Below are positions 1-64,000 of a stretch of DNA of 64,000 bases, one piece after another; the stretch's first letter is position 1; each line of letters opens with the position of its first letter. The DNA comes from an uncultured Ruminococcus sp. GTDB lineage: Bacteria > Bacillota > Clostridia > Oscillospirales > Ruminococcaceae. Below the pieces are notes generated by a model, which ran no database searches, was not told the origin of the DNA, and saw only the letters and a list, made by a program, of their open reading frames with translations. The stretch is taken from contig CAZGAZ010000008.1 of assembly GCA_964523835.1 (NCBI GenBank), positions 2,792-66,791 of the forward strand. The letters run 5' to 3'. The translations under genes were made by a program, and so were the position numbers.

Positions 1-2
1 CC

Positions 3-2057
3 ATGGAGGAACTGTCCCCGAGAATGTTTTCGTTCAACAATCCTTACGGGGCTTGCCCCAAGTGCACTGGGCTGGGGGTTTTCAAGAAGATAAGTCCCGA
101 GCTTATTATCCCCAATCCCGAGCTTTCCATAAAGCAGGGGGCGGTAAAGGCCAGCGGCTGGAGCACCACGGACCCGGGGTCTATTGCAATGATGTATTTC
201 AAGGGGATTGCGGATCACTACGGGCATTCTATAGATGAGCCTTTGTCAAACTGGTCGGACGAGGCTGTGGACGCTATTTTGTACGGCACGGGGGATATCA
301 AGCTCACTCTTCACCGCTCCACATCTTACGGCGGGGGTACTTACACACAGCCCTTTGAGGGAGTTATCAACAACATGAACCGCCGTTACAATGAAAGCTC
401 CTCCGAATGGAGCAAGGCGGATATTGAGCAGTATATGACTGAGGAGGAATGTCCCGAATGCCATGGGCGGAGGCTGCGCCCCGAGATTCTGGGGGTAACG
501 GTGGGGGGCAAGAGCATTGCGGAGGTTACCGAAATGTCGGTGACGGCGTGCCTTGAATTTTTTAAAAGCCTCACACTTACGGAGAGGGAGAAATTTATTG
601 CGGAGAGGATAGTCAAGGAGATAAATGAGCGGCTGGGTTTTTTAAGCAGTGTGGGGCTTGAATACCTTACGCTGTCGAGAATGGCGGGGACTTTATCGGG
701 GGGAGAATCCCAGAGAATAAGGCTGGCAACTCAGATAGGCTCGTCGTTGGTGGGGGTGCTTTACATTCTTGACGAGCCGTCCATCGGGCTGCATCAGAGG
801 GATAATGACAAGCTTATTGCAACGCTTAAACGTCTGCGGGATCTGGGCAACACGCTGATTGTGGTGGAGCATGACGAGGACACCATGAGGGCGGCGGATT
901 TTATTGTGGATATAGGGCCTTATGCGGGCGTTAGAGGGGGCGAGATAATCTGCACGGGGACGGCGAAGGAGATAATGGAATGCGAGCGCTCGATTACGGG
1001 GGCGTATCTGAGCGGACGTATGAAAGTGCCTGTGCCCGAAAAGCGGCGTGAGGGCAATGGGAATGTGCTTACGGTAAAGGGGGCGAGGGAAAATAATTTA
1101 AAGGGGATAGAGGTTTCTGTGCCCTTGGGGACTTTTACCTGCGTTACGGGGGTTTCGGGGTCGGGAAAATCCTCCCTTGTAAATCAGATAATTTACAAGT
1201 ATCTGGCGGCAAAGCTTAACCGTGCACGTACACGCCCGGGGAATTTTGACGGAATGGAAGGCGTGGAGGCGCTGGACAAGGTGATAAACATTGACCAGTC
1301 TCCCATAGGCAGGACGCCGAGGTCGAACCCTGCCACTTACACGGGGGTATTCAATGATATCCGTGATCTTTTCGCTCAGACCAATGACGCTAAGACGAGG
1401 GGATACGGGTCGGGGAGATTTTCCTTTAACGTTAAGGGCGGGCGGTGCGAGGCCTGCGAGGGGGACGGGATAATCAAGATCGAAATGCACTTTTTACCCG
1501 ATGTATTCGTGCCCTGCGAGGTGTGCAAGGGGCGGCGGTACAACCGTGAGACTTTGGAGGTAAAGTACAAGGGGAAAAGCATTTATGATGTGCTGGAGAT
1601 GACGGTGGACGAGGGTGTGGAGTTTTTCTCCAATATGCCGAAGATTCACCGCAAGCTGCTGACTCTTAAAGAAGTGGGTTTGGGATACATCAAGATAGGA
1701 CAGCCTGCGACTACTCTTTCGGGAGGCGAGGCGCAGAGGGTCAAGCTTGCCACGGAGCTTTCCAAACGCTCCACGGGCAGGACCATTTACATTCTTGACG
1801 AGCCTACAACGGGCTTGCACACGGCGGACGTGCACAAGCTTTTGGAGGTATTGCAGCGGCTTTGCGACGGGGGGAACACGGTGCTTGTTATCGAGCATAA
1901 TCTTGATGTGATAAAGTCGGCGGACTATATCATTGACCTGGGTCCCGAGGGGGGCGACGGGGGCGGAAATGTGGTCGTATGCGGTACTCCCGAGAAAGTG
2001 GCTAAGTGCAGGAAAAGTTATACGGGGAAGTATCTGAAGAATATAATTAATAATTAA
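3..2057 (+). CDS. uvrA: Excinuclease ABC subunit A (5'-truncated by window edge)
   Basis: Two ABC signature motifs ([32 protein letters not shown]), Walker [10 protein letters not shown], Zn-finger CxxC pairs, SFNNPYGAC motif. Confidence 0.98.
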
Positions 2058-2222
2058 TAATTAATAATGACGGGCTGCGGGGATTGCTTTAATGGGTTTG
2101 AAAATTATATTAAGTATATTAATTTAAATATATTTGAAGGCATGGAAATTTTGGGAAAGGGTGCTTACTTCTTGCCTCTTGCTTCTTAATTTTCTTGCCT
2201 CTTGCAGGAGGCGATAACAGTT

Positions 2223-3740
2223 ATGTTTAAGGTTTTGCTTGTGGATGATGAGCCGAATGTGCGGCAGGGGATAAAGATGATGATACCTTGGGACGAGCTG
2301 GGCTGCGAGGTGGTGGACGAGGCCGATGACGGAGATGAGGGGTTATCCAAAATTATTACGTTATCCCCGGACATTGTCATTGCGGACATTAAAATGCCCG
2401 GCAAGACGGGTATCGAAATGACAGAGGCTGCAATGGCTATGGGCTTTAAGGGGAAGGTGCTGATACTTTCGGGGTATTCGGATTTTTCCTATGCAAAGAC
2501 TGCCATTGCGCTGGGGGTGGAGAATTTCATTTTAAAGCCTGTTGACGAGGACGAGCTTATTGAGGCGATAAAGACGGCGGGGGAGAAGATAAACCGTGAA
2601 CGTGACCGCAGGTACAAGCAGGAGATAGGCAGGGAATATCTTAACGAGCAGCTGGTAAAGGGGCTGTTTGCGGGAGACCCCGAGATAGCCTCCGCTATGA
2701 CGGGAAAATACGAATTTTCCGCTTACTGCGCTGCGGTGATATGCTGCAGGGATATGAATATGCCGAGAGAGGAACAGGGGGCGCTGTATGGGAAGATACG
2801 GGACTTTTTCGGCAGCGTTTCCAATGCGGATATTGTTACGGTTGATATGAGCGGTATTACGGCAGTGCTTTTCAAGGGGTGGGCGAAAACCGAAATAAAG
2901 GAGCTTCTGGAGAGGATAGCAAAAAGCTGCCCCGGGGTGTTCATAGCCTGCGGAGGCTATGTGCCCACGCCCGACAGGATCAAGGAATCATACAGCTTTG
3001 CGGAGGGGATATGCAGGAGCTTATTCATATACAAGCATCTGGGGCTTGTTACTCCCGGAATGATAAGCGCATACCCGCCCGAAAGCGGCGACATTGCGGC
3101 GGGCGTATGCGCTTACATGGAGATAAACGATAAGGAAAAGATCGCTGCTGCCATGGGGGAATTTATGAGGTCCCAGATGTATGCGGGGAATACTCCCGAG
3201 CGGGCTAAGGTCAGCTGCATTACAATGGTAATGGAGATACGTTCAAAGCTTTTGCGGAGCGCTGCGGACAAGAAGCCCGAGAACCTTATCACGGATGAAT
3301 TTATAGCGGGGCTTGAAAGCAGCGGCAGTCTTTACGAGATGACAAAGGCGGTGGAGGAAATGCTGGGGAGCGTTTCCGACGACTGCTTCGGGAAAACCAC
3401 AAAAAGCAATATGGAAAGGGTGGTTCAGTACATCAGGGCAAACTACAGCAGTGAGCTGCGGCTGGAGCAGCTGGCGGGGATTTTCGGCTACAACAGCGCA
3501 TATCTCGGGAAGGTATTTCACAGGTACACGGGGGAGAATTTCAACAATTATCTGGACGAGATACGTATCACAGAGGCAAAGCGGCTGCTTGCCTGCGAGG
3601 GATACAAGGTTTACGAGGTGGCGGAAATGGTGGGGTACACCAACATTAATTATTTCCACAACAAATTTAAAAAATATGTGGGGATGAGTCCGCTGAGCTA
3701 CAAGAAAAAGCATTCGGGGGGAGGAGATGATGAGCTGTAG
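2223..3740 (+). CDS. Two-component response regulator, receiver + AraC HTH (YesN-like)
   Basis: VLLVDDE...DIKMPGKTG receiver; C-terminal AraC HTH (YLGKVF...VAEMVGY...YFHNKFKK); start placed at ATG 2223 after GGAGG. Confidence 0.92.
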   Translation: MFKVLLVDDEPNVRQGIKMMIPWDELGCEVVDEADDGDEGLSKIITLSPDIVIADIKMPGKTGIEMTEAAMAMGFKGKVLILSGYSDFSYAKTAIALGVENFILKPVDEDELIEAIKTAGEKINRERDRRYKQEIGREYLNEQLVKGLFAGDPEIASAMTGKYEFSAYCAAVICCRDMNMPREEQGALYGKIRDFFGSVSNADIVTVDMSGITAVLFKGWAKTEIKELLERIAKSCPGVFIACGGYVPTPDRIKESYSFAEGICRSLFIYKHLGLVTPGMISAYPPESGDIAAGVCAYMEINDKEKIAAAMGEFMRSQMYAGNTPERAKVSCITMVMEIRSKLLRSAADKKPENLITDEFIAGLESSGSLYEMTKAVEEMLGSVSDDCFGKTTKSNMERVVQYIRANYSSELRLEQLAGIFGYNSAYLGKVFHRYTGENFNNYLDEIRITEAKRLLACEGYKVYEVAEMVGYTNINYFHNKFKKYVGMSPLSYKKKHSGGGDDEL

Positions 3741-3885
3741 GAAATGGCTGATTTGAAAACACCGCCGCAGATAACTGCTTTATAAAGTCGGGAAAATCTG
3801 AAAGTGATTTAATCGGTATTTCCGCAATATGTAAAAAATGATATAGCACATATATAATTTTGCATTTTAAATATTTTATTAATTG

Positions 3886-3894
3886 TGTTATAAT
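3886..3894 (+). promoter_or_regulatory. Extended -10 sigma-A promoter upstream of nfnAB
   Basis: TG-n-TATAAT in an AT-rich intergenic region; no well-spaced -35 seen. Confidence 0.45.
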
Positions 3895-4001
3895 GATATT
3901 ATATTGAGAAATATTTTCGGATGGGATTTTTTGTGCGCATTTAATGCCGTTTTCCGGGAAATATTTCTTCGGACAAAATATGAGAAAAGGGAAGTGTACA
4001 A

Positions 4002-4841
4002 ATGTACAAGATTTTGAGAAAAAAAGCTTTAAATCCCACTGTTACGCTGATGGATATCGAAGCTCCCGCAGTGGCAAAAAAAGCCGAGCCGGGTCAGTTC
4101 ATTATCCTGAGAACGGACGAGATGGGCGAACGCATTCCCCTCACTATTGCCGACTACGACAGGGAAAAGGGGATAATCACTATTATTTTCCAGATCGTGG
4201 GGGCTACTACGGAGAAGCTGAATCACATGAACGAGGGGGACTGCTTGCAGGATTTTGCGGGGCCTCTCGGCAGACCCACTCACACAGAGGGGCTGAAAAA
4301 AGTCGCTGTGGTAGGCGGCGGCGTGGGCTGCGCCATTGCGTATCCTGTGGCGAAGAAGCTGCATGAGACAGGGTGCGAGGTGCATTCCATAGTGGGGTTC
4401 AGAAGCAAGGATCTGGTCATTCTTGAAGATGAGTTCAAGGCGTGCTCGGACAAGCTTTGCATGATGACAGACGACGGCAGCTACGGTACTAAGGGGCTTG
4501 TTACAAACGCCCTTAAAGACCTTATTGACAGCGGCGAAAAGTATGACGAGGTAATTGCCATAGGGCCGCTGATAATGATGAAGTTCGTGGCGGGGGTAAC
4601 AAAGGAATACGGCATTAAGACGGTGGTTTCCATGAACCCCATTATGATAGACGGCACGGGAATGTGCGGCGGATGCAGACTTACTGTTGGCGGCGAGACA
4701 AAATTTGCCTGCGTGGACGGCCCTGAATTTGACGGGCATCTGGTGGACTTTGACGAGGCGATGGTGCGTTCGTCCATGTACAAGCCCTTTGAGCGGTCGA
4801 AGCACGAGGAAGCCTGCAATCTTTACAAGGAGGTAAAGTGA
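4002..4841 (+). CDS. nfnA: Nfn transhydrogenase small subunit (sulfide/dihydroorotate dehydrogenase-like FAD/NAD-binding protein)
   Basis: GERIPLTIAD, GGGVG, MIDGTGMCGGCR...CVDGPEF [2Fe-2S] motif; directly upstream of an NfnB/GltD-like gene. Confidence 0.9.
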   Translation: MYKILRKKALNPTVTLMDIEAPAVAKKAEPGQFIILRTDEMGERIPLTIADYDREKGIITIIFQIVGATTEKLNHMNEGDCLQDFAGPLGRPTHTEGLKKVAVVGGGVGCAIAYPVAKKLHETGCEVHSIVGFRSKDLVILEDEFKACSDKLCMMTDDGSYGTKGLVTNALKDLIDSGEKYDEVIAIGPLIMMKFVAGVTKEYGIKTVVSMNPIMIDGTGMCGGCRLTVGGETKFACVDGPEFDGHLVDFDEAMVRSSMYKPFERSKHEEACNLYKEVK

Positions 4842-4842
4842 T

Positions 4843-6225
4843 ATGCCTAATATGTCGCTTGTTAAAAATCCTATGCCCTCCCAGGAGGCAGGGGAAAGAA
4901 GAAGCAACTTTGGGGAGGTTGCTCTCGGTTATACCGCAGAAATGGCTGCGGACGAGGCTAAGAGATGTCTCGGGTGCAAGAATATGCCCTGTGTATCGGG
5001 ATGTCCCGTTAATATTGACATTCCCGGGTTTATTAAGAAAATCGCCGAGGGTGAGTTTGAAGAGGCTTACGGCGTTATTGCAAAGTCCAGCTCGCTGCCT
5101 GCGGTGTGCGGACGTGTCTGCCCTCAGGAGACCCAGTGCGAGGGTGTGTGCATAAGGGGCAAAAAAGGCGAGCCTGTGGCTATCGGCCGTCTGGAGAGAT
5201 TTGCTGCGGATTATCATAACAGTAATTTCACGGGGGCTGCCGAAAAGCCCGAGTCAAACGGGAAGAAAGTTGCGGTTATCGGTGCGGGTCCTGCTGGGCT
5301 TACCTGTGCGGGCGACCTTGCAAAGAAGGGCTATGAGGTAACGGTATTTGAGGCGCTGCACCTGGCGGGAGGCGTGCTGGTTTACGGAATCCCCGAATTC
5401 AGACTGCCCAAGAGCATTGTGCAGAAAGAAATTGACGGCTTGAAGGAAATCGGCGTTAAGGTCGAGACAAATATTATAGTGGGCAAGACTGTTACTGTGG
5501 ACGAGCTTTTTGAAGAGGGCTTCAAGGCAATATTTATCGGCTCGGGAGCGGGTCTGCCGAGATTTATGAATATCCCCGGGGAGAACCTTAAAGGCGTTTA
5601 TTCGGCTAACGAGTTCTTGACGAGAGTTAATCTGATGAAGGCTTACAAGCAGGGCAGCGACACTCCCGTTAAGGAGAACAAAAGGGTCGCTGTTGTGGGC
5701 GGCGGAAACGTTGCCATGGACGCTGCAAGATGTGCGCTGAGGCTGGGTGCGGAGGAAGTTTACATAGTATACCGCCGCAGCGAGAGCGAGCTGCCTGCGA
5801 GGGCGGAGGAAGTGGAGCACGCTAAGGAAGAGGGTATTGTTTTCAAAATGCTTACCAATCCCACGGAGATCCTGGGGGACGGAGAGCATTTTGTAAGCGG
5901 TATCAAGTGCGTTTCCATGGAGCTGGGCGAGCCCGATGAATCGGGACGGCGCAGGCCTATTGTGAAAGAGGGCAGCGAGCATATTATTGATGTGGACTGC
6001 GTAATTATGGCTATAGGCACATCTCCGAATCCTCTTATCAGAAACACCACGGAGGGATTGGAGACCAACAAACATGGCTGCATTGTGGTAAAGGACGACA
6101 GCGGACTTACCTCCCGTGAGGGCGTATATGCGGGCGGCGACGCTGTTACGGGTGCGGCTACGGTTATTCTTGCTATGGGTGCGGGCAAGTCTGCGGCACA
6201 GGCTATTGATGAATATTTAAGCTGA
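4843..6225 (+). CDS. nfnB: Nfn transhydrogenase large subunit (often annotated NADPH-dependent glutamate synthase homotetrameric, gltA)
   Basis: RCLGCKNMPCVSGCP and CGRVCPQETQCEG Fe-S motifs; GAGPAG and GGGNVAMD Rossmann motifs. Confidence 0.9.
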   Translation: MPNMSLVKNPMPSQEAGERRSNFGEVALGYTAEMAADEAKRCLGCKNMPCVSGCPVNIDIPGFIKKIAEGEFEEAYGVIAKSSSLPAVCGRVCPQETQCEGVCIRGKKGEPVAIGRLERFAADYHNSNFTGAAEKPESNGKKVAVIGAGPAGLTCAGDLAKKGYEVTVFEALHLAGGVLVYGIPEFRLPKSIVQKEIDGLKEIGVKVETNIIVGKTVTVDELFEEGFKAIFIGSGAGLPRFMNIPGENLKGVYSANEFLTRVNLMKAYKQGSDTPVKENKRVAVVGGGNVAMDAARCALRLGAEEVYIVYRRSESELPARAEEVEHAKEEGIVFKMLTNPTEILGDGEHFVSGIKCVSMELGEPDESGRRRPIVKEGSEHIIDVDCVIMAIGTSPNPLIRNTTEGLETNKHGCIVVKDDSGLTSREGVYAGGDAVTGAATVILAMGAGKSAAQAIDEYLS

Positions 6226-6393
6226 CAGGATAAAGAATTTCCGGAGGCAGGAGGCAAGTGTAAATTATTTTCTTGTCTCTTGCTTCCTGCTTCTGTTAGA
6301 AGTGAGCATGGTCGGTGATGATTTTGCCTGTGCTGTTCTTTTTGCGGTACAGGCTTTTTGACGTTTTTGACGTGAGATAAGGTGTGATGTTTT

Positions 6394-6696
6394 GTGGTCG
6401 GTTATGTTCTGGCTTTTTGGGGGATAACAGCAGTTGCGATAGAAGCTTCGTGGAATGTTTCAAAGATCGTCAAAACAGTTTCAAGCGGGAAAAGGGCTGA
6501 GGCTTCGGATTTTAAACGTGCGGCCGGAACTTTGGCAAGGTGGCTCGCTTTGTATTTATTGCTGCTGTTTTTGTTTATTTACATTATCAAGTCCAATTCA
6601 TGGAGGGCAGAGCCTGTTCATGTGTGGTGTATTGCTTTGATAATTTCGGGATTTGTAAGGCGATGTTGGCTTTGGGTTTATAGGATATATAAATGA
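6394..6696 (+). CDS. Hypothetical membrane protein
   Basis: GTG start after AAGGTG; about three hydrophobic segments; no recognised family. Confidence 0.55.
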   Translation: MVGYVLAFWGITAVAIEASWNVSKIVKTVSSGKRAEASDFKRAAGTLARWLALYLLLLFLFIYIIKSNSWRAEPVHVWCIALIISGFVRRCWLWVYRIYK

Positions 6697-6736
6697 CAGG
6701 GGTTATAATTCCGAACTTTTGAAAGGTGTGTCTGAT

Positions 6737-7615
6737 ATGAGTCCAATAAGAAATGCTTGTGATACGAATATTTATTATGAGGCTTACGGCAAGGGTGAAA
6801 CGGTGCTGTATCTGCAATCGGTGCTTGGAGGAATAAATCCCGGGGCATATTATTTTGCGGGGAGGATATCGAAAAAGCACAGGGTCATTATTTGGGACGG
6901 ACCTAACTGCGGGCAGTCGGGTGTGGTAATAAAGGACACTCAGAGCGAATATCATCTTGCCTGTGAATATATAAAGGGGCTTCTTGATGAGCTGGGGGAA
7001 AAGAGCGTGCATATAGCGGGCTGCTCGGGGGGCGGCGAAATGGGGCTTTTGTTTGCGGGACTTTATCCCGACAGGGTAAAAAGTCTTGCCATGTACCGTC
7101 CTACGGACACAAGCTGCGAAATTGAACGGGCGATCGTGGAGGCAAGATATTATGACCTTGCCCGTGCGGCGGATATTTCCATGGAAAATGCGGTAAAATA
7201 TTCGGAAAACCCTTCAGAGGGGAGATTTAAAAATGTTTCACGGTGGCTGGCGGAGCTGTGCCGCAGGGACAGTGAAAAGATACTTGGAATAAACGGCAGT
7301 GATTTTGCACGGATAATGCGCAGGTGGGGAGACCAAATGAGTTCACCTGATTTTTACAGGGGTCATATGAGCGATGAAGAGCTTGGAAAAATAAATATCC
7401 CTGTGCTTATATGCACCTGTCCTGACGACTATCATCCCCAAAGGCTGGGAGACGATCTGCACAGGGCTTTGCCGGGTTCAATGCTTGTAAGTGCGGGAGA
7501 ATACCGCAGGGAAAATGAGATATACAATGAAGCGGAGGACGAAAATCTTTTCGGCGGATTTACGGGATTTATTGACTGTTATGAGGATTTTATCAATGAA
7601 AAGGCAAGCCGATAA
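6737..7615 (+). CDS. Alpha/beta hydrolase
   Basis: GxSxG nucleophile elbow (HIAGCSGGG), WDGPNCGQS motif, late D-x-x-H (DDYHP); start moved to ATG after AAGGTG. Confidence 0.85.
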   Translation: MSPIRNACDTNIYYEAYGKGETVLYLQSVLGGINPGAYYFAGRISKKHRVIIWDGPNCGQSGVVIKDTQSEYHLACEYIKGLLDELGEKSVHIAGCSGGGEMGLLFAGLYPDRVKSLAMYRPTDTSCEIERAIVEARYYDLARAADISMENAVKYSENPSEGRFKNVSRWLAELCRRDSEKILGINGSDFARIMRRWGDQMSSPDFYRGHMSDEELGKINIPVLICTCPDDYHPQRLGDDLHRALPGSMLVSAGEYRRENEIYNEAEDENLFGGFTGFIDCYEDFINEKASR

Positions 7616-7629
7616 AAGGAGCATTTGCA

Positions 7630-8382
7630 ATGAAAACACCCGAAATTATATTTTTTGATATAGGGCACACCCTTACATATTCCCCCGAAAAATGCAAGGA
7701 AAACGGCTTTGCCGCTTTATGGGAGCACAGGTCGGGGAACTGCGGCTGCACATATGAAGAACTGCTCGGGCGGGCGGAAAAAATTTTCCGTGATGTGGAT
7801 ATTGTGGCGGATTCCTTTGATTATGACATTCCCTTTGCTGCCTCTTTAAAGCTGCTTTTTGACAGTGCGGGGGTGGTGCTTGATATACCGCCGCAGGATC
7901 GGGAAAGGGTTTTTCTGAATACCGCACGGCCTGCCGTCCCCATGCCGGGGGCGGTAGAGATGATAAGCTTTTTGCGGCAGCAGAAAATAAGACGGGCGGT
8001 CATTACCAACAACCGCTTTTCCGAGGAGGCTTTGCTGCGGCAGCTGTGCGGCATTTTCGGGGAGGGTGCGTTTGAGTTTGTGATATCCTCGGCGGATTAT
8101 ATGGTGCGAAAGCCCGACAAGAGGCTGTTTGAGGCGGCGCTGCACAGGGCGGGAGTTTCTCCCGGGGCTGCGTGGCACTGCGGCGATATGGCAAATGCAG
8201 ATGTTATGGGGGCGCATTATATGGGTATTTTCCCGGTGCTTTATGAAACGAATGAGGTGGATAATCCATTTCTGCGGTTCAACAAGGGTTTTGAGGCGGA
8301 TTTCCCCTTTGAGAGGATTTCCTGCTGGAAAGAACTGTGTCAATTAATAATTAATAATGAGCGGGGCGGGTGGATTTGCTGA
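7630..8382 (+). CDS. HAD-superfamily hydrolase
   Basis: FFDIGHTL motif I, ITNN motif II, RKPD motif III, HCGDMANADVMGA motif IV. Confidence 0.9.
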   Translation: MKTPEIIFFDIGHTLTYSPEKCKENGFAALWEHRSGNCGCTYEELLGRAEKIFRDVDIVADSFDYDIPFAASLKLLFDSAGVVLDIPPQDRERVFLNTARPAVPMPGAVEMISFLRQQKIRRAVITNNRFSEEALLRQLCGIFGEGAFEFVISSADYMVRKPDKRLFEAALHRAGVSPGAAWHCGDMANADVMGAHYMGIFPVLYETNEVDNPFLRFNKGFEADFPFERISCWKELCQLIINNERGGWIC

Positions 8383-8514
8383 ACGGTAAATTAAAATGCG
8401 AAAATGCTTTAGATAAATTTTCGGTTTACAGGAAAGGTAAAAAATCAAGATATGTCAATCATTATTAATTATTAACTATTAATTATTAATTAATTTTTGT
8501 GAGGTGTTTTTACA

Positions 8515-9843
8515 ATGAGAGAATACAAGACCCAGATGGAGGCGGCAAGAAAGGGGATAATCACTCCTGAAATGGAAAAGGTGGCAGAGAAAGAATACAG
8601 ATCTCCCGAGGAAATTCGTGAAAAGGTAGGCAGGGGAGTTGTTGCCATTCCTGCAAATGTGAACCACAAATCCCTTTCGCCCGAGGGTATAGGCGAGGGG
8701 CTGCGGACGAAGATAAATGTTAATTTAGGCGTATCGGGGGACTGTCGGGACTATGACAGGGAAATGGAAAAGGTGCGGCTTTCGCTGAAATACGGGGCGG
8801 AGTCTATTATGGATCTGAGCAACTGCGGCAAGACGAATATGTTCAGGCAAAAGCTTATTGAAATGTCCCCCGCTATGATAGGCACTGTGCCCATGTATGA
8901 CGCTATAGGATATCTGGAAAAGGATCTGCCCGAGATAACCGCAGAGGATTTTCTTAAGGTGGTAAAGGCGCACGCCGAGGAGGGTGTGGACTTTATGACA
9001 ATTCATGCAGGGATAAACAGACGTGCGGTGGAGGCTTTCAGGCGGCAGGGGAGGAAGATGAATATTGTTTCCAGAGGGGGTTCGCTGCTGTTTGCATGGA
9101 TGGAGATGACGGGGAATGAAAACCCCTTTTACGAGCATTATGACGAGGTGCTGGAGATACTGCGTGAATATGATGTGACGATAAGCCTTGGGGACGCTTT
9201 GCGCCCCGGGTGCATTTCCGACGCCACGGACGCAGGGCAGACAGCTGAGCTTATCGAGCTTGGAAACCTGACGAAACGGGCTTGGGAAAAGGACGTTCAG
9301 GTAATGGTGGAGGGGCCGGGGCATATGGCTATGAATGAGATTGCCGCAAATATGACCCTTCAGAAGCGGCTTTGTTACAATGCGCCTTTTTATGTACTGG
9401 GACCGCTTGTTACCGATATTTTCCCGGGGTATGACCACATAACGAGCGCTATAGGCGGAGCTGTTGCGGCGGCAAACGGGGCGGATTTTCTCTGCTACGT
9501 TACCCCTGCGGAGCATTTGCGTTTGCCCGATATTTCCGACGTTAAGGAGGGGATAATGGCAAGCAAGATTGCGGCTCATGCGGCGGATATTGCAAAGGGT
9601 GTGCCCCATGCCCGTGAAAAGGACGACGAGATGGCGGCTGCCCGTCATGCGGTGGACTGGGAGCGTATGTTTGAGATTGCCGCAGACGGGGAAAAGGCAA
9701 GGGAATATTTTGAAAGCACCCCTCCTGCCGACCGTCACACCTGCTCTATGTGCGGAAAAATGTGCGCTGTGCGGACTACCAATATGATCCTGGAGGGGAA
9801 AGAGGTCAGGCTTTGCGGCGAGGCGGGAAAAAGCGAGAAGTGA
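8515..9843 (+). CDS. thiC: Phosphomethylpyrimidine synthase
   Basis: [37 protein letters not shown] Fe-S motif. Confidence 0.97.
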
Positions 9844-9965
9844 TTTTTGCGGTATGCCGTATGCCGATATGCTTGGGCGATTTTGACGGATTTATGTTTG
9901 ACGGATTTGAACGCCGAAGCTGAAAATATAGGAATTGCGATGTGCAAATGAAATCGAGGGTAAAA

Positions 9966-10598
9966 ATGAATGAGAATATAACTCTTTACGGGATAACAGG
10001 GAATTGCCCGCTGCCTTTGGAAACGGCTGTGGAGGCGGCTTTGCGAGGGGGAGTGGGAATGGTGCAGCTGCGGGAGAAAAATATAAGTGATGAGGAATAT
10101 GTGCGCAAGGCAAAAATGCTTCTGAGCGTCACGGGAAAATACAATGTTCCGCTGATAATCAACGACAGCGTGAAAGTTGCCCTTAAATCGGAGGCGCAGG
10201 GGGTACATCTGGGGCAGACGGACGGCAGTCCCTTGGAGGCAAGGAAAATTTTAGGGGAAAATGCCGTTATCGGCGTTACCGCAAAGACTGTGGAAATGGC
10301 TGTAAAGGCGGAAAGGGACGGTGCGGATTATCTGGGCTGCGGGGCGGTTTTCGGGTCGGTTACTAAGGAAAACGCTGTGCCTATGAAAATGGAAACGCTA
10401 AGGGATATTTGCGCTGCGGTAAGCATTCCCGTGTATGCTATCGGGGGGATAGACACCTCGAATGCAGGGCTTCTGAAAGGCACGGGCATTCGGGGAATTG
10501 CTGTAGTTTCGGCGATATTCGGAAAAAGTTCCTTTGAAGATATAAAGGCGGCGGCAGGTCTGCTGAAGAAAATATCCCTTGAAATTTCGGGGGATTGA
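9966..10598 (+). CDS. thiE: Thiamine phosphate synthase
   Basis: VQLREK, LIIND, GVHLGQTD, ADYLGCGAVFGSVTK, AIGGI; start at ATG after GAGGG. Confidence 0.95.
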   Translation: MNENITLYGITGNCPLPLETAVEAALRGGVGMVQLREKNISDEEYVRKAKMLLSVTGKYNVPLIINDSVKVALKSEAQGVHLGQTDGSPLEARKILGENAVIGVTAKTVEMAVKAERDGADYLGCGAVFGSVTKENAVPMKMETLRDICAAVSIPVYAIGGIDTSNAGLLKGTGIRGIAVVSAIFGKSSFEDIKAAAGLLKKISLEISGD

Positions 10599-10630
10599 AA
10601 AGCAAGTGCGCTATGCAAGAGGAAGATGAT

Positions 10631-11449
10631 ATGAAAGAAAACGTTAAACCGATACTGTCGGTGGCAGGGTCGGATTCTGTCGGCGGGGCGGGGATTCAGG
10701 CGGATATAAAGACGGTTTCCGCTTTGGGGCATTATGCCATGACGATCGTTACTGCCGTGACGGCGCAGAATACGCTGGGAGTTCGGCTTTGGGAGGCGGT
10801 TTCCCCCGGGATGATGAAGGCGCAGTTGGAGGCGGTTTTTGAGGATATCCCTCCGGCGAGCGTTAAGATAGGAATGGTGGGGAATGGGCAGAATGCGTCG
10901 ATAATTGCCGATGAGCTTGTTTTGTATAATGCAAAAAATATTGTCTGCGACCCGGTGCTCTCGGCGACAAGCGGGGACGGGCTGACGGGAGATGAGGGCA
11001 TAAAGGTTTTGACCGAGCGGATATTTCCCATTGCGGATATAATTACACCGAATATTCCCGAGGCGGAGCGGATTTGCAATATGCAAATCGGGAGCGTGTC
11101 CGATATGGAAAGGGCGGCGGAGAGGCTGTCGGCTGTTACCTCGGGGGCGGTGCTTATAAAAGGGGGACATTTGTGCGGCGAGGGGGCAATGGCTGTAGAA
11201 ACAGCGGCTTCGGAGGCTGTTGATATCCTGCTTTATGAGGGGGAATTTTACAGGTTTACATCTCTGCGTATCAATAATCCCAACACTCACGGCACGGGCT
11301 GCACGCTTTCTTCTGCCATTGCCTGCGGGCTGGCGGAGGGGAAAGATATTCCCGAGGCGGTGCGGTATGCAAAGGATTATGTTACGAGGATCATTGGCAA
11401 TAACTTTGACATAGGGCATGGGAGAGGCTCAATGTGGCATTTTGACTAA
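10631..11449 (+). CDS. thiD: Hydroxymethylpyrimidine/phosphomethylpyrimidine kinase
   Basis: AGSDSVGGAGIQADIKT, TAQNT, ITPNIPEAE, HGTGCTLSSA. Confidence 0.96.
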   Translation: MKENVKPILSVAGSDSVGGAGIQADIKTVSALGHYAMTIVTAVTAQNTLGVRLWEAVSPGMMKAQLEAVFEDIPPASVKIGMVGNGQNASIIADELVLYNAKNIVCDPVLSATSGDGLTGDEGIKVLTERIFPIADIITPNIPEAERICNMQIGSVSDMERAAERLSAVTSGAVLIKGGHLCGEGAMAVETAASEAVDILLYEGEFYRFTSLRINNPNTHGTGCTLSSAIACGLAEGKDIPEAVRYAKDYVTRIIGNNFDIGHGRGSMWHFD

Positions 11450-11597
11450 AATATGAAATGCCCGATTGTGTATTCCCACAAACTTTACACGCAAACGAAA
11501 CATTTTAAGGGTTTGATTTGTTTATTATTCAGTGAGATCATGTGTCCGTAATGCAAAAACATGACGACCCTAATAATAAAATTCGGGAGTGTATAAA

Positions 11598-12662
11598 ATG
11601 AAAAAACACATCATGACTGCCGCTTACTCCGCAGCGCACTTTTTTGTGGACCTGGCTTGTGCATTTTTAATATTCCGCTCGGTTTATGACGGGCGGGGAG
11701 AGCTTTTGCTCTACTATAATTTCTGCGCCTTTGCCCTGCAAATGCCCATAGGAGTGCTGCTGGACAGGTTCGGCAAGGGGCATCTGGCGGCGGCGCTCGG
11801 CTGTCTGCTTATAGGGACGGCGTTTCCGCTGTCAATGTTACAGGGGTCAAATTTAGCAGCTGCGGTGGTTTTGGGTGTGGGAAATTCTCTGTTCCATTTA
11901 GGGGGCGGGGTGTATGTGCTGGACGAGTATGAGAAGTCGGGGGCGCTGGGGGTGTTCGTTTCCCCGGGGGCGATAGGTCTTTATCTGGGGACGGTATGGG
12001 GCAAAGGGACGGAGTTTTCGACTACGGCGGTCATGGCGGTTATGATTGTATGGGCGGCGGTTTTCCTGCTGCTGCCGAGGGTACTGCGGTTTGAAAATCC
12101 TTTTGGGGCTGCGGCGGAAGTGCATGAAAATGTGTCCGATAAAATGACGTCGGCGACGATGTCGCCAATGCTTATCTTGGCGTCGGGAATGTTTACGGCG
12201 GTGGTCGTTATCCGCAGCTTCGGGGGATTTGCGGTAAGTCTGCCTTGGAAAACGGCGGGGGCGGCGGCTTTGGCGGCGGTGTTTGCCACGGCTTCGGGCA
12301 AGGCTGCGGGGGGATATTTATCGGACATTTTCGGGAAAAAGCCTGCCTCGGCGGTCTCCATGGGGGCGGCGGCGCTGCTGTACATATTTTCGGGGAATAT
12401 GCTGCCCGGGCTGCTTGCGGTGTTCCTTTTCAATATGACCATGCCCATAACTCTGAGGGCGGCGGCGGATATTATGAAAGGAAACAGGGGTTTTTCCTTC
12501 GGACTGCTTACATTCGGGCTGTTTCTCGGGTATATTCCCATGTATCTGAACGGGGGACTGAGGATAAGCGGCGGGGTTATGGCGGCGCTTTGCGTTTTGT
12601 CGGGGGCACTGCTGTTCGGGGGCTGGAAATTAATGGATAATGAAGTAAAAAAAGGTGAATGA
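11598..12662 (+). CDS. MFS-like multi-pass membrane protein
   Basis: About 11-12 hydrophobic segments; G-x-L-x-D-R/I-F-G motif in both halves (GVLLDRFG, GYLSDIFG); start at ATG after GGGAG. Confidence 0.75.
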   Translation: MKKHIMTAAYSAAHFFVDLACAFLIFRSVYDGRGELLLYYNFCAFALQMPIGVLLDRFGKGHLAAALGCLLIGTAFPLSMLQGSNLAAAVVLGVGNSLFHLGGGVYVLDEYEKSGALGVFVSPGAIGLYLGTVWGKGTEFSTTAVMAVMIVWAAVFLLLPRVLRFENPFGAAAEVHENVSDKMTSATMSPMLILASGMFTAVVVIRSFGGFAVSLPWKTAGAAALAAVFATASGKAAGGYLSDIFGKKPASAVSMGAAALLYIFSGNMLPGLLAVFLFNMTMPITLRAAADIMKGNRGFSFGLLTFGLFLGYIPMYLNGGLRISGGVMAALCVLSGALLFGGWKLMDNEVKKGE

Positions 12663-12711
12663 CGGCAAGTGTTTTATATTCACGCTGAAAAGATTTTTAA
12701 GGGGGACTGAA

Positions 12712-13050
12712 ATGACTGTAAGAATAATCGCTGCTATGGGAATTTCCTTGGGGCTGACAATTTTGCTGGAGCTGTTGTTTGCTTTTTTTGCGGGCGTCCG
12801 TGGGAACGGGCTGAAGGTGAACGTTCTTTGCAATATCCTTACAAATCCGCTTGTTACAAGCATTTACTATTTCTGCAAATACGGGCTTATGCTGCAGGTT
12901 GGGGTTATGACAATAATTACCGCAGCGCTGGAAATTGCCGCTGTGATAACCGAATGGCGGGTGTATAAGGTCTGTACGGATATTAAAAAACCGCTGCTCT
13001 TTTCCATAGGCGCTAACTGTTTTTCATATTTTATAGGCTTGCTTCTTTAG
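12712..13050 (+). CDS. Small 4-TM membrane protein with intramembrane polar residues (LTxxxE, NxLTNP, ExxxxxxE, ANxxS)
   Basis: ORF track 12655..13050; better RBS (AGGGGGA) before ATG 12712; four hydrophobic helices. Confidence 0.8.
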   Translation: MTVRIIAAMGISLGLTILLELLFAFFAGVRGNGLKVNVLCNILTNPLVTSIYYFCKYGLMLQVGVMTIITAALEIAAVITEWRVYKVCTDIKKPLLFSIGANCFSYFIGLLL

Positions 13051-13101
13051 AAGCAACTTCTTCTGGAAGCAACTGTTGTAAGCAGTGAAAGGAGAGATCA
13101 T

Positions 13102-13260
13102 ATGGAACATATCGGAAAGCTTTATGATTTGGTCTATGAACCGCCCGTTATAAACGTCAATTCCACAGAGCTGCCCGGGTGGGCTATGCCTGCGCTTATA
13201 GCTTGCGGTGTTGTTATCGCAGCGGCGGTGATTGTGAAGATTATAAAGGGAAAAAAGTGA
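13102..13260 (+). CDS. 52-aa single-TM microprotein (MEHIGKLYDLVYEPP...LPGWAMPALIACGVVIAAAVIVKIIKGKK)
   Basis: Translated by hand; GGAGAG RBS, ATG, TGA; TM segment followed by Lys tail; absent from the ORF track (<60 aa). Confidence 0.75.
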   Translation: MEHIGKLYDLVYEPPVINVNSTELPGWAMPALIACGVVIAAAVIVKIIKGKK

Positions 13261-13273
13261 AAGGGGAAGTTAA

Positions 13274-13429
13274 ATGAATGACCTTATGTATGTGATATTT
13301 GCAGACGGGGTCGCTGACCCGTTTTCATATGCCGTTTACGAGTTCGAGGAGTTTCTGCCCGTTATACTGCTTATTGCGGCTGTGATAGTTGTTACGGTCA
13401 TAATAATAAAAAAGAGTAAAAAGAAATAG
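13274..13429 (+). CDS. 51-aa single-TM microprotein (MNDLMYVIFADGVADPF...FLPVILLIAAVIVVTVIIIKKSKKK)
   Basis: Translated by hand; AAGGGG RBS 7 nt upstream; paralog of the next ORF. Confidence 0.8.
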   Translation: MNDLMYVIFADGVADPFSYAVYEFEEFLPVILLIAAVIVVTVIIIKKSKKK

Positions 13430-13448
13430 GGTGAGGGGGGAAAATCAA

Positions 13449-13595
13449 GTGAACTGTGTGATATTTGCGGACGTGGTTTTTGACCCGTTTAAAATTGCGG
13501 TTTACGAGATAAGGCATAAGCTGCCTTTGATACTGCTTATTGCGACTGTGATAATCGTCACGGTCATAACAATAAAAAAGAATAAAAAGAAATGA
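13449..13595 (+). CDS. 48-aa single-TM microprotein (MNCVIFADVVFDPF...KLPLILLIATVIIVTVITIKKNKKK)
   Basis: Translated by hand; GTG start after GAGGGGGG; nucleotide paralog of 13274..13429 with the frame preserved. Confidence 0.75.
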   Translation: MNCVIFADVVFDPFKIAVYEIRHKLPLILLIATVIIVTVITIKKNKKK

Positions 13596-13605
13596 GGAAT
13601 CTATC

Positions 13606-14484
13606 ATGAAAAGAAAAAGAATTTTAACAGTAATTTCGGCGATACTGGCTTGCTGCACGGTGGCAGCGGCAGGAACAACGGTGTGGGCGGACGACGATGA
13701 TGTACTGACGCCCCCTCAGGACAGCTTTTACGAGCTTTACGAAAGCCAGTGCGAGCTTCACGATTACAGAAGCTTCAGGGCTGCGGTTGATTTCGATGTA
13801 TTTGCAAGTCCCATTGACCAGAGAAGCGTAAGGCGTGTAGGCGTGGGAGAGGTCATTTCCACCAATGTTTCCTATACCGCCCCTGACGGCGTTATCTGGA
13901 GCTATGCTTATTCGGAAACAGGTATTGGCGGCTGGTTCAGAATGGAAAATGTCTCCCTTGTTTACGACAGTATTGCATTCACCGAGGAACATCAGAACGA
14001 GCTTACTCCCTATGCGGGGCAGCTGGACGGCTTTTCGCCTACGGCATATCTTTATCTGTGGACATATCCCGGTTCGGGAGAGGCGGAGAATATCTGCCGT
14101 GCGGGTGATGAATGGTTCACCAACGGAGATGTTCAGAATCTGGGCGAGCGTGCGGCTTATGTTTACAGGGACGCCGGCGGCAGCGAATGGGTTTATCTTG
14201 ATTTCCTGCCGAGCGGCTGGGTATATGTTCCGAATCCCGAGGCAGATCTGCGCAGCGGCGTTCCTGCGGTCAATGTGAATAATAATACAAACAATGACGA
14301 GGAACTGGGGGACACTTTATTTGAAGATGTTGAGGCGGGTGCTGCAATTGTCGGCGTATCGGCTGCCGATGTATCGGCAAGTTCATCGGCAAATGATTAT
14401 ACACTGCCGCTGGGGCTTTCTGCCGTTCTTGCGGCGGGGATTACGGCTGCAAAGAAAATCAAAAAAGAGAGGACGAATGAATGA
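13606..14484 (+). CDS. Secreted, C-terminally membrane-anchored protein, paralog 1 (YD.I.F.EEH / WTYPGSGE family)
   Basis: Sec signal peptide ending VWA; C-terminal LP-hydrophobic-KKIKK tail; shares blocks with the next two ORFs. Confidence 0.85.
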   Translation: MKRKRILTVISAILACCTVAAAGTTVWADDDDVLTPPQDSFYELYESQCELHDYRSFRAAVDFDVFASPIDQRSVRRVGVGEVISTNVSYTAPDGVIWSYAYSETGIGGWFRMENVSLVYDSIAFTEEHQNELTPYAGQLDGFSPTAYLYLWTYPGSGEAENICRAGDEWFTNGDVQNLGERAAYVYRDAGGSEWVYLDFLPSGWVYVPNPEADLRSGVPAVNVNNNTNNDEELGDTLFEDVEAGAAIVGVSAADVSASSSANDYTLPLGLSAVLAAGITAAKKIKKERTNE

Positions 14485-15356
14485 AAATGAAAAGGACAGC
14501 ATTGTTAAAGCTTATGACGGGAATATTGGTTTCCTGTACAGTCATGCTTTGCGGGACAAGTGTGTTTGCAGACATCATTGCGGCTCCTCCGCACAACACG
14601 AGATTTTACGAGCTTTATCATGATGAATGCGAGCATGAAAATCGTGAAAGAGGTTACAGTGCTCTGACGGATTTTAACACATATATGAGCCCCCTCAGCG
14701 ATCAGGTCGTTCGGCATATTAATAAAGGGGACGTTCTGCATTCCAATACCTTTTACACCGACAGCGAGGGAGTGCGCTGGGCTTATGATTACAACTGGGA
14801 CTGGGATGACGTTACAAAAGCCGGCTGGTACAAAACGGAAAATGCCATACTTATTTATGACAGTATTTCCTTTGAGGAGGAGCATAGGGACGAGTTTGTG
14901 TATAACAAAGGTCAGCTGAATGATTATACTCCCGAAAAACAAGTGGTTTTCTGGACATATCCCGGTTCGGGAGAAATTGATTTTATCGTTTCCAAGGAAG
15001 AATGGATACCCAAAAAAGGTTATGTCGACATAACGGATAAAACCTATGCCGATGAGAATGGAGATGAATGGCTGTATATCGCACGGGGTTTCCGCAGCTG
15101 GGTAAATCTCTCCGACATTGAGGGAGAGAATGCAGCCGAAATGCAGGGCGAAAGGATATACGTTACCACCGAGGCTATTGAAGAGGCTTACGAACCGGCT
15201 TTAGCCGTCTCGAATATTCCCATTTCCGACAGAGATGAAAAGTCGGATTTCCTGCTGCCGATCATTCTCGCCCTGTGCGCTGCCGCAGCTGCGGGAGGCT
15301 TCCTTCTCGGTATCATGGCTGAAAAGAAAAATAAGAAAGCGAGGACGAATGAATGA
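14481..15356 (+). CDS. Secreted, C-terminally membrane-anchored protein, paralog 2
   Basis: Signal peptide ending VFA-DIIAAPP; DSEGVRWAYDY, YDSISFEEEH, WTYPGSGE; DFLLP-TM-KKNKK tail; ATGA overlap with upstream gene. Confidence 0.87.
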   Translation: MKMKRTALLKLMTGILVSCTVMLCGTSVFADIIAAPPHNTRFYELYHDECEHENRERGYSALTDFNTYMSPLSDQVVRHINKGDVLHSNTFYTDSEGVRWAYDYNWDWDDVTKAGWYKTENAILIYDSISFEEEHRDEFVYNKGQLNDYTPEKQVVFWTYPGSGEIDFIVSKEEWIPKKGYVDITDKTYADENGDEWLYIARGFRSWVNLSDIEGENAAEMQGERIYVTTEAIEEAYEPALAVSNIPISDRDEKSDFLLPIILALCAAAAAGGFLLGIMAEKKNKKARTNE

Positions 15357-16237
15357 AAATGAAAAGGACAGCATTGTTAAAACTTATCACGGGAATATTG
15401 GTTTCCTGTACGGTTCTGCTTGGCGGGACAAGAGTGTTTGCGGACGTTATCGTTGAGCCTTGGGGAGAAAGCGCTGATTTTTACGTGCAGCACATCAGTG
15501 AATGCGAGCTTGAATATTTTGGGAGAAATTACAGTGCGCTGAAGGATTTTGACATATTGACCAGTCCGCTCGGCGAGACCGTGCGGCACGTACAAAAGGG
15601 CGATGTTCTGTATTCCAATGTCATTTACACCGACAGCGAGGGGGTGCGCTGGGCTTATGACTACAACGGTGAAGATACGGAAAAAGCCGGTTGGTTCAAA
15701 ATGAAAGATGTTGAGCTTGTTTACGACCGTATTTCTTTTGAGGAGGAACATAAGAGCGAGTTTGACGAATATAAAGGTCAGCTGAATGATTATGTGCCCC
15801 AAAATTATGTTATTCTTTGGACATATCCGGGTTCGGGAGAGATAAAAGAGGTATGTCCCCGGGAAACATGGTTTATCGATGGTTATGTGTTTACATTAGA
15901 TGAAACGGCAATGTACACTTATTTTGATGAAAGCGGAATTGAATGGGTGTATCTGGGCTATGGCTTCTATGGCTGGGTCGATCTCTCCGACATTGAGGGC
16001 GAGGCGTACACCGAAGAAGCCGCCGAAACGACTATGTCCGAGGACAGCAGGGTATACGTTACCACCGAGGACATTCAGGAGGCTTCCGAAATGGTCTTAG
16101 CTATCTCGGATATCCCCGAGCCGCCCGCTCCCGACGGGAAAGACAAGCCGGATTTCCTGCTGCCGATAGTTCTCGCCCTGTGCGCTGCCGCTGCTGCGGG
16201 AGGATTCCTTGTGGGAACTAAACGGAAAAAGCCGTAA
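15353..16237 (+). CDS. Secreted, C-terminally membrane-anchored protein, paralog 3
   Basis: Signal peptide ending VFA-DVIVEP; same conserved blocks; DFLLP-TM-KRKKP tail; ATGA overlap. Confidence 0.87.
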   Translation: MKMKRTALLKLITGILVSCTVLLGGTRVFADVIVEPWGESADFYVQHISECELEYFGRNYSALKDFDILTSPLGETVRHVQKGDVLYSNVIYTDSEGVRWAYDYNGEDTEKAGWFKMKDVELVYDRISFEEEHKSEFDEYKGQLNDYVPQNYVILWTYPGSGEIKEVCPRETWFIDGYVFTLDETAMYTYFDESGIEWVYLGYGFYGWVDLSDIEGEAYTEEAAETTMSEDSRVYVTTEDIQEASEMVLAISDIPEPPAPDGKDKPDFLLPIVLALCAAAAAGGFLVGTKRKKP

Positions 16238-16241
16238 AAAT

Positions 16242-16273
16242 ATTCCCCGCCCGAAAAAGGACGGGGAATTTTT
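16242..16273. terminator. Probable bidirectional intrinsic terminator
   Basis: ATTCCCCG...CGGGGAAT hairpin with A/T runs on both sides, between convergent genes. Confidence 0.7.
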
Positions 16274-16328
16274 AAAATCAAGCTCCGAATAATAAAAGGT
16301 GTGTATTCCTGCCTCTTGCTTCCTGCCT

Positions 16329-18110
16329 CTATTCCACATTGATCTTTGGCGGCTGCTTTATAATGTGCTCACGGGGGAGCTTTATGCGTATGGTAGTCCC
16401 CGTGCCCTCTTTGCTCTGCACGCTCATACCGTATTCGTCGCCGTAATAAAGCCGTATTCTTTTGTGGACATTGGTAAGGCCTATGCTCTTTCCCGAGGAG
16501 GTGTCGCTTATTTCAAGCTTTCTTTCCAGCTCACGGAGCTTTTCCGGAGTCATACCGCTTCCGTTGTCCCGCACGTCCACAAACACAAATTCGCCGCTGT
16601 AATATGCCTTTATGTCTATCCTGCCGTTTGCCTTGCTGCTTTCGATACCGTGAACAAAGGCGTTCTCCACTATGGGCTGTATCAGCAGGGGGAGTATGAG
16701 CCAGTCCTTGTTTATTTCCGAGTAAATGTTATAGGAGACCCTGTCGCCGAACCTTGCCGCCTGAAGCTCCAGATAGCTGCTTGTAAATTCCAGTTCCGAA
16801 CGGAGCGTTACCTCCGTGTCCTTGAATTCCAGACACCGCCGCATAAATTTACCAAGTTTTTTAACCAGTCCCGCAGTTTCCCTGTCATTGTTGCAGTAGG
16901 CTTTCATTCGTATTGTCTCAAGGGTGTTGTACAGAAAATGGGGATTTATCTGACTGGCAAGGGCTTTGAATTCCGCCTCCATCTGGTTGAATTTGAATGC
17001 CTCTCTCTCCAGCCTTGCACGGTAGCTTTCCTTGATAAGCCGCTGCATATCCCCGATCATCTGCCTCATATCCGAATACAGATCGGAAATTTCATCATTG
17101 CCGTTATCGGTGATATCCACATCGAAATTTCCCTTTGCCACCAGGTGCATTTTATTGCTCAGCAGCCGTATTCTTCTGGAAAACATACTTGTGAAAAGAA
17201 TGATTATCAGCATGGACAGAATTATCATCAGCGCACAGTATCCCCCGTAAACCACCGTCAGTCGGTTAAGGTCGGAATTAACGTAGGAATCGGGCAGCAG
17301 CAGAACTATCTGAAAGCTGTTTCCCGAATAGAAATTGTTCAGAACACTGTAGCCCTTTGTACCGAAAAAGCCCAGATCGTAGGTTTTCTGAATGCTGGAG
17401 GTCATAAAATCGCTGATCGGATTTATGATGTCGCCGGGAACAACGCCTTCGCAGCTGCTGTAATAAACAGTGCCCTTATCCACCGAAAGCACAGTGCGTA
17501 CAGGCTCGTTAGGAGTTATTCTGCTTATCCACACGTCCGAGATAAGAGCGCAGGCGACCCCTGTCACCCTTGAATTATAAGTCACCGCTTTACAGCAGGC
17601 AAGGTAATAATTCCCGTCCCCGGGGTATTCTATCACATCCCAGAATGTTGCGGACGGAGACCCTGCCGCCGCCTTGTACCAGCGGGTGTTTTTTATGTCG
17701 CTGTCCGCATACAGAAAGCCCGAGCCGAAAATAAAATCCTTTTGGGGCACGAATACCAGCATATTTTTTATCTGCGGTGAGGGGGAGGCATAGGATGAAA
17801 GGGAAAAATCGCTGTAAAAGCTGTAATATTCCTCCCTGTCCTCATGGGAGACCGCAAGGAAATCCTTTACTGTCTTATCCCCCGCAAGCTCATTCAGCGA
17901 CATTTCCGTCGATCCTATAAAGTCGGTGATACGGTATTTTACACTGTCCGCATCATTCATGGCCGAATCCAGCGCTGCGTCCTTGACAGTGGCACGCATA
18001 TTTACCAGAAGAAAAATGCTTGCTGCAAACATAGGCAGTATTACCACCAGGAACATTGCAATCATCTGATTGCGTATAGAGGATTTGCGTATATTGGTAA
18101 TTATTTTCAT
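16329..18110 (-). CDS. Sensor histidine kinase, HAMP + His_kinase (YesM-like)
   Basis: Two TM segments, HAMP, ALASQINPHFLYNTLE, LQPIVENAFVHG, DNGSGM, IGLTNVHKRI; start placed at MKIITN. Confidence 0.93.
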   Translation of the reverse strand: MKIITNIRKSSIRNQMIAMFLVVILPMFAASIFLLVNMRATVKDAALDSAMNDADSVKYRITDFIGSTEMSLNELAGDKTVKDFLAVSHEDREEYYSFYSDFSLSSYASPSPQIKNMLVFVPQKDFIFGSGFLYADSDIKNTRWYKAAAGSPSATFWDVIEYPGDGNYYLACCKAVTYNSRVTGVACALISDVWISRITPNEPVRTVLSVDKGTVYYSSCEGVVPGDIINPISDFMTSSIQKTYDLGFFGTKGYSVLNNFYSGNSFQIVLLLPDSYVNSDLNRLTVVYGGYCALMIILSMLIIILFTSMFSRRIRLLSNKMHLVAKGNFDVDITDNGNDEISDLYSDMRQMIGDMQRLIKESYRARLEREAFKFNQMEAEFKALASQINPHFLYNTLETIRMKAYCNNDRETAGLVKKLGKFMRRCLEFKDTEVTLRSELEFTSSYLELQAARFGDRVSYNIYSEINKDWLILPLLIQPIVENAFVHGIESSKANGRIDIKAYYSGEFVFVDVRDNGSGMTPEKLRELERKLEISDTSSGKSIGLTNVHKRIRLYYGDEYGMSVQSKEGTGTTIRIKLPREHIIKQPPKINVE

Positions 18111-18373
18111 TTTTGGGGGCAAACCCCTTTCAAAAGGCAGGAAATCCGGGTGCAAAAAGCGGAAATTTGCTGCCCTGTCTGTTTTTTTACATTATATCAT
18201 ATTTCTTATGTTTTTTCAAGTGTTTTTATCTGTCGGGGAAGATTTTTCGGATTGTTTGCGCTGTTCACAGTTCATTGCAAAAAATTTTACATTAAGTTAT
18301 TGCCTTTTTTTATTGATTTGACGTTAATTTAATTAGAGCAGAGCAGAAAATAAATTTAAGGGAGGAATGAATT

Positions 18374-18931
18374 ATGGAGGACAGCGGGATAATTGAGCTT
18401 TTTTTCGCACGTTCGGAACAGGCGATCACAGCGCTTGCGGATAAATACGGGAAATTCTGCTTTAAGATCGCTATGAACATACTGTCGGACAAGGAGGATT
18501 CGGAAGAATGCGTGAACGATACCTATTTCAGGGTATGGAACGCAGTTCCCCCTGACAAGCCCGCCGCCCTGGGGGGATATGTGGGCAGGATAACCCGCAA
18601 TCTTGCCGTAAGCCTTTACCGCACAAAGCACAGGCAAAAAAGGGGAGGGGGCACAGCGGAGCTTGTCCTTGGAGAACTGGAAGAGGTCATCGGAGGCTCT
18701 GGCAGAACGGACAATGAGGCGGAAGAAAGGGAGCTTACCGCCGCAGTCAATGCCTTTCTGGAGACCCGGGAGAAAAATGCACGTATAATATTTTTAATGC
18801 GGTATTTTGCCCTTTATCCCATTGACGAGATCGCTCGGAAAACGGGACAAACTGCGGGTAAAATAAAGTACAGCCTGAAAAAGACCCGCAGGGACTTAAA
18901 AAATTTTCTTGAAAGGGAGGAGCTTATATGA
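18374..18931 (+). CDS. ECF RNA polymerase sigma factor
   Basis: DSEECVNDTYFRVW region 2, RITRNLA, region 4 HTH (EIARKTG...IKYSL); GGAGG RBS. Confidence 0.9.
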   Translation: MEDSGIIELFFARSEQAITALADKYGKFCFKIAMNILSDKEDSEECVNDTYFRVWNAVPPDKPAALGGYVGRITRNLAVSLYRTKHRQKRGGGTAELVLGELEEVIGGSGRTDNEAEERELTAAVNAFLETREKNARIIFLMRYFALYPIDEIARKTGQTAGKIKYSLKKTRRDLKNFLEREELI

Positions 18932-20091
18932 ACTCTTTAAAGCTGTTTGAATGTATAGGAAATATTGACGAGGAGTACATTGCCGAGCTGGAAAAGGCAG
19001 TAATCGTACCCGTCCCCAAAAGTCCGCAGCACAATTATGCAAAGTATGCCCCATGGCTTGGCGCAGCAGCGGCTTGTCTTGTATGCGCCGTTATAGGCAT
19101 GCATTTTCTCCCCACGAAAGACGTCGTCATCGAAGATTTAGTTATAGCCCCCACGGAAGAAACCGTCACCGAAACCACCTCGCCTCTTACGCCCTCGGAG
19201 TCCGATATATCGCAGCTGCCGGGAGTGAACGGAGTGCCTGTGACGCAGGGAACGCCCGATGTTACAGGCACTGCCGTGACCGCCTCGCCCCTTACGTCGG
19301 CAGTGCCGGATACATTGGAGCCTCCGTCAGCGGTCGTAGTGCCCGTAACACCCGAAACGCCTGCAACATCCGTGATACCCGTAACAACGGCAGCACCCGT
19401 ACCCCCGAAAACCCCGCCCGAGCCATACCATATCCCCGAGGGGGGCGGCGGAGACGAAATGTCGGCTTTTAACGACCCCGTTCGGTTCATATTGCTGGGC
19501 ATTGACGGGAGGCTTTGCGGCGACAGAGACGTGGACGGCTGGTTCAAGGCAAAGAGAGAGGCGAACCCCATTCCCGACGACTTGTCGGGTCATGCCAATC
19601 TGTATTCCTTTATCCATGACTTCGGCATACCCCGTGAAGAGGCGGAGGCGGCAATGGAATATTATATAAATTCCGACGACCCGCAGCTTAGGTTTCCCAC
19701 GGAAATTTTCGATCTCATCTATTCGGAGAACACAGCGGAGCTGGGCAGGCTTTATGCCAATGCCCATACCATAGCCAAGGGCGAAAAGCTTTATACCCCC
19801 AAGTGGCTTTATTACCACACTCCCGGGGAATGGACAGCGGCAGGCATAACCCCCGATGACGTGGAAAGCCGCCTTCACCAATATGAAAACATACCCTTTT
19901 CCCCCGAGGGCAGGGAATATTTCGGGGAACTTATATCGGAATTTCTGGGGCGGCAGGTCTTGCTCGCCGATCCTTACGCCGATTGGGAGGATAAGCCTTT
20001 GCCCGTTGCGGAAGCCATTCCCGAGGATATCCCGGAGGACGTTTACGAGGAACCTATTGAGGAGATAGAGGAAACCGATATATACCCCTGA
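18928..20091 (+). CDS. Probable anti-sigma factor (N-terminal cytoplasmic domain, TM, Pro/Thr linker, extracellular domain)
   Basis: ATGA overlap with the ECF gene; LFECIGNIDEEYI N-terminus; one TM segment; long P/T/V-rich linker. Confidence 0.75.
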   Translation: MNSLKLFECIGNIDEEYIAELEKAVIVPVPKSPQHNYAKYAPWLGAAAACLVCAVIGMHFLPTKDVVIEDLVIAPTEETVTETTSPLTPSESDISQLPGVNGVPVTQGTPDVTGTAVTASPLTSAVPDTLEPPSAVVVPVTPETPATSVIPVTTAAPVPPKTPPEPYHIPEGGGGDEMSAFNDPVRFILLGIDGRLCGDRDVDGWFKAKREANPIPDDLSGHANLYSFIHDFGIPREEAEAAMEYYINSDDPQLRFPTEIFDLIYSENTAELGRLYANAHTIAKGEKLYTPKWLYYHTPGEWTAAGITPDDVESRLHQYENIPFSPEGREYFGELISEFLGRQVLLADPYADWEDKPLPVAEAIPEDIPEDVYEEPIEEIEETDIYP

Positions 20092-20101
20092 ACAACATCC
20101 C

Positions 20102-20836
20102 TCAGAAAAACACCGCAATAATTATCAGCCCCGCCCCGGTGATAACCCCGGCGGGGAATTTTTCTCCGCAGCCCTTGCAGACAAGCCTCCCCGCCAGCAT
20201 TCCGCCGCCGCAGGCGCAAATCCCCGAAATAAAGGACAGCACAAAAATAACCGGGGGAGAAAGTCCCCCCATTCCTGCGCTTATCCCCGTAAAAACCGAG
20301 TCTGCGGAAAGGGCAGCGCCTAAAACCGCCGCCTCCCCGGGGGATATTTCCGAGGAACTGTCGCAGTCGGCTTTTTCGGGCGCACCCGCTATATCGAATA
20401 TGCTGCCCCTTTTTTTCGGGACATTCCGGTTTTCCGGAACATTCCGGGCTTCCGGAGCGTTGTCGGGCGATTTTAGCGGTTTTGCAGGTTTTGTCGGCTT
20501 TGCCGATTTTGTTGATTCCGGCGATTTGGCGGAAATGCCGGGGGATTCCGAAGAAATACCGGGGGATTTTGAAGAAATACCCATTATGCCGTCGGATACA
20601 GCCTTTAAGCCTAAAATCAGCAGTATACCCTTTGATATGTATGCCGCCCCCGCAAATCCCCCGAAAATATCCGCCGCAAATTCCGACAAAGCGGCAGCAG
20701 CGCACAGCACCCCCGCCCCCACAAACGCCACCACGGCGGCAGACCTTTTCGGCAGCCTTATCCCGCTGCAGCACAGCCCCATTACCGCCGCAAATATATC
20801 CACGCTTGTAATAAGCGCTATAAACAATTCATTCAC
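20102..20836 (-). CDS. MntP/YtaF-family membrane protein with a low-complexity insertion
   Basis: SVDIFAA and LSADSVFTG half-repeats; multiple TM segments; GTG start after AAAGGTG. Confidence 0.7.
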   Translation of the reverse strand: MNELFIALITSVDIFAAVMGLCCSGIRLPKRSAAVVAFVGAGVLCAAAALSEFAADIFGGFAGAAYISKGILLILGLKAVSDGIMGISSKSPGISSESPGISAKSPESTKSAKPTKPAKPLKSPDNAPEARNVPENRNVPKKRGSIFDIAGAPEKADCDSSSEISPGEAAVLGAALSADSVFTGISAGMGGLSPPVIFVLSFISGICACGGGMLAGRLVCKGCGEKFPAGVITGAGLIIIAVFF

Positions 20837-21006
20837 TTTCAGAGCACCTTTTGGAAGTTAGAGATTCAGAGGCGTGAACCGGATCATGCCTTATATTTTT
20901 ATACTATTCGCACTCTCGGAAAGTGGTTACTTTTGTGATTTTGACGGTCAGATCACGGGTAAACTGTAAATAATTTGTTAAAATAAGGGATTATTTTCCA
21001 AAATTA

Positions 21007-21035
21007 TTGATTTTATCAAAAAAATGTGGTAAACT
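21007..21035 (+). promoter_or_regulatory. Sigma-A promoter of glgP
   Basis: TTGATT-17-TAAACT with an extended TG. Confidence 0.55.
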
Positions 21036-21168
21036 ATAAGAGAATATATTTGTCATTTTTTTAGGCAGCGTATGTCTGCCCCGGTCAAGCAGAGGACTTC
21101 GGCTGCAAACAGGCGGCATTTAAGGGTATCCCGAGACCGAAAACATTTTTAGGAGGAACAGGTTAACT

Positions 21169-23526
21169 ATGGATAAAACACAGTTTATGGAAAAGATCAG
21201 CGAAAATCTTCTGACAGACGCCCGCACGGATATAAAGGGCGCTTCTCCCCGCCAGCTTCACGACGCTGTGGCAAGGGCGGTAATGAGCGAAATAGTTCCC
21301 GTGTGGAACGAGACCGAGCAGCGGCATAACAGCCGCAGACGTGCATATTATCTTTCTGCGGAATTTTTAATGGGCAGAGCGGTTTTCAATAACCTTTACT
21401 GCGCAGGGCTTCTGAATGAGGCAAAGGAAATTTTCTCCGAACACGGGGTCGACATTTCCTGCCTGGAGGAGATCGAGGACGCTTCCCTCGGAAACGGCGG
21501 ACTTGGCCGTCTGGCAGCTTGCTTCCTTGATTCTGCGGCAGCCTGCGACATTCCCCTGAACGGCTACGGAATCCGCTATAAATACGGACTTTTCAAGCAG
21601 TCTATCGGCAACGGCTTCCAGCAGGAGGCGGCAGACCCCTGGCTCGACTATGGGGACGCTTGGAGCTACCGTGCGGAGAATGACGCTGTTATCGTGGAAT
21701 TTGCGGATCAGACCGTAAAGGCAGTGCCCTACGATATGCCCATTATCGGCTTTGACAAAAAGGCAATAAACACCCTGAGACTCTGGCAGGCGGAGAGCAT
21801 TTCCGGCTTTAATTTCGGCAAGTTCGACGATCAGGATTATATGGGCGCATCCGAAAGCAACATTATGGCGGACGCCATTAACGACGTTCTCTATCCCAAC
21901 GACAATACCGACAAGGGCAGGAGACTGCGCCTGAAGCAGCAGTATTTCTTCGTTTCCGCCTCCGTTCAGGATATCATCAGACGGTACAAGGCAAAGCACG
22001 GCAGCGATTTCTCGCATTTTGCCGAGGAATACGCAGTTCAGCTCAACGATACACACCCCACCGTTGCAATCCCCGAGCTTATCCGCCTGTTTATGTTCAA
22101 GGAGGAAATGAGCTTCAAGGAGGCCTTTGACATTGCCCAGAAGACCTGCAACTACACCAACCACACCGTCCTCGGGGAGGCTCTCGAGAAGTGGAATATT
22201 GACCTGTTTAAGAGCGTTATCCCCACTGTTTACGAAATAATCCTTATGATAAACGAGCATTTGAAGAGATATCTTAAATCTATCGGTCAGAATGATGCGC
22301 AGATAAATTCCAAGCTTATCGTGGACGGCGGCGTTATCCATATGGCAAGAATGGCTATATTCGCTTCTTCTCATACCAACGGCGTGGCAGCCCTCCATAC
22401 GGATATCCTTAAAAAGGACGTTCTGAAAGACTGGTACGAGATATTCCCCGACCGTTTCCAGAACAAGACCAACGGCATTACCCCCAGAAGATGGCTGGGA
22501 CTTTGCAATCCCGAGCTTTCCGCCCTTATCACCGAAAAGATCGGCAGCGGCTGGGAGACCGACCTCGACCGTCTTGCGGAGCTTAAAAAATACGTTAACG
22601 ACGGCTCTGTTATCAAGCGTTTCACCGATATCAAGCGTGAGAAAAAGGTTCAGCTCTGCGAGTATATCAAGGAGCACGAGGGCGTGGAAATATCCCCCGA
22701 CTTTGTTTTCGATATCCATGTAAAGAGACTTCACGAGTATAAAAGGCAGCTGCTCAACGCATTCTCCATTGTTGACCTTTATTTCCAGATAAAGGATAAC
22801 AAGCTGCCCGACCTCCAGCCCACCGCCTTTATTTTCGGCGCAAAGGCAGCTCCCGCCTACAGGCGTGCAAAGGGTATAATCAAGTATATCAACGAGGTTG
22901 CAAAGCTTGTGAACAACGACCCCGCTACCCGTGATAAGCTGAAGGTTCTCTTTGTGCAGAACTATAACGTGTCCTATGCGGAAAAGCTTATCCCCGCAGC
23001 GGATATTTCCGAACAGATATCCACCGCAGGACTGGAAGCGTCGGGAACGGGCAATATGAAATTTATGCTCAACGGCGCAGTCACCCTCGGCACATATGAC
23101 GGCGCAAACGTCGAGATAGTGGAAGAAGCAGGCTGGGAGAACGAGTATATCTTCGGCGCAAGAGTTGAGGAAATAGAGGCAGTCAAGCCCACCTACGCCC
23201 CCAGAGAGAAGATCTACTACCGCAACGAGCGTGTAAAGCGTGTAATAAACACCCTCGTGGACGGCACCTTCAACGACGGCGACACAGGAATGTTCGGCGA
23301 GCTTTTCAACGCCCTTATCAACGGCACAAGCTGGCATAAGCCCGACCATTATTTCCTGCTCACCGACCTTGAGGGATACGTTGACACCAAGCTCCGTGCG
23401 CTTTACGACTATAAGAACCGTGAAGTATTCGGCAAGAAATGCTGGATGAACATCGCCTGTGCAGGCAAGTTCAGCTCCGACAGAACCGTCAAGCAGTACG
23501 CCGAGGAACTCTGGAAACTCAACTAA
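21169..23526 (+). CDS. glgP: Glycogen/starch/alpha-glucan phosphorylase
   Basis: LGNGGLGRLAACF, QLNDTHP, KRLHEYKRQLLN, EASGTGNMKFMLNGA (PLP lysine). Confidence 0.97.
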   Translation: MDKTQFMEKISENLLTDARTDIKGASPRQLHDAVARAVMSEIVPVWNETEQRHNSRRRAYYLSAEFLMGRAVFNNLYCAGLLNEAKEIFSEHGVDISCLEEIEDASLGNGGLGRLAACFLDSAAACDIPLNGYGIRYKYGLFKQSIGNGFQQEAADPWLDYGDAWSYRAENDAVIVEFADQTVKAVPYDMPIIGFDKKAINTLRLWQAESISGFNFGKFDDQDYMGASESNIMADAINDVLYPNDNTDKGRRLRLKQQYFFVSASVQDIIRRYKAKHGSDFSHFAEEYAVQLNDTHPTVAIPELIRLFMFKEEMSFKEAFDIAQKTCNYTNHTVLGEALEKWNIDLFKSVIPTVYEIILMINEHLKRYLKSIGQNDAQINSKLIVDGGVIHMARMAIFASSHTNGVAALHTDILKKDVLKDWYEIFPDRFQNKTNGITPRRWLGLCNPELSALITEKIGSGWETDLDRLAELKKYVNDGSVIKRFTDIKREKKVQLCEYIKEHEGVEISPDFVFDIHVKRLHEYKRQLLNAFSIVDLYFQIKDNKLPDLQPTAFIFGAKAAPAYRRAKGIIKYINEVAKLVNNDPATRDKLKVLFVQNYNVSYAEKLIPAADISEQISTAGLEASGTGNMKFMLNGAVTLGTYDGANVEIVEEAGWENEYIFGARVEEIEAVKPTYAPREKIYYRNERVKRVINTLVDGTFNDGDTGMFGELFNALINGTSWHKPDHYFLLTDLEGYVDTKLRALYDYKNREVFGKKCWMNIACAGKFSSDRTVKQYAEELWKLN

Positions 23527-23527
23527 C

Positions 23528-23971
23528 AGAGGCAAGAAACAAGAAGCAAGAGGCAAGATTTTGCAAGCCTTAAGTTATAAACTGAGGCTTGCAAATATCT
23601 TGCTTTTTAATTTTACGGCATTGCCGCAGTGCAAAGGGTCACAATATTCCTCTTGCTTCTTGCCTCTAACCTCTCTGATAGAGGCAAGAAAAAAGAAGCA
23701 AGAGGCAAGATTAGTTATACACTGAGGCTTGCGAATATCTTGCTTTTTAATTTCACAGCATTGCCGCATTGCCATAGTTTAAGGGGTCACAATATTCCTC
23801 TTGCTTCTTGCCTCTAACCTCTCTGATAGAGGCAAGAAAAAAGAAGCAAGAGGCAAGATTAGTTATACACTGAGGCTTGCGAATATCTTGCTTTTTAATT
23901 TCACAGCATTGCCGCATTGCCATAGTTTAAGGGGTCACAATATTCCTCTTGCTTCTTGCCTCTAACCTCTC
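23528..23971. repeat. Three tandem ~148-152 bp MITE/REP-like units with terminal inverted heptamer repeats
   Basis: Units start at 23528, 23680 and 23828; units 2 and 3 read as identical; ends are AGAGGCAAGA...AGAAGCAAGAGG and CCTCTTGCTTCTTGCCTCT. Confidence 0.9.
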
Positions 23972-24007
23972 TCCGAAAATTAAAATGTAAATTTTTTGTA
24001 AAGTGTA

Positions 24008-24036
24008 TTGCAATCACCCCAAAATTATGATATAAT
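24008..24036 (+). promoter_or_regulatory. Sigma-A promoter of tRNA-Ser
   Basis: TTGCAA-17-TATAAT with an extended TG. Confidence 0.8.
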
Positions 24037-24049
24037 AAAACTCTAGCAC

Positions 24050-24139
24050 GGAGACGTATCGAAGTGGTCATAACGGGGCTGACTCGAAATCAGTTAGGGA
24101 GCCTATCCCCCGCGAGTTCGAATCTCGCCGTCTCCGCCA
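24050..24139 (+). tRNA. tRNA-Ser (anticodon CGA)
   Basis: GGAGACG/CGTCTCC acceptor stem plus GCCA, anticodon loop CTCGAAA, long variable arm, GTTCGAATC T-loop. Confidence 0.95.
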
Positions 24140-24158
24140 TTAGATTTACTCTTTTATG

Positions 24159-24193
24159 AACCGAGGGATACGCTGAATTGCGTGCCCTCGGTT
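24159..24193. terminator. Hairpin/terminator downstream of the tRNA
   Basis: AACCGAGGG...CCCTCGGTT inverted repeat between convergent tRNA and rqcH. Confidence 0.6.
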
Positions 24194-24258
24194 CTGCTTT
24201 GTCAGTGAGCGGGTGAGAGGTTAGAGGCAAGAGAGTGAAATTTCTTGCTTCTTGCCTC

Positions 24259-26001
24259 TTACTTTGCATTTGTGCCGTCTAAAGGGTCAACATAAACCGT
24301 TCGGTTGTTGGTGAAAATGACCATACCCGGCTTTGCGCCCGCAGGCTTTTTCACAAATTTCACCTTCACATAATCCACAGGCACATTGGAGGAATTTGCC
24401 CCGCTGCTGTGCAAAGCCGCCGCCCTCGCCGCAAACAGAATAGTCTCCTCGGGGACTTCCCTGCCCTCCGCCCTGATTATCACATGAGAGCCTGTAATGT
24501 CCTTGGTGTGCAGCCAGATGTCCGTCTTTTCCGCCACCTTGCAGGTCAGCTGATCGTTCTGCCTGTTGTTGCGCCCCACCAGAATTTTAAAACCCTCGGG
24601 AGACGTGTATTCTATAGGCGGCGCAGCCTTGGGAGGCTTTTGCTTTGCGCCCTTCTGCGCCCTTACATACCCCTGCTCCGCCAGCTCGTCCCGCAGCGCC
24701 GCAGCCTCCCCCTCTGTCTGTGCACGCTCCAGAGCGTCCCGCACGCTGTCAATATAAATAAGCTCCTTTTCCCCCTCGTCAATAAGCACCCGCAAACGTT
24801 TTTCCGCATTGTCCGCCTTGCGGTAGCCGCTGTAAAACTTCTGCATATTCTGGGAGGGCGTGAGCATAGGGTCAAGCTCTATCGTTATCTCCCCGCCCTT
24901 TTCATCGTAAAAATTCACGCACTTGAAGCTTTTCATTCCCTTTTCCACAGCCCATAGATTTGCCGAAATAAGGTCGCCCTTCAGCTTTAAAATATCCCGC
25001 TCCTCGGAAATTTTCAGCTCCGCTTTCTGGTTTTCCGTCCTGCGGCGCACTCTCTCCGCCGCATTCTCCAGCGTCTTGTACAGATCGTGATACCGCTGCT
25101 TCATACGGGCTGTCCTGTCCCGCTCCGAGTAAAACATATCCAGCGTTTCCCCCGCCGAGCCGCACTCAAATGTGTCCATAAGCTCACCGTACTGGGTTAT
25201 CGGAACAAAACAGAAATCCTTTAAATTCCCCTGCCTGTCCCTCATTACAGTGTACCGCCTGCGCCCAGTGAAAAATTCGTCACGGGTAATAAGGATGCGC
25301 TCAATTATTTTTTCGGCTGTTTCATCCGTCAGCTCATCGGTCGAAATATCGCTTGCGGCAGCCGTAAATAACCATTCCCTCGCCAGCACCGGGGAAATCC
25401 CCTCAAAAATGCTCACCAGACAGCGGTCAAGATTTTTCCCTCTGCACCCCATTATCCTCTCTTTCATTTCCTCCCGTGAAGCTATCAGAAAATTCAGCCT
25501 GTCCCCCCTCTCCGGCGGCACATACGCAGCCCCCGGCAGTACAAGCCTCTCACGGCTCACAGCGTCGTCCGTGCGTTTTACTGCGTCAATTATCCTGCCG
25601 TTTCCGTCTATCATAATAAGGTTGGAATACTTCCCCATAATTTCCGCCGCCAGCGTGACCGTCACCACGTCCCCCAGTTCGTTCACCGTCTCGAAATCCA
25701 GATAAAGAATCCGCTCCAGCCCGTCCTGCCGCACCGCCGTAAGCTTTCCGCAGCCCAGCCTCTTCCGCAGCAGCATACAGAACATAGGCGGCGACTGAGG
25801 ATTTTCGATCTGCTGCCTTGTCAGATGAATCCGCCCGCTGTTCCCCGAGGCGGAAATAAGCAGCTTGCTGCCGCCCTCCCTCGTCCTTATTGCAATTACG
25901 ATCTCATCCTTTGAGGGCTGATGTATCTTGTCGATACGCCCCCCGATAAGCGGCTCCAGCTCCTGCTTTACCGCCAGTAAAAAAGTTCCGTCCAGTGCCA
26001 T
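24259..26001 (-). CDS. rqcH: Ribosome quality control protein RqcH (NFACT/FbpA family)
   Basis: MALDG, RIDKIHQP, PPMFCMLLRK, EIMGKYSNL, VGRNNRQND, WLHTKDITGSHV, KPGMVIF. Confidence 0.95.
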   Translation of the reverse strand: MALDGTFLLAVKQELEPLIGGRIDKIHQPSKDEIVIAIRTREGGSKLLISASGNSGRIHLTRQQIENPQSPPMFCMLLRKRLGCGKLTAVRQDGLERILYLDFETVNELGDVVTVTLAAEIMGKYSNLIMIDGNGRIIDAVKRTDDAVSRERLVLPGAAYVPPERGDRLNFLIASREEMKERIMGCRGKNLDRCLVSIFEGISPVLAREWLFTAAASDISTDELTDETAEKIIERILITRDEFFTGRRRYTVMRDRQGNLKDFCFVPITQYGELMDTFECGSAGETLDMFYSERDRTARMKQRYHDLYKTLENAAERVRRRTENQKAELKISEERDILKLKGDLISANLWAVEKGMKSFKCVNFYDEKGGEITIELDPMLTPSQNMQKFYSGYRKADNAEKRLRVLIDEGEKELIYIDSVRDALERAQTEGEAAALRDELAEQGYVRAQKGAKQKPPKAAPPIEYTSPEGFKILVGRNNRQNDQLTCKVAEKTDIWLHTKDITGSHVIIRAEGREVPEETILFAARAAALHSSGANSSNVPVDYVKVKFVKKPAGAKPGMVIFTNNRTVYVDPLDGTNAK

Positions 26002-26144
26002 AGGTTTACTCCTTTTAGAGGTTAGATGTTAGAGGTAAGAGGTTAGATTTTTTTTGAACTTACCTTAATTTTTAACCCGTTATTTCCATTTTTTCTCAAA
26101 TAATATTTTACCATTTTCTGATCCGAATGTCAAGCGGATTTGTT

Positions 26145-27056
26145 TTATGAAAGTCCCGATAAATTTTTGTCAATGTACTCTGTAAGCGGCTTTTTAATTA
26201 CCTTATCCGAATTGTTTTTATACCATTCAAAAGCCTCCGTCAAGCCCCTTTCCAACGGCTTCACACTGCCCATTAATTCATACTGTCTTGAAACCTCCAG
26301 ATAATATTCATAATCATAAAAGCAGAAATAATTTCTTTGGAAAATATCCTCATAAACATTTATAAACCGAGGCTTTTTCTCCGCAGCGCCATAGCACATT
26401 TCCACCCACTGCCGCACGGAAACCGTCTCTCTGTTCCCAACATTAAAAATATGCTGCAAAGGCTTCTTCTCCAGAATAATTTCCGCAAACCTGCATAAAT
26501 CATTGATATGAAAAAACTGCAGCTTCATTTCCCCGTCCCCGGGCAAATAAAAAGCCCTGTCATTCATCGCACAGTCAAACACAAAAGCCTCCCTGTAAAC
26601 ATTATTCATCTGCCCGTACAAATACGGCGGACGAATGATATATCCCCCGGGAAAACGCCTCATCAAAGCAGCCTCCGCCCCTATCTTATCCGTCCCGTAT
26701 TTTCCCCATATCTTATTTTCCCCGACCTCTGTTTCCTCCGTAAAAGGCTGCGCAGCATTTTCGGGATAAACCGCACTTGAGCTTATCAGAATGTAATCCC
26801 CGAATCCACCAAGCCCGTCCATCAGCAGCCCCACGTCCTCCGCATTATATCCCGTGTCAATAACAGCGTCAAATTCATATCTCCGCAAAATATCCCCCAG
26901 TTTGTGCCTGTCCGCACAAATCAGCCTTACCCCCTCAGACTGCGCCCTGCTGTTCCTGTTAAGCACATAGACCTCCGCCCCAAGTCCCACGAAATATTCT
27001 GCCAGATATCTGCTCACAAAAACCGTCCCGCCCGTAATAAGTATTTTTTTATTCAT
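26145..27056 (-). CDS. NAD-dependent epimerase/dehydratase family protein
   Basis: ILITGGTVFVS Rossmann variant, ISSSAVY, YGTDK (YxxxK), RPPYLYG. Confidence 0.85.
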   Translation of the reverse strand: MNKKILITGGTVFVSRYLAEYFVGLGAEVYVLNRNSRAQSEGVRLICADRHKLGDILRRYEFDAVIDTGYNAEDVGLLMDGLGGFGDYILISSSAVYPENAAQPFTEETEVGENKIWGKYGTDKIGAEAALMRRFPGGYIIRPPYLYGQMNNVYREAFVFDCAMNDRAFYLPGDGEMKLQFFHINDLCRFAEIILEKKPLQHIFNVGNRETVSVRQWVEMCYGAAEKKPRFINVYEDIFQRNYFCFYDYEYYLEVSRQYELMGSVKPLERGLTEAFEWYKNNSDKVIKKPLTEYIDKNLSGLS

Positions 27057-27057
27057 C

Positions 27058-27134
27058 TTTTTCCACTCCGTTAATTAAACTTTCACACCAAAGGTACGTT
27101 GAAACTTAGGGGTTTTCCGCTAACTTTCAAACTT
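27058..27134 (-). repeat. 74-bp two-hairpin repeat, cluster A (1 copy)
   Basis: Minus strand AAGTTTGAAAGTTAGCGGAAAACCCCTAAGTTTCAACGTACCTTTGGTGTGAAAGTTTAATTAACGGAGTGGAAAAAG followed by ATG. Confidence 0.9.
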
Positions 27135-27193
27135 CACCCTGCACATAACTTTTTAAAGCCGTGAAATTTTCGGTTAACGCCAACCCCGAAAGC

Positions 27194-27673
27194 TCACCTA
27201 AGCTCATCTCTCACGCACATCAGCGCAAAACCCAGTAAATTCCGCCCCTGCCATTTATTCATATCAAGCCTATTCTCATCCTTCATTGAAAGCCCTATAC
27301 CCCAAATCTTATCCTGAACAGCGCACTCCGCTAAAATATCCACCCCCGTGTCCAGCAAACGCTTTTTCAGTTCCTCATTCTGTGCAAACTTCTGCACCAG
27401 CCCTTTATAAACAATGATCTGCCGCATTCCGTCCCAGACCTTTTCATCATAGTTTTTCACCGACCGCCCCAGCGCCTTTATCTTCCCCGCATTGTCCGTC
27501 CCCAGTATCTCCCCGGCAATATCCGTATCGCCGAAAACCGTTGCCTTCTGATACATCATATACTGCTCCGCAGACGAAAATTTAACGCCTCCGAAAACAA
27601 AATCCGATAAATACCAGTTGCTTAAATATCCGTTTATCTCATCAGGATTGTGAAAGCAAATTATCTTTTTCAT
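27194..27673 (-). CDS. NADAR (YbiA-like) family protein
   Basis: YLSNWY, SSAEQYMMYQKA, KALGR, KFAQN, WGIG, GRNLLGFALM. Confidence 0.92.
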   Translation of the reverse strand: MKKIICFHNPDEINGYLSNWYLSDFVFGGVKFSSAEQYMMYQKATVFGDTDIAGEILGTDNAGKIKALGRSVKNYDEKVWDGMRQIIVYKGLVQKFAQNEELKKRLLDTGVDILAECAVQDKIWGIGLSMKDENRLDMNKWQGRNLLGFALMCVRDELR

Positions 27674-27703
27674 ATCAAAATATCCTCCTTAAAACTTCCC
27701 GGT

Positions 27704-28117
27704 TTATTCCCCTGTTTTTTTCATAAAAATAATCTCCGCCGCTTCCCCCGGCAGCAGCAGCGCACCGCAGTCCGTGTACCCTCTTTTCCTGTAAAAAAAC
27801 TGCGCACTCTCATTTGAAAGAGTCGACGTCATTACCATTTCGTAATTTTTTCCTGTCATCTCCCTTTCCCAGAACTCTAAAAGCGCCGACCCATACCCCC
27901 TGCCCCTGAACTCTTCAAGAATAAAAAGCATATTCAAAAACGGCGTGTTGTCCCAGAATAAATTATACCGCAGCCACCCGATAAATCCACCCTTTTCGAC
28001 CATTATAACGACACGTTTTTTTTCGATCAAATTCCTTAATTCCTCATCGCTTATGTGCCCGTCATACCTGCTTATTACTTCAAAATCCCCACTCTCCGCA
28101 AACCTTATTAACCCCAT
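27704..28117 (-). CDS. GNAT family N-acetyltransferase
   Basis: FRGRGYGSALL acetyl-CoA motif A, AQFFYRKRGY; start placed at MGLIRF. Confidence 0.88.
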   Translation of the reverse strand: MGLIRFAESGDFEVISRYDGHISDEELRNLIEKKRVVIMVEKGGFIGWLRYNLFWDNTPFLNMLFILEEFRGRGYGSALLEFWEREMTGKNYEMVMTSTLSNESAQFFYRKRGYTDCGALLLPGEAAEIIFMKKTGE

Positions 28118-28121
28118 AAAA

Positions 28122-28970
28122 TCACCCCTCTGTCCTCTTGTAAACAATAACCTCAAACTCCGCATTTGTGGTAAGGTTTTCCAAAGCCTCCACCCTTGCG
28201 TGCCCCTCCCGACCCGTCTTGTAATAATAAGGCGTCATTGCAAAAAGACTGCGGATATCCTCCGGATTATCAAGATGTATTTCCCTCGAAACCCCAGTGA
28301 CCTCCGACAGCTCAAATCCCTCTAAGCCGTAATCCCCGACAACATTTTCATAAGCCTCATCATAAATTTTTTCCTTGAAGCTCATCAAATGCCCCGCCCC
28401 GGGAATTGCCATAATAAGCACACCGCCGGGTCTTATCACCCGCATAAATTCCTCCCTGCACAGCGGCGCAAACATAGTCATAAGCAGCGAGACCGCCCCG
28501 TCCCCTACAGGCAAATCAAACACGCTTGCCGCCGCCGTTTCGCAGGGTATATCCGCCTTTGTAAACCTCCTTGCCGCCTTTGCACAAGCATTTTTTGAAA
28601 TATCCACCCCCGCAAATGCGCATACGGGAAAATTCTTTCTCTCCGAAATAGCCCTGCAAACCCTCTCCGTGTAATACCCCTCGCCGCAGCCCGAATCCAG
28701 CAGCAAACCGCCCTCGTAATATTTCAGAGCAGCCCCCTCTGCCGCCTCTGCCAAATGTGAATAATACCCCTTATTTAAAAAATCCCCACGGGCATTCACC
28801 ATCATCTTGTTATCTCCGGGGTCTGCGGAATGCTTGGCATTCGCAGGCAGCAAATTCACATAACCCTTTGCGGAAATATCAAAGCAGTGCCCTTTCCCGC
28901 AGCGGTAAATTCGCTCATCTCTCTCCATTTCACCCCCGCAAACAGGGCAGATAAAAACACTTTTTTTCAT
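28122..28970 (-). CDS. rlmA: 23S rRNA m1G745/748 methyltransferase (RlmA family)
   Basis: N-terminal Zn finger CPVC...CGKGHCFD, GYVNLL, LDSGCGEGYY, MTPYYY. Confidence 0.85.
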   Translation of the reverse strand: MKKSVFICPVCGGEMERDERIYRCGKGHCFDISAKGYVNLLPANAKHSADPGDNKMMVNARGDFLNKGYYSHLAEAAEGAALKYYEGGLLLDSGCGEGYYTERVCRAISERKNFPVCAFAGVDISKNACAKAARRFTKADIPCETAAASVFDLPVGDGAVSLLMTMFAPLCREEFMRVIRPGGVLIMAIPGAGHLMSFKEKIYDEAYENVVGDYGLEGFELSEVTGVSREIHLDNPEDIRSLFAMTPYYYKTGREGHARVEALENLTTNAEFEVIVYKRTEG

Positions 28971-29053
28971 AAAATCCTCAGCCTTTATCAATCAAATTTC
29001 ATATGCTTTCCGCAGCAAAAACTCTCCGAAAAATCCACATCATTCCCCTAATA

Positions 29054-30730
29054 TCACTCATCGGATTTTTTATTTTTCCTTTTGCGTATCTCATCCGCAC
29101 TTATCCCGAACTCCCTGAAAATATCCCCCGCAAGCCCCGAATGTATAGGCTCGCCCGGCAATATCCTGTAAAGCCGTTTCCCGTCCTCTGCCCTCGCCGT
29201 AATGCTCACAGGAATGCTCCTGCAATCGGGGTCGACTCCTATCTCCCCGCACTTTTTCGCCACCTCCGTAATATGCGTCGCAAAAATCCCCCTTACCCCG
29301 ATAATGCAGAAGATCCTCACCAGCTCTTCCGCAATTTCCGCACATTCCGTCGGCGTCGTGCTCTGTATGGATTCGTTCATCAGCAGCAGGCTCCGCTCCG
29401 TTGCCGTTTCGCTGATTATTTTCATATCCTTGATTTCCGTGGTGAACCTGCTTGCATTTATCCCCGTTTCCTCCTCTTTCGGAAAATGGGTGAAAATATA
29501 GTCGCACAGGGAAATTTCGCACCTCTCCGCCGTCACATAAAACCCCGTCATACCCATTAAAAAGCATAATCCCACACCCCTTACAAACGTGGTCTTACCC
29601 CCGTTGTTCGGCCCCGTCAGAATATAAAATCTCCCCCCCTCATCAAAGCAAATATCATTCCTGACAATAAGCTCATCCCCCTTGTCATAAGGCTTTGCCG
29701 CCGCCGCTTTCAGGAAAAAGCACAGGTCGAACAGCTCCTTGATATCTCCCTCCCTGCCGCTTTCCCTCAGAACAGGACGGCACATCTTCAGCCCCCTGCT
29801 TCCCGCCGACATAACTATCTTTGCCAGCCCGTCGTAAATTTCCAGCTGTTCCTCAATCCTCGAAATGCTCTCAAACGTCAGCCGTTCAAAGCTTGCCAAA
29901 GCCCCCCTCAGCTTCGCCGCATATTCCCCCGTTATCTTCTCCAGCGCCACAAACAGAGCCTTGTCCGCCTCTCTTATATATCCGTCCCCCGCAAGCTCAT
30001 CCTCCCCTGACCGCCGCATTTTCCCTATAACATAAGTATCCGGACGTGCCGCACTTTTGTAAAATATCCTGTCAAAAACGCTTGGCTTTTCCCCCGCCGC
30101 CTTGTCCGAAACGCTCACTATCCCCGCCGCCGTGGGCTTCATATCCTCATTGAAATTTATCGCCACCGTCACCGACCGTATCCGCTTTGAAAGCGCTTCA
30201 CGAAGCTCCGCAATATTCCTCTTCATCTCCCCGAAATCCTCCGAATTATACCTCTCCTCGATCTCCCCGAAAAATTTCCCGAACGCCCTCGACTTAAGGC
30301 TTCCCGAAATCTCACCGTAAAGCCCGTGCAGCTCCTCCATACAGCCTGTATAGCATCCCAGCGCCTCCACCACATTGCTAAGCGCCCCGAAAGAATCGGG
30401 CGATGCGCCCCCCGCACACTTGTGCTCGCTTTCCAGAAGCTCCCTCGCCGCCTTGTGTATCGCAGGGGAAAGCCTCGGGCAGTTCATCACATCCTCCAGC
30501 GCATCCAGCCTGTACTCCGCCGTCTCCGCATCATTGCATACCTCCCGAAACAGCTTCATCACCGCATTCGGATTCCTCGGCATTATCGCCCTCGCCGCAT
30601 TTTCCGCCATCAGATCACCCAAAAACGCCCCCGAATATTTATCCGCCAGCATGATCCTGCGCCTGTTCAGAGCGTCTCTTTTTTCAGCGCTCGGATACAG
30701 CAGATCGGGATTTTCCCGTAATTCTTTCAT
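29054..30730 (-). CDS. MutS-family ATPase domain V protein (no mismatch-binding domain)
   Basis: LTGPNNGGKTTF Walker A, THFPKEE, SRFTTE, LLLMNES, FATH. Confidence 0.85.
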   Translation of the reverse strand: MKELRENPDLLYPSAEKRDALNRRRIMLADKYSGAFLGDLMAENAARAIMPRNPNAVMKLFREVCNDAETAEYRLDALEDVMNCPRLSPAIHKAARELLESEHKCAGGASPDSFGALSNVVEALGCYTGCMEELHGLYGEISGSLKSRAFGKFFGEIEERYNSEDFGEMKRNIAELREALSKRIRSVTVAINFNEDMKPTAAGIVSVSDKAAGEKPSVFDRIFYKSAARPDTYVIGKMRRSGEDELAGDGYIREADKALFVALEKITGEYAAKLRGALASFERLTFESISRIEEQLEIYDGLAKIVMSAGSRGLKMCRPVLRESGREGDIKELFDLCFFLKAAAAKPYDKGDELIVRNDICFDEGGRFYILTGPNNGGKTTFVRGVGLCFLMGMTGFYVTAERCEISLCDYIFTHFPKEEETGINASRFTTEIKDMKIISETATERSLLLMNESIQSTTPTECAEIAEELVRIFCIIGVRGIFATHITEVAKKCGEIGVDPDCRSIPVSITARAEDGKRLYRILPGEPIHSGLAGDIFREFGISADEIRKRKNKKSDE

Positions 30731-30883
30731 TGATTCGCACCTCCTGTCAAACTTAAATTCTCAAGAAATTTTTCCGAACATTTGAATTAAAAATTTTCCC
30801 GTTTTGACGTTCCAAACCAACAGGTCAAACCGCCGAAATTCAGAATGTCCACCGAAAAAATGTTCCCCAAGTCCTATCTTCCC

Positions 30884-31402
30884 TTAACGCATTTTCCTCT
30901 CATCCGCAAACCGCCAAAGCGCCTCTCTGTCCTTTTTCTCCGCATAATCGATCCCCACCCTCGGCAGCCTTTTTATTTTCGGAACATACCCGTCGTCCGC
31001 CAGATAAATCCTCGGATTTCCCAGAATATTTTCCCCGTTAAAACTCTTGTCCACCTGCAATTTTTTCGTCAGTCTCCCCGGACCCTCATACCCCTCGCAA
31101 GCCCTTATCAATACCCCCTGCGGCACTTCTTCTTCCCCCGTGATAATGTTCATCAGATAATGTATCCCGTAGCAAATGTAAACATATATCGTCCCGCCCT
31201 TTTTGTACAGCATTTCCGTCCTCGCCGTCCGCCCCTTTGAAGCATGACAGGCAGTGTCCTGTGTCCCTAAATAGCACTCCGTCTCCGTTATCCGCAAAAC
31301 AGTTTCCTCATCACCGTTTTTCCTTATAAGCAGCTTCCCCACCAGCTCGGGCGCAACAATAAGCCCGTCCCTGCGGTAAAAATCTTCATTCGGTATCAGC
31401 AT
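30884..31402 (-). CDS. mpg: DNA-3-methyladenine glycosylase (MPG/Aag)
   Basis: LVGKLL, RITETECY, D.ACHA, YVYICYGIHYLMNI, VLIRA, GPGRLT, PRVGI; start placed at MLIPNE. Confidence 0.9.
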   Translation of the reverse strand: MLIPNEDFYRRDGLIVAPELVGKLLIRKNGDEETVLRITETECYLGTQDTACHASKGRTARTEMLYKKGGTIYVYICYGIHYLMNIITGEEEVPQGVLIRACEGYEGPGRLTKKLQVDKSFNGENILGNPRIYLADDGYVPKIKRLPRVGIDYAEKKDREALWRFADERKMR

Positions 31403-32042
31403 TTCCAAAATCCTCTTTCCTCTTGTAATACGCCGCAAAATTAGCCTCAACGATCTCATCCGCATCATCGAAATTCAAATGCTTACCGTATTTTTCATAC
31501 CATTCCTCGCCCCATTCTTTGCCATGATATTCACCCGTAATCACACCCTCGTCATCGCAAACATAATATTCTTCACCGTAGCAAATCTCTTTTATCCGCT
31601 CCACATTCAAAAAATTTTCCCTGAATTTTTCAATATCCCCTAAAAATCTTTTCTCCGTGTACACGTGCTCGGTGTTGTCAACTAAATTTGTATACCTGTA
31701 GTATTCGGTTGCTCCTTTCTCCCTCATATTCTCCAGAAAAACTCTTGCAGCAGTCAGCATTATCACCGCAAACTGATGAAAATTCAGCGTGCATTCCTCA
31801 ATTGCAAAATAAGGACCTTCCCATATTCTCGGACCGTACATCATTTTCCAATCCTCTCCGTTAGGAAGATTTATCCCTGCATCATCCGAAAGACTGCAGC
31901 CGACCCCATTGGCCAGTTTTTCAAAAAACTCCGGGAAATACTTATATTCCGTACACATATTAAAAAAATAAACAACAAAAGAATTGTCCTCTTTAAAAGG
32001 AAATTCCTCCTTATCATACGGAAAAACATCTTCAAATCTCAT
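31386..32042 (-). CDS. Hypothetical acidic protein; N-terminal half resembles CdiI-type toxin immunity proteins
   Basis: GGAGG RBS; acidic and aromatic-rich; similarity judged by eye only. Confidence 0.6.
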   Translation of the reverse strand: MRFEDVFPYDKEEFPFKEDNSFVVYFFNMCTEYKYFPEFFEKLANGVGCSLSDDAGINLPNGEDWKMMYGPRIWEGPYFAIEECTLNFHQFAVIMLTAARVFLENMREKGATEYYRYTNLVDNTEHVYTEKRFLGDIEKFRENFLNVERIKEICYGEEYYVCDDEGVITGEYHGKEWGEEWYEKYGKHLNFDDADEIVEANFAAYYKRKEDFGNADTE

Positions 32043-32192
32043 TTTTACCTCCCGCTAATCTTTCGTTCGCACCAAAGTTTCTCTGAAACTTAGGGGATTA
32101 TCGCTAACTTTCAAACTTTTCCACTCCGTTAATCAGACTTTCACACCAAAGGTACGCTGAAACTTAGGGGTTTACCGCTAACTTTCAAACTT
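32043..32192 (-). repeat. 74-bp two-hairpin repeat, cluster B (2 copies)
   Basis: Two tandem units on the minus strand ending ...GATTAGCGGGAGGTAAAA followed by ATG 32042. Confidence 0.9.
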
Positions 32193-32237
32193 TCACCTTC
32201 CTTTTTTCTCCTATTACAGCAGAATAAAAGCCTGCGG

Positions 32238-32666
32238 TCATAATTTCCTTAATAACCTTTCCATGACCCTCTCAAATAAATTTTTCGGCTGCTTTTTCGG
32301 CTTTTTATAACAGCGTTCCCCATACTCTTTTTTGACCCTCCTGCACTCCCTTGCCCACTCATTCATCACCCAGACAAAATCCTCCCGTGAAATACATTCG
32401 CTGCGCTCTTCATTCATATCGAACTGCAATGTCACCGTAACATTATCCGGAGTGATCTCAATAACATATTCATTTCCGGCGCTCTCGTAATGATCCTCTT
32501 TCATTATCTCATCAAACCGCTCAAAATCATGCCCGAAAATAAGCTTGCTGTCACCAATCAAAAATTCACTCAACGCCTCGTGTCCGTCATCAAAATCAAA
32601 GGAAACATCCAGAAAATATTTCCCGTCATCGCCGCCGAAAATCTCCCGCACCTTGTAGCCAAACAT
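32238..32666 (-). CDS. Hypothetical protein, YacL/immunity-like
   Basis: GHEALSEFL...AGNEYVIEI...SREDFVWVMNEW pattern resembles the YacL family (by eye). Confidence 0.55.
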   Translation of the reverse strand: MFGYKVREIFGGDDGKYFLDVSFDFDDGHEALSEFLIGDSKLIFGHDFERFDEIMKEDHYESAGNEYVIEITPDNVTVTLQFDMNEERSECISREDFVWVMNEWARECRRVKKEYGERCYKKPKKQPKNLFERVMERLLRKL

Positions 32667-32686
32667 TTTTTTGCCCCCTTAAACCC

Positions 32687-33376
32687 CTACCTCTCACCGT
32701 TTTTCCCGCCCTTGTGAACACGTATATTTTTCCGCCGCATGGTTTGGATAAAATCCCTGTGCTTCCACCTGTTCATAAGCCTGTCAAAAATAGGTCTGAT
32801 GTAACCTCCCCAAAAGAACATCACAAAAACAGCCAGCGCCGCCAGCACCATAAGCCGCCCCGTAAGTCCCCCGAAAATAAGCGTCCACCCCATATATACA
32901 GCGTCCAGAAACGCCAGCCATTTAGCCTTGCAGGGAATAACGAACATTATCATGATAATGTCGTCCGGGTTTATCACCGCATAAGCGCAGAACAGCGACA
33001 GAAAGAAAACATCATTGCTCGCATACCCCGAAATAAGCCCGCCTGCAAGCGTAAACAGCCACCCCAGCAGCAGATAATGAGTAAATCTCCTGCTGCCCAT
33101 TGCATTCTCCAGATCACGCCCGATCCCGTAATAAAACATCAGCGTTATCATTATCCATAAAGGGCTGTTGTTTATGGGCGTGAGCATAAATGTCACAGCA
33201 CGCCAGATCTGCCCCCCCAGAAAAAACTCCCGTGAAAAAAACATAAGCCATGAGATCTGATATCCGCTGACCATGTCCCCTATAAAAACCACCGCCATAG
33301 TAATAACAATGTAGGTCATCAGCCCGGGTATATCCACCTTGTTAAGAAGCCTTTTCAGCCTGTTCCGAAAACTCAT
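32687..33376 (-). CDS. Rhomboid-like membrane protein (no GxSG catalytic motif seen)
   Basis: GQIWRAVTF loop motif, G.DLE..MG...F, IPCKAKWL; about 6 TM segments. Confidence 0.75.
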   Translation of the reverse strand: MSFRNRLKRLLNKVDIPGLMTYIVITMAVVFIGDMVSGYQISWLMFFSREFFLGGQIWRAVTFMLTPINNSPLWIMITLMFYYGIGRDLENAMGSRRFTHYLLLGWLFTLAGGLISGYASNDVFFLSLFCAYAVINPDDIIMIMFVIPCKAKWLAFLDAVYMGWTLIFGGLTGRLMVLAALAVFVMFFWGGYIRPIFDRLMNRWKHRDFIQTMRRKNIRVHKGGKNGER

Positions 33377-33503
33377 ATATATCCTCCTTTTCAGATATCC
33401 TCCGAAAACCCTGTATCATAGGGCTTTCGGACAGCCCGCCAACGGAAAAAATTTCCTCATAAAAATATTATACCACACCTTGGTGAATATTTCAAGAAAA
33501 CTC

Positions 33504-33532
33504 TTGCAATTTTTTCAAAAAAAGGTTATAAT
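33504..33532 (+). promoter_or_regulatory. Sigma-A promoter of the DUF1858 gene
   Basis: TTGCAA-17-TATAAT. Confidence 0.7.
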
Positions 33533-33667
33533 ATTCTTGTAGGAAAAATAATACAAACCGCTGCCGAGTGATCAGCTCCGCCGCCAAAATCAAATCTGAA
33601 AATTTTCGGGGACGGCTCACGGCTATTTTGCTGCAGCGGTAAGTATAAAAAAACGGAGGTATAAAAA

Positions 33668-33874
33668 ATGAGCTACCAAGTAACACCCGACACTATCATC
33701 GGCGATATCCTCGACAAGGATATGGACACCGCCCCCTATTTCCTCGAAATAGGAATGCACTGCCTCGGCTGTCCCGCATCACGGGGCGAATCCATCGCCG
33801 ACGCCTGCGCAGTTCACGGCACCGACGCTAATGCGCTTGTGGCAAAGCTCAACGAGCATTTTGCAGCCAAGTAA
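33668..33874 (+). CDS. DUF1858 / hybrid-cluster-associated redox disulfide domain protein
   Basis: GMHCLGCPASRGESIADACAVHG motif; GGAGG RBS. Confidence 0.92.
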   Translation: MSYQVTPDTIIGDILDKDMDTAPYFLEIGMHCLGCPASRGESIADACAVHGTDANALVAKLNEHFAAK

Positions 33875-33890
33875 AAATGTGCGTGCCGGA

Positions 33891-33922
33891 CAGGCTTTGA
33901 GGTTTATCCTCAAAGCTTGTTT
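33891..33922 (+). terminator. Intrinsic terminator
   Basis: CAGGCTTTGAGG-TTTAT-CCTCAAAGCTTG hairpin followed by TTT. Confidence 0.6.
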
Positions 33923-34115
33923 ACAGGCATTTTGCTTGAATTTTTTGTGCGGCATTTTTTCTCCGTTTTTTTTAAAATCCCACGAAATTTTCCGCATTTT
34001 ACATAAGCCGTACAATTAATTTTCTATCCTATAAATCTATGATTTGCACACAGGATATTCCACAAATCAAACCGCATTTTCACATAAATTTCCAAAGGCA
34101 GAGCAGCTCAAAAAG

Positions 34116-34257
34116 CAGGGCATTAAATTTTCTTGCCTCTTGCCTCCGGCTTCTTTCCTCCGGCAGGGCATTAAATTTTCCTGCCTATAGCTTCCGGCTT
34201 CTTGCCTATAGAAGCGCATTAAATTTTCTTGCCTCTTGCTTCCTGCTTCTTGCCTCT
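34116..34257. repeat. Three tandem 48-bp units containing the pyrimidine heptamer repeat
   Basis: GCATTAAATTTTC recurs at 34120, 34168 and 34216. Confidence 0.85.
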
Positions 34258-34283
34258 GAAACTAAAGGAGGCTCATAATTAAC

Positions 34284-34961
34284 ATGAAACCGGACCGCCG
34301 TCTTGCCCTCTGCGCCGATATGGTGCAGGGCGAATACATATGCGATATAGGCACCGACCACGGCTATCTGCCCGCATATCTCCTGTCCACGGGCAAATGC
34401 AGCCGTGCAATTTGTGCCGATATAAATCCGCTTCCGCTCAGATCGTCCGAAGAACATCTGCATAAAGAGGGCGTTGCCCATATGGCGCAGTTTGTGCTCT
34501 CAAACGGCTTTGAAAAACTCGATATAACAGGCGTTACCGATATAGTCATAGCGGGCATGGGAGGGGAGACCATAGCGGAAATTCTGTCGGACGAAAAATC
34601 CCATTGCCCCGCAAATTTCATTTTGCAGCCCATGTCACGGGCGGAAATTCTGCGTGATTATCTTGCCGTAAACGGCTTTGAAGTCATAAGAGAAAGGGCG
34701 GCAGTCTGCGGCGGATTTGCCTATGCCGTAATGAGCTGCAGGTTTACGGGAACGCCCTATATAATATCCCCCGAACGCCGTATCACAGGGCTTTTATCCA
34801 AAGACGACCCCGATTCCCGCAAGTATGTTTCAGGTCAGATTTCACGAATAAGATCAGCTGCCTGCGGCCTTATAAATTCGTCGGATATTTTGCAGAAAAG
34901 CAAAGGTGAAAGCAGCATGTCGCTGGCGGAAAAAATCAGCTCCGACTGGGGCATTGAATGA
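34284..34961 (+). CDS. trmK: tRNA (adenine22-N1)-methyltransferase
   Basis: DIGTDHGYLP, SNGF, IAGMGGETI, ILQPM. Confidence 0.95.
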   Translation: MKPDRRLALCADMVQGEYICDIGTDHGYLPAYLLSTGKCSRAICADINPLPLRSSEEHLHKEGVAHMAQFVLSNGFEKLDITGVTDIVIAGMGGETIAEILSDEKSHCPANFILQPMSRAEILRDYLAVNGFEVIRERAAVCGGFAYAVMSCRFTGTPYIISPERRITGLLSKDDPDSRKYVSGQISRIRSAACGLINSSDILQKSKGESSMSLAEKISSDWGIE

Positions 34962-35026
34962 TAAATAAAATGTATAATTTTCCGTGATATCCCCTCACCG
35001 AAAACAATACCGAAAGGAAAATTTTT

Positions 35027-35812
35027 ATGATACTTGTCAAGGATATTTACAATGAAATAGATAAGCGTGCCGCCTTTGATTCGGCGGAAAGCTGGGATAA
35101 CTGCGGCATTCTTGCAGGCGACCCCGAAGCAAAAGTTACCAAGGTTATCACCGCCCTCGACATAACAAAGGAAGTCGCAGAAGAGGCTTCCCAAAAGGGA
35201 GCAGAGCTTATCGTAAGCCACCACCCCGTGATCTTTCACCCCCTGCGCACGGTGCTGCAAACCACCGTCACGGGAAGCTTGCTGCAAAAGGGAATCTCCG
35301 CCATATGCACCCATACCCCCTTTGATATGTCCCCTGTCGGCATGGCAAAAGGGCTGCTGGATATTCTGGAAGAACCTCTGGGGCTTATACGTTCCTCCGA
35401 AGAACCGCTGAAAATAACGGGGGAAAATTTAAGCATAGGAAAGCTTTACCGTCTGTGTGAATCACTGTCTCCCGAGACCTGCGCAGGACGGCTGAAGGAG
35501 GCTCTGGGCTGTAAATATGTGCGCTTCTCCCGAGGGGGAAAAACCCTGTCAAAAATTGCACTGTGCTCAGGCTCGGGAGGCAGCGAGATATCCCTTGCCA
35601 TGGAAAAAGGAGCGGACGCTCTCATCTCCGGGGACTTCAAGCACGACCAGTTCATCGACGCATTGAACAGCGGCTTTGTATTGTTTGACTGCGGCCATTT
35701 CCACACCGAGCGTATCTTTGTAAGGCTTATGTGTGAAGCCCTTTCCGAGGCATTTCCCATGCTTGAGGTCACAGCTGCGGAAAGTTGTACCGACCCCGTG
35801 GAATATGTGTGA
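35027..35812 (+). CDS. Nif3-like dinuclear metal centre protein (YqfO family)
   Basis: AESWDNCG, SHHPVIF, HTPFD, SGDFKHD, GHFHTE. Confidence 0.93.
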   Translation: MILVKDIYNEIDKRAAFDSAESWDNCGILAGDPEAKVTKVITALDITKEVAEEASQKGAELIVSHHPVIFHPLRTVLQTTVTGSLLQKGISAICTHTPFDMSPVGMAKGLLDILEEPLGLIRSSEEPLKITGENLSIGKLYRLCESLSPETCAGRLKEALGCKYVRFSRGGKTLSKIALCSGSGGSEISLAMEKGADALISGDFKHDQFIDALNSGFVLFDCGHFHTERIFVRLMCEALSEAFPMLEVTAAESCTDPVEYV

Positions 35813-36088
35813 GCACATCGGAAAAAACAAGCCTGCAAAGGCGCATATTCTCCCCAAAGTTCCCTTTAAATTATACCATAAATTCTCTTACTTGTCAATA
35901 GCTTTATGCGAAATTTTCAAATATTTTGCAATTTTGTAACATTTTACAATAGTGAAAAAATTGAAGCCGATACCCCCGGATCACAGCGGCTGCCAATAAA
36001 TAATTTATTGAACCGAAAAGCGAATATATCAGTATGATATAAAGGCAGAAAAAATGATCGCTCGGCGGAAAATATCGGAGGTAAAGTA

Positions 36089-36322
36089 ATGACTAAAATG
36101 GAGTTAAAACAAATACTTGACAGAAATAATATTCCGGAATGGTATTATAATCTTGATGAAAAAGGTGAGACAGACCAACGAGTGTGCTTAAAGAAAGAAA
36201 ATAAAATTTGGAAAGTATACTTTACCGAGCGTGGAGAGGAATTGTTTATAATGCATTATAATTCGGAATCAGAGGCATGTGACGATGTCCTCAGACGTTT
36301 TAAACGTTTTAATATAAAGTAG
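36089..36322 (+). CDS. Small hypothetical protein resembling polymorphic-toxin immunity proteins
   Basis: GGAGG RBS; pattern IP..YY.L...CL......WKVY..ERG......SESEAC (recognised by eye). Confidence 0.65.
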   Translation: MTKMELKQILDRNNIPEWYYNLDEKGETDQRVCLKKENKIWKVYFTERGEELFIMHYNSESEACDDVLRRFKRFNIK

Positions 36323-36397
36323 ACTATTGAGTTCAAGTGTGCTTATATACCGGAGGAAACATTCGGATAATTTCTAAAAAAAACGGAGTGCAAAAAA

Positions 36398-39300
36398 ATG
36401 CTGAACATTTTATACGGCTTGCCCAAAACGGGCAAATCCTACGCCATGGCAGAGCAGATAAGGGACGTGATAACAGCAGGCGGGAAGTGCCTTGTAATTA
36501 TCCCCGACCAGTTCACCTTCGAGTATGAACGTCTGCTTTACAACCGCCTGGGGGCAGCGCTTTTCAACGGCGGAAGCTTAGAGATACTCTCCTTTTCCCG
36601 CCTTTCGAGATTTGTTTTCGAGCGCACTGTACGTCCCGACCTTGAGGGGGCGGACCTTACCGCAAAGCTTGCGGTGATGTTCATGTGCGTCAAAAAATCC
36701 CTTGCCGACGGTTCGCTGGTCTACTTTAAAAAGCAGGCTGCAAGGCCCGATTTTGCAAGGACGGTAATGACCATGACCACCGAGCTTATCCACTCGGGAG
36801 TCACCCCCGAAATTCTGGGAGAGATCGCCGATAAAGCCGCCCGTACAAAGGGCATGAACAGCGCCGCCGAAAAGCTTTCCGACCTGCACATTCTCTACTC
36901 CGCCTATGCAAAGCGGCTTGCAGAGCTGGGGCTGCGGGACAGCGCCGAGGACACCCGCCTTGCCGCAAGGGAAGCGGAGGCGGCAGGACTTTTCGAGGGC
37001 GTGAGCGTTTACATAGACGGCTTCAAAAGCTTCACGGGAGACCAGTACGATATGCTTTCCGCCGTCCTGAAAAGCGCCGTGGGACTTACCTTCTGCGCCA
37101 CCTCAAAGGAGCTTTCCTGCCGCAGCGGAAGTATGTTCGCCCCCGTTTGCGAAACCGTTTCAAGGCTTATGAGTATTGCCGAAAGAGCGGGTCGGGAAAT
37201 AAAAACGGCTAAATTTGAAACGCCGTATTTTGATTCCCCTGCCCTTGCCCATATGGCAGAAGCGCTAACATGGCCGTTGGCGCCGTTTCCGAAGCCTGCA
37301 GACATTGATGAGAAAATGCAAAAAGATGTTACGGTAATTTCCGTGGAAAATATTCGTAAGGAATGCGCCTTTATCTGCTCGGAAATAAGCAGGCTGCTGC
37401 GTGAGGACGACACGCTCAGACCCGGCGATATAGCGGTTCTGAGCCGCACCATGCATGACGATATCTCGCTTCTCGGCTCATATTTTGACCGCTTTTCGAT
37501 TCCCTATTACAGCGACAAAAAGCCCTCGGCAGCCCACAAGCCCCTGACCGTTGCAATAAATGCCGCACTGGAGCTGGCAGCCGCCAAAAGTCCCGATACG
37601 GAGGCTGTCCTGCGGCTTGCCAAGACACGCCTTACCGACACATCACAGGACGACAGCGCCTATCTTGAAAATTACTGCTACATCTGGGATATTGACGGAA
37701 ACACCTGGAACGAGACCTTTCCCGACGAACGTGCGGAGGATATAAAAAACCGCCTGCTCGCCCCTGTTTTGAGATTCGCCGGAGAAGCCCGGAAATCCCC
37801 TACGGGAAAGGGAATAGCCGCCGCTCTGCGGAAATTTATAGCATATTCGGGGATAGAAAAACGTGCGCTTATGCTGGGCAGCCCGGGAAACGAGGCGGAC
37901 GGCAGGGAAAGCCGCAGGATAGCAGAGGAAACCGAAAAGATACTGCTTTCGATCGAACGTGCCGTACCCGAGGAGATTTCCCTGTCGGGATTCCGTGATA
38001 TTTTCGCTTTGTCGGCAGGCAGCATGACCCTGGGCAGCCCCCCTGTGAACCTTGACGGAGTGCTTGCCCAACAGTCGGACCTTGCCAGACTTTCGGAGGT
38101 GAAGATCGTCTTTGTAATGGGGGCGGGGGAGGGGATATTCCCCTTTTCCGTCAGCGACAGCGTGACCTTTTCGGACAAGGAAAGAGAGCTTTTCAAGGCG
38201 GAGGGCAGCGACCTTACGGGCAATATGAAAAAGCGTGCCGCCGAGGAAAAATTCAACGCCTACAACGCCCTTTGCAGTCCTTGCCGAAAGCTGTATATTT
38301 CCTGTCCCGAGGTTTCCGGGGACGGCAGTCCCATGCAGCCCTCCCGCCTTATTTCCGACATTGAAAGGGCGCTGCCTTTTTGCGGCAGGATATGCGGAAA
38401 CGACCTGCCTCCCGAGCTTTTTTGCTGCACTCCCGAAGCGGCATTCCGGGAGGCGGCCGAGCAGGCGGAGACCGACCCCGTTTTTTACAGCTCAGTAAAA
38501 GCTGTTATGAGGGAATTTGCCCCCGAATACAGCGGGCGTTTTGAGTATCTGGACGGTATGAGAAAAAATCTTGCCTCGGTAAGAAAAATTTCCCCCTATG
38601 CCGCCGGGAAATTAGGGCTTCCGAGGGCGGAAAACGGCGCAGTGAAAATATCCCCCTCCGCTATCGAGGATTACATAAGCTGTCCCTTTATGTATTTCGG
38701 GAAACGTGTTCTGGGGATATCGCCGCCCCAAAAGCAAAATCTTTCTCCCATTGTCTGGGGCAATGTGGTGCACAAATGCATGGAAAAAATAATCAGCGGA
38801 AAAGCCGCACCCAAGGGCAAAGGCTTTATGGAAATGACCGAGGAGGAAATTGCGGGGGCGACCCACGCCATTGCCGAGGAATACAAGGAAAAGCACCTGG
38901 AGGGGAGCTTTTCAAAGTCCCCCGATTTCGGGATATTTTACGAAACTCTGAAAGGAAACATAGTTCGGATCCTGCTGCACGCACAGGAGGAATTTTCCGC
39001 TGTAAAATTCACCCCCGCCGCCTTTGAGGAAAGGGTTCTGCGGGCTGTCGATATAGGGGCGGCGGAAGAAGCGCAGGAAAAGCTGCCCGGAATATATCTG
39101 TCGGGAATATGCGACAGAGCCGATATTTACAGCGCCGAAAAGGGAGATTATCTGCGTATCGTCGATTACAAGACGTCGGGCAAAAAGCTCACAAGAGAGC
39201 TTATAGAAAACGGCATAAATCTGCAAACGGTGCTGTATCTTTCAGCCCTTGCACAGGGTAAATTTGCGGGTGCGATACCTGCGGGGACGTTCTATGCGCC

Positions 39301-39694
39301 TGTGCTTTCAACGCCTCCGCTGAACCTGCGCAGCGCCGAAAAATCCGACATTGACGATAACATCAACAAGCACCTTGTTATGAACGGATTCATTTTCGGC
39401 GAAGATGATATCCCGAAGGCCATGGGCGTAAAGGACAAGGAAAATCCCGGAAACGCCGTTTATGCCGAGGGCGAGCTGTTGACCGCCGATGAATTCGGGG
39501 AGATAATTAAAAAGGCGGACGAACATATCGTTAATGTTTGCAGGGGCATTCTCGGCGGTTCATTCCCTGCGTCGCCTTTGCAGTCGGATAAAAATCCCTG
39601 CGATTACTGCGATTTCAAGGATATCTGCAGCGGACAGGGCGAGCCGGAAATAAGAAAGCTCAGACCGGGTACGAAGAAAAAAGCCAAAAAATAA
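36398..39694 (+). CDS. addB: ATP-dependent helicase/nuclease subunit B
   Basis: G.PKTGKS, IPDQFTFEYE, IDGFKSFT, C-terminal PD-(D/E)xK nuclease (GICDRAD, IVDYK), Fe-S cysteines CPF...CDYCDFKDIC. Confidence 0.92.
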   Translation: MLNILYGLPKTGKSYAMAEQIRDVITAGGKCLVIIPDQFTFEYERLLYNRLGAALFNGGSLEILSFSRLSRFVFERTVRPDLEGADLTAKLAVMFMCVKKSLADGSLVYFKKQAARPDFARTVMTMTTELIHSGVTPEILGEIADKAARTKGMNSAAEKLSDLHILYSAYAKRLAELGLRDSAEDTRLAAREAEAAGLFEGVSVYIDGFKSFTGDQYDMLSAVLKSAVGLTFCATSKELSCRSGSMFAPVCETVSRLMSIAERAGREIKTAKFETPYFDSPALAHMAEALTWPLAPFPKPADIDEKMQKDVTVISVENIRKECAFICSEISRLLREDDTLRPGDIAVLSRTMHDDISLLGSYFDRFSIPYYSDKKPSAAHKPLTVAINAALELAAAKSPDTEAVLRLAKTRLTDTSQDDSAYLENYCYIWDIDGNTWNETFPDERAEDIKNRLLAPVLRFAGEARKSPTGKGIAAALRKFIAYSGIEKRALMLGSPGNEADGRESRRIAEETEKILLSIERAVPEEISLSGFRDIFALSAGSMTLGSPPVNLDGVLAQQSDLARLSEVKIVFVMGAGEGIFPFSVSDSVTFSDKERELFKAEGSDLTGNMKKRAAEEKFNAYNALCSPCRKLYISCPEVSGDGSPMQPSRLISDIERALPFCGRICGNDLPPELFCCTPEAAFREAAEQAETDPVFYSSVKAVMREFAPEYSGRFEYLDGMRKNLASVRKISPYAAGKLGLPRAENGAVKISPSAIEDYISCPFMYFGKRVLGISPPQKQNLSPIVWGNVVHKCMEKIISGKAAPKGKGFMEMTEEEIAGATHAIAEEYKEKHLEGSFSKSPDFGIFYETLKGNIVRILLHAQEEFSAVKFTPAAFEERVLRAVDIGAAEEAQEKLPGIYLSGICDRADIYSAEKGDYLRIVDYKTSGKKLTRELIENGINLQTVLYLSALAQGKFAGAIPAGTFYAPVLSTPPLNLRSAEKSDIDDNINKHLVMNGFIFGEDDIPKAMGVKDKENPGNAVYAEGELLTADEFGEIIKKADEHIVNVCRGILGGSFPASPLQSDKNPCDYCDFKDICSGQGEPEIRKLRPGTKKKAKK

Positions 39695-39852
39695 TGTTTG
39701 GTTCTGCGGCGAAAAATTATTTGAGGATAACAAAAATTCCGAAAAAATCTATCGTATCAACAGAGGAATAACATTGAGGAAATATCGGTCGTATGGCTGT
39801 TTTTGCGGAAGATAAAATTTAAAGATTTTTTATTCGGGAAAGGAAAATTCAA

Positions 39853-42800
39853 ATGAGCGATAAAGTAAAATGGACAAGCGAGCAGTCCGCTGCAATAAAC
39901 GCTGCGGGACGGGCGGTGCTGGTTTCTGCGGCGGCGGGAAGCGGAAAAACCGCCGTGCTGGTGGAGCGGCTGACCCGTCTGCTGACGGATATAAATAACC
40001 CCTTGTCTGCGGACAGCATTGTGGTGGTGACCTTTACCAAGGACGCTGCCGCTCAGATGAAAACAAAGCTTGCAAACGCTCTGGGAGAGCGGCTTTGCAG
40101 CGAGGATATCACCGAGGAGGAGGCCGATCATATATCGTTGCAGCTGGCTTTGCTGCCCTCTGCGAATATCTCCACAATCCACTCCTACTGCTTCAGGCTT
40201 ATCAGGGAAAATTCGGGGATAACGGGGGTAGACCCTGCCTTTGCCGTAATTGACGAAAACAACGAAAAGAATATTATTTTAAAGGCGGCGGAAAATGCCT
40301 TTGAAAATTACATAAAAAAGTCTCCCGAAAAAATGAAGATACTCACCGATTTTTTCTGCGGCGGAGAAAAGAATATCGGGAAGCTGACGGACATTATCCT
40401 CGACCTGCGGGATAAATATCTGACCCTGCCCTTTCCCCGTGACAAGATGGATGAACTGGTGAGATATTACAAGGAAAATTCGGTGAACTTTTCCCCAGGA
40501 AAAGGCGTTGCGGCGGATTATTTACGGCTGGCGGCAAGGCGTATGGAAAACGCTGCGAATGCCGCAAAGTGCCTTGCGGCATATATTGCGAAGGTCAGGG
40601 AAAAGCTCCCGGAAAGCGAAAAGGAAAATGCAAAGCTTCTGAAAAATATTGAGGCGGCAGCGGATACGGTGAACAGCGATCATTCACTGTTTAAAAAATT
40701 ATCGGATGATCTGGCGGAGGAAATTTCGGAAATTTTCCGTGGGAAGAAAAATACCTGCAGCCTGTTCGACCCCCCCACGCCTGTGAAGGCAGGCAAGGAA
40801 AAGACCGATAAAAAAGGCGCTGTTTCCTATTCGGCGAAAACGATCCCCGCAATAAAATTTGAAAGGAACGGGGAAGAAATTGACATAAGCTCGGATATCA
40901 AGGAGGTGCGCAAGCTTTATTACAAGGACGCTTCGGACTTTTACGAATTTCGGGATTCGGGCGCCGGTGCGCCTGCGGGCACGCCCCTGCGGTTTACGGA
41001 GGAGCAGATAAAAAGCGATTTCCGGAAACACGGGGAAATTCTTGAGCTGCTTTTTGAGCTGATGAAGGATGTTTTGGACAGGGAGAGCGACCTTAAAGCG
41101 GAGCGGAATGTCCTCGGCTTTTCCGACGCTGAGCAGCTTACCTGCGCACTTTTATGCCGCAGGGACGGGGAAAAGCTCCTGCCCACGGAAGCGGCGAAAA
41201 ATATTTCCGACAGCATAAGCCTTGTGATGATAGACGAATTTCAGGATTCCACGGAAATTCAGGAGCTTATTTTCCGTATGCTCAGTAAGGGCGGCAGCGC
41301 AGAGGCGCCCGGCAGCAATTTCTTTGCGGTGGGAGATGTAAAGCAGTCGATCTACAGATTCCGCAGCGCCGAGCCCGAGCTTTTTACGAAAAGCCTTAAA
41401 GAGAGCGTGCCCTATGATGACGAGGGGGAAACTCCCTCTCATATCCTGCTTCGGCGGAATTTCAGGAGCAGCAGGCCTGTGGTGGACTTTGTGAACAGAT
41501 TTTTCACTGCCGTTATGAGCGAGCGGCGGGGCGGCGTGGATTACGGCGAGGCGGACAGTCTTGTCTGCGGCAGGGAAAGCAGCCCTTGCAAAGAATTTCC
41601 CGCTGAGATCATTGATATTACCGATAAATATGCGTGGGATACTGCGCAGGCAAGGGCAGCAGCAGTTGCTGCTGCGGCGAAAAAGAATGGGGATACTACA
41701 GGCAATGAAGATGGATCCGACGGTACGGCAGAGGTTCCCGAAAAGCTCACATCGGAGGCCCGTGCGGCAGCGGAGGCTGCTGCTGCGGCGGCAAGGATAA
41801 ATCAGATAATTTCGGAAAATCCCGGGGTAAGACCCGACGATTTCTGCATACTCAGCCGCACCTCGAACAATTTCCCGATATATGCAAGGGTGCTGGCTGA
41901 GGAGGGGCTGAAAACCGTTTCTCCCGCAAAGACCGATCTGCTGGAGGCAGGGGAAACGCTGGCTGTGATAGACCTTCTGCGGGCGGTGGACAACCCCTGG
42001 AAGGACGTGCCACTGATGGCTGCAATGATGTCGCCTTTGTTTATGTTCACGGCGGAGGAAATGGCGCAGATACGGCTTTTCGGCGGCAATGACGGCAACG
42101 GCGGCGGCAATGACAGCGGAAGCCTTTACGGAAGGATAGCAAACGTTTCACGGACGGAGGATGAAAGTGCCGCCGATATAAGCTCCCGCTGCTCGGATTT
42201 CCTGGAAAAATTCGGGAGACTTCGTGAATACGCCCTTACTCACACATCACAGGAAATGATACTGCATATTTACGAGGATATGGACTACGGCGCTGTTACT
42301 GCCCGCAGCGAGGGAGGCAGGGAAAAGTCTGCAAATCTTGACGCACTGCGGAATGCTGCTGCGGCTCTGGACAGCTCGGGGGACGGGTCGGTGGCTTCCT
42401 TTGTGCGCAGGGCGGACGTGCTCAAAAGCAGCGGCATAGGAATGCCCGTGCAGAGGTCGGCAGGGTGCAATGCCGTGGTCATACAGACCATACACAAATC
42501 AAAGGGGCTGGAGTACCCTTATGTGTTCCTTTGCGGCTCGGACAGAGCCGCTCACGGGCGTGAGAGCGCATACTGCTTTTACCCGACCTCGGGTGTGGGA
42601 CTGGATATTACGGCGGCGGCCGGAAAGGGAAAAAACTCCCGTGAACGGCTGCGGTACAAGACACTGCCCTCCTGCACTTTAAAGGCGTTAAAGCAAAGCT
42701 CCGAACAGGACGAGGATATTATGCTGCTTTACGTGGCGCTCACAAGGGCAAAGGAACGGCTTTTTGTTACCCGTCAGCGAGGCGGCGGCGAGAGCAAAAA

Positions 42801-43980
42801 AAGCATAGCTTCCGCTATTCTTTCGGAGGGGGCAAAATACTGCGGAGAGGCAAAGCGGGACTGCGCCGCAATTGCACAGAGCTGCCTTGCGGATATTATT
42901 GCGTCGGGGCTTGCGGAGTTTGAGCTTTCGGAAGAGGTCTCCCGTTACGACCCTGCGGTCGGGACGGTAAGGCTCATTGTCCCGGGTGAAAAGGGTGATA
43001 GGGGGGATATTTCCGATAATGTCAACAGGGAATCCGACGGGATATCCGAAGAAAAAATGGGAGAGAACCGGGAAGAAAAAAATGCGGAAGCTGTTGACTC
43101 CAGAATTTACGAGACCGTTGCAGGGCTGCTGGGCAATCGGTCGGGTTCTTCTTATGAACCCATTCCCGCAAAGCTGACGGTAAGCCAAATTGCAAAGAAT
43201 TTGGCAGCCAAGAAAAATTTGGCGGATGAAAATTTAGCAAATGAAAAGTTGACGGACAAAAAGCAGGAAACGCCCGGGGAAGTCCCGGCTGCATCTGCGG
43301 TCACGTCTCTTGTATTCGGCGAGCCGGAAGCGGAGGAGCTGCCATTTTATTTTTCGGACAGCGGATTTTTTCCCGAGATCGACAGCTACGATCCGCTGTC
43401 TGCGGAGGGCGGCGAAGAAGAGATCATACGTCCCGTTTCGGGAAAGCTCACCGCCGCCGACCGGGGAAACGCCTATCACGCATTTATGCAGCAGGCGGAT
43501 CTTTTCAAGCTGCACAATGCGGACGGAAAGGAGGCGGCGATAAGGTCGGAGATAGAAGCCCTTGCCCATAAAGGGGCGGTCACCAAGGCTCAGGCAGAGT
43601 GCATAGACCCGAAGATCATAGAAAAATTTATCCGCAGCAGGCTCTTTTTGCGAATGATGAAAGAGGGCGAATTTATGCGGGAAAGAAAATTTCTTGTAAA
43701 AATTTCCGATTTAGGGCTTGACGATGACGATTTAAAGGTTTATAATAATACCGAGGGGATGTTGCAGGGAGTTGCCGATCTTATCTTCAGGGAGGGGGAC
43801 GGATATGTGCTCTGCGACTATAAAACCGACCGCACCGAATACCCCGGAGTGCTGGTAAACCGCTACAGGCGGCAGCTCGGGCTCTATGCGGCGGCGTTTT
43901 CCCTTATTCTTGACGCTCCCGTCAAGGAGGCTCTGATATACTCGTTCTCTTTAGGGGAGGAGATCAGGGTGAAGCTGTGA
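39853..43980 (+). CDS. addA: ATP-dependent helicase/nuclease subunit A
   Basis: VSAAAGSGKTAVLVER, IDEFQDS, VGDVKQSIYRFR, NFRS, TIHKSKGLEYP, LYVALTRAKE, QGVADL...DYKTD. Confidence 0.95.
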   Translation: MSDKVKWTSEQSAAINAAGRAVLVSAAAGSGKTAVLVERLTRLLTDINNPLSADSIVVVTFTKDAAAQMKTKLANALGERLCSEDITEEEADHISLQLALLPSANISTIHSYCFRLIRENSGITGVDPAFAVIDENNEKNIILKAAENAFENYIKKSPEKMKILTDFFCGGEKNIGKLTDIILDLRDKYLTLPFPRDKMDELVRYYKENSVNFSPGKGVAADYLRLAARRMENAANAAKCLAAYIAKVREKLPESEKENAKLLKNIEAAADTVNSDHSLFKKLSDDLAEEISEIFRGKKNTCSLFDPPTPVKAGKEKTDKKGAVSYSAKTIPAIKFERNGEEIDISSDIKEVRKLYYKDASDFYEFRDSGAGAPAGTPLRFTEEQIKSDFRKHGEILELLFELMKDVLDRESDLKAERNVLGFSDAEQLTCALLCRRDGEKLLPTEAAKNISDSISLVMIDEFQDSTEIQELIFRMLSKGGSAEAPGSNFFAVGDVKQSIYRFRSAEPELFTKSLKESVPYDDEGETPSHILLRRNFRSSRPVVDFVNRFFTAVMSERRGGVDYGEADSLVCGRESSPCKEFPAEIIDITDKYAWDTAQARAAAVAAAAKKNGDTTGNEDGSDGTAEVPEKLTSEARAAAEAAAAAARINQIISENPGVRPDDFCILSRTSNNFPIYARVLAEEGLKTVSPAKTDLLEAGETLAVIDLLRAVDNPWKDVPLMAAMMSPLFMFTAEEMAQIRLFGGNDGNGGGNDSGSLYGRIANVSRTEDESAADISSRCSDFLEKFGRLREYALTHTSQEMILHIYEDMDYGAVTARSEGGREKSANLDALRNAAAALDSSGDGSVASFVRRADVLKSSGIGMPVQRSAGCNAVVIQTIHKSKGLEYPYVFLCGSDRAAHGRESAYCFYPTSGVGLDITAAAGKGKNSRERLRYKTLPSCTLKALKQSSEQDEDIMLLYVALTRAKERLFVTRQRGGGESKKSIASAILSEGAKYCGEAKRDCAAIAQSCLADIIASGLAEFELSEEVSRYDPAVGTVRLIVPGEKGDRGDISDNVNRESDGISEEKMGENREEKNAEAVDSRIYETVAGLLGNRSGSSYEPIPAKLTVSQIAKNLAAKKNLADENLANEKLTDKKQETPGEVPAASAVTSLVFGEPEAEELPFYFSDSGFFPEIDSYDPLSAEGGEEEIIRPVSGKLTAADRGNAYHAFMQQADLFKLHNADGKEAAIRSEIEALAHKGAVTKAQAECIDPKIIEKFIRSRLFLRMMKEGEFMRERKFLVKISDLGLDDDDLKVYNNTEGMLQGVADLIFREGDGYVLCDYKTDRTEYPGVLVNRYRRQLGLYAAAFSLILDAPVKEALIYSFSLGEEIRVKL

Positions 43981-43988
43981 GCAGACCC

Positions 43989-44098
43989 GCAGCCGAATCA
44001 GGTGCGCAGGCAATTCTTGCCTCGTGCCTCTTAAACTCTAAGTGCAGGCAAAATGCAGCCGAATCAAGAGTACATATAATTCTTGCTTCTTGCCTCTT
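43989..44098. repeat. Two ~66-bp direct units containing the pyrimidine heptamer repeat
   Basis: GCAGCCGAATCA at 43989 and 44055, each followed by AATTCTTGC(C/T)TC.TGCCTCTTAAA. Confidence 0.75.
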
Positions 44099-44125
44099 AA
44101 AATCCAGTAGAAGGTGGTTATTTTT

Positions 44126-44542
44126 ATGGATCAAAGAAACGCTCCCCGCAAAAGCTCGTCAAGACCCGTGCCCGCAGCGGCAACCCTTATGGCAGCGCTT
44201 ATTCTGGGGATATGCCTTATTATTTCCGCAGTGATAATAAGCGGTTCGCTGAAAAAGCTTACAACGGCAGTGAATGAGCAGACCTTTGCTTCGACTTATT
44301 CGGCGCCCTCAAATCTGACGGTAAAGCCCGAGAGCATCGATTATTTTACGGCAGCCGAGGCAGCACAGTACCTTAAAATAACCGAATCCGAGGTAAAGGC
44401 CGCCATTACCAAGGGCGAGATAAGCGAATACATCAGCACGTCCGCAGGGTACTCCATTTCCAAAAAAGCCCTTGACGAATACTTCTCCGACAAGGCATAT
44501 GCCCAGCTTCTGAATGATAATAATGCAGGCGGCGACGAATGA
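44126..44542 (+). CDS. Single-TM protein with a C-terminal HTH_17/excisionase-like domain
   Basis: TM segment ATLMAALILGICLIISAVIISG; YFTAAEAAQYLKITESEV...I..G.I motif. Confidence 0.7.
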   Translation: MDQRNAPRKSSSRPVPAAATLMAALILGICLIISAVIISGSLKKLTTAVNEQTFASTYSAPSNLTVKPESIDYFTAAEAAQYLKITESEVKAAITKGEISEYISTSAGYSISKKALDEYFSDKAYAQLLNDNNAGGDE

Positions 44543-44721
44543 TCGGAAATTGTCGGTTTATAGGGATATGCGGGGGATCTGCGCCGGCAGGTCTCCCCTG
44601 CGGGATAGCTTCAGGGGTATTTTGCGGTTTTATACCTTTGTATATTGTTAATAATAATGCAGGCGATATTGCTTGCCGGATTGTGCAAAAGAGAGAAAAA
44701 CAATAAATTTTCGTTTGACGA

Positions 44722-44750
44722 TTGACAAAGTATTCCGCTTGTGATATAAT
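44722..44750 (+). promoter_or_regulatory. Consensus sigma-A promoter of infC-rpmI-rplT
   Basis: TTGACA-17-TATAAT with an extended TG. Confidence 0.9.
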
Positions 44751-44764
44751 GGAAAAGTACGAAA

Positions 44765-44852
44765 AATAAAGCAGAGCAGCTGCTCTCACCCTGCCGCATT
44801 TTTAAGCGGGCATGGGTCAATAACTTCCTTTCATCAAGCCGCTTTTTTATTC
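44765..44852 (+). ncRNA. Ribosomal protein L20 leader (autoregulatory RNA)
   Basis: AAAGCAGA...CTCTCACC...GGTCAA...GCTTTTTT pattern at the canonical position upstream of infC in Firmicutes. Confidence 0.75.
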
Positions 44853-44946
44853 CTTTGCGGTGGTAATGAGTTATTGTCGGCAGCGCTTACAGGTTCTGCC
44901 GAATTTTATTTTTACAAATATCAACGGTAATACGGGGGTGCTCGCT

Positions 44947-45477
44947 ATAGCTAACAAAGACAGCAGCAAGGAACTTCAGATCAATGAGGAGATCCGTGAC
45001 AAGGAGATCCGGGTAATAGGCGCAGACGGCGCTCAGCTTGGGCTTATGTCCGCAAGGGACGCTCAGAAGCTTGCCATTGAAAAGGATCTTGACCTGGTCA
45101 AGATCGCTCCCCAGGCAACTCCGCCTGTGTGCAAGATCATGGATTACGGTAAATATTGCTTTGAACAGTCCAAACGTGAAAAGGAAGCAAAGAAAAATCA
45201 GAAAACTGTGGAGATAAAGGAAATACGTATGTTCTCCACCATTGACACCCACGACTTTGAAACAAAGGCGGCTCAGGCTGCGAAGTTTTTAAAGGGCGGT
45301 GACAAGCTGAAGGTTTCTGTGCGCTTCCGCAAGCGTGCAATTGCTCATCCCCAGCTTGGCGAGGAGCTTCTGGAGAAATTCAAGGAAGCGGTTTCGGAAT
45401 ACGGCGTGGTAGACAAGCCCTCGAAAATGGAGGGGCGTGCGCTGGTAATGTTCGTTTCCCCCAAGGCGGCGAAGTAG
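44947..45477 (+). CDS. infC: Translation initiation factor IF-3 (non-AUG ATA start)
   Basis: INEEIR, PPVCKIMDYGKY, KEIRM; GGGGGTG SD 6 nt before ATA; no in-frame ATG at that position. Confidence 0.95.
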   Translation: MANKDSSKELQINEEIRDKEIRVIGADGAQLGLMSARDAQKLAIEKDLDLVKIAPQATPPVCKIMDYGKYCFEQSKREKEAKKNQKTVEIKEIRMFSTIDTHDFETKAAQAAKFLKGGDKLKVSVRFRKRAIAHPQLGEELLEKFKEAVSEYGVVDKPSKMEGRALVMFVSPKAAK

Positions 45478-45556
45478 AGGCTGCCTTATCCTGCATACGG
45501 GGCTTACAGCGGCTTCGGAGCGGGGTTCACCGTTAAAATTAAAGGAGGATATTTTC

Positions 45557-45754
45557 ATGCCTAAGCAGAAAACACATTCGGGCGCAAAGAAGCGTTTCAA
45601 GCTCACAAAAACAGGTCTGGTAAAGTATCAGAAAACCAACAAGAGGCACAGACTTACTCAGAAGGATCACAAGCGCAAGAGAATTGCACGCACAGTCGGC
45701 ATTGCAGGCTCTGCAAACGCTGCGACCTTAAGGGAACTTATGCCTTACAAATAA
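45557..45754 (+). CDS. rpmI: 50S ribosomal protein L35
   Basis: MPKQKTHSGAKKRFKLT. Confidence 0.98.
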   Translation: MPKQKTHSGAKKRFKLTKTGLVKYQKTNKRHRLTQKDHKRKRIARTVGIAGSANAATLRELMPYK

Positions 45755-45880
45755 GGCGCCTTATAAATAAGACTGCTGCCTGAAAATGCAGCGGCGGCAA
45801 TGTGCGGCACGGCAGCAATGTGCAGCACGGCAAGGGTGCAGCAACGCAGCACAACATCAATAAATCGGAGGTAAAATATT

Positions 45881-46234
45881 ATGGCTCGTGTTAAGGGCGC
45901 AATGGCGACTCGCAAGAGAAGAAATAAGGTTTTAAAGCTCGCTAAGGGCTACTGGGGCGCAAAGAGCAAGCACTTCAAAATGGCTAAGGAAGCCGTTATG
46001 AAGTCGGGCAACTACGCTTATATCGGCAGAAGGCTCAAGAAGAGAGATTTCAGAAGGCTTTGGATAACAAGAATTTCCGCAGCCTGCAAGCTCAACGGAA
46101 TGAACTATTCCACATTTATGAACGGTCTTAAAAAAGCAGGGATAACCCTCAACAGGAAAATGCTTTCGGAGATCGCAATCAACGATGAGGCAGGCTTTAC
46201 AGCGCTCACCGAAAAGGCAAAGGCCGCTCTTTGA
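45881..46234 (+). CDS. rplT: 50S ribosomal protein L20
   Basis: [36 protein letters not shown]. Confidence 0.98.
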
Positions 46235-46248
46235 TCGGTTTTATTAAT

Positions 46249-46292
46249 AAAAGGCTGTTTCATATGGGCTATGCTCATGAACAGCCTTTTTG
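46249..46292 (+). terminator. Intrinsic terminator after rplT
   Basis: AAAAGGCTGTT...AACAGCCTTTT hairpin with a T tail. Confidence 0.8.
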
Positions 46293-46384
46293 TTGCTTTA
46301 TAACAAGGGTTCGGGGAAGCACAGCTTTCAAAAAAATTTGCCGTATTTTTCGGTGAAATGCACAAAAACGGGCAGGGAGAGGCT

Positions 46385-47161
46385 ATGAAATTCAAGGCTT
46401 TGACATCGGCGGAAAATGAAAAAATAAAGCTTTACCGCAAGCTTTGCAGCGATAAAAAGACCCGCAGAAATTCGGGGCTTTTCCCTTTGGAAGGGGCACG
46501 TCTCATAAGGGACGCTGCGGCGGAAAGGGGAGAGCTGAAGCTTATTTTCGCCACGGAAAAATATGCGGGCGAACTGGAAGGTCTGGCGGAAATTTACGGC
46601 AGCGAAAATATTTACCTGATAAGCGGCGAACTGGCGGAGAAAATTTCCGATACAAGGACGCCTCAGGGGATATTTGCGGTTTGCAGGATCCCATCTGTTC
46701 ACGGGGAATTTACCGGAATTATCCCGGGCGGGCGGTACATTATCCTTGATAATCTTCAGGACCCCGGAAATATGGGGACGATCCTGCGGACGGCGGATTC
46801 GCTGGGGATAGACGGCATTGCTTGCTGTAACTGCTGCGATCTGTTCAGCCCGAAAACGGTGCGCTCCGCTATGGGCAGTCTGCTCAGAGTAAGGACTGTG
46901 TGCGGAGAGTTTGAAGGAATCACGGAGATGTTCCGCAGGGCGGATATCCCGATATTTTCCGCTGTGACAGACAGTGATGCGGAGGATATAAAAAACTGCG
47001 ATTTCTCCTGCGGCGGCGCTGTTATAATCGGCAACGAGGGCAGCGGTATCCCCGAAGAACACGTTACCGGAAAAAAGATCACCATAAAAATGCACGGCAA
47101 TATAAATTCCCTCAATGCGGCTATGGCTGCGGGAATAATTATGTGGGTGTTAGAGAATTAG
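46385..47161 (+). CDS. TrmH/SpoU-family RNA methyltransferase
   Basis: TPQGIFAV, LDNLQDPGNMGTILRTA, VRSAMGS, IGNEGSG, SLNAAMAA. Confidence 0.92.
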   Translation: MKFKALTSAENEKIKLYRKLCSDKKTRRNSGLFPLEGARLIRDAAAERGELKLIFATEKYAGELEGLAEIYGSENIYLISGELAEKISDTRTPQGIFAVCRIPSVHGEFTGIIPGGRYIILDNLQDPGNMGTILRTADSLGIDGIACCNCCDLFSPKTVRSAMGSLLRVRTVCGEFEGITEMFRRADIPIFSAVTDSDAEDIKNCDFSCGGAVIIGNEGSGIPEEHVTGKKITIKMHGNINSLNAAMAAGIIMWVLEN

Positions 47162-47318
47162 ATGATCAGAGGCTAGAGGCTAGCTTTTTGACGCTTAAGG
47201 CTCATTGCGGCCGCTTTTAATTTCTTTGTTTCGAGGAATGTTTAAAGGCATAAAAATTGTTAAACAGAACATTACCCGAAAAGGATTTACATAATAACGT
47301 ATACAGAGGAGTGGGAAT

Positions 47319-48812
47319 ATGAGTATTCGGACGGATTATTATCCTGCGCTTTACAGGCTTTGGTCGGTGATAGCTCTGGGGGCGGGGACGGCGGCGCTTT
47401 ATGAGGCGATGGATCTGTTTGAGGACCCTACGGAGCTTTTCTGCGGGCTGTCCGAGCCGGAGGGGCTTTCGGCCGAGGTGCGCAGCAGGCTTTCGCCTCA
47501 GCTGCTGGCGGCTAAAAAAGTTCCCCTCGGCAAGGCGGAGGCGGTTTTTGAGGAGTGCGGAAAAAAGGGTATTTCGATAGTACCCATTGACAGCGAGCTT
47601 TACCCCAAGCGGCTTTTGCAGCTGTATCATCCGCCTGCGGCGCTGTTTGTGAAGGGAGACATCAGAGGGATAGACGACAGGCTTTCCATAAGCGTTGTGG
47701 GGGCGAGAAAGGCTTCCGAATACAGCCTGAGAATAACCTCTGCTATTGTGCGCACTCTGGCAGGGCATGGGTTTGACATTGTAAGCGGCTTTGCGGAGGG
47801 TGTGGATATCTGCGCACATCTTACTGCGGTGAAAAGCGGTGCACGAACCTTTGCTGTACTGGGCACGGGGCTTGATGTGGATTATCCCCAGCCAAACATC
47901 AGGTACAGGAGATATATCGAAGAACACGGCGCATTTATCAGCGAATATCTGCCCGGGACTGTGGGCCGCCCCGCTAATTTTCCTCAGCGGAACCGCATTT
48001 TAACGGCGCTTTCTCTGGGCACGGCGGTGATCGAGGCGGGGGCGAAAAGCGGCTCGCTCAATTCCGCTTCCCATGGGGCGGATCAGGGAAAGCCTGTGTT
48101 TGCGGTGCCGCCCCGTGATCTGTTTGACAGCAGATATTACGGCAATTCCGAGCTTATCCGTCAGGGAGCTGTGCCGCTGATGGGGGCAAGGGATATTTAC
48201 AATGAATACTGCCTCGGGGTTTCGCATACAATAGACGAAAACGAGCCTTTGCAGCAAGAGATCGTACGGCTGCAGCAGGAGTGCGGTTCGATCATAAGCG
48301 GCAAGGTGAACGGCGGCGTTCCGGACGGCAAAAAAATAAGAAGGGCTGCTGCAAACGCAAGGCATCTTGAAAAGAAAATGAAAGAGGCTGCGAAGGCGGA
48401 AAAGCCGCCTTGTGACAGTGTTCCCGACGTTTCGGAAAATATGACGCAGGAGGAAAACAACGCCGGAGTATTTTCGGAGAAGGCGGATGAAAAGGCTGTT
48501 AAAAAGTCCGCAGAAAAGTCTGCTGAAAAGTCTGTCAAAAAGCCTGCAAAAAAGTCCGCCGAAAAATCTGCAAGAAAGCCTGCAAAAAAAACGGCTGAGG
48601 ATACGGGGGAGACTGCTGTGCCAGATGAGCTGACCGAGGAGCAGGAAAGGGTCGCAAGCGCTCTTGAAAAGGGCGGCCGTCCTATGCGTGCGGATGAGAT
48701 CGCCGAGGTCACAGGCAGGGATATTGATGATGTTCTGGAGATCATCACCGATCTTGAACTGCTGGGCGTTATCGCAAGCGAGGGCAGCAATTACAGGCTG
48801 CGTCGGGAATGA
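47319..48812 (+). CDS. dprA: DNA-processing protein DprA with a long basic insertion
   Basis: YPKRL, VVGARKAS.Y, IVSGFAEGVD, FPQRNRI, SGSLNSA, C-terminal winged helix (LELLG). Confidence 0.93.
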   Translation: MSIRTDYYPALYRLWSVIALGAGTAALYEAMDLFEDPTELFCGLSEPEGLSAEVRSRLSPQLLAAKKVPLGKAEAVFEECGKKGISIVPIDSELYPKRLLQLYHPPAALFVKGDIRGIDDRLSISVVGARKASEYSLRITSAIVRTLAGHGFDIVSGFAEGVDICAHLTAVKSGARTFAVLGTGLDVDYPQPNIRYRRYIEEHGAFISEYLPGTVGRPANFPQRNRILTALSLGTAVIEAGAKSGSLNSASHGADQGKPVFAVPPRDLFDSRYYGNSELIRQGAVPLMGARDIYNEYCLGVSHTIDENEPLQQEIVRLQQECGSIISGKVNGGVPDGKKIRRAAANARHLEKKMKEAAKAEKPPCDSVPDVSENMTQEENNAGVFSEKADEKAVKKSAEKSAEKSVKKPAKKSAEKSARKPAKKTAEDTGETAVPDELTEEQERVASALEKGGRPMRADEIAEVTGRDIDDVLEIITDLELLGVIASEGSNYRLRRE

Positions 48813-49109
48813 TCTTTCTGACGGATCTTCACGGGAGTTTTATATTGAGCTTTCGTGCTCCGAAAACCGTTTAAAAAATATCAAGGGAATTTACGGCAGT
48901 TCGTCTGAAAATTCCCGATATAAAAAAGCGGAAAGCAAGTGCGGAACTTTTTTCGTAATTTCCGAAAATTTTGCTGCCAAAAAGGCGGCGCAAAAATCAT
49001 GCAAATAACATAAATTTATATATATAAAAATGAAGCGGAGAACGGCGGCGGGTGCAGATTTCCAGCCTCTAGCCTCTGAGTCTCTTGCCTCTAGCAAAGG
49101 AGCTGCATT

Positions 49110-51188
49110 ATGTCTAATCTTGTAATAGTTGAGTCGCCTTCAAAGGCGAAAACAGTTCAGAAATATCTGGGACCCGGGTATGAAGTAATGGCGTCAATGG
49201 GGCACGTGAGGGACTTGCAGAAGTCAAAGCTCAGCGTGGACATTGAGAATGGATTTACGCCTGTGTATGTGCCCATGAAGGACAAGGAAGAGGTCATCAA
49301 GAATTTAAAGGCGGCGGCGAAAAAAGCCGACACCGTTTATCTGGCGGGAGACCCCGACCGTGAGGGAGAGGCTATTTCCTGGCACCTGGCGCAGCTGCTG
49401 GATATTCCCGAGGACGCCCCTGTCAGGGTGACGTTCAACGAGATAACCAAAACAGGTGTTCAAAGCGGTATGGCAAACCCCAGGTGCATTGATGAGAATT
49501 TGGTCAATGCGCAGCAGGCAAGGAGGATTCTTGACAGGATAGTCGGCTACAAGCTGTCGCCCTTTTTATGGAAAAAGGTAAGGCGGAATCTTTCGGCGGG
49601 CCGTGTGCAGTCGGTGGCTGTGAAGATGATCGTTGACAGGGAAAAGCAGATAAATGCGTTCAAGCCCGAGGAGTACTGGTCAATTGAGGGGAAGTTCACT
49701 GCGCCCTCGTCCAAAAAGCAGTTTGACGCTGCTTTCACGGGGCTTGACGGTGAGAAAACGGAGCTTCACAATGAAGAGGAAACCAATGCTGTTCTGGACA
49801 GGATAAAGGACGCCGAATTCAAGGTAACGGGAGTTAAAAAATCCGTTCGCAGAAAATCCCCCGCTGCGCCCTTTACCACTTCCACAATGCAGCAGGAGGC
49901 TTCAAAAAAACTGGGCTTCCAGACATCGAAAACCATGCGCACCGCTCAGCAGCTTTACGAGGGCGTGGACATTGAGGGCATGGGGGCTGTGGGTCTTATC
50001 ACCTACATGAGAACCGACAGCCTGCGGGTTTCCGACGAGGCGAGAAATGCGGCATACAAGTACATTGAGGATAAGTACGGCAAGAATTATCTGCCTCCTG
50101 CGCCCAAGGTTTACAAGTCAAAGGCTAACGCTCAGGACGCTCACGAGGCGATACGTCCCTCCACTCCCGAGATAACCCCCGAGAGGGTCAAGGGCAGTCT
50201 TACGCCCGAGCAATACAAGCTGTACAAGCTGATATGGGAAAGATTCATTGCGAGCCAGATGGCAAACGCTCTGATGGACACGGTTTCCGTGGATATAAAC
50301 GCCAACGGGGCGGGCTTCAAGGCTACGGGATTTTCCGTTAAATTTGACGGCTTTACCGTTCTTTACGAGGAGTCAAAGGACGAGGAGGAGGGCAAGGTAC
50401 TGCCCGAGATAAAAGAGGGGGATGTTTTGAAGCTGAAAAACATCGAGGGCAAGCAGCACTTTACGCAGCCCCCTGCACGGTACACCGAGGGTTCGTTTAT
50501 CAAGGCACTGGAGGAAAACGGCATTGGCAGACCCTCCACATATGCGCCCACAATTTCCACGATAATCAACAAATTTTACGTGGAGAGAGACGGCAAGCAG
50601 CTCAAGCCCACAGGTCTCGGCGAGGTGACGACCGATCTTTTAAAGACCCATTTCAAGCACATAGTTGACACGAAATTCACCGCTTCAATGGAAAGCAGTC
50701 TGGATAAGATCGAGGCGGGCAATAAGGACTGGGCGGAGACGCTGGGGGATTTTTACACCGACTTTGCGGACACTCTGGAAAAGGCGGAGGCTGCCATGGA
50801 CGGCAAGCGTGTAAAAGTGCCCGACGAGGAGACGGACGAGGTATGCGAGGTTTGCGGAAAGCCTATGGTGATAAAGCTGGGGCGGTTCGGGCGTTTCCTT
50901 GCCTGCACGGGTTTTCCCGAGTGCACAAACACGAAAAAGATCATCAAGCCCACAGGCGGCGTATGCCCCTTATGCGGCAAAAAGGTGCTGGCGAAAAAAT
51001 CCAAAAAGGGGAAGAAATATTTCGGCTGCGAGGACAATCCCAATTGCAGCTTTATGACCTGGGATACGCCTCTTTCCGACAAGTGCCCCAAGTGCAACGA
51101 CGGCACGACCTTGTTCAAAAAGGGCGGGAAGATGTTCTGCCTTAAAGAGGGCTGCGGGTATGAGGTTGCTGTCAGAAAGGAAAAATGA
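49110..51188 (+). CDS. topA: DNA topoisomerase I
   Basis: IVESPSKAK, DPDREGEAI, SAGRVQS, ITYMRTDS (catalytic Tyr), GIGRPSTY, C-terminal Zn ribbons. Confidence 0.98.
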   Translation: MSNLVIVESPSKAKTVQKYLGPGYEVMASMGHVRDLQKSKLSVDIENGFTPVYVPMKDKEEVIKNLKAAAKKADTVYLAGDPDREGEAISWHLAQLLDIPEDAPVRVTFNEITKTGVQSGMANPRCIDENLVNAQQARRILDRIVGYKLSPFLWKKVRRNLSAGRVQSVAVKMIVDREKQINAFKPEEYWSIEGKFTAPSSKKQFDAAFTGLDGEKTELHNEEETNAVLDRIKDAEFKVTGVKKSVRRKSPAAPFTTSTMQQEASKKLGFQTSKTMRTAQQLYEGVDIEGMGAVGLITYMRTDSLRVSDEARNAAYKYIEDKYGKNYLPPAPKVYKSKANAQDAHEAIRPSTPEITPERVKGSLTPEQYKLYKLIWERFIASQMANALMDTVSVDINANGAGFKATGFSVKFDGFTVLYEESKDEEEGKVLPEIKEGDVLKLKNIEGKQHFTQPPARYTEGSFIKALEENGIGRPSTYAPTISTIINKFYVERDGKQLKPTGLGEVTTDLLKTHFKHIVDTKFTASMESSLDKIEAGNKDWAETLGDFYTDFADTLEKAEAAMDGKRVKVPDEETDEVCEVCGKPMVIKLGRFGRFLACTGFPECTNTKKIIKPTGGVCPLCGKKVLAKKSKKGKKYFGCEDNPNCSFMTWDTPLSDKCPKCNDGTTLFKKGGKMFCLKEGCGYEVAVRKEK

Positions 51189-51303
51189 GGAAGCTTTTGC
51201 AGTTACCGCATAAATTTTAATTAACGGTAATTTGAATTTTTTTTGCGGAGAAGCAAGAGGCAAGAAGTTTGTGAGGGGACGATCTCCGAAAGGTACTTTG
51301 ATT

Positions 51304-52647
51304 ATGGAATTAACTGTGATAGGCGCAGGCTTTGCAGGGTGCGAGGCGGCGTGGGCGGCGGCTGAGCGGGGCGTTAAGGTCACGCTGACAGAGATGAAGC
51401 CGAAAAAATTTTCTCCTGCGCATAAGTTAGGATTTTTCTGCGAGCCTGTATGCTCAAACTCCTTTAAGGCGGCTCGGATAAATTCGGCGGCGGGACTTCT
51501 TAAAGAGGAAATGCGCAGGCTGGGTTCGCTCACTGTGCCCTGTGCGGAAATGACGGCTGTTCCTGCAGGGGGGGCGCTGGCGGTGGACAGGGAGAAGTTT
51601 TCCGCTCTGGTGACGGAAAAAATCAGGTCGCACCCCAATATTACGGTGGAAATATGTGAGGCGGAAAATATCCCCGAGGGGGCTGTGGTGATTGCGACGG
51701 GGCCTTTGACGGCGGGGAAAATGGCCGAGAGCATTGGGGAGATATGCGGAGGGTATCTGAGCTTTTACGATGCGGCTGCGCCTATTGTTACGGCGGAGTC
51801 GGTGGATATGTCCGTTGCCTTTGCGGCGGCAAGGTACGGCAAGGGCGGGGATGATTACATTAACTGCCCGTTTACAAAAGAGGAATATCAGGCGTTTCAC
51901 AGGGAACTGGTAAATGCCGAATCTGCGCCGCTGCATGAGTTTGACAGAGAAAGCTCCGGGCGTGATGATTTTACGGTTTACGAGGGGTGTATGCCCATTG
52001 AAGTGCTGGCTAAGCGTGGGGAGGACGCTGCAAGATACGGGGCTATGAAGCCTGTGGGTCTTGACGACCCGAGGACGGGGCGGTGGCCTTATGCGGTTGT
52101 GCAGCTGCGGCGGGAAAACAACGAGGGCAGCCTTTACAACATTGTGGGGTTTCAGACAAATCTGAAATTCGGGGAGCAGAAGAGGGTATTTTCCATGATA
52201 CCCGGTCTCGGGAATGCGGAGTTTGTGCGGTACGGGGTCATGCACAGAAATTCGTTTATTGATTCGCCGAAAATTCTATCGGGGGATTTTTCCCTGAAAA
52301 GCCGTCCCGGACTGTTTTTTGCGGGACAGATAACGGGGGTGGAGGGATATATGGAGTCGGCTGCGTCGGGGATTATGGCGGGGATAAATGCGGCAAGACG
52401 TTTGCGGGGCACGGACACACTTATTCTGCCGAGGGAGTGCATGATAGGTGCGCTGGCGAGGTATATTTCCGATGAGACGGTGGAAAATTTTCAGCCTATG
52501 GGGGCGAATATGGGAATACTTCCCGAGCTGCCCGAGCGAGTAAAGGGAAAGCAGGAGCGGTATCAGGTCATTGCGGACAGGGCGCTTGCGTCGCTTGCGG
52601 CTGTCGGTAATATTGCGGGAGATTTGAAGTTTGAAGGTCAGCGGTAA
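51304..52647 (+). CDS. trmFO: tRNA (uracil-54-C5)-methyltransferase, folate/FAD-dependent
   Basis: IGAGFAGCEAA, VCSNSF, PAGGALAVDR, VGFQTNLK, YGVMHRN, AGQITGVEGY. Confidence 0.97.
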   Translation: MELTVIGAGFAGCEAAWAAAERGVKVTLTEMKPKKFSPAHKLGFFCEPVCSNSFKAARINSAAGLLKEEMRRLGSLTVPCAEMTAVPAGGALAVDREKFSALVTEKIRSHPNITVEICEAENIPEGAVVIATGPLTAGKMAESIGEICGGYLSFYDAAAPIVTAESVDMSVAFAAARYGKGGDDYINCPFTKEEYQAFHRELVNAESAPLHEFDRESSGRDDFTVYEGCMPIEVLAKRGEDAARYGAMKPVGLDDPRTGRWPYAVVQLRRENNEGSLYNIVGFQTNLKFGEQKRVFSMIPGLGNAEFVRYGVMHRNSFIDSPKILSGDFSLKSRPGLFFAGQITGVEGYMESAASGIMAGINAARRLRGTDTLILPRECMIGALARYISDETVENFQPMGANMGILPELPERVKGKQERYQVIADRALASLAAVGNIAGDLKFEGQR

Positions 52648-52849
52648 ACCCCTGAGTTTCAGTGTATCTTTGGTGCGAAAGATTAATTGGCGGAGTGGAA
52701 AGTTTGAAAGTTAGCGGTAAACCCCTAAGTTTCAGCATATCTTTGGTGTGAAAGTCTGATTAACGGAGTGGAAAAGTTTGAAAGTTAGCGGTAAACCCCT
52801 AAGTTTCAGCGCACCTTTGGTGTGAAAGTTTAATTAACGGAGTGGAAAA
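52627..52849 (+). repeat. 74-bp two-hairpin repeat, cluster C (3 copies)
   Basis: Units start at 52627, 52700 and 52774; the first overlaps the trmFO 3' end; the last abuts ATG 52850. Confidence 0.92.
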
Positions 52850-53359
52850 ATGAATGAGCCTGTTTTCGATTATAATTTTAAAATAAAAGTGCGCAGGGTA
52901 TCTCCGACGGTTTACACCGCACTTTTCATTCTGGGGCTTTTATGTATACCGAGAACTTTGGCGGGGGTATTTGTTTTATACATACATCTTGCATTCAGTG
53001 CGCCGCCGGACGCCGCTTCGGATGATTCCTTCATTGTGCCGATCATTATAATCGCCGGGATCGTTATTCCCCTGATAGTTGCGGTGTTCGGCATCGGGCT
53101 GTGGTTTTCCGGTGTGGACACGCATCTTCGGTTTTACGAGGATCATTTTGAGTCGGAGGGCAGAGCGCCGAAAAAATATGAGGCAAATTTCTCCGCAGAT
53201 TACTCGCAGGTGGAGCGTATAATCAGGCAAAACGGTATTTATATATTGTATTTCAGCAAAAGATTGGCTTTTATGGCAGGCGGCAGCGAGCTTACCGACC
53301 CCGCTGCGTTTGAGAGCTTTCTTATAAGAAAAACGGGGAAGAATATAATTTACAGATAA
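52850..53359 (+). CDS. YcxB-like membrane protein
   Basis: Two TM segments, then a soluble domain with the F.EDHF...YSQV......Y.LY...AF pattern. Confidence 0.7.
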   Translation: MNEPVFDYNFKIKVRRVSPTVYTALFILGLLCIPRTLAGVFVLYIHLAFSAPPDAASDDSFIVPIIIIAGIVIPLIVAVFGIGLWFSGVDTHLRFYEDHFESEGRAPKKYEANFSADYSQVERIIRQNGIYILYFSKRLAFMAGGSELTDPAAFESFLIRKTGKNIIYR

Positions 53360-53572
53360 AAAAACCGGAGAGTTGATACTGATCCTATTTTATGATCGGT
53401 TTAAAAAGAGCAGAGAAGCAAGAGGCAAGCAATAACCGGTAAATAACCGAAAGAAAGCCGACTTCGGAAATGATGCGGATAATTTCCGTGAATTTTTAAA
53501 GGAAAAAACAGGGAGTATTTTTAATAAATAATTTGTGATTCGATATGCGGAAATTTAAATTTTGAAAGGTGA

Positions 53573-53725
53573 AAGTTTGAAAGTTATAGGTAATCACCTA
53601 AGTTTCAGCGCACCTTTGGTGTGAAAATCTGATTAACGGAGTGGAAAAAGTTTGAAAGTTATAGGTAAACCCCTAAGTTTCAGCGTACCTTTGGTGCGAA
53701 AGACTGATTAGCGGAGAGGAAAAAA
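53573..53725 (+). repeat. 74-bp two-hairpin repeat, cluster D (2 copies)
   Basis: Units start at 53573 and 53648; the last abuts ATG 53726. Confidence 0.92.
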
Positions 53726-54283
53726 ATGAAAAATAAAAATGACGATGTGACAATAGGGAGATTTTTAAGCCTTGTTTTGCGGCATGATCCGAGTGCTGCG
53801 GAAATTACTCTTGACAAAAACGGTTACGGAGATGTTGAGGAGCTTATTAGGGGTGTGTCGAAAAAATTTCCCGGATTTTCCATGGAAGATTTAGAGAGGA
53901 TCGTGGAAAACAACAACAAGCAAAGGTATGCTTTTAATGAGGACAAGACCAAAATAAGGGCGAGGCAGGGGCATTCCGTCAAGGGAATAGACCTGGGGCT
54001 GGCGGCGGTAAGTCCGCCGGAGCTGCTTTATCACGGCACGTCGGAGGCAAGTGCGGCGGCGATAAAAAATGAGGGGATAAAGAAAATGTCAAGGCATATG
54101 GTTCATCTTTCGGCGGATATACAGACTGCGGAAAAGGTGGGAGCACGCCATGGAAAGCCGTATATTTTTACGGTTAGATCGGGGGAAATGCACAGGGACG
54201 GGTTTGAGTTTTTCCTTTCGGAAAACGGGGTGTGGCTGACGGAATTTGTGCCTGCGGATTATTTCGGGGCGTTCGGGATGTAA
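53726..54283 (+). CDS. kptA: RNA 2'-phosphotransferase (KptA/Tpt1)
   Basis: LSLVLRHDP, KQRY, IRARQGHS, LYHGT, RHMVHLS, NGVWLT. Confidence 0.95.
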   Translation: MKNKNDDVTIGRFLSLVLRHDPSAAEITLDKNGYGDVEELIRGVSKKFPGFSMEDLERIVENNNKQRYAFNEDKTKIRARQGHSVKGIDLGLAAVSPPELLYHGTSEASAAAIKNEGIKKMSRHMVHLSADIQTAEKVGARHGKPYIFTVRSGEMHRDGFEFFLSENGVWLTEFVPADYFGAFGM

Positions 54284-54436
54284 GAAAATTAACCGAATTG
54301 TAACACAAGGAGAGGCGTTTTGCGGTATAATATAAAGTGATGATATGCGGTTTTATGCTGCCTCGAAATGTCCTTTTGAGTTTATAGAAAGTTTTTTAAT
54401 GCGGAAAATAATTTGTGCGAAAGGAAGTTTATAAAA

Positions 54437-55438
54437 ATGAAAATAATAGTTGACGCTTTCGGCGGTGACAATGCTCCTCTTGAAGTTATAAAAGGCGCTG
54501 CACAGGCTGTGAGCGAGCTGGGTGTTGAGGTCATTCTTACGGGAAATGAAAAAGTCATTAAGGAAGAAGCGGAGAAAAACGGTATAAGTCTTGATAAGAT
54601 CGGGATAATACATACCGAATCGGTGATAGACATTCATGAGGACCCTACGGAGATCGTAAAAAGCCGCTCCGACTGCTCTATGGCGGTGGGACTTAAGGCT
54701 TTGGCAGAGGGGGAGGGGGACGCTTTTGTAAGTGCGGGGAGCACCGGTGCGCTGGTGGTGGGGGCGACCTTTATCGCAAAGAGAATAAAGGGGGTCAAGC
54801 GGCCTGCACTTGCGCCTATTCTGCCTACGGCGGCGGGACATCTGATACTGATGGACGGGGGGGCAAATGTGGACTGCCGCCCGGAAATGCTTATGCAGTT
54901 CGGTATAATGGGAAGCTGCTACATGGAAAAGGTTATGGGGATAAAGTCCCCTGCTGTGGGGCTTCTGAACGTGGGGGCGGAGGAGACGAAGGGGAGGGAT
55001 ATTGACAAGGAAGCGTATGCGCTGCTGAAAAATGCGCCTGTGAATTTTTACGGGAATTTAGAGGCGAGGGAAATGCCTAAGGGAGTTTGTCAGGTGGCGG
55101 TCTCCGACGGGTTTACGGGGAATATTGCGCTCAAGCTTTACGAGGGAATGGGGTCGTTTCTGGCGGGTGAACTGAAAGGTATGCTGACGGGGGGGCTGTC
55201 GGGGAAGCTGGCGGCTTTGCTTATTATGAAAAAGGTAAAGGCGTTCAAGAAAAAGCTGGATTACAAGGAAGTGGGCGGCGCAGTGCTCATGGGCATTGCA
55301 AAGCCTGTTATAAAGGCGCACGGAAGCTCGGACGGGAAGGCGTTCTTCAATGCGATAAGGCAGGCTAAGGCGTGCGTTGACGGGGATGTTATAGGGGAGA
55401 TAACAAGGTCGCTGGAGAGGCTGAAAAATGCAAAGTGA
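54437..55438 (+). CDS. plsX: Phosphate acyltransferase
   Basis: IVDAFGGDNAP, SAGSTGA, RPALA, DGGANVD, DGFTGN, KAHGSS. Confidence 0.96.
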   Translation: MKIIVDAFGGDNAPLEVIKGAAQAVSELGVEVILTGNEKVIKEEAEKNGISLDKIGIIHTESVIDIHEDPTEIVKSRSDCSMAVGLKALAEGEGDAFVSAGSTGALVVGATFIAKRIKGVKRPALAPILPTAAGHLILMDGGANVDCRPEMLMQFGIMGSCYMEKVMGIKSPAVGLLNVGAEETKGRDIDKEAYALLKNAPVNFYGNLEAREMPKGVCQVAVSDGFTGNIALKLYEGMGSFLAGELKGMLTGGLSGKLAALLIMKKVKAFKKKLDYKEVGGAVLMGIAKPVIKAHGSSDGKAFFNAIRQAKACVDGDVIGEITRSLERLKNAK

Positions 55439-55477
55439 GGGCTGCTTTTTAAGCGGCTGTTATAGGGAGATGTTTTT

Positions 55478-55933
55478 ATGATAACCTGGACAAATAAGGA
55501 AGATGAAGCATGGGAGGGCGAGTTTAAAAGCCTGATCTTTCATGGCGTGGATGATGAGAATTTAATTGTTTATATTGAAAATCCGTCTGCGGCAGATTAT
55601 GCGGAAAGGTGCGCTGCATTTTTAAATGAAATGCCCGAGGCAGCGGTCAATGATATCTGCGAAAATATTATTTCAATTGAAAAAACGGATAAGGACAAGC
55701 TTGAAAAGAATTTTAAAATGCCCGAGCTTGAAACGCCTGTTGATGTGCTGAAATATTGTTGGTTTGGGGAGGTTTATGTTTTTGTGCCGCAGGGTGAAAA
55801 TAAGATATCCTTTTGTGTTGAGGGAGAGGGCGAATGGGGAGATAATATCGGGTTTGTGTTTGAAAACGGGAGGCTCGTTTATGTGGGAAATGACGCTGTG
55901 AATTATTATGCGGAATTAACGGGGATCAATTAA
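55478..55933 (+). CDS. Hypothetical acidic protein (DUF6985/DUF2262-like, possibly immunity-type)
   Basis: GGGAG RBS; acidic; C-terminal EGEW...IGFVF.NG.L..VG pattern (by eye). Confidence 0.6.
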   Translation: MITWTNKEDEAWEGEFKSLIFHGVDDENLIVYIENPSAADYAERCAAFLNEMPEAAVNDICENIISIEKTDKDKLEKNFKMPELETPVDVLKYCWFGEVYVFVPQGENKISFCVEGEGEWGDNIGFVFENGRLVYVGNDAVNYYAELTGIN

Positions 55934-55964
55934 AAAATTATAAAAAATACGAGGCGAATTTTAA

Positions 55965-56663
55965 ATGAAAAAAATCGAGAATTTTGATTTCGGCGAATTT
56001 GAGGAGATAATCGGGTACACGTTCAAAAACAAGGATTTGCTTTTTGAGGCGCTTTCCCATTCCTCGTTTGCAAATGAATACAAGCATGGCAGGAAGTCGA
56101 ATGAGAGGCTGGAATTTTTGGGGGACAGCGTGCTTTCCATTGTTATTTCCGAGCATTTGTTCAAGCACTTCAAGCACCTGCCCGAGGGCGATCTTACGAG
56201 GATAAGGGCTTCGCTGGTGTGCGAAAAGGCGTTGTTTGAATTTTCTAAGCAGATACGTCTGGGAGAGCATATTTTCCTTGGACGGGGAGAGGAGAACACG
56301 GGGGGGAGAAACCGTCCCTCCATTGTTTCCGACGCTTTTGAGGCGGTCATTGCGGCGGTATTCCTTGACGGTGGCATGGAGGCTGCGAGGGAATATGTTA
56401 TGGGATTTATTCCGAAGGATCTGGACAAAAATTCGGCGATGAATTTACAGGATTACAAGACCCTTTTGCAGGAGATAATCCAGCGTAACCCGGAAGAAAA
56501 GGTGGAGTATGTACTGACGGGGGAATCGGGTCCCGATCATGACAGGCAGTTTACTGTGGAGGTGCGGCTCAATTCCAATGTTATCGGCAGCGGCGAGGGG
56601 CACAGCAAAAAACAGGCGGAGCAGCAGGCGGCCAAAGAGGCTCTGAAGCTTATGGGCTGCTAG
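55965..56663 (+). CDS. rnc: Ribonuclease III
   Basis: NERLEFLGDSVL signature, SDAFEAVIAA, dsRBD DYKTLLQE...SKKQAEQ. Confidence 0.98.
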   Translation: MKKIENFDFGEFEEIIGYTFKNKDLLFEALSHSSFANEYKHGRKSNERLEFLGDSVLSIVISEHLFKHFKHLPEGDLTRIRASLVCEKALFEFSKQIRLGEHIFLGRGEENTGGRNRPSIVSDAFEAVIAAVFLDGGMEAAREYVMGFIPKDLDKNSAMNLQDYKTLLQEIIQRNPEEKVEYVLTGESGPDHDRQFTVEVRLNSNVIGSGEGHSKKQAEQQAAKEALKLMGC

Positions 56664-56863
56664 AGGCTGGAGGTAAGAGGCTAGAGGCTAGAAAATTTCC
56701 GGACTTATTTATAAAAGCCGTTGCTTTGTATGGAGCGGAATTCGGTTTGATAGGTCTGAAAAAATTTTTGATTTATGAGATAATTTTTTGTATTCGGGTA
56801 TTTGGAGCATTGAGATGATTTTGGGGGCGGTTTGAAAATTCGGGGATATGAGGCGGTGAAAAT

Positions 56864-57886
56864 ATGCGGGGAAATGTTTCGGTTTTTATTCCTCATGTGG
56901 GGTGTCCCAATGACTGCTCGTTCTGCAATCAGCGGACTATAAGCGGTGAACAGTCTGCGCCGACGGTGGATGAAGTTCGGGAGAGGCTTTGTATGGCTTA
57001 CGAGATCGGGGCGGAGAGGGGCAGCCTTGGGGAGACGGAGATTGCTTTTTTCGGGGGGAGCTTTACGGCTATTGACAGGGGGTATATGACAGGTCTTTTA
57101 AGTGCGGCGGGTGAGTTTCTCAGGCGGGAGGATTTCCCGGGATTCGGGGGGATAAGAATTTCTACGAGACCCGACTGCATTGACGGGGAGATGTTGGAAA
57201 TTCTTAAAAAATACGGCGTTACTTCTATTGAGCTGGGGGCGCAGTCTATGGATGATGAAGTGCTTGCGGCGAATTTACGTGGGCATGATTCGGAGGCTGT
57301 GCGGAGAGCCTGTTATTTGATAAAAGCGGCGGGGTTTGAGCTTGGTGTGCAGATGATGGTGGGGCTTTACAAAAGCACGGCGGAGAAAGAATTTTTTACC
57401 TGTGATGAGCTGATAAAATGCAGACCCGAAACGGTGAGGATTTACCCGGTGGCGGTGCTCAGGGGGACGGCACTGGAAATGCTTTATGCAAAAGGTGAGT
57501 ATATGCTGTACGGGTTTGATGAATGCGTGGAAATTTGCGCAGGGCTTGCGGAACGGTTTGAAGATGCGGGAGTGAAAATTATACGAATGGGGCTTCATGC
57601 GGAGGACGGTGTGGGTAAAAATTCCGTGGCGGGGTTTTATCATCCGGCTTTCGGGGAGGTTGTGACAAGCTTTCGGGTAAGGGAGATCATAAGGAAAAAT
57701 TTACGTGAGGGTGTGAATGTTTGCGAGGCGGCAAACAGCTTTATGAGCGCTCTTTCGGGACATAAGAAATGCAATCGGGAATATTTTGAGGAGAATTTTC
57801 CGGGAAGGGTGATTTTTAAGAGAAATGATATGCTGCCCGACAAGTCGGTGGCGGTGAATGGGGTAGTGTTCAGAGTTCAGAGGTAA
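56864..57886 (+). CDS. Radical SAM protein (Elp3-like, typical of the rnc-smc locus)
   Basis: CPNDCSFC CxxxCxxC motif, FFGGSFT, STRPDC, IELGAQS. Confidence 0.9.
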   Translation: MRGNVSVFIPHVGCPNDCSFCNQRTISGEQSAPTVDEVRERLCMAYEIGAERGSLGETEIAFFGGSFTAIDRGYMTGLLSAAGEFLRREDFPGFGGIRISTRPDCIDGEMLEILKKYGVTSIELGAQSMDDEVLAANLRGHDSEAVRRACYLIKAAGFELGVQMMVGLYKSTAEKEFFTCDELIKCRPETVRIYPVAVLRGTALEMLYAKGEYMLYGFDECVEICAGLAERFEDAGVKIIRMGLHAEDGVGKNSVAGFYHPAFGEVVTSFRVREIIRKNLREGVNVCEAANSFMSALSGHKKCNREYFEENFPGRVIFKRNDMLPDKSVAVNGVVFRVQR

Positions 57887-58035
57887 GAGGTTAGAATTTT
57901 GTGATGGGATTGAGATTTGAGTTTATTGTGTGGATGTGGATTTGTGTGCTTAGTGCAAAATGCGGTGATTTTTGGGTTGGGATTTGTGGAAAGTGTAGAA
58001 TTTGCAGTTTGTGTAGAGAAAATTGCGCAAGGCTA

Positions 58036-58064
58036 TTGACAGAGTGAGGATTTTATGATATAAT
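58036..58064 (+). promoter_or_regulatory. Consensus sigma-A promoter
   Basis: TTGACA-17-TATAAT with an extended TG. Confidence 0.85.
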
Positions 58065-58129
58065 ATTTATGATATTCGGATAAAGCTAATGGATGAGCCG
58101 GGAAAAATTGAGGGATAGGAGGGTTTAAA

Positions 58130-58471
58130 ATGTGGTTTCATAAAAATGTGACGAGAGAGGAATTTGAGAGAAGAAAAGATTTTGTGGAGCGGGTTATGAT
58201 AAGTCTGGGGTGTGAGGTTGTTGATATAACGCTGCCGTATGAAAATAAAACCGCAAGCCTTTCGGGAGATTTGACGGAAACACATTATTCGGAGAGACCG
58301 GTATTTAAATTTAAGGATGAATATTACCGGGTGGATGAGGTGCTGTTTCCGAAGAAGCCTTTTATTGTTATTGAGTACGGGACGATTGATGATCTGTTCA
58401 GAGATATAATGATTGACGCCGATCCGTTTCCTTATGATCTTTCCGATGAGGAGACCGAAAACGAGGTGTAA
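58130..58471 (+). CDS. Hypothetical protein
   Basis: GGAGGG RBS, downstream of a consensus promoter; no recognised family. Confidence 0.7.
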   Translation: MWFHKNVTREEFERRKDFVERVMISLGCEVVDITLPYENKTASLSGDLTETHYSERPVFKFKDEYYRVDEVLFPKKPFIVIEYGTIDDLFRDIMIDADPFPYDLSDEETENEV

Positions 58472-58529
58472 TATTCATTGGGGATATTGCCGTATCCGAA
58501 ATAAAAATGCGGGAGATGAGAAATGAAAA

Positions 58530-59594
58530 ATGTATGATGTTATTGTTATCGGTGCGGGACCGGCGGGGTGCACGGCGGCGAAAACCTTGGCGGAAAGAGG
58601 CTGCAAGGTTCTTTTGACGGAAAAATTTAAAATGCCCCGCTATAAGTCCTGTTCGGGGCAGCTTATTCAAAAGTCGGTCGGACTGGTGAGAGAGCATTTC
58701 GGGGAGGATGTTCCCGTGTCTGTGATGTGCGGGCCGAGGGAAGTGGGGGGAATGATTTTTACGAATGACAGGGGGGCAATTTACCGGTTTGAACAGGAGG
58801 GGCTTAATGTCTGGAGAAGCGGGTTTGACAAGTGGCTGGCGGATAAGGCAAGGCAGGCGGGGGCGGAGGTCAGGGACGGTATGACGGCGGTGGACTGCAG
58901 AGACTGCAAAGAGGGGGACGGGTATGCGGAGGTGTTTTTTAAGGGTGAGAATCGTTACAGCGAGAGGGCAGGATTTGTGATAGACTGCGAGGGGGCTGCG
59001 GGGGTGATAAGGCGGAAACTTACGGGTGAAAAGCAGCGGTACATAATGACTTATCAGACGTTTGGGTATGGGAGCGCTGATCTGGACGGGCGTTATTTTT
59101 ACGCTTATCTGCAGCCGGAATTATCCGAGTATGACGCATGGTTTAATGTTAAGGATGATATGCTTGTTTCGGGTGTGGCGGTGAAGGATTTTTCAAAGGC
59201 GGAATATTATTACGGGAGGTTTACTGATTACCTGAAAGAGCGGCACGGGCTGCGGATCGAAAAACAGGTGAAAACTGACAGGTGGATAATGCCTTACATT
59301 CGTCCGGGGTGCGGTATTGTTTACGGCGTGGGGAGGGTTTTGTTTGCGGGGGAGGCTGCGGGGTTTCTGAATCCTATGGGCGAGGGGATCTCGGCGGCGA
59401 TTGAGAGCGGGTTTCTGGCGGCAAAGGCTGTGGCGGAAAAGACGGTGACGGCAAGTGTGGCGGGCAGTTATGATGATACGGAGAAAATCATTGAAAATTA
59501 CAGGGAAAGCGCCGGGGGTCTGCATAGTTATATGAGGCGGCAATGGAGCTTTGCGGCGGGGATAGCGGATACTTTCGGGGAAATGAAAATTTAA
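58530..59594 (+). CDS. FAD-dependent oxidoreductase, geranylgeranyl reductase family
   Basis: IGAGPAG Rossmann motif, KSCSG, VIDCEGA, GEAAGFLNPMGEGI. Confidence 0.88.
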   Translation: MYDVIVIGAGPAGCTAAKTLAERGCKVLLTEKFKMPRYKSCSGQLIQKSVGLVREHFGEDVPVSVMCGPREVGGMIFTNDRGAIYRFEQEGLNVWRSGFDKWLADKARQAGAEVRDGMTAVDCRDCKEGDGYAEVFFKGENRYSERAGFVIDCEGAAGVIRRKLTGEKQRYIMTYQTFGYGSADLDGRYFYAYLQPELSEYDAWFNVKDDMLVSGVAVKDFSKAEYYYGRFTDYLKERHGLRIEKQVKTDRWIMPYIRPGCGIVYGVGRVLFAGEAAGFLNPMGEGISAAIESGFLAAKAVAEKTVTASVAGSYDDTEKIIENYRESAGGLHSYMRRQWSFAAGIADTFGEMKI

Positions 59595-59809
59595 AGAAAA
59601 TTTTAAGAGTGATAAATTGAAATACGGTAAATTTTCGGGTGAAATATTTCGGGACTATAGGGCGGTAAACATTCGCTTAAAAAAGCGTTCTCAATAAATT
59701 ATCCGAATGATGTTTATAAAAATATCAAATCAAATTTCATGTTAAGATATTAAAAAATGTCCCTGTTTTTAAATTTTAAGGGGAAAAAATTTTTTTGCGA
59801 GGTTTATTT

Positions 59810-62800
59810 ATGCGTTTAAAATCTTTGGAACTGCAAGGGTTCAAATCATTTCCCGATAAGGTAAAATTAGAGTTCGGACGGGGCATTACTGCGGTTGTGG
59901 GCCCTAACGGCAGCGGAAAGTCAAACATCGGCGACGCTGTAAGGTGGGTGCTGGGCGAACAGTCCTCAAAGACGCTCAGGGGCGCTAAAATGGAGGACGT
60001 TATTTTTGCGGGGACGACACGGCGCAAGCCTGTGGGATTTGCGGGAGTTACGCTGTGCATTGAGAATGAGGATCATGCGCTGCCTATGGATGAGGACGAG
60101 GTCTCGGTAACGAGACGGCTTTACAGGAGCGGTGAGAGTGAATATCTTATCAACGGTGCTGCTGTCCGTCTGAAGGACGTTTCCGAGCTTTTTATGGACA
60201 CGGGGCTTGGCAGGGACGGTTACTCGATAATCGGTCAGGGCAGGGTTGCGGAGATCGTTTCTTCAAAATCGGGGGAAAGACGTGACATTTTTGAGGAGGC
60301 TGCGGGTATCTCGAAATTCCGCTACAGAAAGGCTGAGGCGACAAGGCGTTTGGGGCAGGCCGAGGAAAATATCCTGAGGCTTACGGATATTTTATCGGAG
60401 CTGGAGGAGCGGATAGGTCCGCTTAAGATACAGTCGGAAAAGGCGGCGAAATTTTTAGAATTATCGGAGGAAAATAAATCCCTGGAGATCACCTCGTGGA
60501 TGACGGAGCTGACGGAGTTAAAGGAAAAGCTTGCGGAGACAGAGGACAAGCTTCTGATAAATATTTCCGAATATGACGGAATTGCGGGCGCTATAGAAAA
60601 GCTGGAGGAGGAGCAGCGGGAGGCGGCTAAGGCTGTTGCCTGCGGGAATATTCTGATCGAGCGTTTGCAGGAGGATATGCTGGCGGCGGAGAAGTCGAAC
60701 ACGGAGATTTACTCGGACATTGCGGTGTTTAAAAATGACATTGCGCACTGTGAGGAGACGATCGGTCAGCTGAAAAAGCAGGCGGAAAATGCAAAGTTAT
60801 CGGACAGTGAAAACAAGCGTTTGACGGAGGAAAAGCTGGCGCTTATAAGCCGTCTGGAGGGAGAAATAAAGGCGGCGGGGGTAAGATTTGAAGAGGCGGC
60901 AAGAGAATTTGACAGGGCGGCAAGGGACGCAGAAAGCTTTGAAAACAAGCTGTCGGGGGCTGCGGCGGAGCTGAACGGGCTTTACATAAAGCGTTCGGAA
61001 TTGACGATAAATGCGCAGACGGCGGAAAATGCCATTAAGGAATCGGAGGAGCAGGGGGAGAATTTCCGCAGTCAGATAAAGGCAATAGACGAGGCTGCGG
61101 GGCGCTTGGAGGAAAGCAGACGAGAGGTGGAAGAGGGGCTGGCGGTGCTGGAAAAAAGTGCGCTGGAGCAGGGCAACAGGGCTGCGGGGCTGGGGCGGCT
61201 TTTTGCGGGGAGAGAACAGAAGCTGGCGGCTGCGGAAAAGACCCTTGCCGACCTTAAAATGGCGGTTCGGGACAGGCAGCAGAGAGCTTTGATATTACAG
61301 GATCTTGAAAGCAGCATGGAGGGGATCGCAAATGCCCCGAAGCAGGTTCTGCGGGCGGGGAAAAGCGGCAGGATAAGCGGGATAATCGGGTCGGTGGCGC
61401 AGCTGATAAAAGTCCCTGCCGATCTGGGGACGGCGGTGGAGACGGCGCTTGGAGGTGCTGTGCAGAACATTGTCACGGAAAATGAGGAGGCTGCAAAGAG
61501 GGCTATAAGAATGCTCAAGGACACGAACGGGGGACGGGCTACGTTTCTGCCGCTGACGAGTGTTAAAGGGAACAGGCTGGACGACAGGGGACTGGACGAA
61601 TGTATGGGGTTTGTGGCGGTGGCCTGCGATACGGTGGAATGCGAGGAGCGTTTGAGGGGAGTGGTGAATTTTTTGCTGGGGAGGACGGTCATTGCGGAGG
61701 ATATTGACTGTGCGGGAAATATTGCAAAAAAATTCGGGTACAAATTCAGGGTAGTCACTCTTGACGGGCAGGTGGTAAATGCGGGCGGTTCGTACACGGG
61801 CGGTTCGGTAGGTAAGACCGGGGGTATGCTGACGAGGAAAAATGAAATTGAGCGGCTGGGCAATGAAATTTCCGAAATTGAAGCAAAGGTGAATGAGGCG
61901 GAAAAAGCGGCGGCAAGCTTAAAGGCCGAGGCGGACAAAATGCGGATAGACATTGAGGCTGCAAATGAAGAGATACGCCGCATTGAACAGGATAAGATTC
62001 GCTTTGAGGAAGAGCTGCGGCACAGCGTTCAGACGGCTGAACAGAATGAAACGGCAAAGCGGACGGCAAGGGAAAATCTTGAACGTCTGGAGAAAAAGAT
62101 CGGAGAGTCAAAGGCTGCGAGGGAGCGTGCAGCGGCGGCTCTGGACGAGCTGCAAAAGGAAATTTCCCGGAAGGAAGAGCTTTCTGCGGAGGACAGCGGG
62201 AAGCGGGAGGAAATGCGGAAGTTCCGTGAAAAATTATCGGCTGAAATGTCGGACAGCAAGCTTATGAAGGCGGGGCTTGAAAAGGACCTGGAAAATGCAA
62301 GGGAGGCGCTTAAAGCTTTAGAGGAACAGAGCCTTGTTATCGGGGATAATTCGGTAAGGCTTGCGATGGAAGAGGATGAACAGAGGAAGATAATCCGTGA
62401 AAAGGAGGAGCTGATAAGGGAACGTGAGGAGGCGCTTGAAAGTGCGGGGGACAAGACAGAGGAGATACGGCGTGAGATCGAAAAGACGAAGCGGGAGAAT
62501 CTGGAAAAAGAAAAAATTTCGGGTGAGCTGCGGGAAAGGATAAAGGCTCAGAACGGCGAAAAGGAACGGGCGGGGGCGGAAAGGATACGTCTGGAGGAAC
62601 GCAAGGAGGGGTACAACAAAAGCTGCGACAAGATAATTTCGGATATGGCGGAGAAATATGAGTTATATCCCTCGGAGGCTCAGAAGCTGGTTATTGAGGG
62701 GGCGGACAAGGTGGATATTAACGGGCGGCTTATGAGCGTAAGGCAGAAGATACGTGCGCTGGGGACGGTGAATGTGGCGGCTATTGAAGAGTACAAGGAG

Positions 62801-63370
62801 GTTTCGGAGAGATATGGGTTTATGTCGGGGCAGCTGGGTGATGTAAACGCTTCGAAGCGGGAGCTGGAGAAGCTTATTGACGAGCTGACGGAGACGATGA
62901 AGATGAGATTTTCCGAGAGCTTTAAGATAATCAACGAAAATTTCAAGGAGATATTTACGGAGCTGTTCGGGGGCGGCAAGGCGGAGCTGGTGCTTTCGGA
63001 CCCGGAGGATGTGCTGGAGTCGGGGATAGAGATAAATGTGGCGCCGCCGGGGAAGGTGATAAAGAGCCTTTCGCTGCTTTCGGGCGGCGAGCAGGCCTTT
63101 GTGGCGATAGCGATTTATTTTGCGATACTGCGGCTCAAGCCTGCGCCCTTCTGCATTCTTGATGAGATAGAGGCGGCTCTGGATGATGTGAACGTTTCGA
63201 GATATGCGGGGTATTTGCACAGGTTTACCGACACTACGCAGTTTATTACGGTGACTCACAGGCGGGGCACTATGGAAGAGGCGGATATTCTGTACGGTGT
63301 GACTATGCAGGAAAAGGGGATCTCACGTTTGCTGAGAATGGAACAGCCTCCTGCGGAGGATGAGGAATAG
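59810..63370 (+). CDS. smc: Chromosome segregation protein SMC
   Basis: QGFKSF, VGPNGSGKSN, coiled coils, hinge GRATFLPL, LSGGEQ, LDEIEAALD. Confidence 0.98.
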   Translation: MRLKSLELQGFKSFPDKVKLEFGRGITAVVGPNGSGKSNIGDAVRWVLGEQSSKTLRGAKMEDVIFAGTTRRKPVGFAGVTLCIENEDHALPMDEDEVSVTRRLYRSGESEYLINGAAVRLKDVSELFMDTGLGRDGYSIIGQGRVAEIVSSKSGERRDIFEEAAGISKFRYRKAEATRRLGQAEENILRLTDILSELEERIGPLKIQSEKAAKFLELSEENKSLEITSWMTELTELKEKLAETEDKLLINISEYDGIAGAIEKLEEEQREAAKAVACGNILIERLQEDMLAAEKSNTEIYSDIAVFKNDIAHCEETIGQLKKQAENAKLSDSENKRLTEEKLALISRLEGEIKAAGVRFEEAAREFDRAARDAESFENKLSGAAAELNGLYIKRSELTINAQTAENAIKESEEQGENFRSQIKAIDEAAGRLEESRREVEEGLAVLEKSALEQGNRAAGLGRLFAGREQKLAAAEKTLADLKMAVRDRQQRALILQDLESSMEGIANAPKQVLRAGKSGRISGIIGSVAQLIKVPADLGTAVETALGGAVQNIVTENEEAAKRAIRMLKDTNGGRATFLPLTSVKGNRLDDRGLDECMGFVAVACDTVECEERLRGVVNFLLGRTVIAEDIDCAGNIAKKFGYKFRVVTLDGQVVNAGGSYTGGSVGKTGGMLTRKNEIERLGNEISEIEAKVNEAEKAAASLKAEADKMRIDIEAANEEIRRIEQDKIRFEEELRHSVQTAEQNETAKRTARENLERLEKKIGESKAARERAAAALDELQKEISRKEELSAEDSGKREEMRKFREKLSAEMSDSKLMKAGLEKDLENAREALKALEEQSLVIGDNSVRLAMEEDEQRKIIREKEELIREREEALESAGDKTEEIRREIEKTKRENLEKEKISGELRERIKAQNGEKERAGAERIRLEERKEGYNKSCDKIISDMAEKYELYPSEAQKLVIEGADKVDINGRLMSVRQKIRALGTVNVAAIEEYKEVSERYGFMSGQLGDVNASKRELEKLIDELTETMKMRFSESFKIINENFKEIFTELFGGGKAELVLSDPEDVLESGIEINVAPPGKVIKSLSLLSGGEQAFVAIAIYFAILRLKPAPFCILDEIEAALDDVNVSRYAGYLHRFTDTTQFITVTHRRGTMEEADILYGVTMQEKGISRLLRMEQPPAEDEE

Positions 63371-63383
63371 GAGTAAGGCGTAT

Positions 63384-64000
63384 ATGAGTTCGATTTTAAA
63401 AGCCGGCGGCTCCCTTCGGGGGGATATTTTCGGGGAGCGATTTACTGTAAAGGTGGACACGTCAGAATGCGTGAGTATTATTGACGGTAGTGACGGAATT
63501 GTCGATTACGACTGCTGGCGTTACAAGGACTGCACGTTTGAAAGCGGGAAGATTTACGGGCTTGTCAGCGAATATGGGCAGGGGGGAATGTATTTGTCAT
63601 ATCTTCTGGGGGGCAGGCTCAAATTTGACAAGGTGAAAATTTACTGCAACGACGTTCCTGTCACGCAAAAGGACCTGAATGATGTCGGCTGGAATTTGGA
63701 ATCGACCTATGAACCGTACGGAAAAAAGGAGATAAGAAAAACCATAGAAAAAGTTCTTGCGAATTCCGGGAGCGGGGAGGATTTTGTGTCTGTGGCGGAG
63801 AGGTTTATGCTGACCCCGGAAAGGTATGACCGCAGGTTCAGAAATTTAAGCGGCGAACGCTGGCGCGCGTCGGCGGCTTACGGGTATGCGCTGGGAAAAA
63901 GAATATTTTTTGCTCCCTATGAGACAAGCAAGTTTTATCATCATATGTGTCAGAGCGCACTGCTCAAGGCTTTAAGGGAGCTTACAGGGAATGGCGGTCT
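63384..64000 (+). CDS. Hypothetical protein, degenerate ABC-ATPase-like (3'-truncated by window edge)
   Basis: Translated by hand; GGAG RBS; open to the window end; ...NLSGERWRASAAYGYA... resembles an ABC signature region; no intact Walker A. Confidence 0.65.
   Translation, partial: MSSILKAGGSLRGDIFGERFTVKVDTSECVSIIDGSDGIVDYDCWRYKDCTFESGKIYGLVSEYGQGGMYLSYLLGGRLKFDKVKIYCNDVPVTQKDLNDVGWNLESTYEPYGKKEIRKTIEKVLANSGSGEDFVSVAERFMLTPERYDRRFRNLSGERWRASAAYGYALGKRIFFAPYETSKFYHHMCQSALLKALRELTGNGG

Follow-up and report, generated by a model that had tools for sequence, protein, structure and literature searches.

Positions 11,598 to 16,237 of the window, by which we mean the whole 64,000-nt stretch of uncultured Ruminococcus sp. 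DNA analysed here, hold eight co-oriented genes, all on the + strand (Table 1). They encode an MFS protein, a protein with four transmembrane segments (4-TM), three microproteins (mA, mB and mC) and three large paralogs (L1, L2 and L3). A purine-rich ribosome-binding site precedes every one of them (for mC, GAGGGGGG, 8 nt upstream of the start), and neighbouring genes either lie 10-51 nt apart or overlap by 4 nt. The cluster is followed by a hairpin at 16242-16269 (AUUCCCCGCCC...GGACGGGGAAU; MFE -17.2 kcal/mol, z -2.4) with an A-run upstream and UUUUU downstream; A-runs and U-runs on opposite sides make the terminator bidirectional. The first-pass annotation had described a tightly packed, co-oriented cluster ending in a terminator, and the gene coordinates and the hairpin bear this out.

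Table 1. Genes and features of the cluster and its upstream context (↓, bond between the signal peptide and the motif).
Feature	Coordinates	Strand	Description
thiC, thiE, thiD	8515..11449	+	Directly upstream, context; Pfam labels from related contigs
MFS	11598..12662	+	Compact 12-TM MFS transporter (predicted), 354 aa; alternative GTG start at 11589
4-TM	12712..13050	+	112 aa, N-out/C-out topology; second core component
mA	13102..13260	+	Microprotein, 52 aa; leaderless MEHIGKLY-DLVYEPP, then ELPGW, helix, KGKK
mB	13274..13429	+	Microprotein, 51 aa; leaderless MNDLMYVIFA-DGVADPF, then helix, KKSKKK
mC	13449..13595	+	Microprotein, 48 aa, GTG start; leaderless MNCVIFA-DVVFDPF, then helix, KKNKKK
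L1	13606..14484	+	Large paralog, 292 aa; signal peptide, VWA↓DDDDVLTPP, two SH3b-like barrels (weak assignment), linker, helix, KKIKKERTNE
L2	14481..15356	+	Large paralog, 291 aa; signal peptide, VFA↓DIIAAPP, two SH3b-like barrels (weak assignment), helix, basic tail
L3	15353..16237	+	Large paralog, 294 aa; signal peptide, VFA↓DVIVEP, two SH3b-like barrels (weak assignment), helix, KRKKP
Bidirectional intrinsic terminator	16242..16274	.	Common to the cluster and a convergent histidine kinase gene

The first gene encodes what is, judging from its predicted structure, a canonical 12-TM MFS transporter and the core of the module. Its AF2 model (pLDDT 95, pTM 0.92) has the 6+6 helix layout, and a Foldseek comparison with the PDB retrieved VMAT1/2, FucP, VAChT and NorA (E about 1e-8, TM-score 0.65-0.73), with MHAS2168 also among the fold matches; the Pfam MFS_1 match is sub-threshold (E 1e-7). 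The protein had initially been called MFS-like and considered as a possible processing enzyme: the fold is confirmed, but the model describes a canonical transporter in place of such an enzyme. Motif A is present, as is a motif-C-like element, and its features look like those of a DHA-type H+ antiporter; a direction of transport is something that we infer. Homologs number more than 2550, and in 85 sequences H14, D18, Q48, N96, H100, R206, W217 and T285 are invariant or near-invariant.

The 4-TM protein has no match in Pfam, NCBIfam, PADLOC, PHROGs or PDB sequences; indeed, two of the three module components have none in Pfam, NCBIfam, PDB sequences or the literature. In a deep HMMER search the 4-TM family comprised 4241 cluster representatives at E<=1e-3. 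Lys and Arg are concentrated in loop 1 (K+R count 2.6) and loop 3 (3.4), the other segments having 0.3-0.6, and both termini face outward, which the gene fusions described below confirm. T16, E20, T44, N45, E74, E81, N102, S105 and G109 are invariant. In many loci a 4-nt overlap joins the MFS gene to 4-TM, which is often translationally coupled to it.

The six other proteins, small and large, have in common an N-terminal A↓D-V/I-x-x-E/D-P and a C-terminal helix followed by a basic tail, and all the N-motifs and tails first quoted for them are present. Of the window's ORFs, 480 are at least 35 aa long; the N-motif (by a regular expression that did not cover L1) occurs in 7 of these and the C-terminal helix with basic tail in 14; both features occur together in 5, all of them in the cluster, where 0.2 would be expected by chance. 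The original proposal depended on a motif extending beyond this genome, and it holds across the whole family: the D is 100% conserved, the P at +5 is found in 86% of the large and 81% of the mini proteins, and the E at +4 in 71% of the large ones, always at or near the extreme N-terminus. Across about 900 kb translated in six frames, a filter combining the motif with the C-terminal anchor gave true matches only inside the modules. A fourth large protein, on another contig, brings the motif proteins of this genome to seven.

The motif had been said to come right after a leader. This is correct for L1-L3, whose Sec signal peptides are normal and end in V-F/W-A↓D, but not for the microproteins, whose "leader" of just 6-10 residues is too short to be a signal peptide. 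mA has orthologs in two related loci (L001 and L005) and another in L003, where the protein is 69 aa long and has a full signal peptide ending in VFA↓DVVVEPF. Orthologs of mB are found in L001, L005 and L006, and its leaderless subfamily recurs in the distant loci L039, L044, L059 and L036. mC, found by a motif and TM filter, is a paralog of mB (83% identical to the mB of L001). With dN/dS values of 0.15-0.23 for mA and 0.3-0.45 for mB, compared with about 0.2 for the 4-TM and L1 genes, the microproteins are under purifying selection; they are real genes, kept in related contigs.

L1 has orthologs in L001, L003, L005 and L006, L2 matches the profile of the large family (large.hmm) at E 5.9e-75, and both were placed in two large-family alignments, A1 and A3. 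The AF2 model of L3 has a pLDDT of 85.5, exceeding 90 over ectodomain residues 41-215, and this type of ectodomain is not a Venus-flytrap binding-protein fold. Its best Foldseek matches are SH3b/SH3 folds (the NlpC/P60 SH3b, the lysostaphin SH3b and the SlpA wall-binding domain), and Pfam SH3_3 has a sub-threshold match in one relative; the assignment of the model to tandem SH3b-like barrels is weak (Foldseek E about 1e-2).

Are the motif proteins functionally tied to the two membrane proteins, as had been claimed? We surveyed about 90 loci from diverse Clostridia and counted adjacency over 86 of them. The 4-TM gene adjoins MFS in 84/86, a large/4-TM cluster is found in 83/86 (the remaining three are truncated), and every complete locus has at least one motif-bearing single-pass protein: the large form, which has tandem SH3b-like barrels, the mini form of 45-90 aa, or both. 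In a class sample of 399 Clostridia genomes, 12 carry MFS, all 12 have a 4-TM gene and a motif protein beside it, and the large family is confined to these MFS-carrying genomes. The tie is supported by these observations, and the co-occurrence of the membrane-protein homologs with motif proteins leaves the initial idea unrefuted on that point. Adjacency persists despite changes in gene order (in L055 and L060 the mini lies upstream of MFS) and at about 20% protein identity. Exactly one large partner is present in 54 of 82 loci. Moreover, about 15 loci have only minis (45-90 aa), a state that arose at least 8 times on the MFS tree, which indicates that the ectodomain is dispensable.

Three fusions between motif proteins and 4-TM, independent of each other and each verified inside a module, add to this picture. 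P0222 (locus L056) is a 4TM::large fusion without signal peptide and P0169 (L104) a 4TM::mini fusion. P0231 (L103) joins a signal peptide and motif to 4-TM without a separate anchor, so that TM1 of 4-TM takes the place of the C-terminal helix and basic tail. In L049, an SLH wall anchor stands in place of the C-terminal helix. The fusions and the SLH variant together show that the C-terminal tail is no more than an anchor, itself dispensable, and that the motif acts at the outer face, beside the 4-TM/MFS core.

We give a probability of about one in two to the reading in which the motif proteins serve interchangeably as the third subunit of a transporter complex with MFS and 4-TM. The core would consist of MFS and 4-TM. 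The third component spans the membrane once, N-terminus out and C-terminus in, and bears at its extracytoplasmic end the peptide D-V/I-I/V-x-E-P, exposed by signal peptidase I after A-x-A in some proteins and lying 4-13 residues past the initiator Met in others. This peptide may dock on the outer face of the core, where its invariant Asp and its Glu may pair with the invariant, outward-facing R206 and the near-invariant K218 of MFS; the motif was not found to covary with residues of MFS or 4-TM, those of the core being simply invariant. The C-terminal helix and Lys/Arg tail would be an ordinary stop-transfer anchor holding the peptide at the membrane. The microproteins would then supply peptide and anchor alone, the seven paralogs being interchangeable versions of the third subunit, and the large versions would add two SH3b-like beta-barrels, probably tethering the complex to the cell wall. 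The invariant Glu/Asn/Thr/Ser cluster of 4-TM looks enzyme-like or ion-binding and is unexplained by this subunit model.

The first-pass annotation had favoured a sorting or processing system, in which 4-TM and/or MFS cleave at A↓D, modify the N-peptide or process the C-terminal helix, leading to display, release or covalent anchoring. This we consider unlikely. Such a system would agree with the strict co-occurrence of the families, with the conserved motif, with the invariant intramembrane Glu, Asn, Thr and Ser of 4-TM, with seven motif proteins, one of them unlinked, for one core in the genome, and with sub-threshold Loki-CTERM matches of mB and mC (E 0.01). Furthermore, A-x-A↓D, with small residues at -1 and -3, is retained even in leaderless minis and in 4TM fusions without signal peptide, and the A↓D bond could be cleaved by something besides, or instead of, signal peptidase I. 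In this genome the module also shares with the sortase (LPXTG), exosortase/archaeosortase (PEP-CTERM, PGF-CTERM) and rhombosortase (GlyGly-CTERM) systems a short motif, hydrophobic helix and basic tail, and dedicated membrane proteins encoded beside the motif proteins. However, the conserved signature is N-terminal here, not C-terminal, and the proposed mechanism is disfavoured by the replaceability of the tail, exchanged for SLH domains in L049 and for TM1 in P0231. The LP before the helix, noted in all the proteins of this genome, does hold there, but only 30 of 69 large homologs (43%) have it. As originally stated, neither LPXTG nor a sortase signature is present; the four sortases of the genome are on another contig, and exosortase, archaeosortase and rhombosortase models matched neither membrane protein. 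Moreover, MFS is by its model a transporter, the polar cluster of 4-TM occupies the cytoplasmic half of the membrane, opposite the outer-face motif, and most loci have a single "substrate", sometimes fused to its "enzyme", which fits a subunit better than cargo.

Could the pair instead export the N-tails? MFS/4-TM would recognise D-V-I-x-E-P and, in leaderless minis, carry the short acidic N-tail through the membrane, while the partner helix would exit sideways, like the amphipathic substrates of lipid-flipping MFS proteins; in a variant, the pair would export a peptide derived from the motif proteins. Leaderless minis do recur in many lineages and their N-tails must still get outside, MFS has antiporter/exporter-like features, and the extreme N-terminal position of the motif also fits. 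Taken jointly, these possibilities seem improbable to us, as most partners have an ordinary Sec signal peptide and can do without a special translocase, and in the 4TM::motif fusions TM4 already puts the motif outside. Short acidic N-tails of Pf3-coat-like proteins insert via YidC with no dedicated system. The leaderless minis resemble these leaderless N-out/C-in single-span YidC substrates in their short acidic N-tail, one helix and basic C-tail, from which the same topology is predicted without a signal peptide; they differ from Pf3 coat in being chromosomal, part of a transporter module and orthologous to versions with signal peptides.

An uptake or salvage system like TRAP or TTT, in which tethered ectodomain proteins capture a ligand and pass it to an MFS/4-TM permease, has to our mind an equally small chance. 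In this clade the ligand might be a precursor of thiamine; a peptidoglycan fragment would be another candidate in view of the SH3b-like domains, and the minis would be regulatory or scaffold variants. TRAP (DctPQM) and TTT (TctABC) likewise combine a large 12-TM, a small 4-TM and an extracytoplasmic protein, with occasional subunit fusions, and in one clade thiC-thiE-thiD immediately precede the module, which in L010 adjoins a TPP-riboswitch-controlled cytX-thiM-thiE-thiD operon. The 139-nt gap between thiD and MFS has no predicted terminator. However, ThiD is adjacent in just 12/86 loci and ThiE in 11/86, all from one MFS clade plus L010; the linkage is specific to that clade, and the thi-adjacent loci represent two independent lineages. 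No TPP riboswitch was found here, and no riboswitch precedes the module. The invariant MFS core across very different genomic contexts implies a single substrate, and the mini-only loci have no ectodomain at all. TRAP and TTT differ from the module in their large subunit, DctM or TctA, which is of the elevator type where that of the module folds as an MFS protein, and the module proteins have no Pfam match to DctQ, DctM or TctA/B/C. The third part of the module is tethered to the membrane, does not fold as a Venus-flytrap binding protein and can be reduced to peptide and anchor, at 45 aa.

That there is no functional coupling at all, the motif being a signal-peptidase site and first strand of a lineage-specific ectodomain, the tails generic and the synteny inherited, can hardly be right: A-x-A↓D is a typical signal peptidase I site, and a type-I anchor followed by Lys/Arg is generic (PDB profile matches for the anchor are APP-like helices only), but co-occurrence, with the large family in MFS-positive genomes only and adjacency outlasting rearrangement and divergence, and the three fusions to 4-TM already contradict it, and minis keep the motif without an ectodomain.

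Small single-pass partners of secondary transporters, themselves not transporters, like the third subunits that we favour here, are known both as accessory subunits of MFS transporters (MCT1-basigin/embigin; MFSD1-GLMP, PMC11252000) and as bacterial microproteins that bind transporters (AcrZ-AcrB, MgtS and KdpF), and with AcrZ the likeness extends to partners of microprotein size. None of these has a sequence relation to the module, which differs from them in its obligatory extra 4-TM subunit, in a partner defined by a conserved extracytoplasmic N-terminal peptide, in several paralogous partners per core, and in the span of partner sizes, 45 aa at the smallest and 350 aa, with wall-binding-like domains, at the largest. 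Rv1410/MHAS2168-LprG is similar in that one operon combines an MFS exporter with an extracytoplasmic protein tethered to the membrane; it is without a 4-TM subunit, N-terminal peptide motif or microprotein versions, and LprG, unlike the module partners, is a lipoprotein with a lipid-binding pocket.

In conclusion, the cluster at 11598-16237 is one copy of an unannotated three-part membrane module that is widespread in gut Clostridia, and its single-pass proteins have the look of docking subunits within a transporter complex and not of cargo to be sorted.

The first-pass annotation proposed that the motif-bearing single-pass proteins belong with the two membrane proteins encoded beside them, and this is strongly supported by gene adjacency, by co-occurrence across genomes and by natural gene fusions. 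In the window, the module consists of one gene for an MFS-like protein, one for a protein with four transmembrane helices (4-TM), three for microproteins, or minis, of ~50 aa (mA, mB and mC) and three for large paralogs of ~290 aa (L1, L2 and L3). These eight genes are closely packed, with an intergenic spacing of 10-51 nt or a 4-nt overlap. Among the 480 ORFs of the window, the N-terminal motif, a D-V-I-x-E-P-type peptide, is found in 7 and a C-terminal helix followed by a basic tail in 14. Both features coincide in five ORFs, all of them in the cluster, against 0.2 expected by chance.

Coordinates of the module and its neighbours in the window
Feature	Position	Strand	Remarks
thiC	8515-9843	+	Upstream of module
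thiE	9942-10598	+	Upstream of module
thiD	10595-11449	+	Directly precedes module
MFS-like	11598-12662	+	354 aa
4-TM	12712-13050	+	112 aa
mA	13102-13260	+	52 aa
mB	13274-13429	+	51 aa
mC	13449-13595	+	48 aa
L1	13606-14484	+	292 aa
L2	14481-15356	+	291 aa
L3	15353-16237	+	294 aa
Terminator hairpin	16242-16269		G+C-rich, with A-run and U-run flanks; closes the cluster and the convergent histidine-kinase gene
dCache/HAMP histidine kinase	16329-18155	-	Convergent, downstream of module
ECF-type sigma factor	18374-18931		Beyond the histidine kinase
Putative anti-sigma protein	18928-20091		387 aa, Pro/Thr-rich; after the sigma gene

Word-based searches recovered 9 relatives of L3, 7 of the 4-TM protein and more than 2550 of the MFS protein. 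For MFS relatives at 40-60% identity, all the contexts examined comprised the MFS gene, an overlapping 4-TM gene of ~115 aa and at least one motif protein, the partners displaying a signal peptide, the string A^DV(I/L)xEPxxDFY (^ marks the bond before the motif Asp), an ectodomain and, at the C-terminus, a helix followed by a basic tail. When species genomes were scanned with the MFS alignment, more than 565 matches came up, 80 of which were taken as further loci; these belong to Oscillospiraceae, Ruminococcus, Lachnospiraceae, Christensenellales and the cultured Lactonifactor longoviformis DSM 17459. According to the HMMs, the 4-TM gene adjoins the MFS gene in 84 of the 86 non-redundant loci, and 83 contain the 4-TM/large cluster, the remaining three being truncated contigs. 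The seeming exceptions all have small motif proteins, some located between the MFS and 4-TM genes and some upstream of the MFS gene. In a class-wide survey of an even sample of 399 genomes, the MFS was detected in 12 (3%), patchily across 9 families, and strong matches to the large family were confined to MFS-positive genomes. For the seven MFS-positive genomes without a large-family match, we inspected five loci, so that each MFS type was represented once: at all five, a 4-TM-like gene adjoins the MFS gene (in one case beyond the reach of the HMM), and the partner encoded with them is either a mini or a short protein of SH3-like type. Moreover, when the 4-TM profile was used for a deep HMMER search, 4241 cluster representatives (50% identity) were recovered at E≤1e-3. 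No Pfam, NCBIfam, PADLOC or PHROGs model and no PDB sequence accounts for the 4-TM or motif proteins, and scans of all components, distant members included, against the first four of these collections were empty apart from weak MFS_1 matches. In the literature, we found no description of the motif strings, of the 4-TM protein or of MFS-plus-microprotein modules.

Which part of the single-pass proteins is conserved? All six motifs quoted in the first-pass annotation are present in the window cluster. The leader claimed to precede them is real in L1-L3, whose Sec signal peptides are ordinary and end in V-F/W-A^D, but not in the microproteins: since just 6-10 residues precede the Asp, and the h-region is missing in all three, these have no signal peptide. 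We tallied the motif position by position in 73 large and 32 mini proteins. The Asp at position 0 (at median position 27 in the large proteins) is found in 100% of both classes; it is preceded by A at -1 (93% of the large proteins, 84% of the minis) and by A or V (89%; A, V or I in the minis) at -3. It is followed by V at +1 in both, by I, L or V (I or V in the minis) at +2, by E (71%; E or G in the minis) at +4 and by P (86% and 81%) at +5. In the large proteins, N/D-D-F-Y and then H come after the motif. Positions 0, +1 and +2 were partly set by the search pattern, which left +4 and +5 free, so that the conservation of these two constitutes independent evidence. The LP dipeptide noted before the C-terminal helix holds in this lineage but is not conserved beyond it: of 69 large homologs, only 30 have it close to where the helix begins. 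It is the N-terminal peptide, and not the C-terminal tail, that forms the conserved signature.

The minis were sought with a filter that required the motif, a short mature part and a helix with a basic tail at the C-terminus; it retrieved 30 of them from 28 loci, all within modules, and no true match outside them in ~900 kb of six-frame sequence. Those with a signal peptide measure 60-90 aa, and three of them stand in tandem in the related locus L037. The leaderless ones, including the window microproteins, measure ~45-55 aa; their subfamily, M-x(5-9)-A-D-V-V/I-F-x-P-F ... helix-RRKK, is also found in the distant loci L039, L044, L059 and L036, and the ortholog of mA in L003 retains a full signal peptide. 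The dN/dS ratio is 0.15-0.23 for mA and 0.3-0.45 for mB, against ~0.2 for the 4-TM and L1 genes, and these low values indicate that the microproteins are real, constrained genes. In the 82 loci with an informative architecture, 46 have large proteins only, 18 have large proteins and minis, and 13 have minis only, to which two found separately can be added (~15). The mini-only state has at least eight origins on the MFS tree, which shows that the ectodomain can be dispensed with, and what stays constant in the motif proteins is the peptide plus the anchor. An 80-aa mini of the signal-peptide form, carrying the motif twice in tandem (DIVIEPRPSADIVIEPSP) was also observed in a MAG labelled Coriobacteriales (L024, 6783-7025).

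The AF2 model of L3 (71 sequences; pLDDT 85.5, above 90 in the ectodomain) shows an ectodomain made of two small beta-barrels. Its best Foldseek matches are SH3b/SH3 domains, with a probability of up to 1.0 but a weak E of ~1e-2 and a target TM-score of ~0.6; the N-terminal SH3b of NlpC/P60 proteins, the lysostaphin SH3b and the SlpA wall-binding domain are among these weak fold matches. Searched against the PDB, the large-protein profile found APP-like helices only. Pfam SH3_3 did not match L1-L3, and reached 18.9 bits, under its cut-off of 27, in the short partner of L097. A 482-aa family member in L049 (8182-9630), with a signal peptide and the variant motif YA^DAIMGNEF, ends in SLH domains (Pfam E 2e-17) and not in a helix plus basic tail. 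Together, the SH3b-like matches and these SLH domains point to the cell wall. The genome of the window (G000) encodes a seventh motif protein, a fourth and unlinked large paralog on another contig (C72:8611-9468; L094 1438-2358), which reads signal peptide-VSA^DVIIEPENDFYQEH ... LPLILAA-helix-KKRGK and lies away from any MFS/4-TM gene, just downstream of a lipoprotein-like gene. There are thus seven motif proteins for one MFS/4-TM core in this genome.

The MFS protein itself is a canonical transporter by fold. Its AF2 model (90 sequences; pLDDT 95, pTM 0.92) displays twelve helices in a 6+6 arrangement with a central loop at 163-189, and the 253 Foldseek matches in the PDB at E≤1e-3 are all MFS proteins, the best being VMAT1/2, FucP, VAChT, FLVCR2 and NorA (TM-score 0.65-0.73). 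Motif A after TM2 (PxGxLADRxNRN) and its repeat after TM8 (GKxxGGxxxDxxG, 234-246) are conserved in alignments A2 and A4, and TM5 contains a motif-C-like FVSPGAxG; motif C is typical of H+ antiporters among DHA-type MFS proteins. At the sequence level, Pfam MFS_1 gives 31.5 bits with the window protein, below the cut-off of 33.4, and the MFS profile has no match among PDB sequences at E≤0.01. This protein is a very divergent subfamily of the major facilitator superfamily. Residues H14, Q48, N96, H100, R206, W217 and T285 are invariant in 85 of 85 MFS sequences, the most divergent included, and D18 changes only once, to E. This invariance of the core speaks for a single fixed site for a substrate or an ion. 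TM7 has R206 at its outer end, and W217-K218 belong to the outer loop.

The 4-TM protein has invariant T16, E20, T44, N45, E74, E81, N102, S105 and G109. Its mean K+R content is 2.6 in loop 1 and 3.4 in loop 3, while loop 2 and the termini average 0.3-0.6. This predicts an N-out/C-out topology, which places the polar cluster in the cytoplasmic half of the membrane. A kinship with the SMR family was considered and rejected (hhalign probability of 0.13% with E. coli EmrE; no Pfam Multi_Drug_Res match), and the 4-TM profile matched nothing in the PDB. Three independent gene fusions, each confirmed within a module beside the MFS gene, bear on how the components are arranged. In P0222 (L056), a large protein without signal peptide follows the 4-TM protein directly in one chain, TM4 continuing into ...LTLFPQTAAA^DLIWTPSDDFY; in P0169 (L104), the 4-TM protein is fused to a mini, TM4 continuing into ...TPVIALA^DVISYERYF-helix-RNRKK. 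Conversely, in P0231 (L103), a signal peptide, FA^DVMAVPPP and ~25 residues precede TM1 of the 4-TM protein, the mini having no helix of its own. These fusions show that both ends of the 4-TM protein lie outside, on the side of the motif, that the motif acts right beside the 4-TM protein, that the helix plus basic tail of the partners is an anchor only, and that TM4 can replace a signal peptide. In another protein, P0187 (164 aa), a hit of the deep search, the first two MFS helices (…YNFCAFALQMPLG) are joined straight to the 4-TM protein; this chimera may have arisen by a deletion that fused the two, or it may be an artefact of assembly.

No terminator was predicted between thiD and the MFS gene. 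In the 86 loci, thiD adjoins the module in 12 and thiE in 11, and since all these loci belong to one MFS clade, L010 excepted, a thiamine-related substrate is a weak lead only. In L010, a TPP riboswitch governs the convergent cytX-thiM-thiE-thiD operon and not the module. In the region preceding the module, neither the window nor 11 other loci showed a riboswitch or any other known RNA element. Nor did a TPP riboswitch come up when the whole window was searched at the gathering threshold and positions 6000-13300 at E≤1; a thiC operon devoid of one is unusual. BLAST clustering of neighbours revealed as shared only ThiD/ThiE in one clade and scattered ABC ATPases, and a Pfam tally of 68 upstream genes, which are heterogeneous, revealed no recurrent one. 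The kinase, sigma factor and putative anti-sigma genes downstream of the window module recur in L001 and are absent in L003. Lipoprotein-maturation genes lie close to some modules, namely Lgt (PF01790) and an ICMT-like methyltransferase in L104, and Lit (PF07314) upstream in two loci among the 68 upstream neighbours; their proximity is probably coincidental. In L013, from a Ruminococcus MAG, the large partner gene (1424-2299) is split into ORFs of 44, 90 and 98 aa; the near-identical L014 is intact, and the broken gene is likely a pseudogene or an assembly error.

These features are best fitted by a heteromeric transporter in which the single-pass proteins are exchangeable third subunits of the MFS/4-TM core. 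The N-terminal acidic-proline peptide would dock them on this core, possibly through salt bridges from its D and E to R206 and K218 of the MFS protein, while the generic anchor would hold them in place. The large paralogs would contribute wall-binding-like domains, which may attach to the wall. Covariation of motif variants with MFS residues was tried and proved uninformative, because the core residues are invariant. The likeness to TRAP and TTT transporters is one of architecture only: no module component matches these families in Pfam or NCBIfam, and the large subunit of the module has the MFS fold.

We regard as unlikely the alternative that the MFS/4-TM pair acts on the motif proteins at their N-terminus, which could mean cleaving the A^D bond independently of signal peptidase I, attaching something covalently to the N-terminal peptide or translocating leaderless N-tails. 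A-x-A^D is indeed kept in the leaderless and fused forms, the polar cluster of the 4-TM protein is otherwise unexplained, and one core faces seven motif proteins in this genome. By sequence, the large proteins are predicted substrates of signal peptidase I: their signal peptides have the n-h-c layout, and the residues at -3 and -1 are small. That the D-V-I-x-E-P peptide represents a new kind of N-terminal recognition signal, as this alternative implies, seems to us equally doubtful. If true, it would reveal a previously unknown protein processing/translocation pathway in Gram-positive anaerobes, with the microproteins as its minimal substrates or carriers. As for a C-terminal sorting signal with its own processing enzyme, it is not supported, given a tail that is replaceable (L049, P0231), an LP present in less than half of the large homologs, the canonical transporter fold of the MFS protein and the failure of the NCBIfam exosortase, archaeosortase and rhombosortase models to match either the 4-TM or the MFS protein; Loki-CTERM reached a sub-threshold 16 bits on mB and mC (cut-off 19.9). 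The cluster is also, as first noted, devoid of LPXTG and of any Sortase domain, none of its tails (ELPGW, FLPVI, KLPLI, TLPLG, LLPII, LLPIV) being an LPXTG. The four sortase-domain genes of the genome are clustered on another contig (C10:16177-20847).

In conclusion, two of the three components of this module have no family model, solved relative or name, and yet they are common. The 4-TM protein has the 4241 cluster representatives given above, and the MFS partner, with more than 2550 homologs, occurs in gut and rumen Clostridia, where more than 565 species genomes contain it. The single-pass family includes conserved microproteins of 45-55 aa, prone to omission by gene callers, and the N-terminal motif offers a simple signature for annotating its members. 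The natural fusions are ready-made constructs for structural work. If the subunit model is true, a bacterial MFS transporter would require a 4-TM protein and an exchangeable single-pass subunit. This would be a new architecture in the largest superfamily of transporters, and it would provide a natural setting in which to study the way microproteins associate with transporters.

Follow-up and report, generated by a model that had tools for sequence, protein, structure and literature searches.

In the TRAP (DctQ-DctM-DctP) and TTT (TctB-TctA-TctC) systems, a small protein with four transmembrane (TM) helices lies beside, or is fused to, a secondary transporter of about 12 TM helices. Their other partners are extracytoplasmic or membrane-anchored, and the module has no ATPase. 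SMR proteins (EmrE, Gdx) are about 110 amino acids long and have four TM helices, of which the first carries a Glu that looks essential. In CPBP/Rce1 proteins, Glu and Asn residues are embedded in the membrane, and the genes often lie beside those for small membrane or secreted proteins in Firmicutes. In CopC-CopD (YcnJ) and YcnI of Bacillus subtilis copper uptake, a signal peptide precedes a beta-sandwich with a conserved first mature residue, and after this comes either a polytopic membrane domain or an anchor at the C-terminus; the parts occur both fused and separate. Finally, where ATP-synthase c-rings bind Na+/H+ and where SERCA and NCX/CAX bind Ca2+/Na+, the ligands are Glu, Asn, Gln, Ser, Thr and Tyr in the middle of the membrane. 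The locus described here resembles each of these in part, although the folds of the last group are unrelated to that of our protein. It lies in a 64,000-nucleotide stretch of DNA from an uncultured Ruminococcus sp., the whole of which we call the window, and it is built around P0001, a four-TM (4TM) protein (Table 1).

Table 1. Features of the gene cluster, numbered from the first nucleotide of the window.
Feature	Position	Strand	Basis
MFS-like permease gene, 357 aa from GTG start (alternative ATG at 11598)	11589..12662	+	MFS_1 score, alignment A3, co-occurrence
Shine-Dalgarno AGGGGG, 6 nt 5' of ATG	12700..12705	+	read from sequence
4TM protein gene (P0001; 112 aa, stop codon included)	12712..13050	+	ORF, conservation, AF2, K+R bias, dN/dS
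TM1, aa 2-26, with S12, T16, E20	12715..12789	+	conservation, AF2
TM2, aa 32-58, with N41-x-x-T44-N45-P46	12805..12885	+	conservation, AF2
TM3, aa 63-88, with E74-x6-E81-x3-Y85	12898..12975	+	conservation, AF2
TM4, aa 94-111, with P94, N102, S105, G109	12991..13044	+	conservation, AF2
52-aa single-pass microprotein: DLVYEPP motif, TM helix, KGKK tail	13102..13260	+	ORF, locus comparison
51-aa single-pass microprotein: DGVADP motif, TM helix, KKSKKK tail	13274..13429	+	ORF, locus comparison
54-aa single-pass microprotein: DVVFDP motif, TM helix, KKNKKK tail	13431..13595	+	ORF, locus comparison
292-aa secreted protein, C-terminal membrane anchor, paralogue 1	13606..14484	+	ORF, family clustering
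291-aa paralogue 2; predicted mature N-terminus DIIAAPP	14481..15356	+	ORF, family clustering
294-aa paralogue 3; predicted mature N-terminus DVIVEP	15353..16237	+	ORF, family clustering
G+C-rich hairpin after last cluster gene (ends 16237)	16242..16269	.	terminator-like reported for - strand only

An initial annotation of the window had described a hydrophobic 4TM protein of about 112 residues with polar residues inside its helices. The translation of P0001 contains all four segments quoted there (LGLTILLE, CNILTNP, ALEIAAVITEW and GANCFSY), and the reading frame, the Shine-Dalgarno sequence, the dN/dS ratio, the homologues and the AF2 model all agree with that description. A longer reading from a GTG start at 12655 found no support, as the first residues of the homologues correspond to the MT.. 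of the shorter frame. In comparison with the closest relative (88% identical, from a Ruminococcus MAG), dN/dS was 0.18. The 4TM gene is thus real and under purifying selection.

We found that the 4TM family is large. When 1.84 billion cluster representatives (clusters at 50% identity) were searched exhaustively with an HMM, 1,258 clusters scored at E<=1e-3, of which 403 reached E<=1e-10; a word-indexed search returned only seven relatives. Nearly all members are 105-120 aa long. We aligned 131 diverse homologues with 29-59% identity to P0001 (alignment A2). Seven residues (T16, E20, N45, E74, E81, N102 and S105) were invariant in 131 of 131, and S12, L13, N41, T44, P46, Y85, P94 and G109 were conserved in at least 90%. 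The invariance of the buried Glu, Asn and Thr residues, to which the initial annotation had drawn attention, was thus confirmed. Moreover, E20, N41, E74, E81 and N102 were kept in all 47 aligned genomic loci, including one very divergent member. The signature of the family can be written as T-x3-E in TM1, N-x2-T-N/Q in TM2, E-x6-E-x3-Y in TM3 and N-x2-S-x3-G in TM4. It is complete in P0001 and invariant or nearly so in A2, in the 47 genomic loci and in the alignment (A4) of a fused family described below. Apart from the serines named above, no conserved His, Asp, Ser or Cys was present in A2, and P0001 itself has no His at all.

Database searches gave this family no name. No model of Pfam-A or NCBIfam matched P0001 and none was matched consistently by the 131 diverse members; sequence-profile searches of the PDB came back empty for both A2 and the alignment of the MFS-like partner (A3). 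The earlier suggestion of a distinct, uncharacterised family therefore holds, with no relative found by sequence in Pfam, NCBIfam or the PDB. For the fused proteins described below, too, Pfam and NCBIfam had no family. PADLOC had no match for the 4TM protein, the MFS-like protein, an anchored protein or the fused forms, and the ESM Atlas contained only unnamed clusters. We found no paper describing the family or its module. The members come from gut and rumen Clostridia and Bacilli, together with a few MAGs labelled as other phyla. A holin or another phage protein was considered and rejected: PHROGs gave no match for the 4TM protein or the fused proteins, no Pfam holin was matched, and there were no endolysin or phage genes nearby.

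The AF2 model of P0001, built from the 131-sequence alignment, is a four-helix bundle with a mean pLDDT of 94.7. Lys and Arg are concentrated in loop 1 (on average 2.8) and loop 3 (3.1), with means of 0.17 at the N-terminus, 0.67 in loop 2 and 0.04 at the C-terminus. By the positive-inside rule, both termini are therefore expected outside (N-out/C-out), and this predicted topology is the orientation that all three types of natural fusion would require. The conserved positions of any one helix line up in a single stripe with i/i+3/i+4/i+7 spacing, a pattern that the core of a bundle should show. Counting depth from the cytoplasmic ends of the helices, E20, N41, E81 and Y85 fall in the inner (cytoplasmic) third, T16, T44, N45, E74, N102 and S105 in the middle of the membrane, and S12 in the outer third. 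The polar residues thus seem to form a ladder through the bundle at several depths and not one pocket, an arrangement that was derived from helix periodicity and residue depth and not from model coordinates. Of the points raised for checking in the initial annotation, the invariance of the residues was borne out, and a single pocket seems less likely. We saw no second conserved stripe on the surface of the 4TM protein that could mark an interface with the MFS-like protein. Fold searches returned generic four-helix bundles only: Foldseek gave no match to the model at E<=0.001, and the best Z scores were 9.2 and 9.7. The first of these was the best of VIA-align for the 4TM protein, and this tool names about 13 as its noise level for helical bundles.

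The gene directly upstream, which the initial annotation did not mention, is the strongest partner of the 4TM gene. Its product scored 31.5 bits against MFS_1, just below the Pfam cut-off of 33.4, and no other family scored. It has a motif-A-like GxxxDRxGK in both halves. As this motif of MFS proteins has been kept in both halves, the partner probably still cycles as a transporter. In A3, the residues C24, Y43, Q51, N99, H103, R209, W220 and K238 were invariant and H17 was conserved in at least 90%; position 21 was Asp in most rows and Glu in two.

We collected loci from genomes of the same taxonomic family (12 loci) and from a scan of species-representative genomes (34 loci). The MFS-like gene adjoined the 4TM gene in 45 of the 45 stand-alone loci examined, a count that shows consistency and not independent events, since the loci are phylogenetically related. 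These 45 comprise the 44 first surveyed and one that was found within an apparent MFS-only genome. Between the end of the MFS-like gene and the 4TM start there are mostly only a few bases, or the two genes overlap. The loci came from Ruminococcus, Acutalibacteraceae, Oscillospiraceae, Lachnospiraceae, Erysipelotrichaceae and other Bacilli, with further ones in MAGs labelled Gastranaerophilales, Chloroflexi and Tenericutes; one Gastranaerophilales MAG is among the stand-alone loci with the MFS-like gene. One carrier of the module, Hungatella hathewayi DSM 13479 of the Lachnospiraceae, is in culture and has a complete genome (NZ_CP102274.1), in which the locus lies at about 837-850 kb. Among 200 genomes sampled from the taxonomic family of the window, all 10 with a stand-alone 4TM match also had the MFS-like gene. 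Two genomes appeared to have the MFS-like gene only. A divergent 4TM gene and an anchored protein were then recognised in one of them (the 45th locus), and in the other the MFS-like gene lies at the end of a 4.3-kb contig. All-against-all clustering of the neighbours revealed no recurrent ATPase, enzyme or regulator; only the MFS-like family and the single-pass families recurred. The module is self-contained and consists of the MFS-like protein, the 4TM protein and usually single-pass proteins.

Natural fusions join the same components. In three separate clusters (P0157-P0159), the MFS-like and 4TM proteins are fused in such a way that their profiles overlap on one helix: TM12 of the MFS part, running from outside to inside, doubles as TM1 of the 4TM part. 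In P0153, a 4TM protein runs directly into an anchored protein, with the junction AAAD-LIWTP. The third type is a family of proteins of about 295 aa, of which 951 were found at E<=1e-3 among the candidates scored. They consist of a signal peptide, a mature N-terminus D-x-G-P-K-P-S, a beta-sandwich and a C-terminal 4TM domain. In A4, D28, P31 and K32 were invariant and G30, P33 and S34 were conserved in at least 90%. The 4TM domain aligned with A2 at 99.1% probability (hhalign, E 1.6e-18), and its ladder reads T187/E191, N213/T216/Q217, E244/E251/Y255 and N280/S283/G287. The beta-sandwich had only weak matches, Ig-like or transthyretin-like, in Foldseek and VIA-align. The MFS-like gene was not found in five genomes with the fused family at 95-100% completeness, and the fused-family genes have no conserved neighbours. 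The 4TM domain can therefore work without an MFS protein.

Of the 44 loci surveyed, at least 33 also encode single-pass proteins, with a C-terminal TM helix and then a Lys/Arg stretch. Their genes lie between the MFS-like and 4TM genes or flank both, and their products extend from microproteins of 42-60 aa over proteins of 68-104 aa with a signal peptide to proteins of 250-640 aa. What these partners conserve is a motif that starts with Asp at their predicted mature N-terminus and reads A|D-V-I-x-E-P in the Clostridia type and A|D-M/V-G-x-P in the Bacilli type. In partners with signal peptides, the Asp is preceded by a signal peptidase I site of the ordinary AxA type. Clostridia-type microproteins without a signal peptide keep the motif 3-14 residues from the start; it was not seen in Bacilli-type microproteins whose genes come straight after the MFS gene. 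Nothing but an Asp-led mature N-terminus goes with the 4TM domain in the stand-alone and the fused contexts alike.

The three paralogues of about 292 aa in the window belong to a Clostridia-type cluster of 16 homologous loci, which is separate from the Bacilli-type cluster. Pfam had no match for these paralogues, and one relative in their cluster gave a weak SH3_3 score (21.2 bits, cut-off 27 bits). Larger partners of the Bacilli type had clear SH3_3 (SH3b) matches in Pfam, at 33.9-47.7 bits. An "LP" sorting signal before the C-terminal helix was rejected, because this region varies freely among the partners and holds no conserved motif. The C-termini are plain TM helices followed by Lys and Arg, so that the "LP tail" of the initial annotation did not survive the comparison. 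Searching 43 upstream regions for a shared regulatory motif by k-mer counting yielded A/T-rich words only. Whether 4TM position 12 is Ser or, as in the fused family, Arg showed no clear pattern of co-variation with the type of Asp motif. A link with thiamine, raised by thiC/thiE/thiD upstream, was also rejected: no TPP riboswitch was present in the window or in nine homologous loci, and the thi genes accompany the module in the closest relatives only.

Our preferred reading, to which we give slightly less than an even chance, is that P0001, as a small subunit of a transporter, provides a buried site for a cation (H+, Na+ or a hard divalent metal). P0001 would be a small integral subunit of a membrane module whose core is the divergent MFS-type permease encoded upstream. 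The invariant ladder of oxygen ligands in the 4TM core, a set of carboxylates, amides and hydroxyls, would bind or conduct the coupling ion or cation. The adjacent single-pass proteins may be further components and not proteolytic substrates, associating through their TM helix and their Asp-led N-terminal motif (D-hydrophobic-hydrophobic-x-E/D-P or D-M-G-x-P). We propose a role in cation binding because three uncompensated carboxylates with amide and hydroxyl partners are a typical ligand set of buried cation sites. We propose a transporter subunit because of the three buried Glu, the obligate pairing or fusion with the MFS-like protein and the lack of neighbours that could supply energy or enzymatic activity. 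Both ion binding and the formation of a physical complex are our inferences from conservation, fold, topology, synteny and fusions, which were observed directly or predicted as described above. Three results do not sit easily with a transporter subunit: the MFS-free fused family carries a homologous 4TM domain, the surface has no second conserved stripe for an interface with the MFS-like protein, and the fold searches gave generic four-helix bundles only.

The initial annotation had preferred an intramembrane enzyme acting on the adjacent proteins, and a CPBP/Rce1 protease can be ruled out. As had been noticed there, the motifs EExxxR, FxxxH and HxxxN are all absent: P0001 has no EE pair, and none of the single residues E20, E74 and E81 has a conserved Arg at +4 or +5. 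This genome has 13 CPBP genes (PF02517) with clear EExxFRG, FGxxH and HxxxN motifs. P0001 is not among them (hmmscan gave nothing at E<=1), none of the 131 members of the 4TM family matched PF02517, and hhalign of A2 against the 13 genes gave a probability of 0.7%. A new type of intramembrane hydrolase, with a Glu/Glu or Glu/Asn site that processes the adjacent single-pass proteins, for instance by removing a leader to expose the Asp, would account for the invariant intramembrane Glu and Asn and for the co-location and fusion with putative substrates. It would also suit the microproteins, which lack the h-region of a signal peptide and yet have 3-14 residues before the Asp, as might be expected for a dedicated leader peptidase. 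However, the 4TM protein matched no peptidase family in Pfam or NCBIfam and is not related to CPBP, and its polar residues lie in the middle of the membrane and its cytoplasmic half, whereas the Asp motif is outside the membrane. Besides, 11 of the 44 loci surveyed have no obvious substrate, the partners with signal peptides carry ordinary AxA sites, and the MFS partner is left unexplained. We consider such a hydrolase distinctly unlikely. With what seems to be a ladder in place of a pocket, no conserved residues of the usual catalytic kinds beyond the serines and a negative comparison with CPBP, the catalytic reading of the initial annotation was not upheld, and the ion-binding alternative that it also named fits the data better. 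Its view that the protein acts on its neighbours stood in one half: the tie between them is borne out by synteny in most loci and by the fusion P0153, and proteolysis is not. Another enzymatic function, that of a membrane enzyme or flippase for a lipid-linked or polyprenyl-phosphate substrate, similar to DgkA or CdsA, would place Mg2+ bound by Glu and Asn at the cytoplasmic leaflet in the service of the wall-related partners. The Glu, Asn and Tyr near the cytoplasmic interface, the conserved R30 in the loop there and the wall-binding SH3b domains of partners are in keeping with it, as are weak resemblances to the N-terminal four-helix bundle of WbaP (Z 9.7, rmsd 3.0, 112 residues) and to CdsA (Z 7.3). 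These Z scores are, however, within the range for any helical bundle, the protein has no cytoplasmic domains or nucleotide-binding motifs, and no conserved genes of cell-envelope biosynthesis lie nearby, which makes this function highly improbable.

The 4TM domain might also be an autonomous cation channel or metal permease that receives its ion from an Asp-led extracytoplasmic domain, in cis as the beta-sandwich or in trans as the single-pass protein; the free N-terminal Asp, with its amine and carboxylate, would be a ligand, and the MFS-like protein would be a separate second activity. Such a layout would parallel that of CopC-CopD/YcnJ and YcnI. Several observations point in this direction. 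The fused family needs no MFS protein and shares the Asp-led mature N-terminus with the trans partners (DVIxEP or DMGxP), and in the cavity of the MFS-like partner itself, invariant or near-invariant positions are occupied by His, Cys, His and Asn. Furthermore, four related loci encode FeoB about 1.3 kb downstream, and in one locus the module is followed by CsoR-CopZ-CopA. Nevertheless, such metal genes are neighbours in few, related loci and are not conserved, the only domain of the trans partners that Pfam recognises is SH3b, usually a cell-wall binder and not a known metallochaperone, and neither a metal-responsive regulator nor a riboswitch was seen. As the strict pairing of the stand-alone form with the MFS-like gene would also be unexplained, we regard an autonomous channel as unlikely on balance. 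At the other extreme, the 4TM protein might be a passive scaffold or assembly factor for the MFS-like and single-pass proteins, with polar residues that only pack the helices. Its small size, minimal loops, constant partner and fusions suit this role; on the other hand, three invariant uncompensated Glu in the membrane are costly and rarely kept for packing alone, and the same ladder has been kept in the MFS-free fused family. A mere scaffold is therefore very doubtful. We attach only a small probability to a further reading, in which the 4TM bundle is a new ion-conducting or ion-sensing element run by a tethered peptide: its outer mouth would be entered by the free Asp-led N-terminus either of a single-pass protein that binds the wall or of the beta-sandwich in the same chain. 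If so, events at the cell wall would be coupled to an ion path and an MFS-type transporter, in a three-part machine that has no described counterpart and would stand between the energisers of the MotAB/Tol type and the tripartite transporters.

Whichever of these applies, a family of more than 1,200 stand-alone clusters and 951 fused proteins has so far had no Pfam or NCBIfam model, no solved structure and no literature that we could find. If the pairing is functional, as in the small-subunit reading that we prefer, the locus would encode an MFS-based transporter of several different subunits, a small one of which binds ions, along with accessory proteins of the single-pass type. To our knowledge, no bacterial MFS protein has been described in such an architecture. 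The module also provides a functional context for the conserved microproteins encoded beside the 4TM gene. The invariant residues are direct targets for mutagenesis, and the presence of the module in Hungatella hathewayi DSM 13479 makes the question directly testable.

Returning to the described systems, the 4TM family differs from SMR proteins in several respects. No match to the Pfam family Multi_Drug_Res was reported for any member, and the dual or antiparallel topology of SMR proteins contrasts with the one topology of the 4TM family, which is fixed by a strong positive-inside bias. The 4TM family also has three Glu and three Asn and an obligate large partner. The likeness to CopC-CopD and YcnI comes with no match in sequence and no clear one in fold; the first mature residue is Asp here and His there, and the membrane domain is a 4TM bundle with Glu and Asn and not CopD. 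Similarly, no 4TM member matched the Pfam families of DctQ or TctB. The large subunit is MFS-like and not DctM or TctA, and the fusions run from the large to the small component with one helix shared. In place of a solute-binding protein, of which no family was detected, the partners are microproteins of 42-60 aa or anchored proteins with SH3b domains. Even so, it is the TRAP and TTT systems that the module is most like in its architecture, and by this analogy, which does not imply homology, it would be a heteromeric secondary transporter with a small subunit.

The four-helix Glu/Asn domain of the module's 112-aa membrane protein (the 4TM protein) is not confined to stand-alone genes. The same domain forms the last part of ~295-aa proteins, in which a signal peptide is followed by a near-invariant mature N-terminus (D-x-G-P-K-P-S), a beta-sandwich and then the 4TM domain. 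This fused family is large: 951 of the candidate proteins scored reach E ≤ 1e-3. It has no Pfam model and is uncharacterised. The fused genes are solitary and their neighbourhoods vary. Three proteins from the public collection (P0157, P0158 and P0159) are natural fusions of another kind, joining the 4TM domain to an MFS-like protein. In all three, a single helix was matched twice, as TM12 of the MFS part and as TM1 of the 4TM part.

The genome that carries the module also holds part of a second 4TM domain, which may belong to either the fused or the stand-alone form. It is placed at the start of another contig, C51, in sequence of higher G+C, comprises TM3-TM4 only and is 40% identical. By eye, the ORF downstream of it resembles the C-terminal part of threonyl-tRNA synthetase.

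Positions of the features discussed
Feature	Sequence	Position	Strand
Three thiC-, thiE- and thiD-like ORFs	window	8515-11449	
MFS-like partner gene	window	11589-12662	+
Partial second 4TM copy	C51 (locus L002)	33-182 (L002:3-185)	
Fused-family member	L027	8021-8914	-
Further fused-family members	L087-L096		
FeoB-like gene	L033, L036, L038, L042	~7650-9900	
CsoR-, CopZ- and CopA-like genes	L020	8483-11437	
MFS-like gene in two pieces	L053	4760-5822	
Protein with zinc ribbon	L055	1474-2259	

The thi-like ORFs, recognised by eye, are the module's immediate upstream neighbours. Searches at the Rfam gathering score, and also at E ≤ 1, revealed no TPP riboswitch; a thi operon without one is unusual in Firmicutes. 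In four related MAGs (Oscillospiraceae or Clostridia), a FeoB-like gene lies ~1.3 kb downstream of the module, and in one genome CsoR-, CopZ- and CopA-like genes come after the module. All of these were recognised by eye from N-terminal sequences, and they suggest a possible but weak metal theme. Two loci were atypical. In L055, the protein encoded next after the 4TM protein combines a signal peptide and an ADALSP start with a C-terminal zinc-ribbon domain (Zn_Ribbon_1, 32 bits), which stands in place of a Lys-rich tail. In L053, the two ORFs of the split MFS-like gene overlap; a frameshift, pseudogenisation or sequencing error might account for this.

In the MFS-like partner itself, the invariant residues C24, N99, H103 and R209 and the conserved H17 and D21 are located in TM1, TM4 and TM7. 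In MFS folds, these three helices line the central cavity. These residues could form a transition-metal site. Alternatively, the same positions could be read as a Cys/His/Arg set resembling that of sortase-type enzymes.

Follow-up and report, generated by a model that had tools for sequence, protein, structure and literature searches.

The DNA analyzed here is a 64,000-nucleotide stretch (the window) in which a 74-base repeat occurs as eight copies in four clusters, and every array stops at the start codon (ATG) of the gene that follows it (27056, 32042, 52850, and 53726). The number of copies and clusters, their coordinates, and the 74-nt consensus given in the initial annotation were all borne out, and none of 100 shuffles gave any match. 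The largest array (52627..52849, plus strand) consists of three units of 73-75 nt, with starts at 52627, 52700, and 52774, and lies between trmFO and a gene for a 169-aa protein. Its last unit provides a Shine-Dalgarno (SD) sequence, GGAGTGG, and an A-run ahead of the ATG at 52850. A two-unit array (53573..53725, plus strand) ends on the ATG of kptA and is also found in contigs L016-L019 of other samples. On the minus strand, a second two-unit array (32043..32192), with units from different subfamilies, precedes a 218-aa gene, and its second unit ends GCGGGAGGTAAAA, abutting that gene's ATG. The fourth cluster is a solo unit (27057..27134, minus strand) that ends GGAGTGGAAAAAG before the ATG of an epimerase gene. 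Among the names first given to the target genes, epimerase and KptA agree with the Pfam matches, whereas "CdiI-like" and "YcxB-like" have no Pfam support.

The order trmFO, 169-aa gene, kptA is present in a sister species with no repeat, and in the sister species G012 the site before the 169-aa gene reads GCGGGAGGTTTAAGAAATGAATGAGCC. In the window, the native SD of this gene (GGGAG) and its leftover spacer lie upstream of the array (52616..52626, plus strand), where they match GCGGGAGGTTT of G012, and this SD now faces the TTG of the first unit (52631-52633). The trmFO frame reads through the start of the first unit (52631..52647, plus strand; ORF 51232-52647) and terminates at the TAA of the element (52645-52647); TrmFO therefore has other final residues than in G012, where trmFO ends ...GGAGGTTTAAGAAATGAATGA and overlaps the ATG of the next gene. 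To the left of the kptA array is another native SD, GAAAGGTG (53564..53572, plus strand), whose counterpart in G012, TTTGAAAGGA, is the SD of a GNAT-like gene that is missing from the genome under study (G000). Empty sites were also seen at the 218-aa gene locus (G012, AAAGGAGATAGAGAAATAATGAAATTGGAAGATG) and at the epimerase locus (G012, CAAGGAGAAAAAAGATGAAT; G010, CAAGGAGAAAAACAGATGAAT). Based on the flank analysis and the sister-species sites, the "GGTGAA-like remnant" first described at the start of the clusters is actually the native SD of the displaced gene.

Searching the genome with nhmmer gave 309 matches (279 at E<1e-5) and 204 clusters over 101 contigs; 140 of these clusters are solo units, and 40, 22, and 2 have two, three, and four units, respectively. 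The adjacency to start codons noticed in the window extends genome-wide. A start codon with an ORF of at least 50 aa follows 143 of the 174 clusters that have a complete 3' end, and the offset is +1 to +4 in 130 of those 143 (∼75% of the 174), as compared to 1.7% of random positions with the start codon of such an ORF within 1-4 nt. After the remaining 3'-complete clusters comes a related element, the end of the contig, or an ATG that opens a short ORF, and the start codon is truly missing after one or two clusters only. The targets are ∼200 functionally unrelated genes that include dnaB, hfq, tsaD, ychF, mnmE, ilvC, dapF, miaB, argS, and trpA. Contig ends are less than 100 bp away for 33 clusters. 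Identical arrays occur in contigs of two other samples, and only two of 29 other species in the genus carry any copies. The suggestion that the repeat captures and expresses accessory genes was not upheld, because housekeeping genes make up many of the targets and a sister species has the local gene order without repeats. Integron arrays have recombination sites with the R''/R' core GTTRRRY at cassette 3' ends, beside an integrase. An attC/cassette array was rejected because the copies are dispersed on 101 contigs before housekeeping genes and GTTTGAA misfits GTTRRRY.

Empty sites in relatives, a check proposed at the outset, were found at 13 orthologous loci of the closest species (G010, G012, and G014), each with an uninterrupted SD-spacer-ATG: ychF, tsaD, dnaB, hfq, dapF, miaB, argS, trpA, cmk, and the four window loci. 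The cmk site is empty in G012 but contains subfamily 1 in G000 and a different subfamily in G010; the two copies are independent insertions at this site. The 74-nt repeat is thus a lineage-restricted, orientation-specific insertion between the native SD and the start codon, which is also the placement of IS900-type targeting. The targets share a composition as well. The A content at positions -2 to -6 relative to the ATG is 82-97%, as compared to 35-47% in other genes, and the target genes are enriched in ATGAA (41% versus 27%, p = 9e-4) and in A at +3 to +11, an enrichment that fits a sequence-guided choice of target. When empty and filled sites were compared, native bases had been lost and there was no target duplication. 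The native 3-8 nt from the left junction to the ATG are mostly replaced, with losses at dapF (GGAT), trpA (ATAA), tsaD (TAAA), and ychF (AAATAA). No single core dinucleotide (AA, AG, or TG) suited all sites, and the junctions do not fit a conservative exchange at a 2-nt core. A TA-target (mariner-like) reading was ruled out by the flank composition.

The unit itself has a sharp 5' boundary, with A at position 1 in 98% of copies. Its 10-nt left terminus is AAGTTTGAAA and its right end is ...CGGAGTGGAAAA. The unit ends AAGTTTGAAAG and GGAGTGGAAAA, compared by reading the sequence, are not inverted repeats. Insertion that is specific for site and orientation, with neither terminal inverted repeats nor a long target duplication, is a feature of IS110-type elements and is seen with the 74-mer; a classical MITE was rejected, since the termini are not inverted and native bases are lost rather than duplicated. 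An SD-like purine run occupies positions -10 to -3 of the 5' flank, which is SD-like in 85.5% of clusters versus 19% of random 13-mers. The native SD is kept to the left of the unit, at start-codon distance from the unit's TTG (positions 5-7). This TTG opens a mini-ORF, mostly of 15 codons, that was ruled out as a conserved peptide since 195 copies encode 118 different peptides. Stop codons are present in all three frames in 161 of the 204 copies. Located 3' of the stops is the unit's own SD (GGAGTGG or GGGAGG), followed by an A-run that abuts the ATG of the gene.

A repeat that always sits in the 5' leader in the sense orientation, with an SD included, could be a structured leader RNA, solo or in tandem, through which the downstream gene is controlled at the level of translation. 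Consistent with this, hairpin 2 pairs in 163 of 171 distinct copies if G.U is allowed; with Watson-Crick pairs only, it forms in 33 of the 171, and because the pairing is mostly G.U-dependent the hairpin would fold only as sense RNA. However, the paired fraction and double changes of hairpins 1 and 2 were equal to those of shuffle and slide controls, and a third, weak hairpin has an excess of pairing and double changes that tracks subfamily structure. RNAalifold found no consensus structure for the repeat copies. The change of hairpin 1 to TCAG...CTGA, first taken as compensatory, is a rare state, present in 4 of 36 variant copies versus 32 with a C.A mismatch. Rfam 15 matched only tRNA in the window at the gathering threshold, with no match to the repeat, and between 52500 and 53800 nothing had E<0.6 or came near the cut-off. 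Moreover, the copies, about 300 in one species, precede ∼200 functionally unrelated genes, the sister-species orthologs have a plain SD-ATG, and the arrays vary from one to four units of mixed subfamilies. We therefore consider a cis-regulatory RNA acting in tandem, one of the two possibilities in the initial annotation, to be exceedingly improbable. The 74-nt repeat is a record of transposon activity and not a shared regulatory signal.

Within arrays, neighboring units are mutual nearest relatives in only 15 of 103 cases, and so the arrays grow mainly through repeated insertion. The divergence of adjacent units is 12.9%, versus 16.1% for random pairs, and the mnmE array contains mixed subfamilies. 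Mycobacterial interspersed repetitive units (MIRU) are short units repeated in tandem at operon junctions, and their small ORFs touch the flanking stop and start codons. A minisatellite of this type could spread between translation initiation regions by slippage, unequal crossing-over, or gene conversion, with no transposase. Head-to-tail arrays in operon junctions, small ORFs that touch the neighboring genes, a junction A-run of variable length (period 73-75), and a native spacer that is replaced rather than simply interrupted would all agree with such a history. We nevertheless regard it as very unlikely, given that 140 of the 204 clusters are solo copies at dispersed sites, that the nearest relative is so seldom adjacent, that the 5' boundary is sharp, and that the same terminus is found on an insertion sequence (IS) with a transposase. 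Unlike MIRU, the 74-mer also has a period that is not a multiple of 3 and is mostly solo, with ends common to an IS; no claim of family membership is made.

This terminus connects the 74-mer with longer elements. A 293-nt element, with 16 copies in the genome, begins with the same AAGTTTGAAA, as do other elements, and these are inserted after either a native SD or the SD of a 74-mer and end in SD, A-run, and ATG. An sRNA gene, complete with promoter and a hairpin that resembles a terminator, appears to be present in the 293-nt element. The same left terminus starts a full-length IS110-family element (C104:7507-9155) with an antisense transposase that contains PF01548 and PF02371 and matches NF033542 ("IS110 family RNA-guided transposase") at 230 bits versus a cut-off of 140. 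This element has a ∼290-nt non-coding region upstream of the transposase. It is the only full-length copy in the assembly and is a pseudogene, with TAA at the catalytic Glu codon. Its right 56 nt and the right end of the 293-nt element share 84% identity (E = 2e-13). G009 has a copy of the transposase with 96% identity, and the right end of that copy terminates precisely at the ATG of an unrelated gene, ...AAAGGCGGATTATAAAG|ATGGGAATC. A second IS110 element is located at C23:16640-18250. Another element, E3 (AAGTTTGAAACAAGAATC...), occurs in this genome at no place other than three contig ends and is absent from the genus.

Outside of the 10-nt left terminus, which is identical in the 74-mer and the IS/293-nt element (p about 0.01-0.02), the similarity is weak. 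The right half of subfamily 1 gave p = 0.007-0.13, and other combinations of subfamily and target ranged from p<0.001 to 0.48. No direct parent IS of the 74-mer was found. The IS non-coding region has two 8-mer matches only with the 74-mer (TCCGTTAA and CTTTCAAA); of the k-mer coincidences, AAACTTAT corresponds to the predicted circle junction and AUGAAAAGG lies within the first hairpin. These matches are suggestive only, and k-mer matching identified no bridge-RNA guides for target or donor. Rfam returned a single sub-threshold match for the IS non-coding regions, to STAXI, at the other IS110 locus.

Taken together, our current hypothesis, to which we assign a probability of roughly 0.7, is that the 74-nt unit represents a miniature mobile element that lacks a transposase and most likely belongs to a clade of IS110-family insertion sequences (DEDD transposase guided by a bridge or seek RNA) with translation initiation regions as their targets. 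The other possibility in the initial annotation, that of a non-autonomous element inserting at ribosome-binding sites, is thereby supported: insertion has a single orientation and takes place between the native SD and the ATG, and the left terminus, the target rule, and the layout of the right end are shared with an IS110-family insertion sequence. A different system could have moved the unit, either an IS200/IS605 or RAYT-type single-strand transposase acting on hairpins or an uncharacterized recombinase, in which case the shared AAGTTTGAAA would be convergent or result from shared target mimicry. The two hairpin-like segments, the absence of terminal inverted repeats, the weak similarity to the IS110 element beyond 10 nt, and the misfit of the junctions with conservative core exchange would favor this. 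Yet the linked Y1/RAYT partner that had been proposed was absent, as PF01797 (Y1_Tnp) had no match in the genome and matched the control genomes. Of 36 variant copies, 32 have a mismatch in the inner stem of hairpin 1, and hairpin 2 has mostly G.T pairing, which is poor in DNA. A palindromic element derived from REP/RAYT or IS200/IS605 was rejected on these grounds, the hairpins being unsupported as Watson-Crick DNA structures. In addition, the 74-mer has its terminus, orientation, and insertion point in common with both the 293-nt element and the IS110 element, and the three are found nested in one another at the same junction. Movement by another transposase is accordingly unlikely.

The unit inserts in one orientation between the SD and start codon of a gene and brings along a replacement SD. 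In the mechanism that we propose, an IS110-type recombinase would act in trans to mobilize the copies, which may move as single-stranded circles, and a circle of unit or array length would carry the junction GGAGTGGAAAAGTTTGAAAG. The 3' end of the unit (SD and A-run, then TTGAAAG in arrays) probably mimics its own target, so that new copies would land behind old ones and tandem arrays would form. The built-in stops and SD would keep the downstream gene translated, and insertions would therefore be tolerated and accumulate. A more far-reaching and tentative version joins these steps, and we hold it to be possible rather than probable. A natural bridge-recombinase system would have made a 74-nt minimal donor with a 3' end that copies its target, the translation initiation region, and spread it to hundreds of copies, with arrays arising by self-insertion, probably as a single-stranded minicircle. 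Each copy might then serve as a portable translational insulator, with three-frame stops in most copies and an SD, and same-oriented copies at successive gene starts might permit the deletion or shuffling of exactly one gene. The GNAT-like gene, which is absent from the interval between the 169-aa gene and kptA, would be a case of this.

IS110-family recombinases are under development as programmable genome-writing tools, for which natural minimal substrates and off-target behavior are active questions. This genome is a natural data set in which a 74-nt donor has been inserted ∼300 times and sister species show the corresponding empty sites. Three of its features are informative about the size limits of donors, the mimicry of targets, and half-match recombination: a target set by function (SD-spacer-ATG) rather than by a single sequence, self-insertion, and junctions outside the simple core-exchange model. 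For annotation, the elements account for a large share of the contig breaks in this species, for repeated 5' leaders that might pass for riboswitch-like RNAs, and for altered C-termini such as that of TrmFO.

Among known systems, the closest cases to the 74-mer are IS900/IS901 and MITEPpu9. According to the passages of PMC2942039 and PMC8141618 that cite Doran 1997 and Inglis 2003, IS900/IS901 insert between the SD and the start codon in one orientation, and, as described there, these IS110-family elements of the Mycobacterium avium group resemble the 74-mer in targeting translation initiation signals. Their transposase is encoded on the strand opposite to the target gene, an arrangement also seen with the C104 element. 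However, IS900/IS901 are full-length elements of ∼1.4 kb in 15-20 copies of an actinobacterial host, whereas the amplified form in this Ruminococcus-like Firmicute is 74 nt long, gene-less, and present in ∼300 copies. Unlike IS900/IS901, the 74-mer is found in tandem arrays, and it provides the displaced gene with an outward SD. With respect to the IS621/ISEc11 bridge-RNA (seekRNA) systems, the C104 transposase has NF033542 and both Pfam domains, with the upstream non-coding region, whereas the loss of the native spacer at 74-mer junctions is unexpected from a 2-nt core exchange. A mini-IS with the ends alone moves when the transposase and non-coding region are given in trans (PMC11187229), and IS621 excises mainly as a single-stranded circle and undergoes donor-only "half-match" recombination (preprint 10.64898/2026.08.31.748434). 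Lastly, MITEPpu9, the ssr9 module of ISPpu9 in Pseudomonas putida, is a non-autonomous IS110-family derivative that uses the IS ends and transposase (PMC12288879). It is similar to the 293-nt element with its apparent sRNA gene, but MITEPpu9 is several hundred bp long, has eight copies, and targets REP sequences, whereas the 74-mer has no sRNA gene and targets the starts of genes.

The eight copies of the 74-nt repeat described in the window were all found at their annotated positions (27058-27134 and 32043-32192 on the minus strand; 52627-52849 and 53573-53725 on the plus strand), and a profile made from them returned 309 matches in the source genome (3.63 Mb, 181 contigs; the window is C8:2792-66791). 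The 279 matches with E<1e-5 form 204 clusters on 101 contigs, consisting of 140 single, 40 double, 22 triple, and 2 quadruple arrays. Copies have a mean identity of 90% to the consensus, nearly every one is distinct, and together the 74-mers make up ∼0.6% of the genome. Since 33 clusters are found no more than 100 bp from a contig end, the repeat is a main cause of breaks in this assembly.

The rule that the repeat ends on a start codon is real and general. Every array in the window abuts the ATG of the next gene and, genome-wide, 143 of the 174 clusters with a complete 3′ end are followed by the start codon of an ORF of at least 50 aa, with offsets of +3 (n = 107), +1 (n = 18), and +2 or +4 (n = 5). 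By comparison, an ATG-initiated ORF of at least 50 aa is found at +1 to +4 in 1.7% of random positions. Among the remaining 31 clusters, 17 continue into a contig end or a related element that begins at the same point, ∼11 have an ATG, GTG, or TTG where expected but a short ORF, and the start codon is missing in one or two. The initial annotation described the downstream genes as accessory. The targets are not mainly of this kind, as hfq, miaB, dnaB, tsaD, mnmE, aroQ, valS, and cmk are also preceded by the repeat; further targets are polA, trpA, rnhA, dapF, ilvC, ychF, and argS.

The unit has a sharp 5′ boundary (positions 1 to 4 are A 98%, A 95%, G 97%, and T 91%), preceded by a flank that is variable in sequence and purine-rich from −10 to −3. 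A motif resembling a Shine-Dalgarno (SD) sequence is present in 85.5% of 5′ flanks vs 19% of random 13-mers. This upstream motif, previously regarded as a repeat remnant, agrees with the SD of sister species and is therefore the displaced gene's own SD. It follows that the TTG at positions 5 to 7 of the element (195 of 204 copies) is located at start-codon distance from a native SD. The mini-ORF starting at this TTG has 15 codons in 123 copies, 19 in 30, and 25 in 17, and with 118 peptide variants a conserved peptide was rejected. Stop codons in all three frames are found within the unit in 161 of 204 copies. Located 3′ of the stops is the element's own SD, which is GGAGTGG, GGGAGG, or AAGGAG depending on the subfamily, and then an A-run up to the ATG.

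Diverged copies were found in 2 of 29 other species genomes of the genus, with 12 matches in G010 (an uncultured Ruminococcus sp. MAG, CAMWLD01) and 2 in G012. When 185,579 species genomes were scanned for the repeat pattern, only CAMWLD01 and a single contig from an "Alistipes" MAG (L002/L003, CAZDWY010000047.1, listed as uncultured Alistipes sp.) were positive. The arrays and genes on the latter are identical to those on C65 of the source genome, and the contig was therefore probably misbinned and comes from the window's species. The nearest relatives of the source genome are G010 and G012 (YchF identity 98%), followed by G014 (94%). At ychF, tsaD, dnaB, hfq, dapF, miaB, argS, and trpA, these three relatives have an uninterrupted SD-spacer-ATG, where the source genome has one or two units each. 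All four window loci (upstream of the epimerase gene, 27057-27134; a 218-aa gene, 32043-32192; a 169-aa gene, 52627-52849; and kptA, 53573-53725) are likewise empty in G012, as is the epimerase site in G010. The cmk site contains subfamily 1 in the source genome and a different subfamily in G010 and is empty in G012, so it was hit independently. Judged by these comparisons, the repeat is an insertion that is recent and lineage-specific. A partial duplicate of ychF, comprising the first 85 codons, was also observed directly upstream of the full gene in G012 (C97:2879-3133, L046).

The initial annotation had also proposed that the repeat helps to capture accessory genes. The order trmFO, 169-aa gene, kptA, plsX exists in G012 without repeats and thus the repeats did not bring in these genes. 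In the source genome, trmFO runs into the first unit and ends at the TAA of that unit (ORF 51232-52647), and the C-terminal residues of TrmFO are altered by the insertion (window 52610-52647); in G012 the terminal TGA of trmFO overlaps the start of the next gene (ATGAATGA). A GNAT-like gene located between the 169-aa gene and kptA in G012 (C175; L083:1790-2500) is missing in the source genome (window 53360-53725), where its SD (TTTGAAAGG) is connected to the kptA ATG via two units. This arrangement suggests that exactly one gene was deleted between two initiation regions of the same orientation.

Units of an array meet at GGAGTGG-A(2-5)-GTTTGAAAG, a junction laid out like a target (SD, A-rich spacer, TTG, AAA), and this layout explains insertion behind an existing copy. 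Divergence is 12.9% between adjacent units and 16.1% between random pairs, the adjoining unit is the closest relative for only 15 of 103 units, and arrays of mixed subfamilies are found at mnmE and at window 32043-32192. Arrays therefore appear to enlarge mostly through repeated insertion. Two other repeats were observed in the window. A dispersed CTTGCCT/CTTGCTT heptamer family (23573-23972, 34114-34256, 43989-44104, and 53395-53425), which includes a 148-bp tandem array at 23573-23972 beside a tRNA (24050-24136), often flanks 74-mer sites and is unrelated to the 74-mer in sequence. Positions 13291-16215 consist of successive paralogous segments of ∼870-900 bp that are 63-87% identical, which suggests a gene triplicated in tandem.

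An alternative reading of the repeat was a structured cis-regulatory RNA acting in tandem, based on apparent compensatory variation in its two hairpins. Hairpin 2 can be folded as sense RNA with G·U pairs in 163 of 171 distinct copies (33 of 171 with Watson-Crick pairs alone), and its variation is G-U compatible insofar as only pyrimidines change, opposite a fixed G. This variation tracks subfamily ancestry, and for that reason the hairpin counts are not read as selection. The outer stem of hairpin 1 is invariant and hence uninformative on selection either way, while the compensatory change claimed for its inner stem did not hold, with 32 C·A mismatches at that position vs 4 compensated C-G pairs. 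For both hairpins, shuffled controls gave the same paired fraction and as many double changes, and an Rfam search with the repeat gave no family match. These results provide no evidence for a selected RNA fold. Taken with the empty sites in sister species, they identify the repeat as a mobile element rather than a regulatory RNA.

All target bases should be preserved if exchange at a 2-nt core is conservative. At the insertion sites, the native 3-8 nt from the left junction to the ATG are mostly lost. Comparison with empty sites revealed the loss of GGAT at dapF, ATAA at trpA, TAAA at tsaD, and AAATAA at ychF; argS alone among the sites compared retains its native bases (AAATATA). The A content at −2 to −6 before the ATG is 82-97% for targets vs 35-47% for other genes. 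At C57:14070-14213, two units open with ATGAAACATAGCGG / ATGAGACATAGCGG instead of AAGTTTGAAACATAGCGG, with ATGAAACATAGCGG replacing AAGTTTG, and an ATG is retained at the left junction, and ∼ten downstream genes open with the element-like AAGTTTG. The exchange point near the start codon is consequently not fixed. ATGAA is enriched in target genes (41% vs 27%, p = 9e-4), and for this reason target recognition probably reaches into the first codons. Possible causes of the native-base loss are mismatch-tolerant pairing resolved towards the donor, later trimming of A-runs that restores SD-ATG spacing, or a non-canonical pathway.

Several other repeats in the source genome have the same start (AAGTTTGAAA) and the same type of site, after a native SD or the SD of the 74-mer. 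A 293-nt element is present in 16 copies, and three different genes have their ATG directly at its 3′ end (...GGTGCCTTTCGCAGAAAGGCGGTTTATAAAAATG); complete copies are found outside the window at C19:29193-29485, C6:18263, and C32:26265, and another copy starts at C8:69525, just beyond the window's end. Antisense to the target gene, this element contains a perfect TTGACA-17 nt-TATAAT promoter, downstream of which are a structured stretch of ∼150 nt and a hairpin that has a U-run and resembles a terminator. The arrangement looks like that of an sRNA gene carried on a mini-IS, as in MITEPpu9, and the predicted sRNA could act in trans as a bridge RNA.

A PF01548 search identified two IS110-family transposase genes in the source genome; a genome search revealed no Y1/RAYT transposase, which had been suggested as a partner. 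The transposase gene on C104 is antisense within a 1.65-kb element that begins AAGTTTGAAAATAC and, over its final 56 nt, shares 84% identity with the right end of the 293-nt element (E = 2e-13). The encoded protein contains the domains DEDD_Tnp_IS110 and Transposase_20 and scores 230 bits against NF033542, "IS110 family RNA-guided transposase" (cut-off 140); in this copy the catalytic Glu codon is replaced by TAA. Transposase copies 96-98% identical to that of C104 are found at contig ends of G012 and of a further related genome, G009, and the right end of the G009 element finishes exactly at the ATG of an unrelated gene (...AAAGGCGGATTATAAAG joined to ATGGGAATCTATC). The left terminus, orientation, insertion point, and outward SD abutting the start codon are thus common to the full-length IS, the 293-nt derivative, and the 74-mer. 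These shared features and the empty sites in relatives support the other original reading, a mobile non-autonomous element at ribosome-binding sites. We assign the 74-mer to the IS110 family with a probability of about 0.7, and no higher because its similarity to the IS and the 293-nt element is weak outside the 10-nt terminus and a direct parent was not found. Two further elements were observed in the source genome. A second IS110-family element with different ends (C23:16640-18250, 408-aa ORF) has a right end (...ACCAAAGGAGCGGCGGAAA) that adjoins the ATG of a small gene and a non-coding region that scores 23.5 bits against the STAXI RNA, below the cut-off of 40.5. A repeat beginning ACCAGCTATGAAAAGTCAATAGGGAAAAGCAAAAATTAAC is located at the contig ends C108, C11:58757, C60, and C93, directly 3′ of a native SD (AAGGAG) or the 74-mer's SD; the rest of this repeat is absent from the assembly.

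We found no description in the literature of a miniature derivative with a high copy number that inserts at gene starts and provides an SD. Insertion between the SD and the start codon has been reported for IS900 and IS901 of the IS110 family (Doran 1997; Inglis 2003; as cited in PMC2942039 and PMC8141618). IS110 and IS1111 elements rely on a bridge or seek RNA, and mini-elements consisting only of the ends can be mobilised in trans (PMC11187229); for ISPpu9, a MITE-like derivative is present in 8 copies and the core is AG (PMC12288879). IS621 is reported to excise mainly a single-stranded circle, with excision and off-target insertion driven by donor-only "half-match" recognition (2026 preprint, 10.64898/2026.08.31.748434), which would make it plausible that a donor has only 74 nt and inserts behind copies already present. 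The 74-mer most likely belongs to a clade of the IS110 family that targets translation initiation regions, and its chief value is as a natural data set on the donor and target rules of bridge recombinases.
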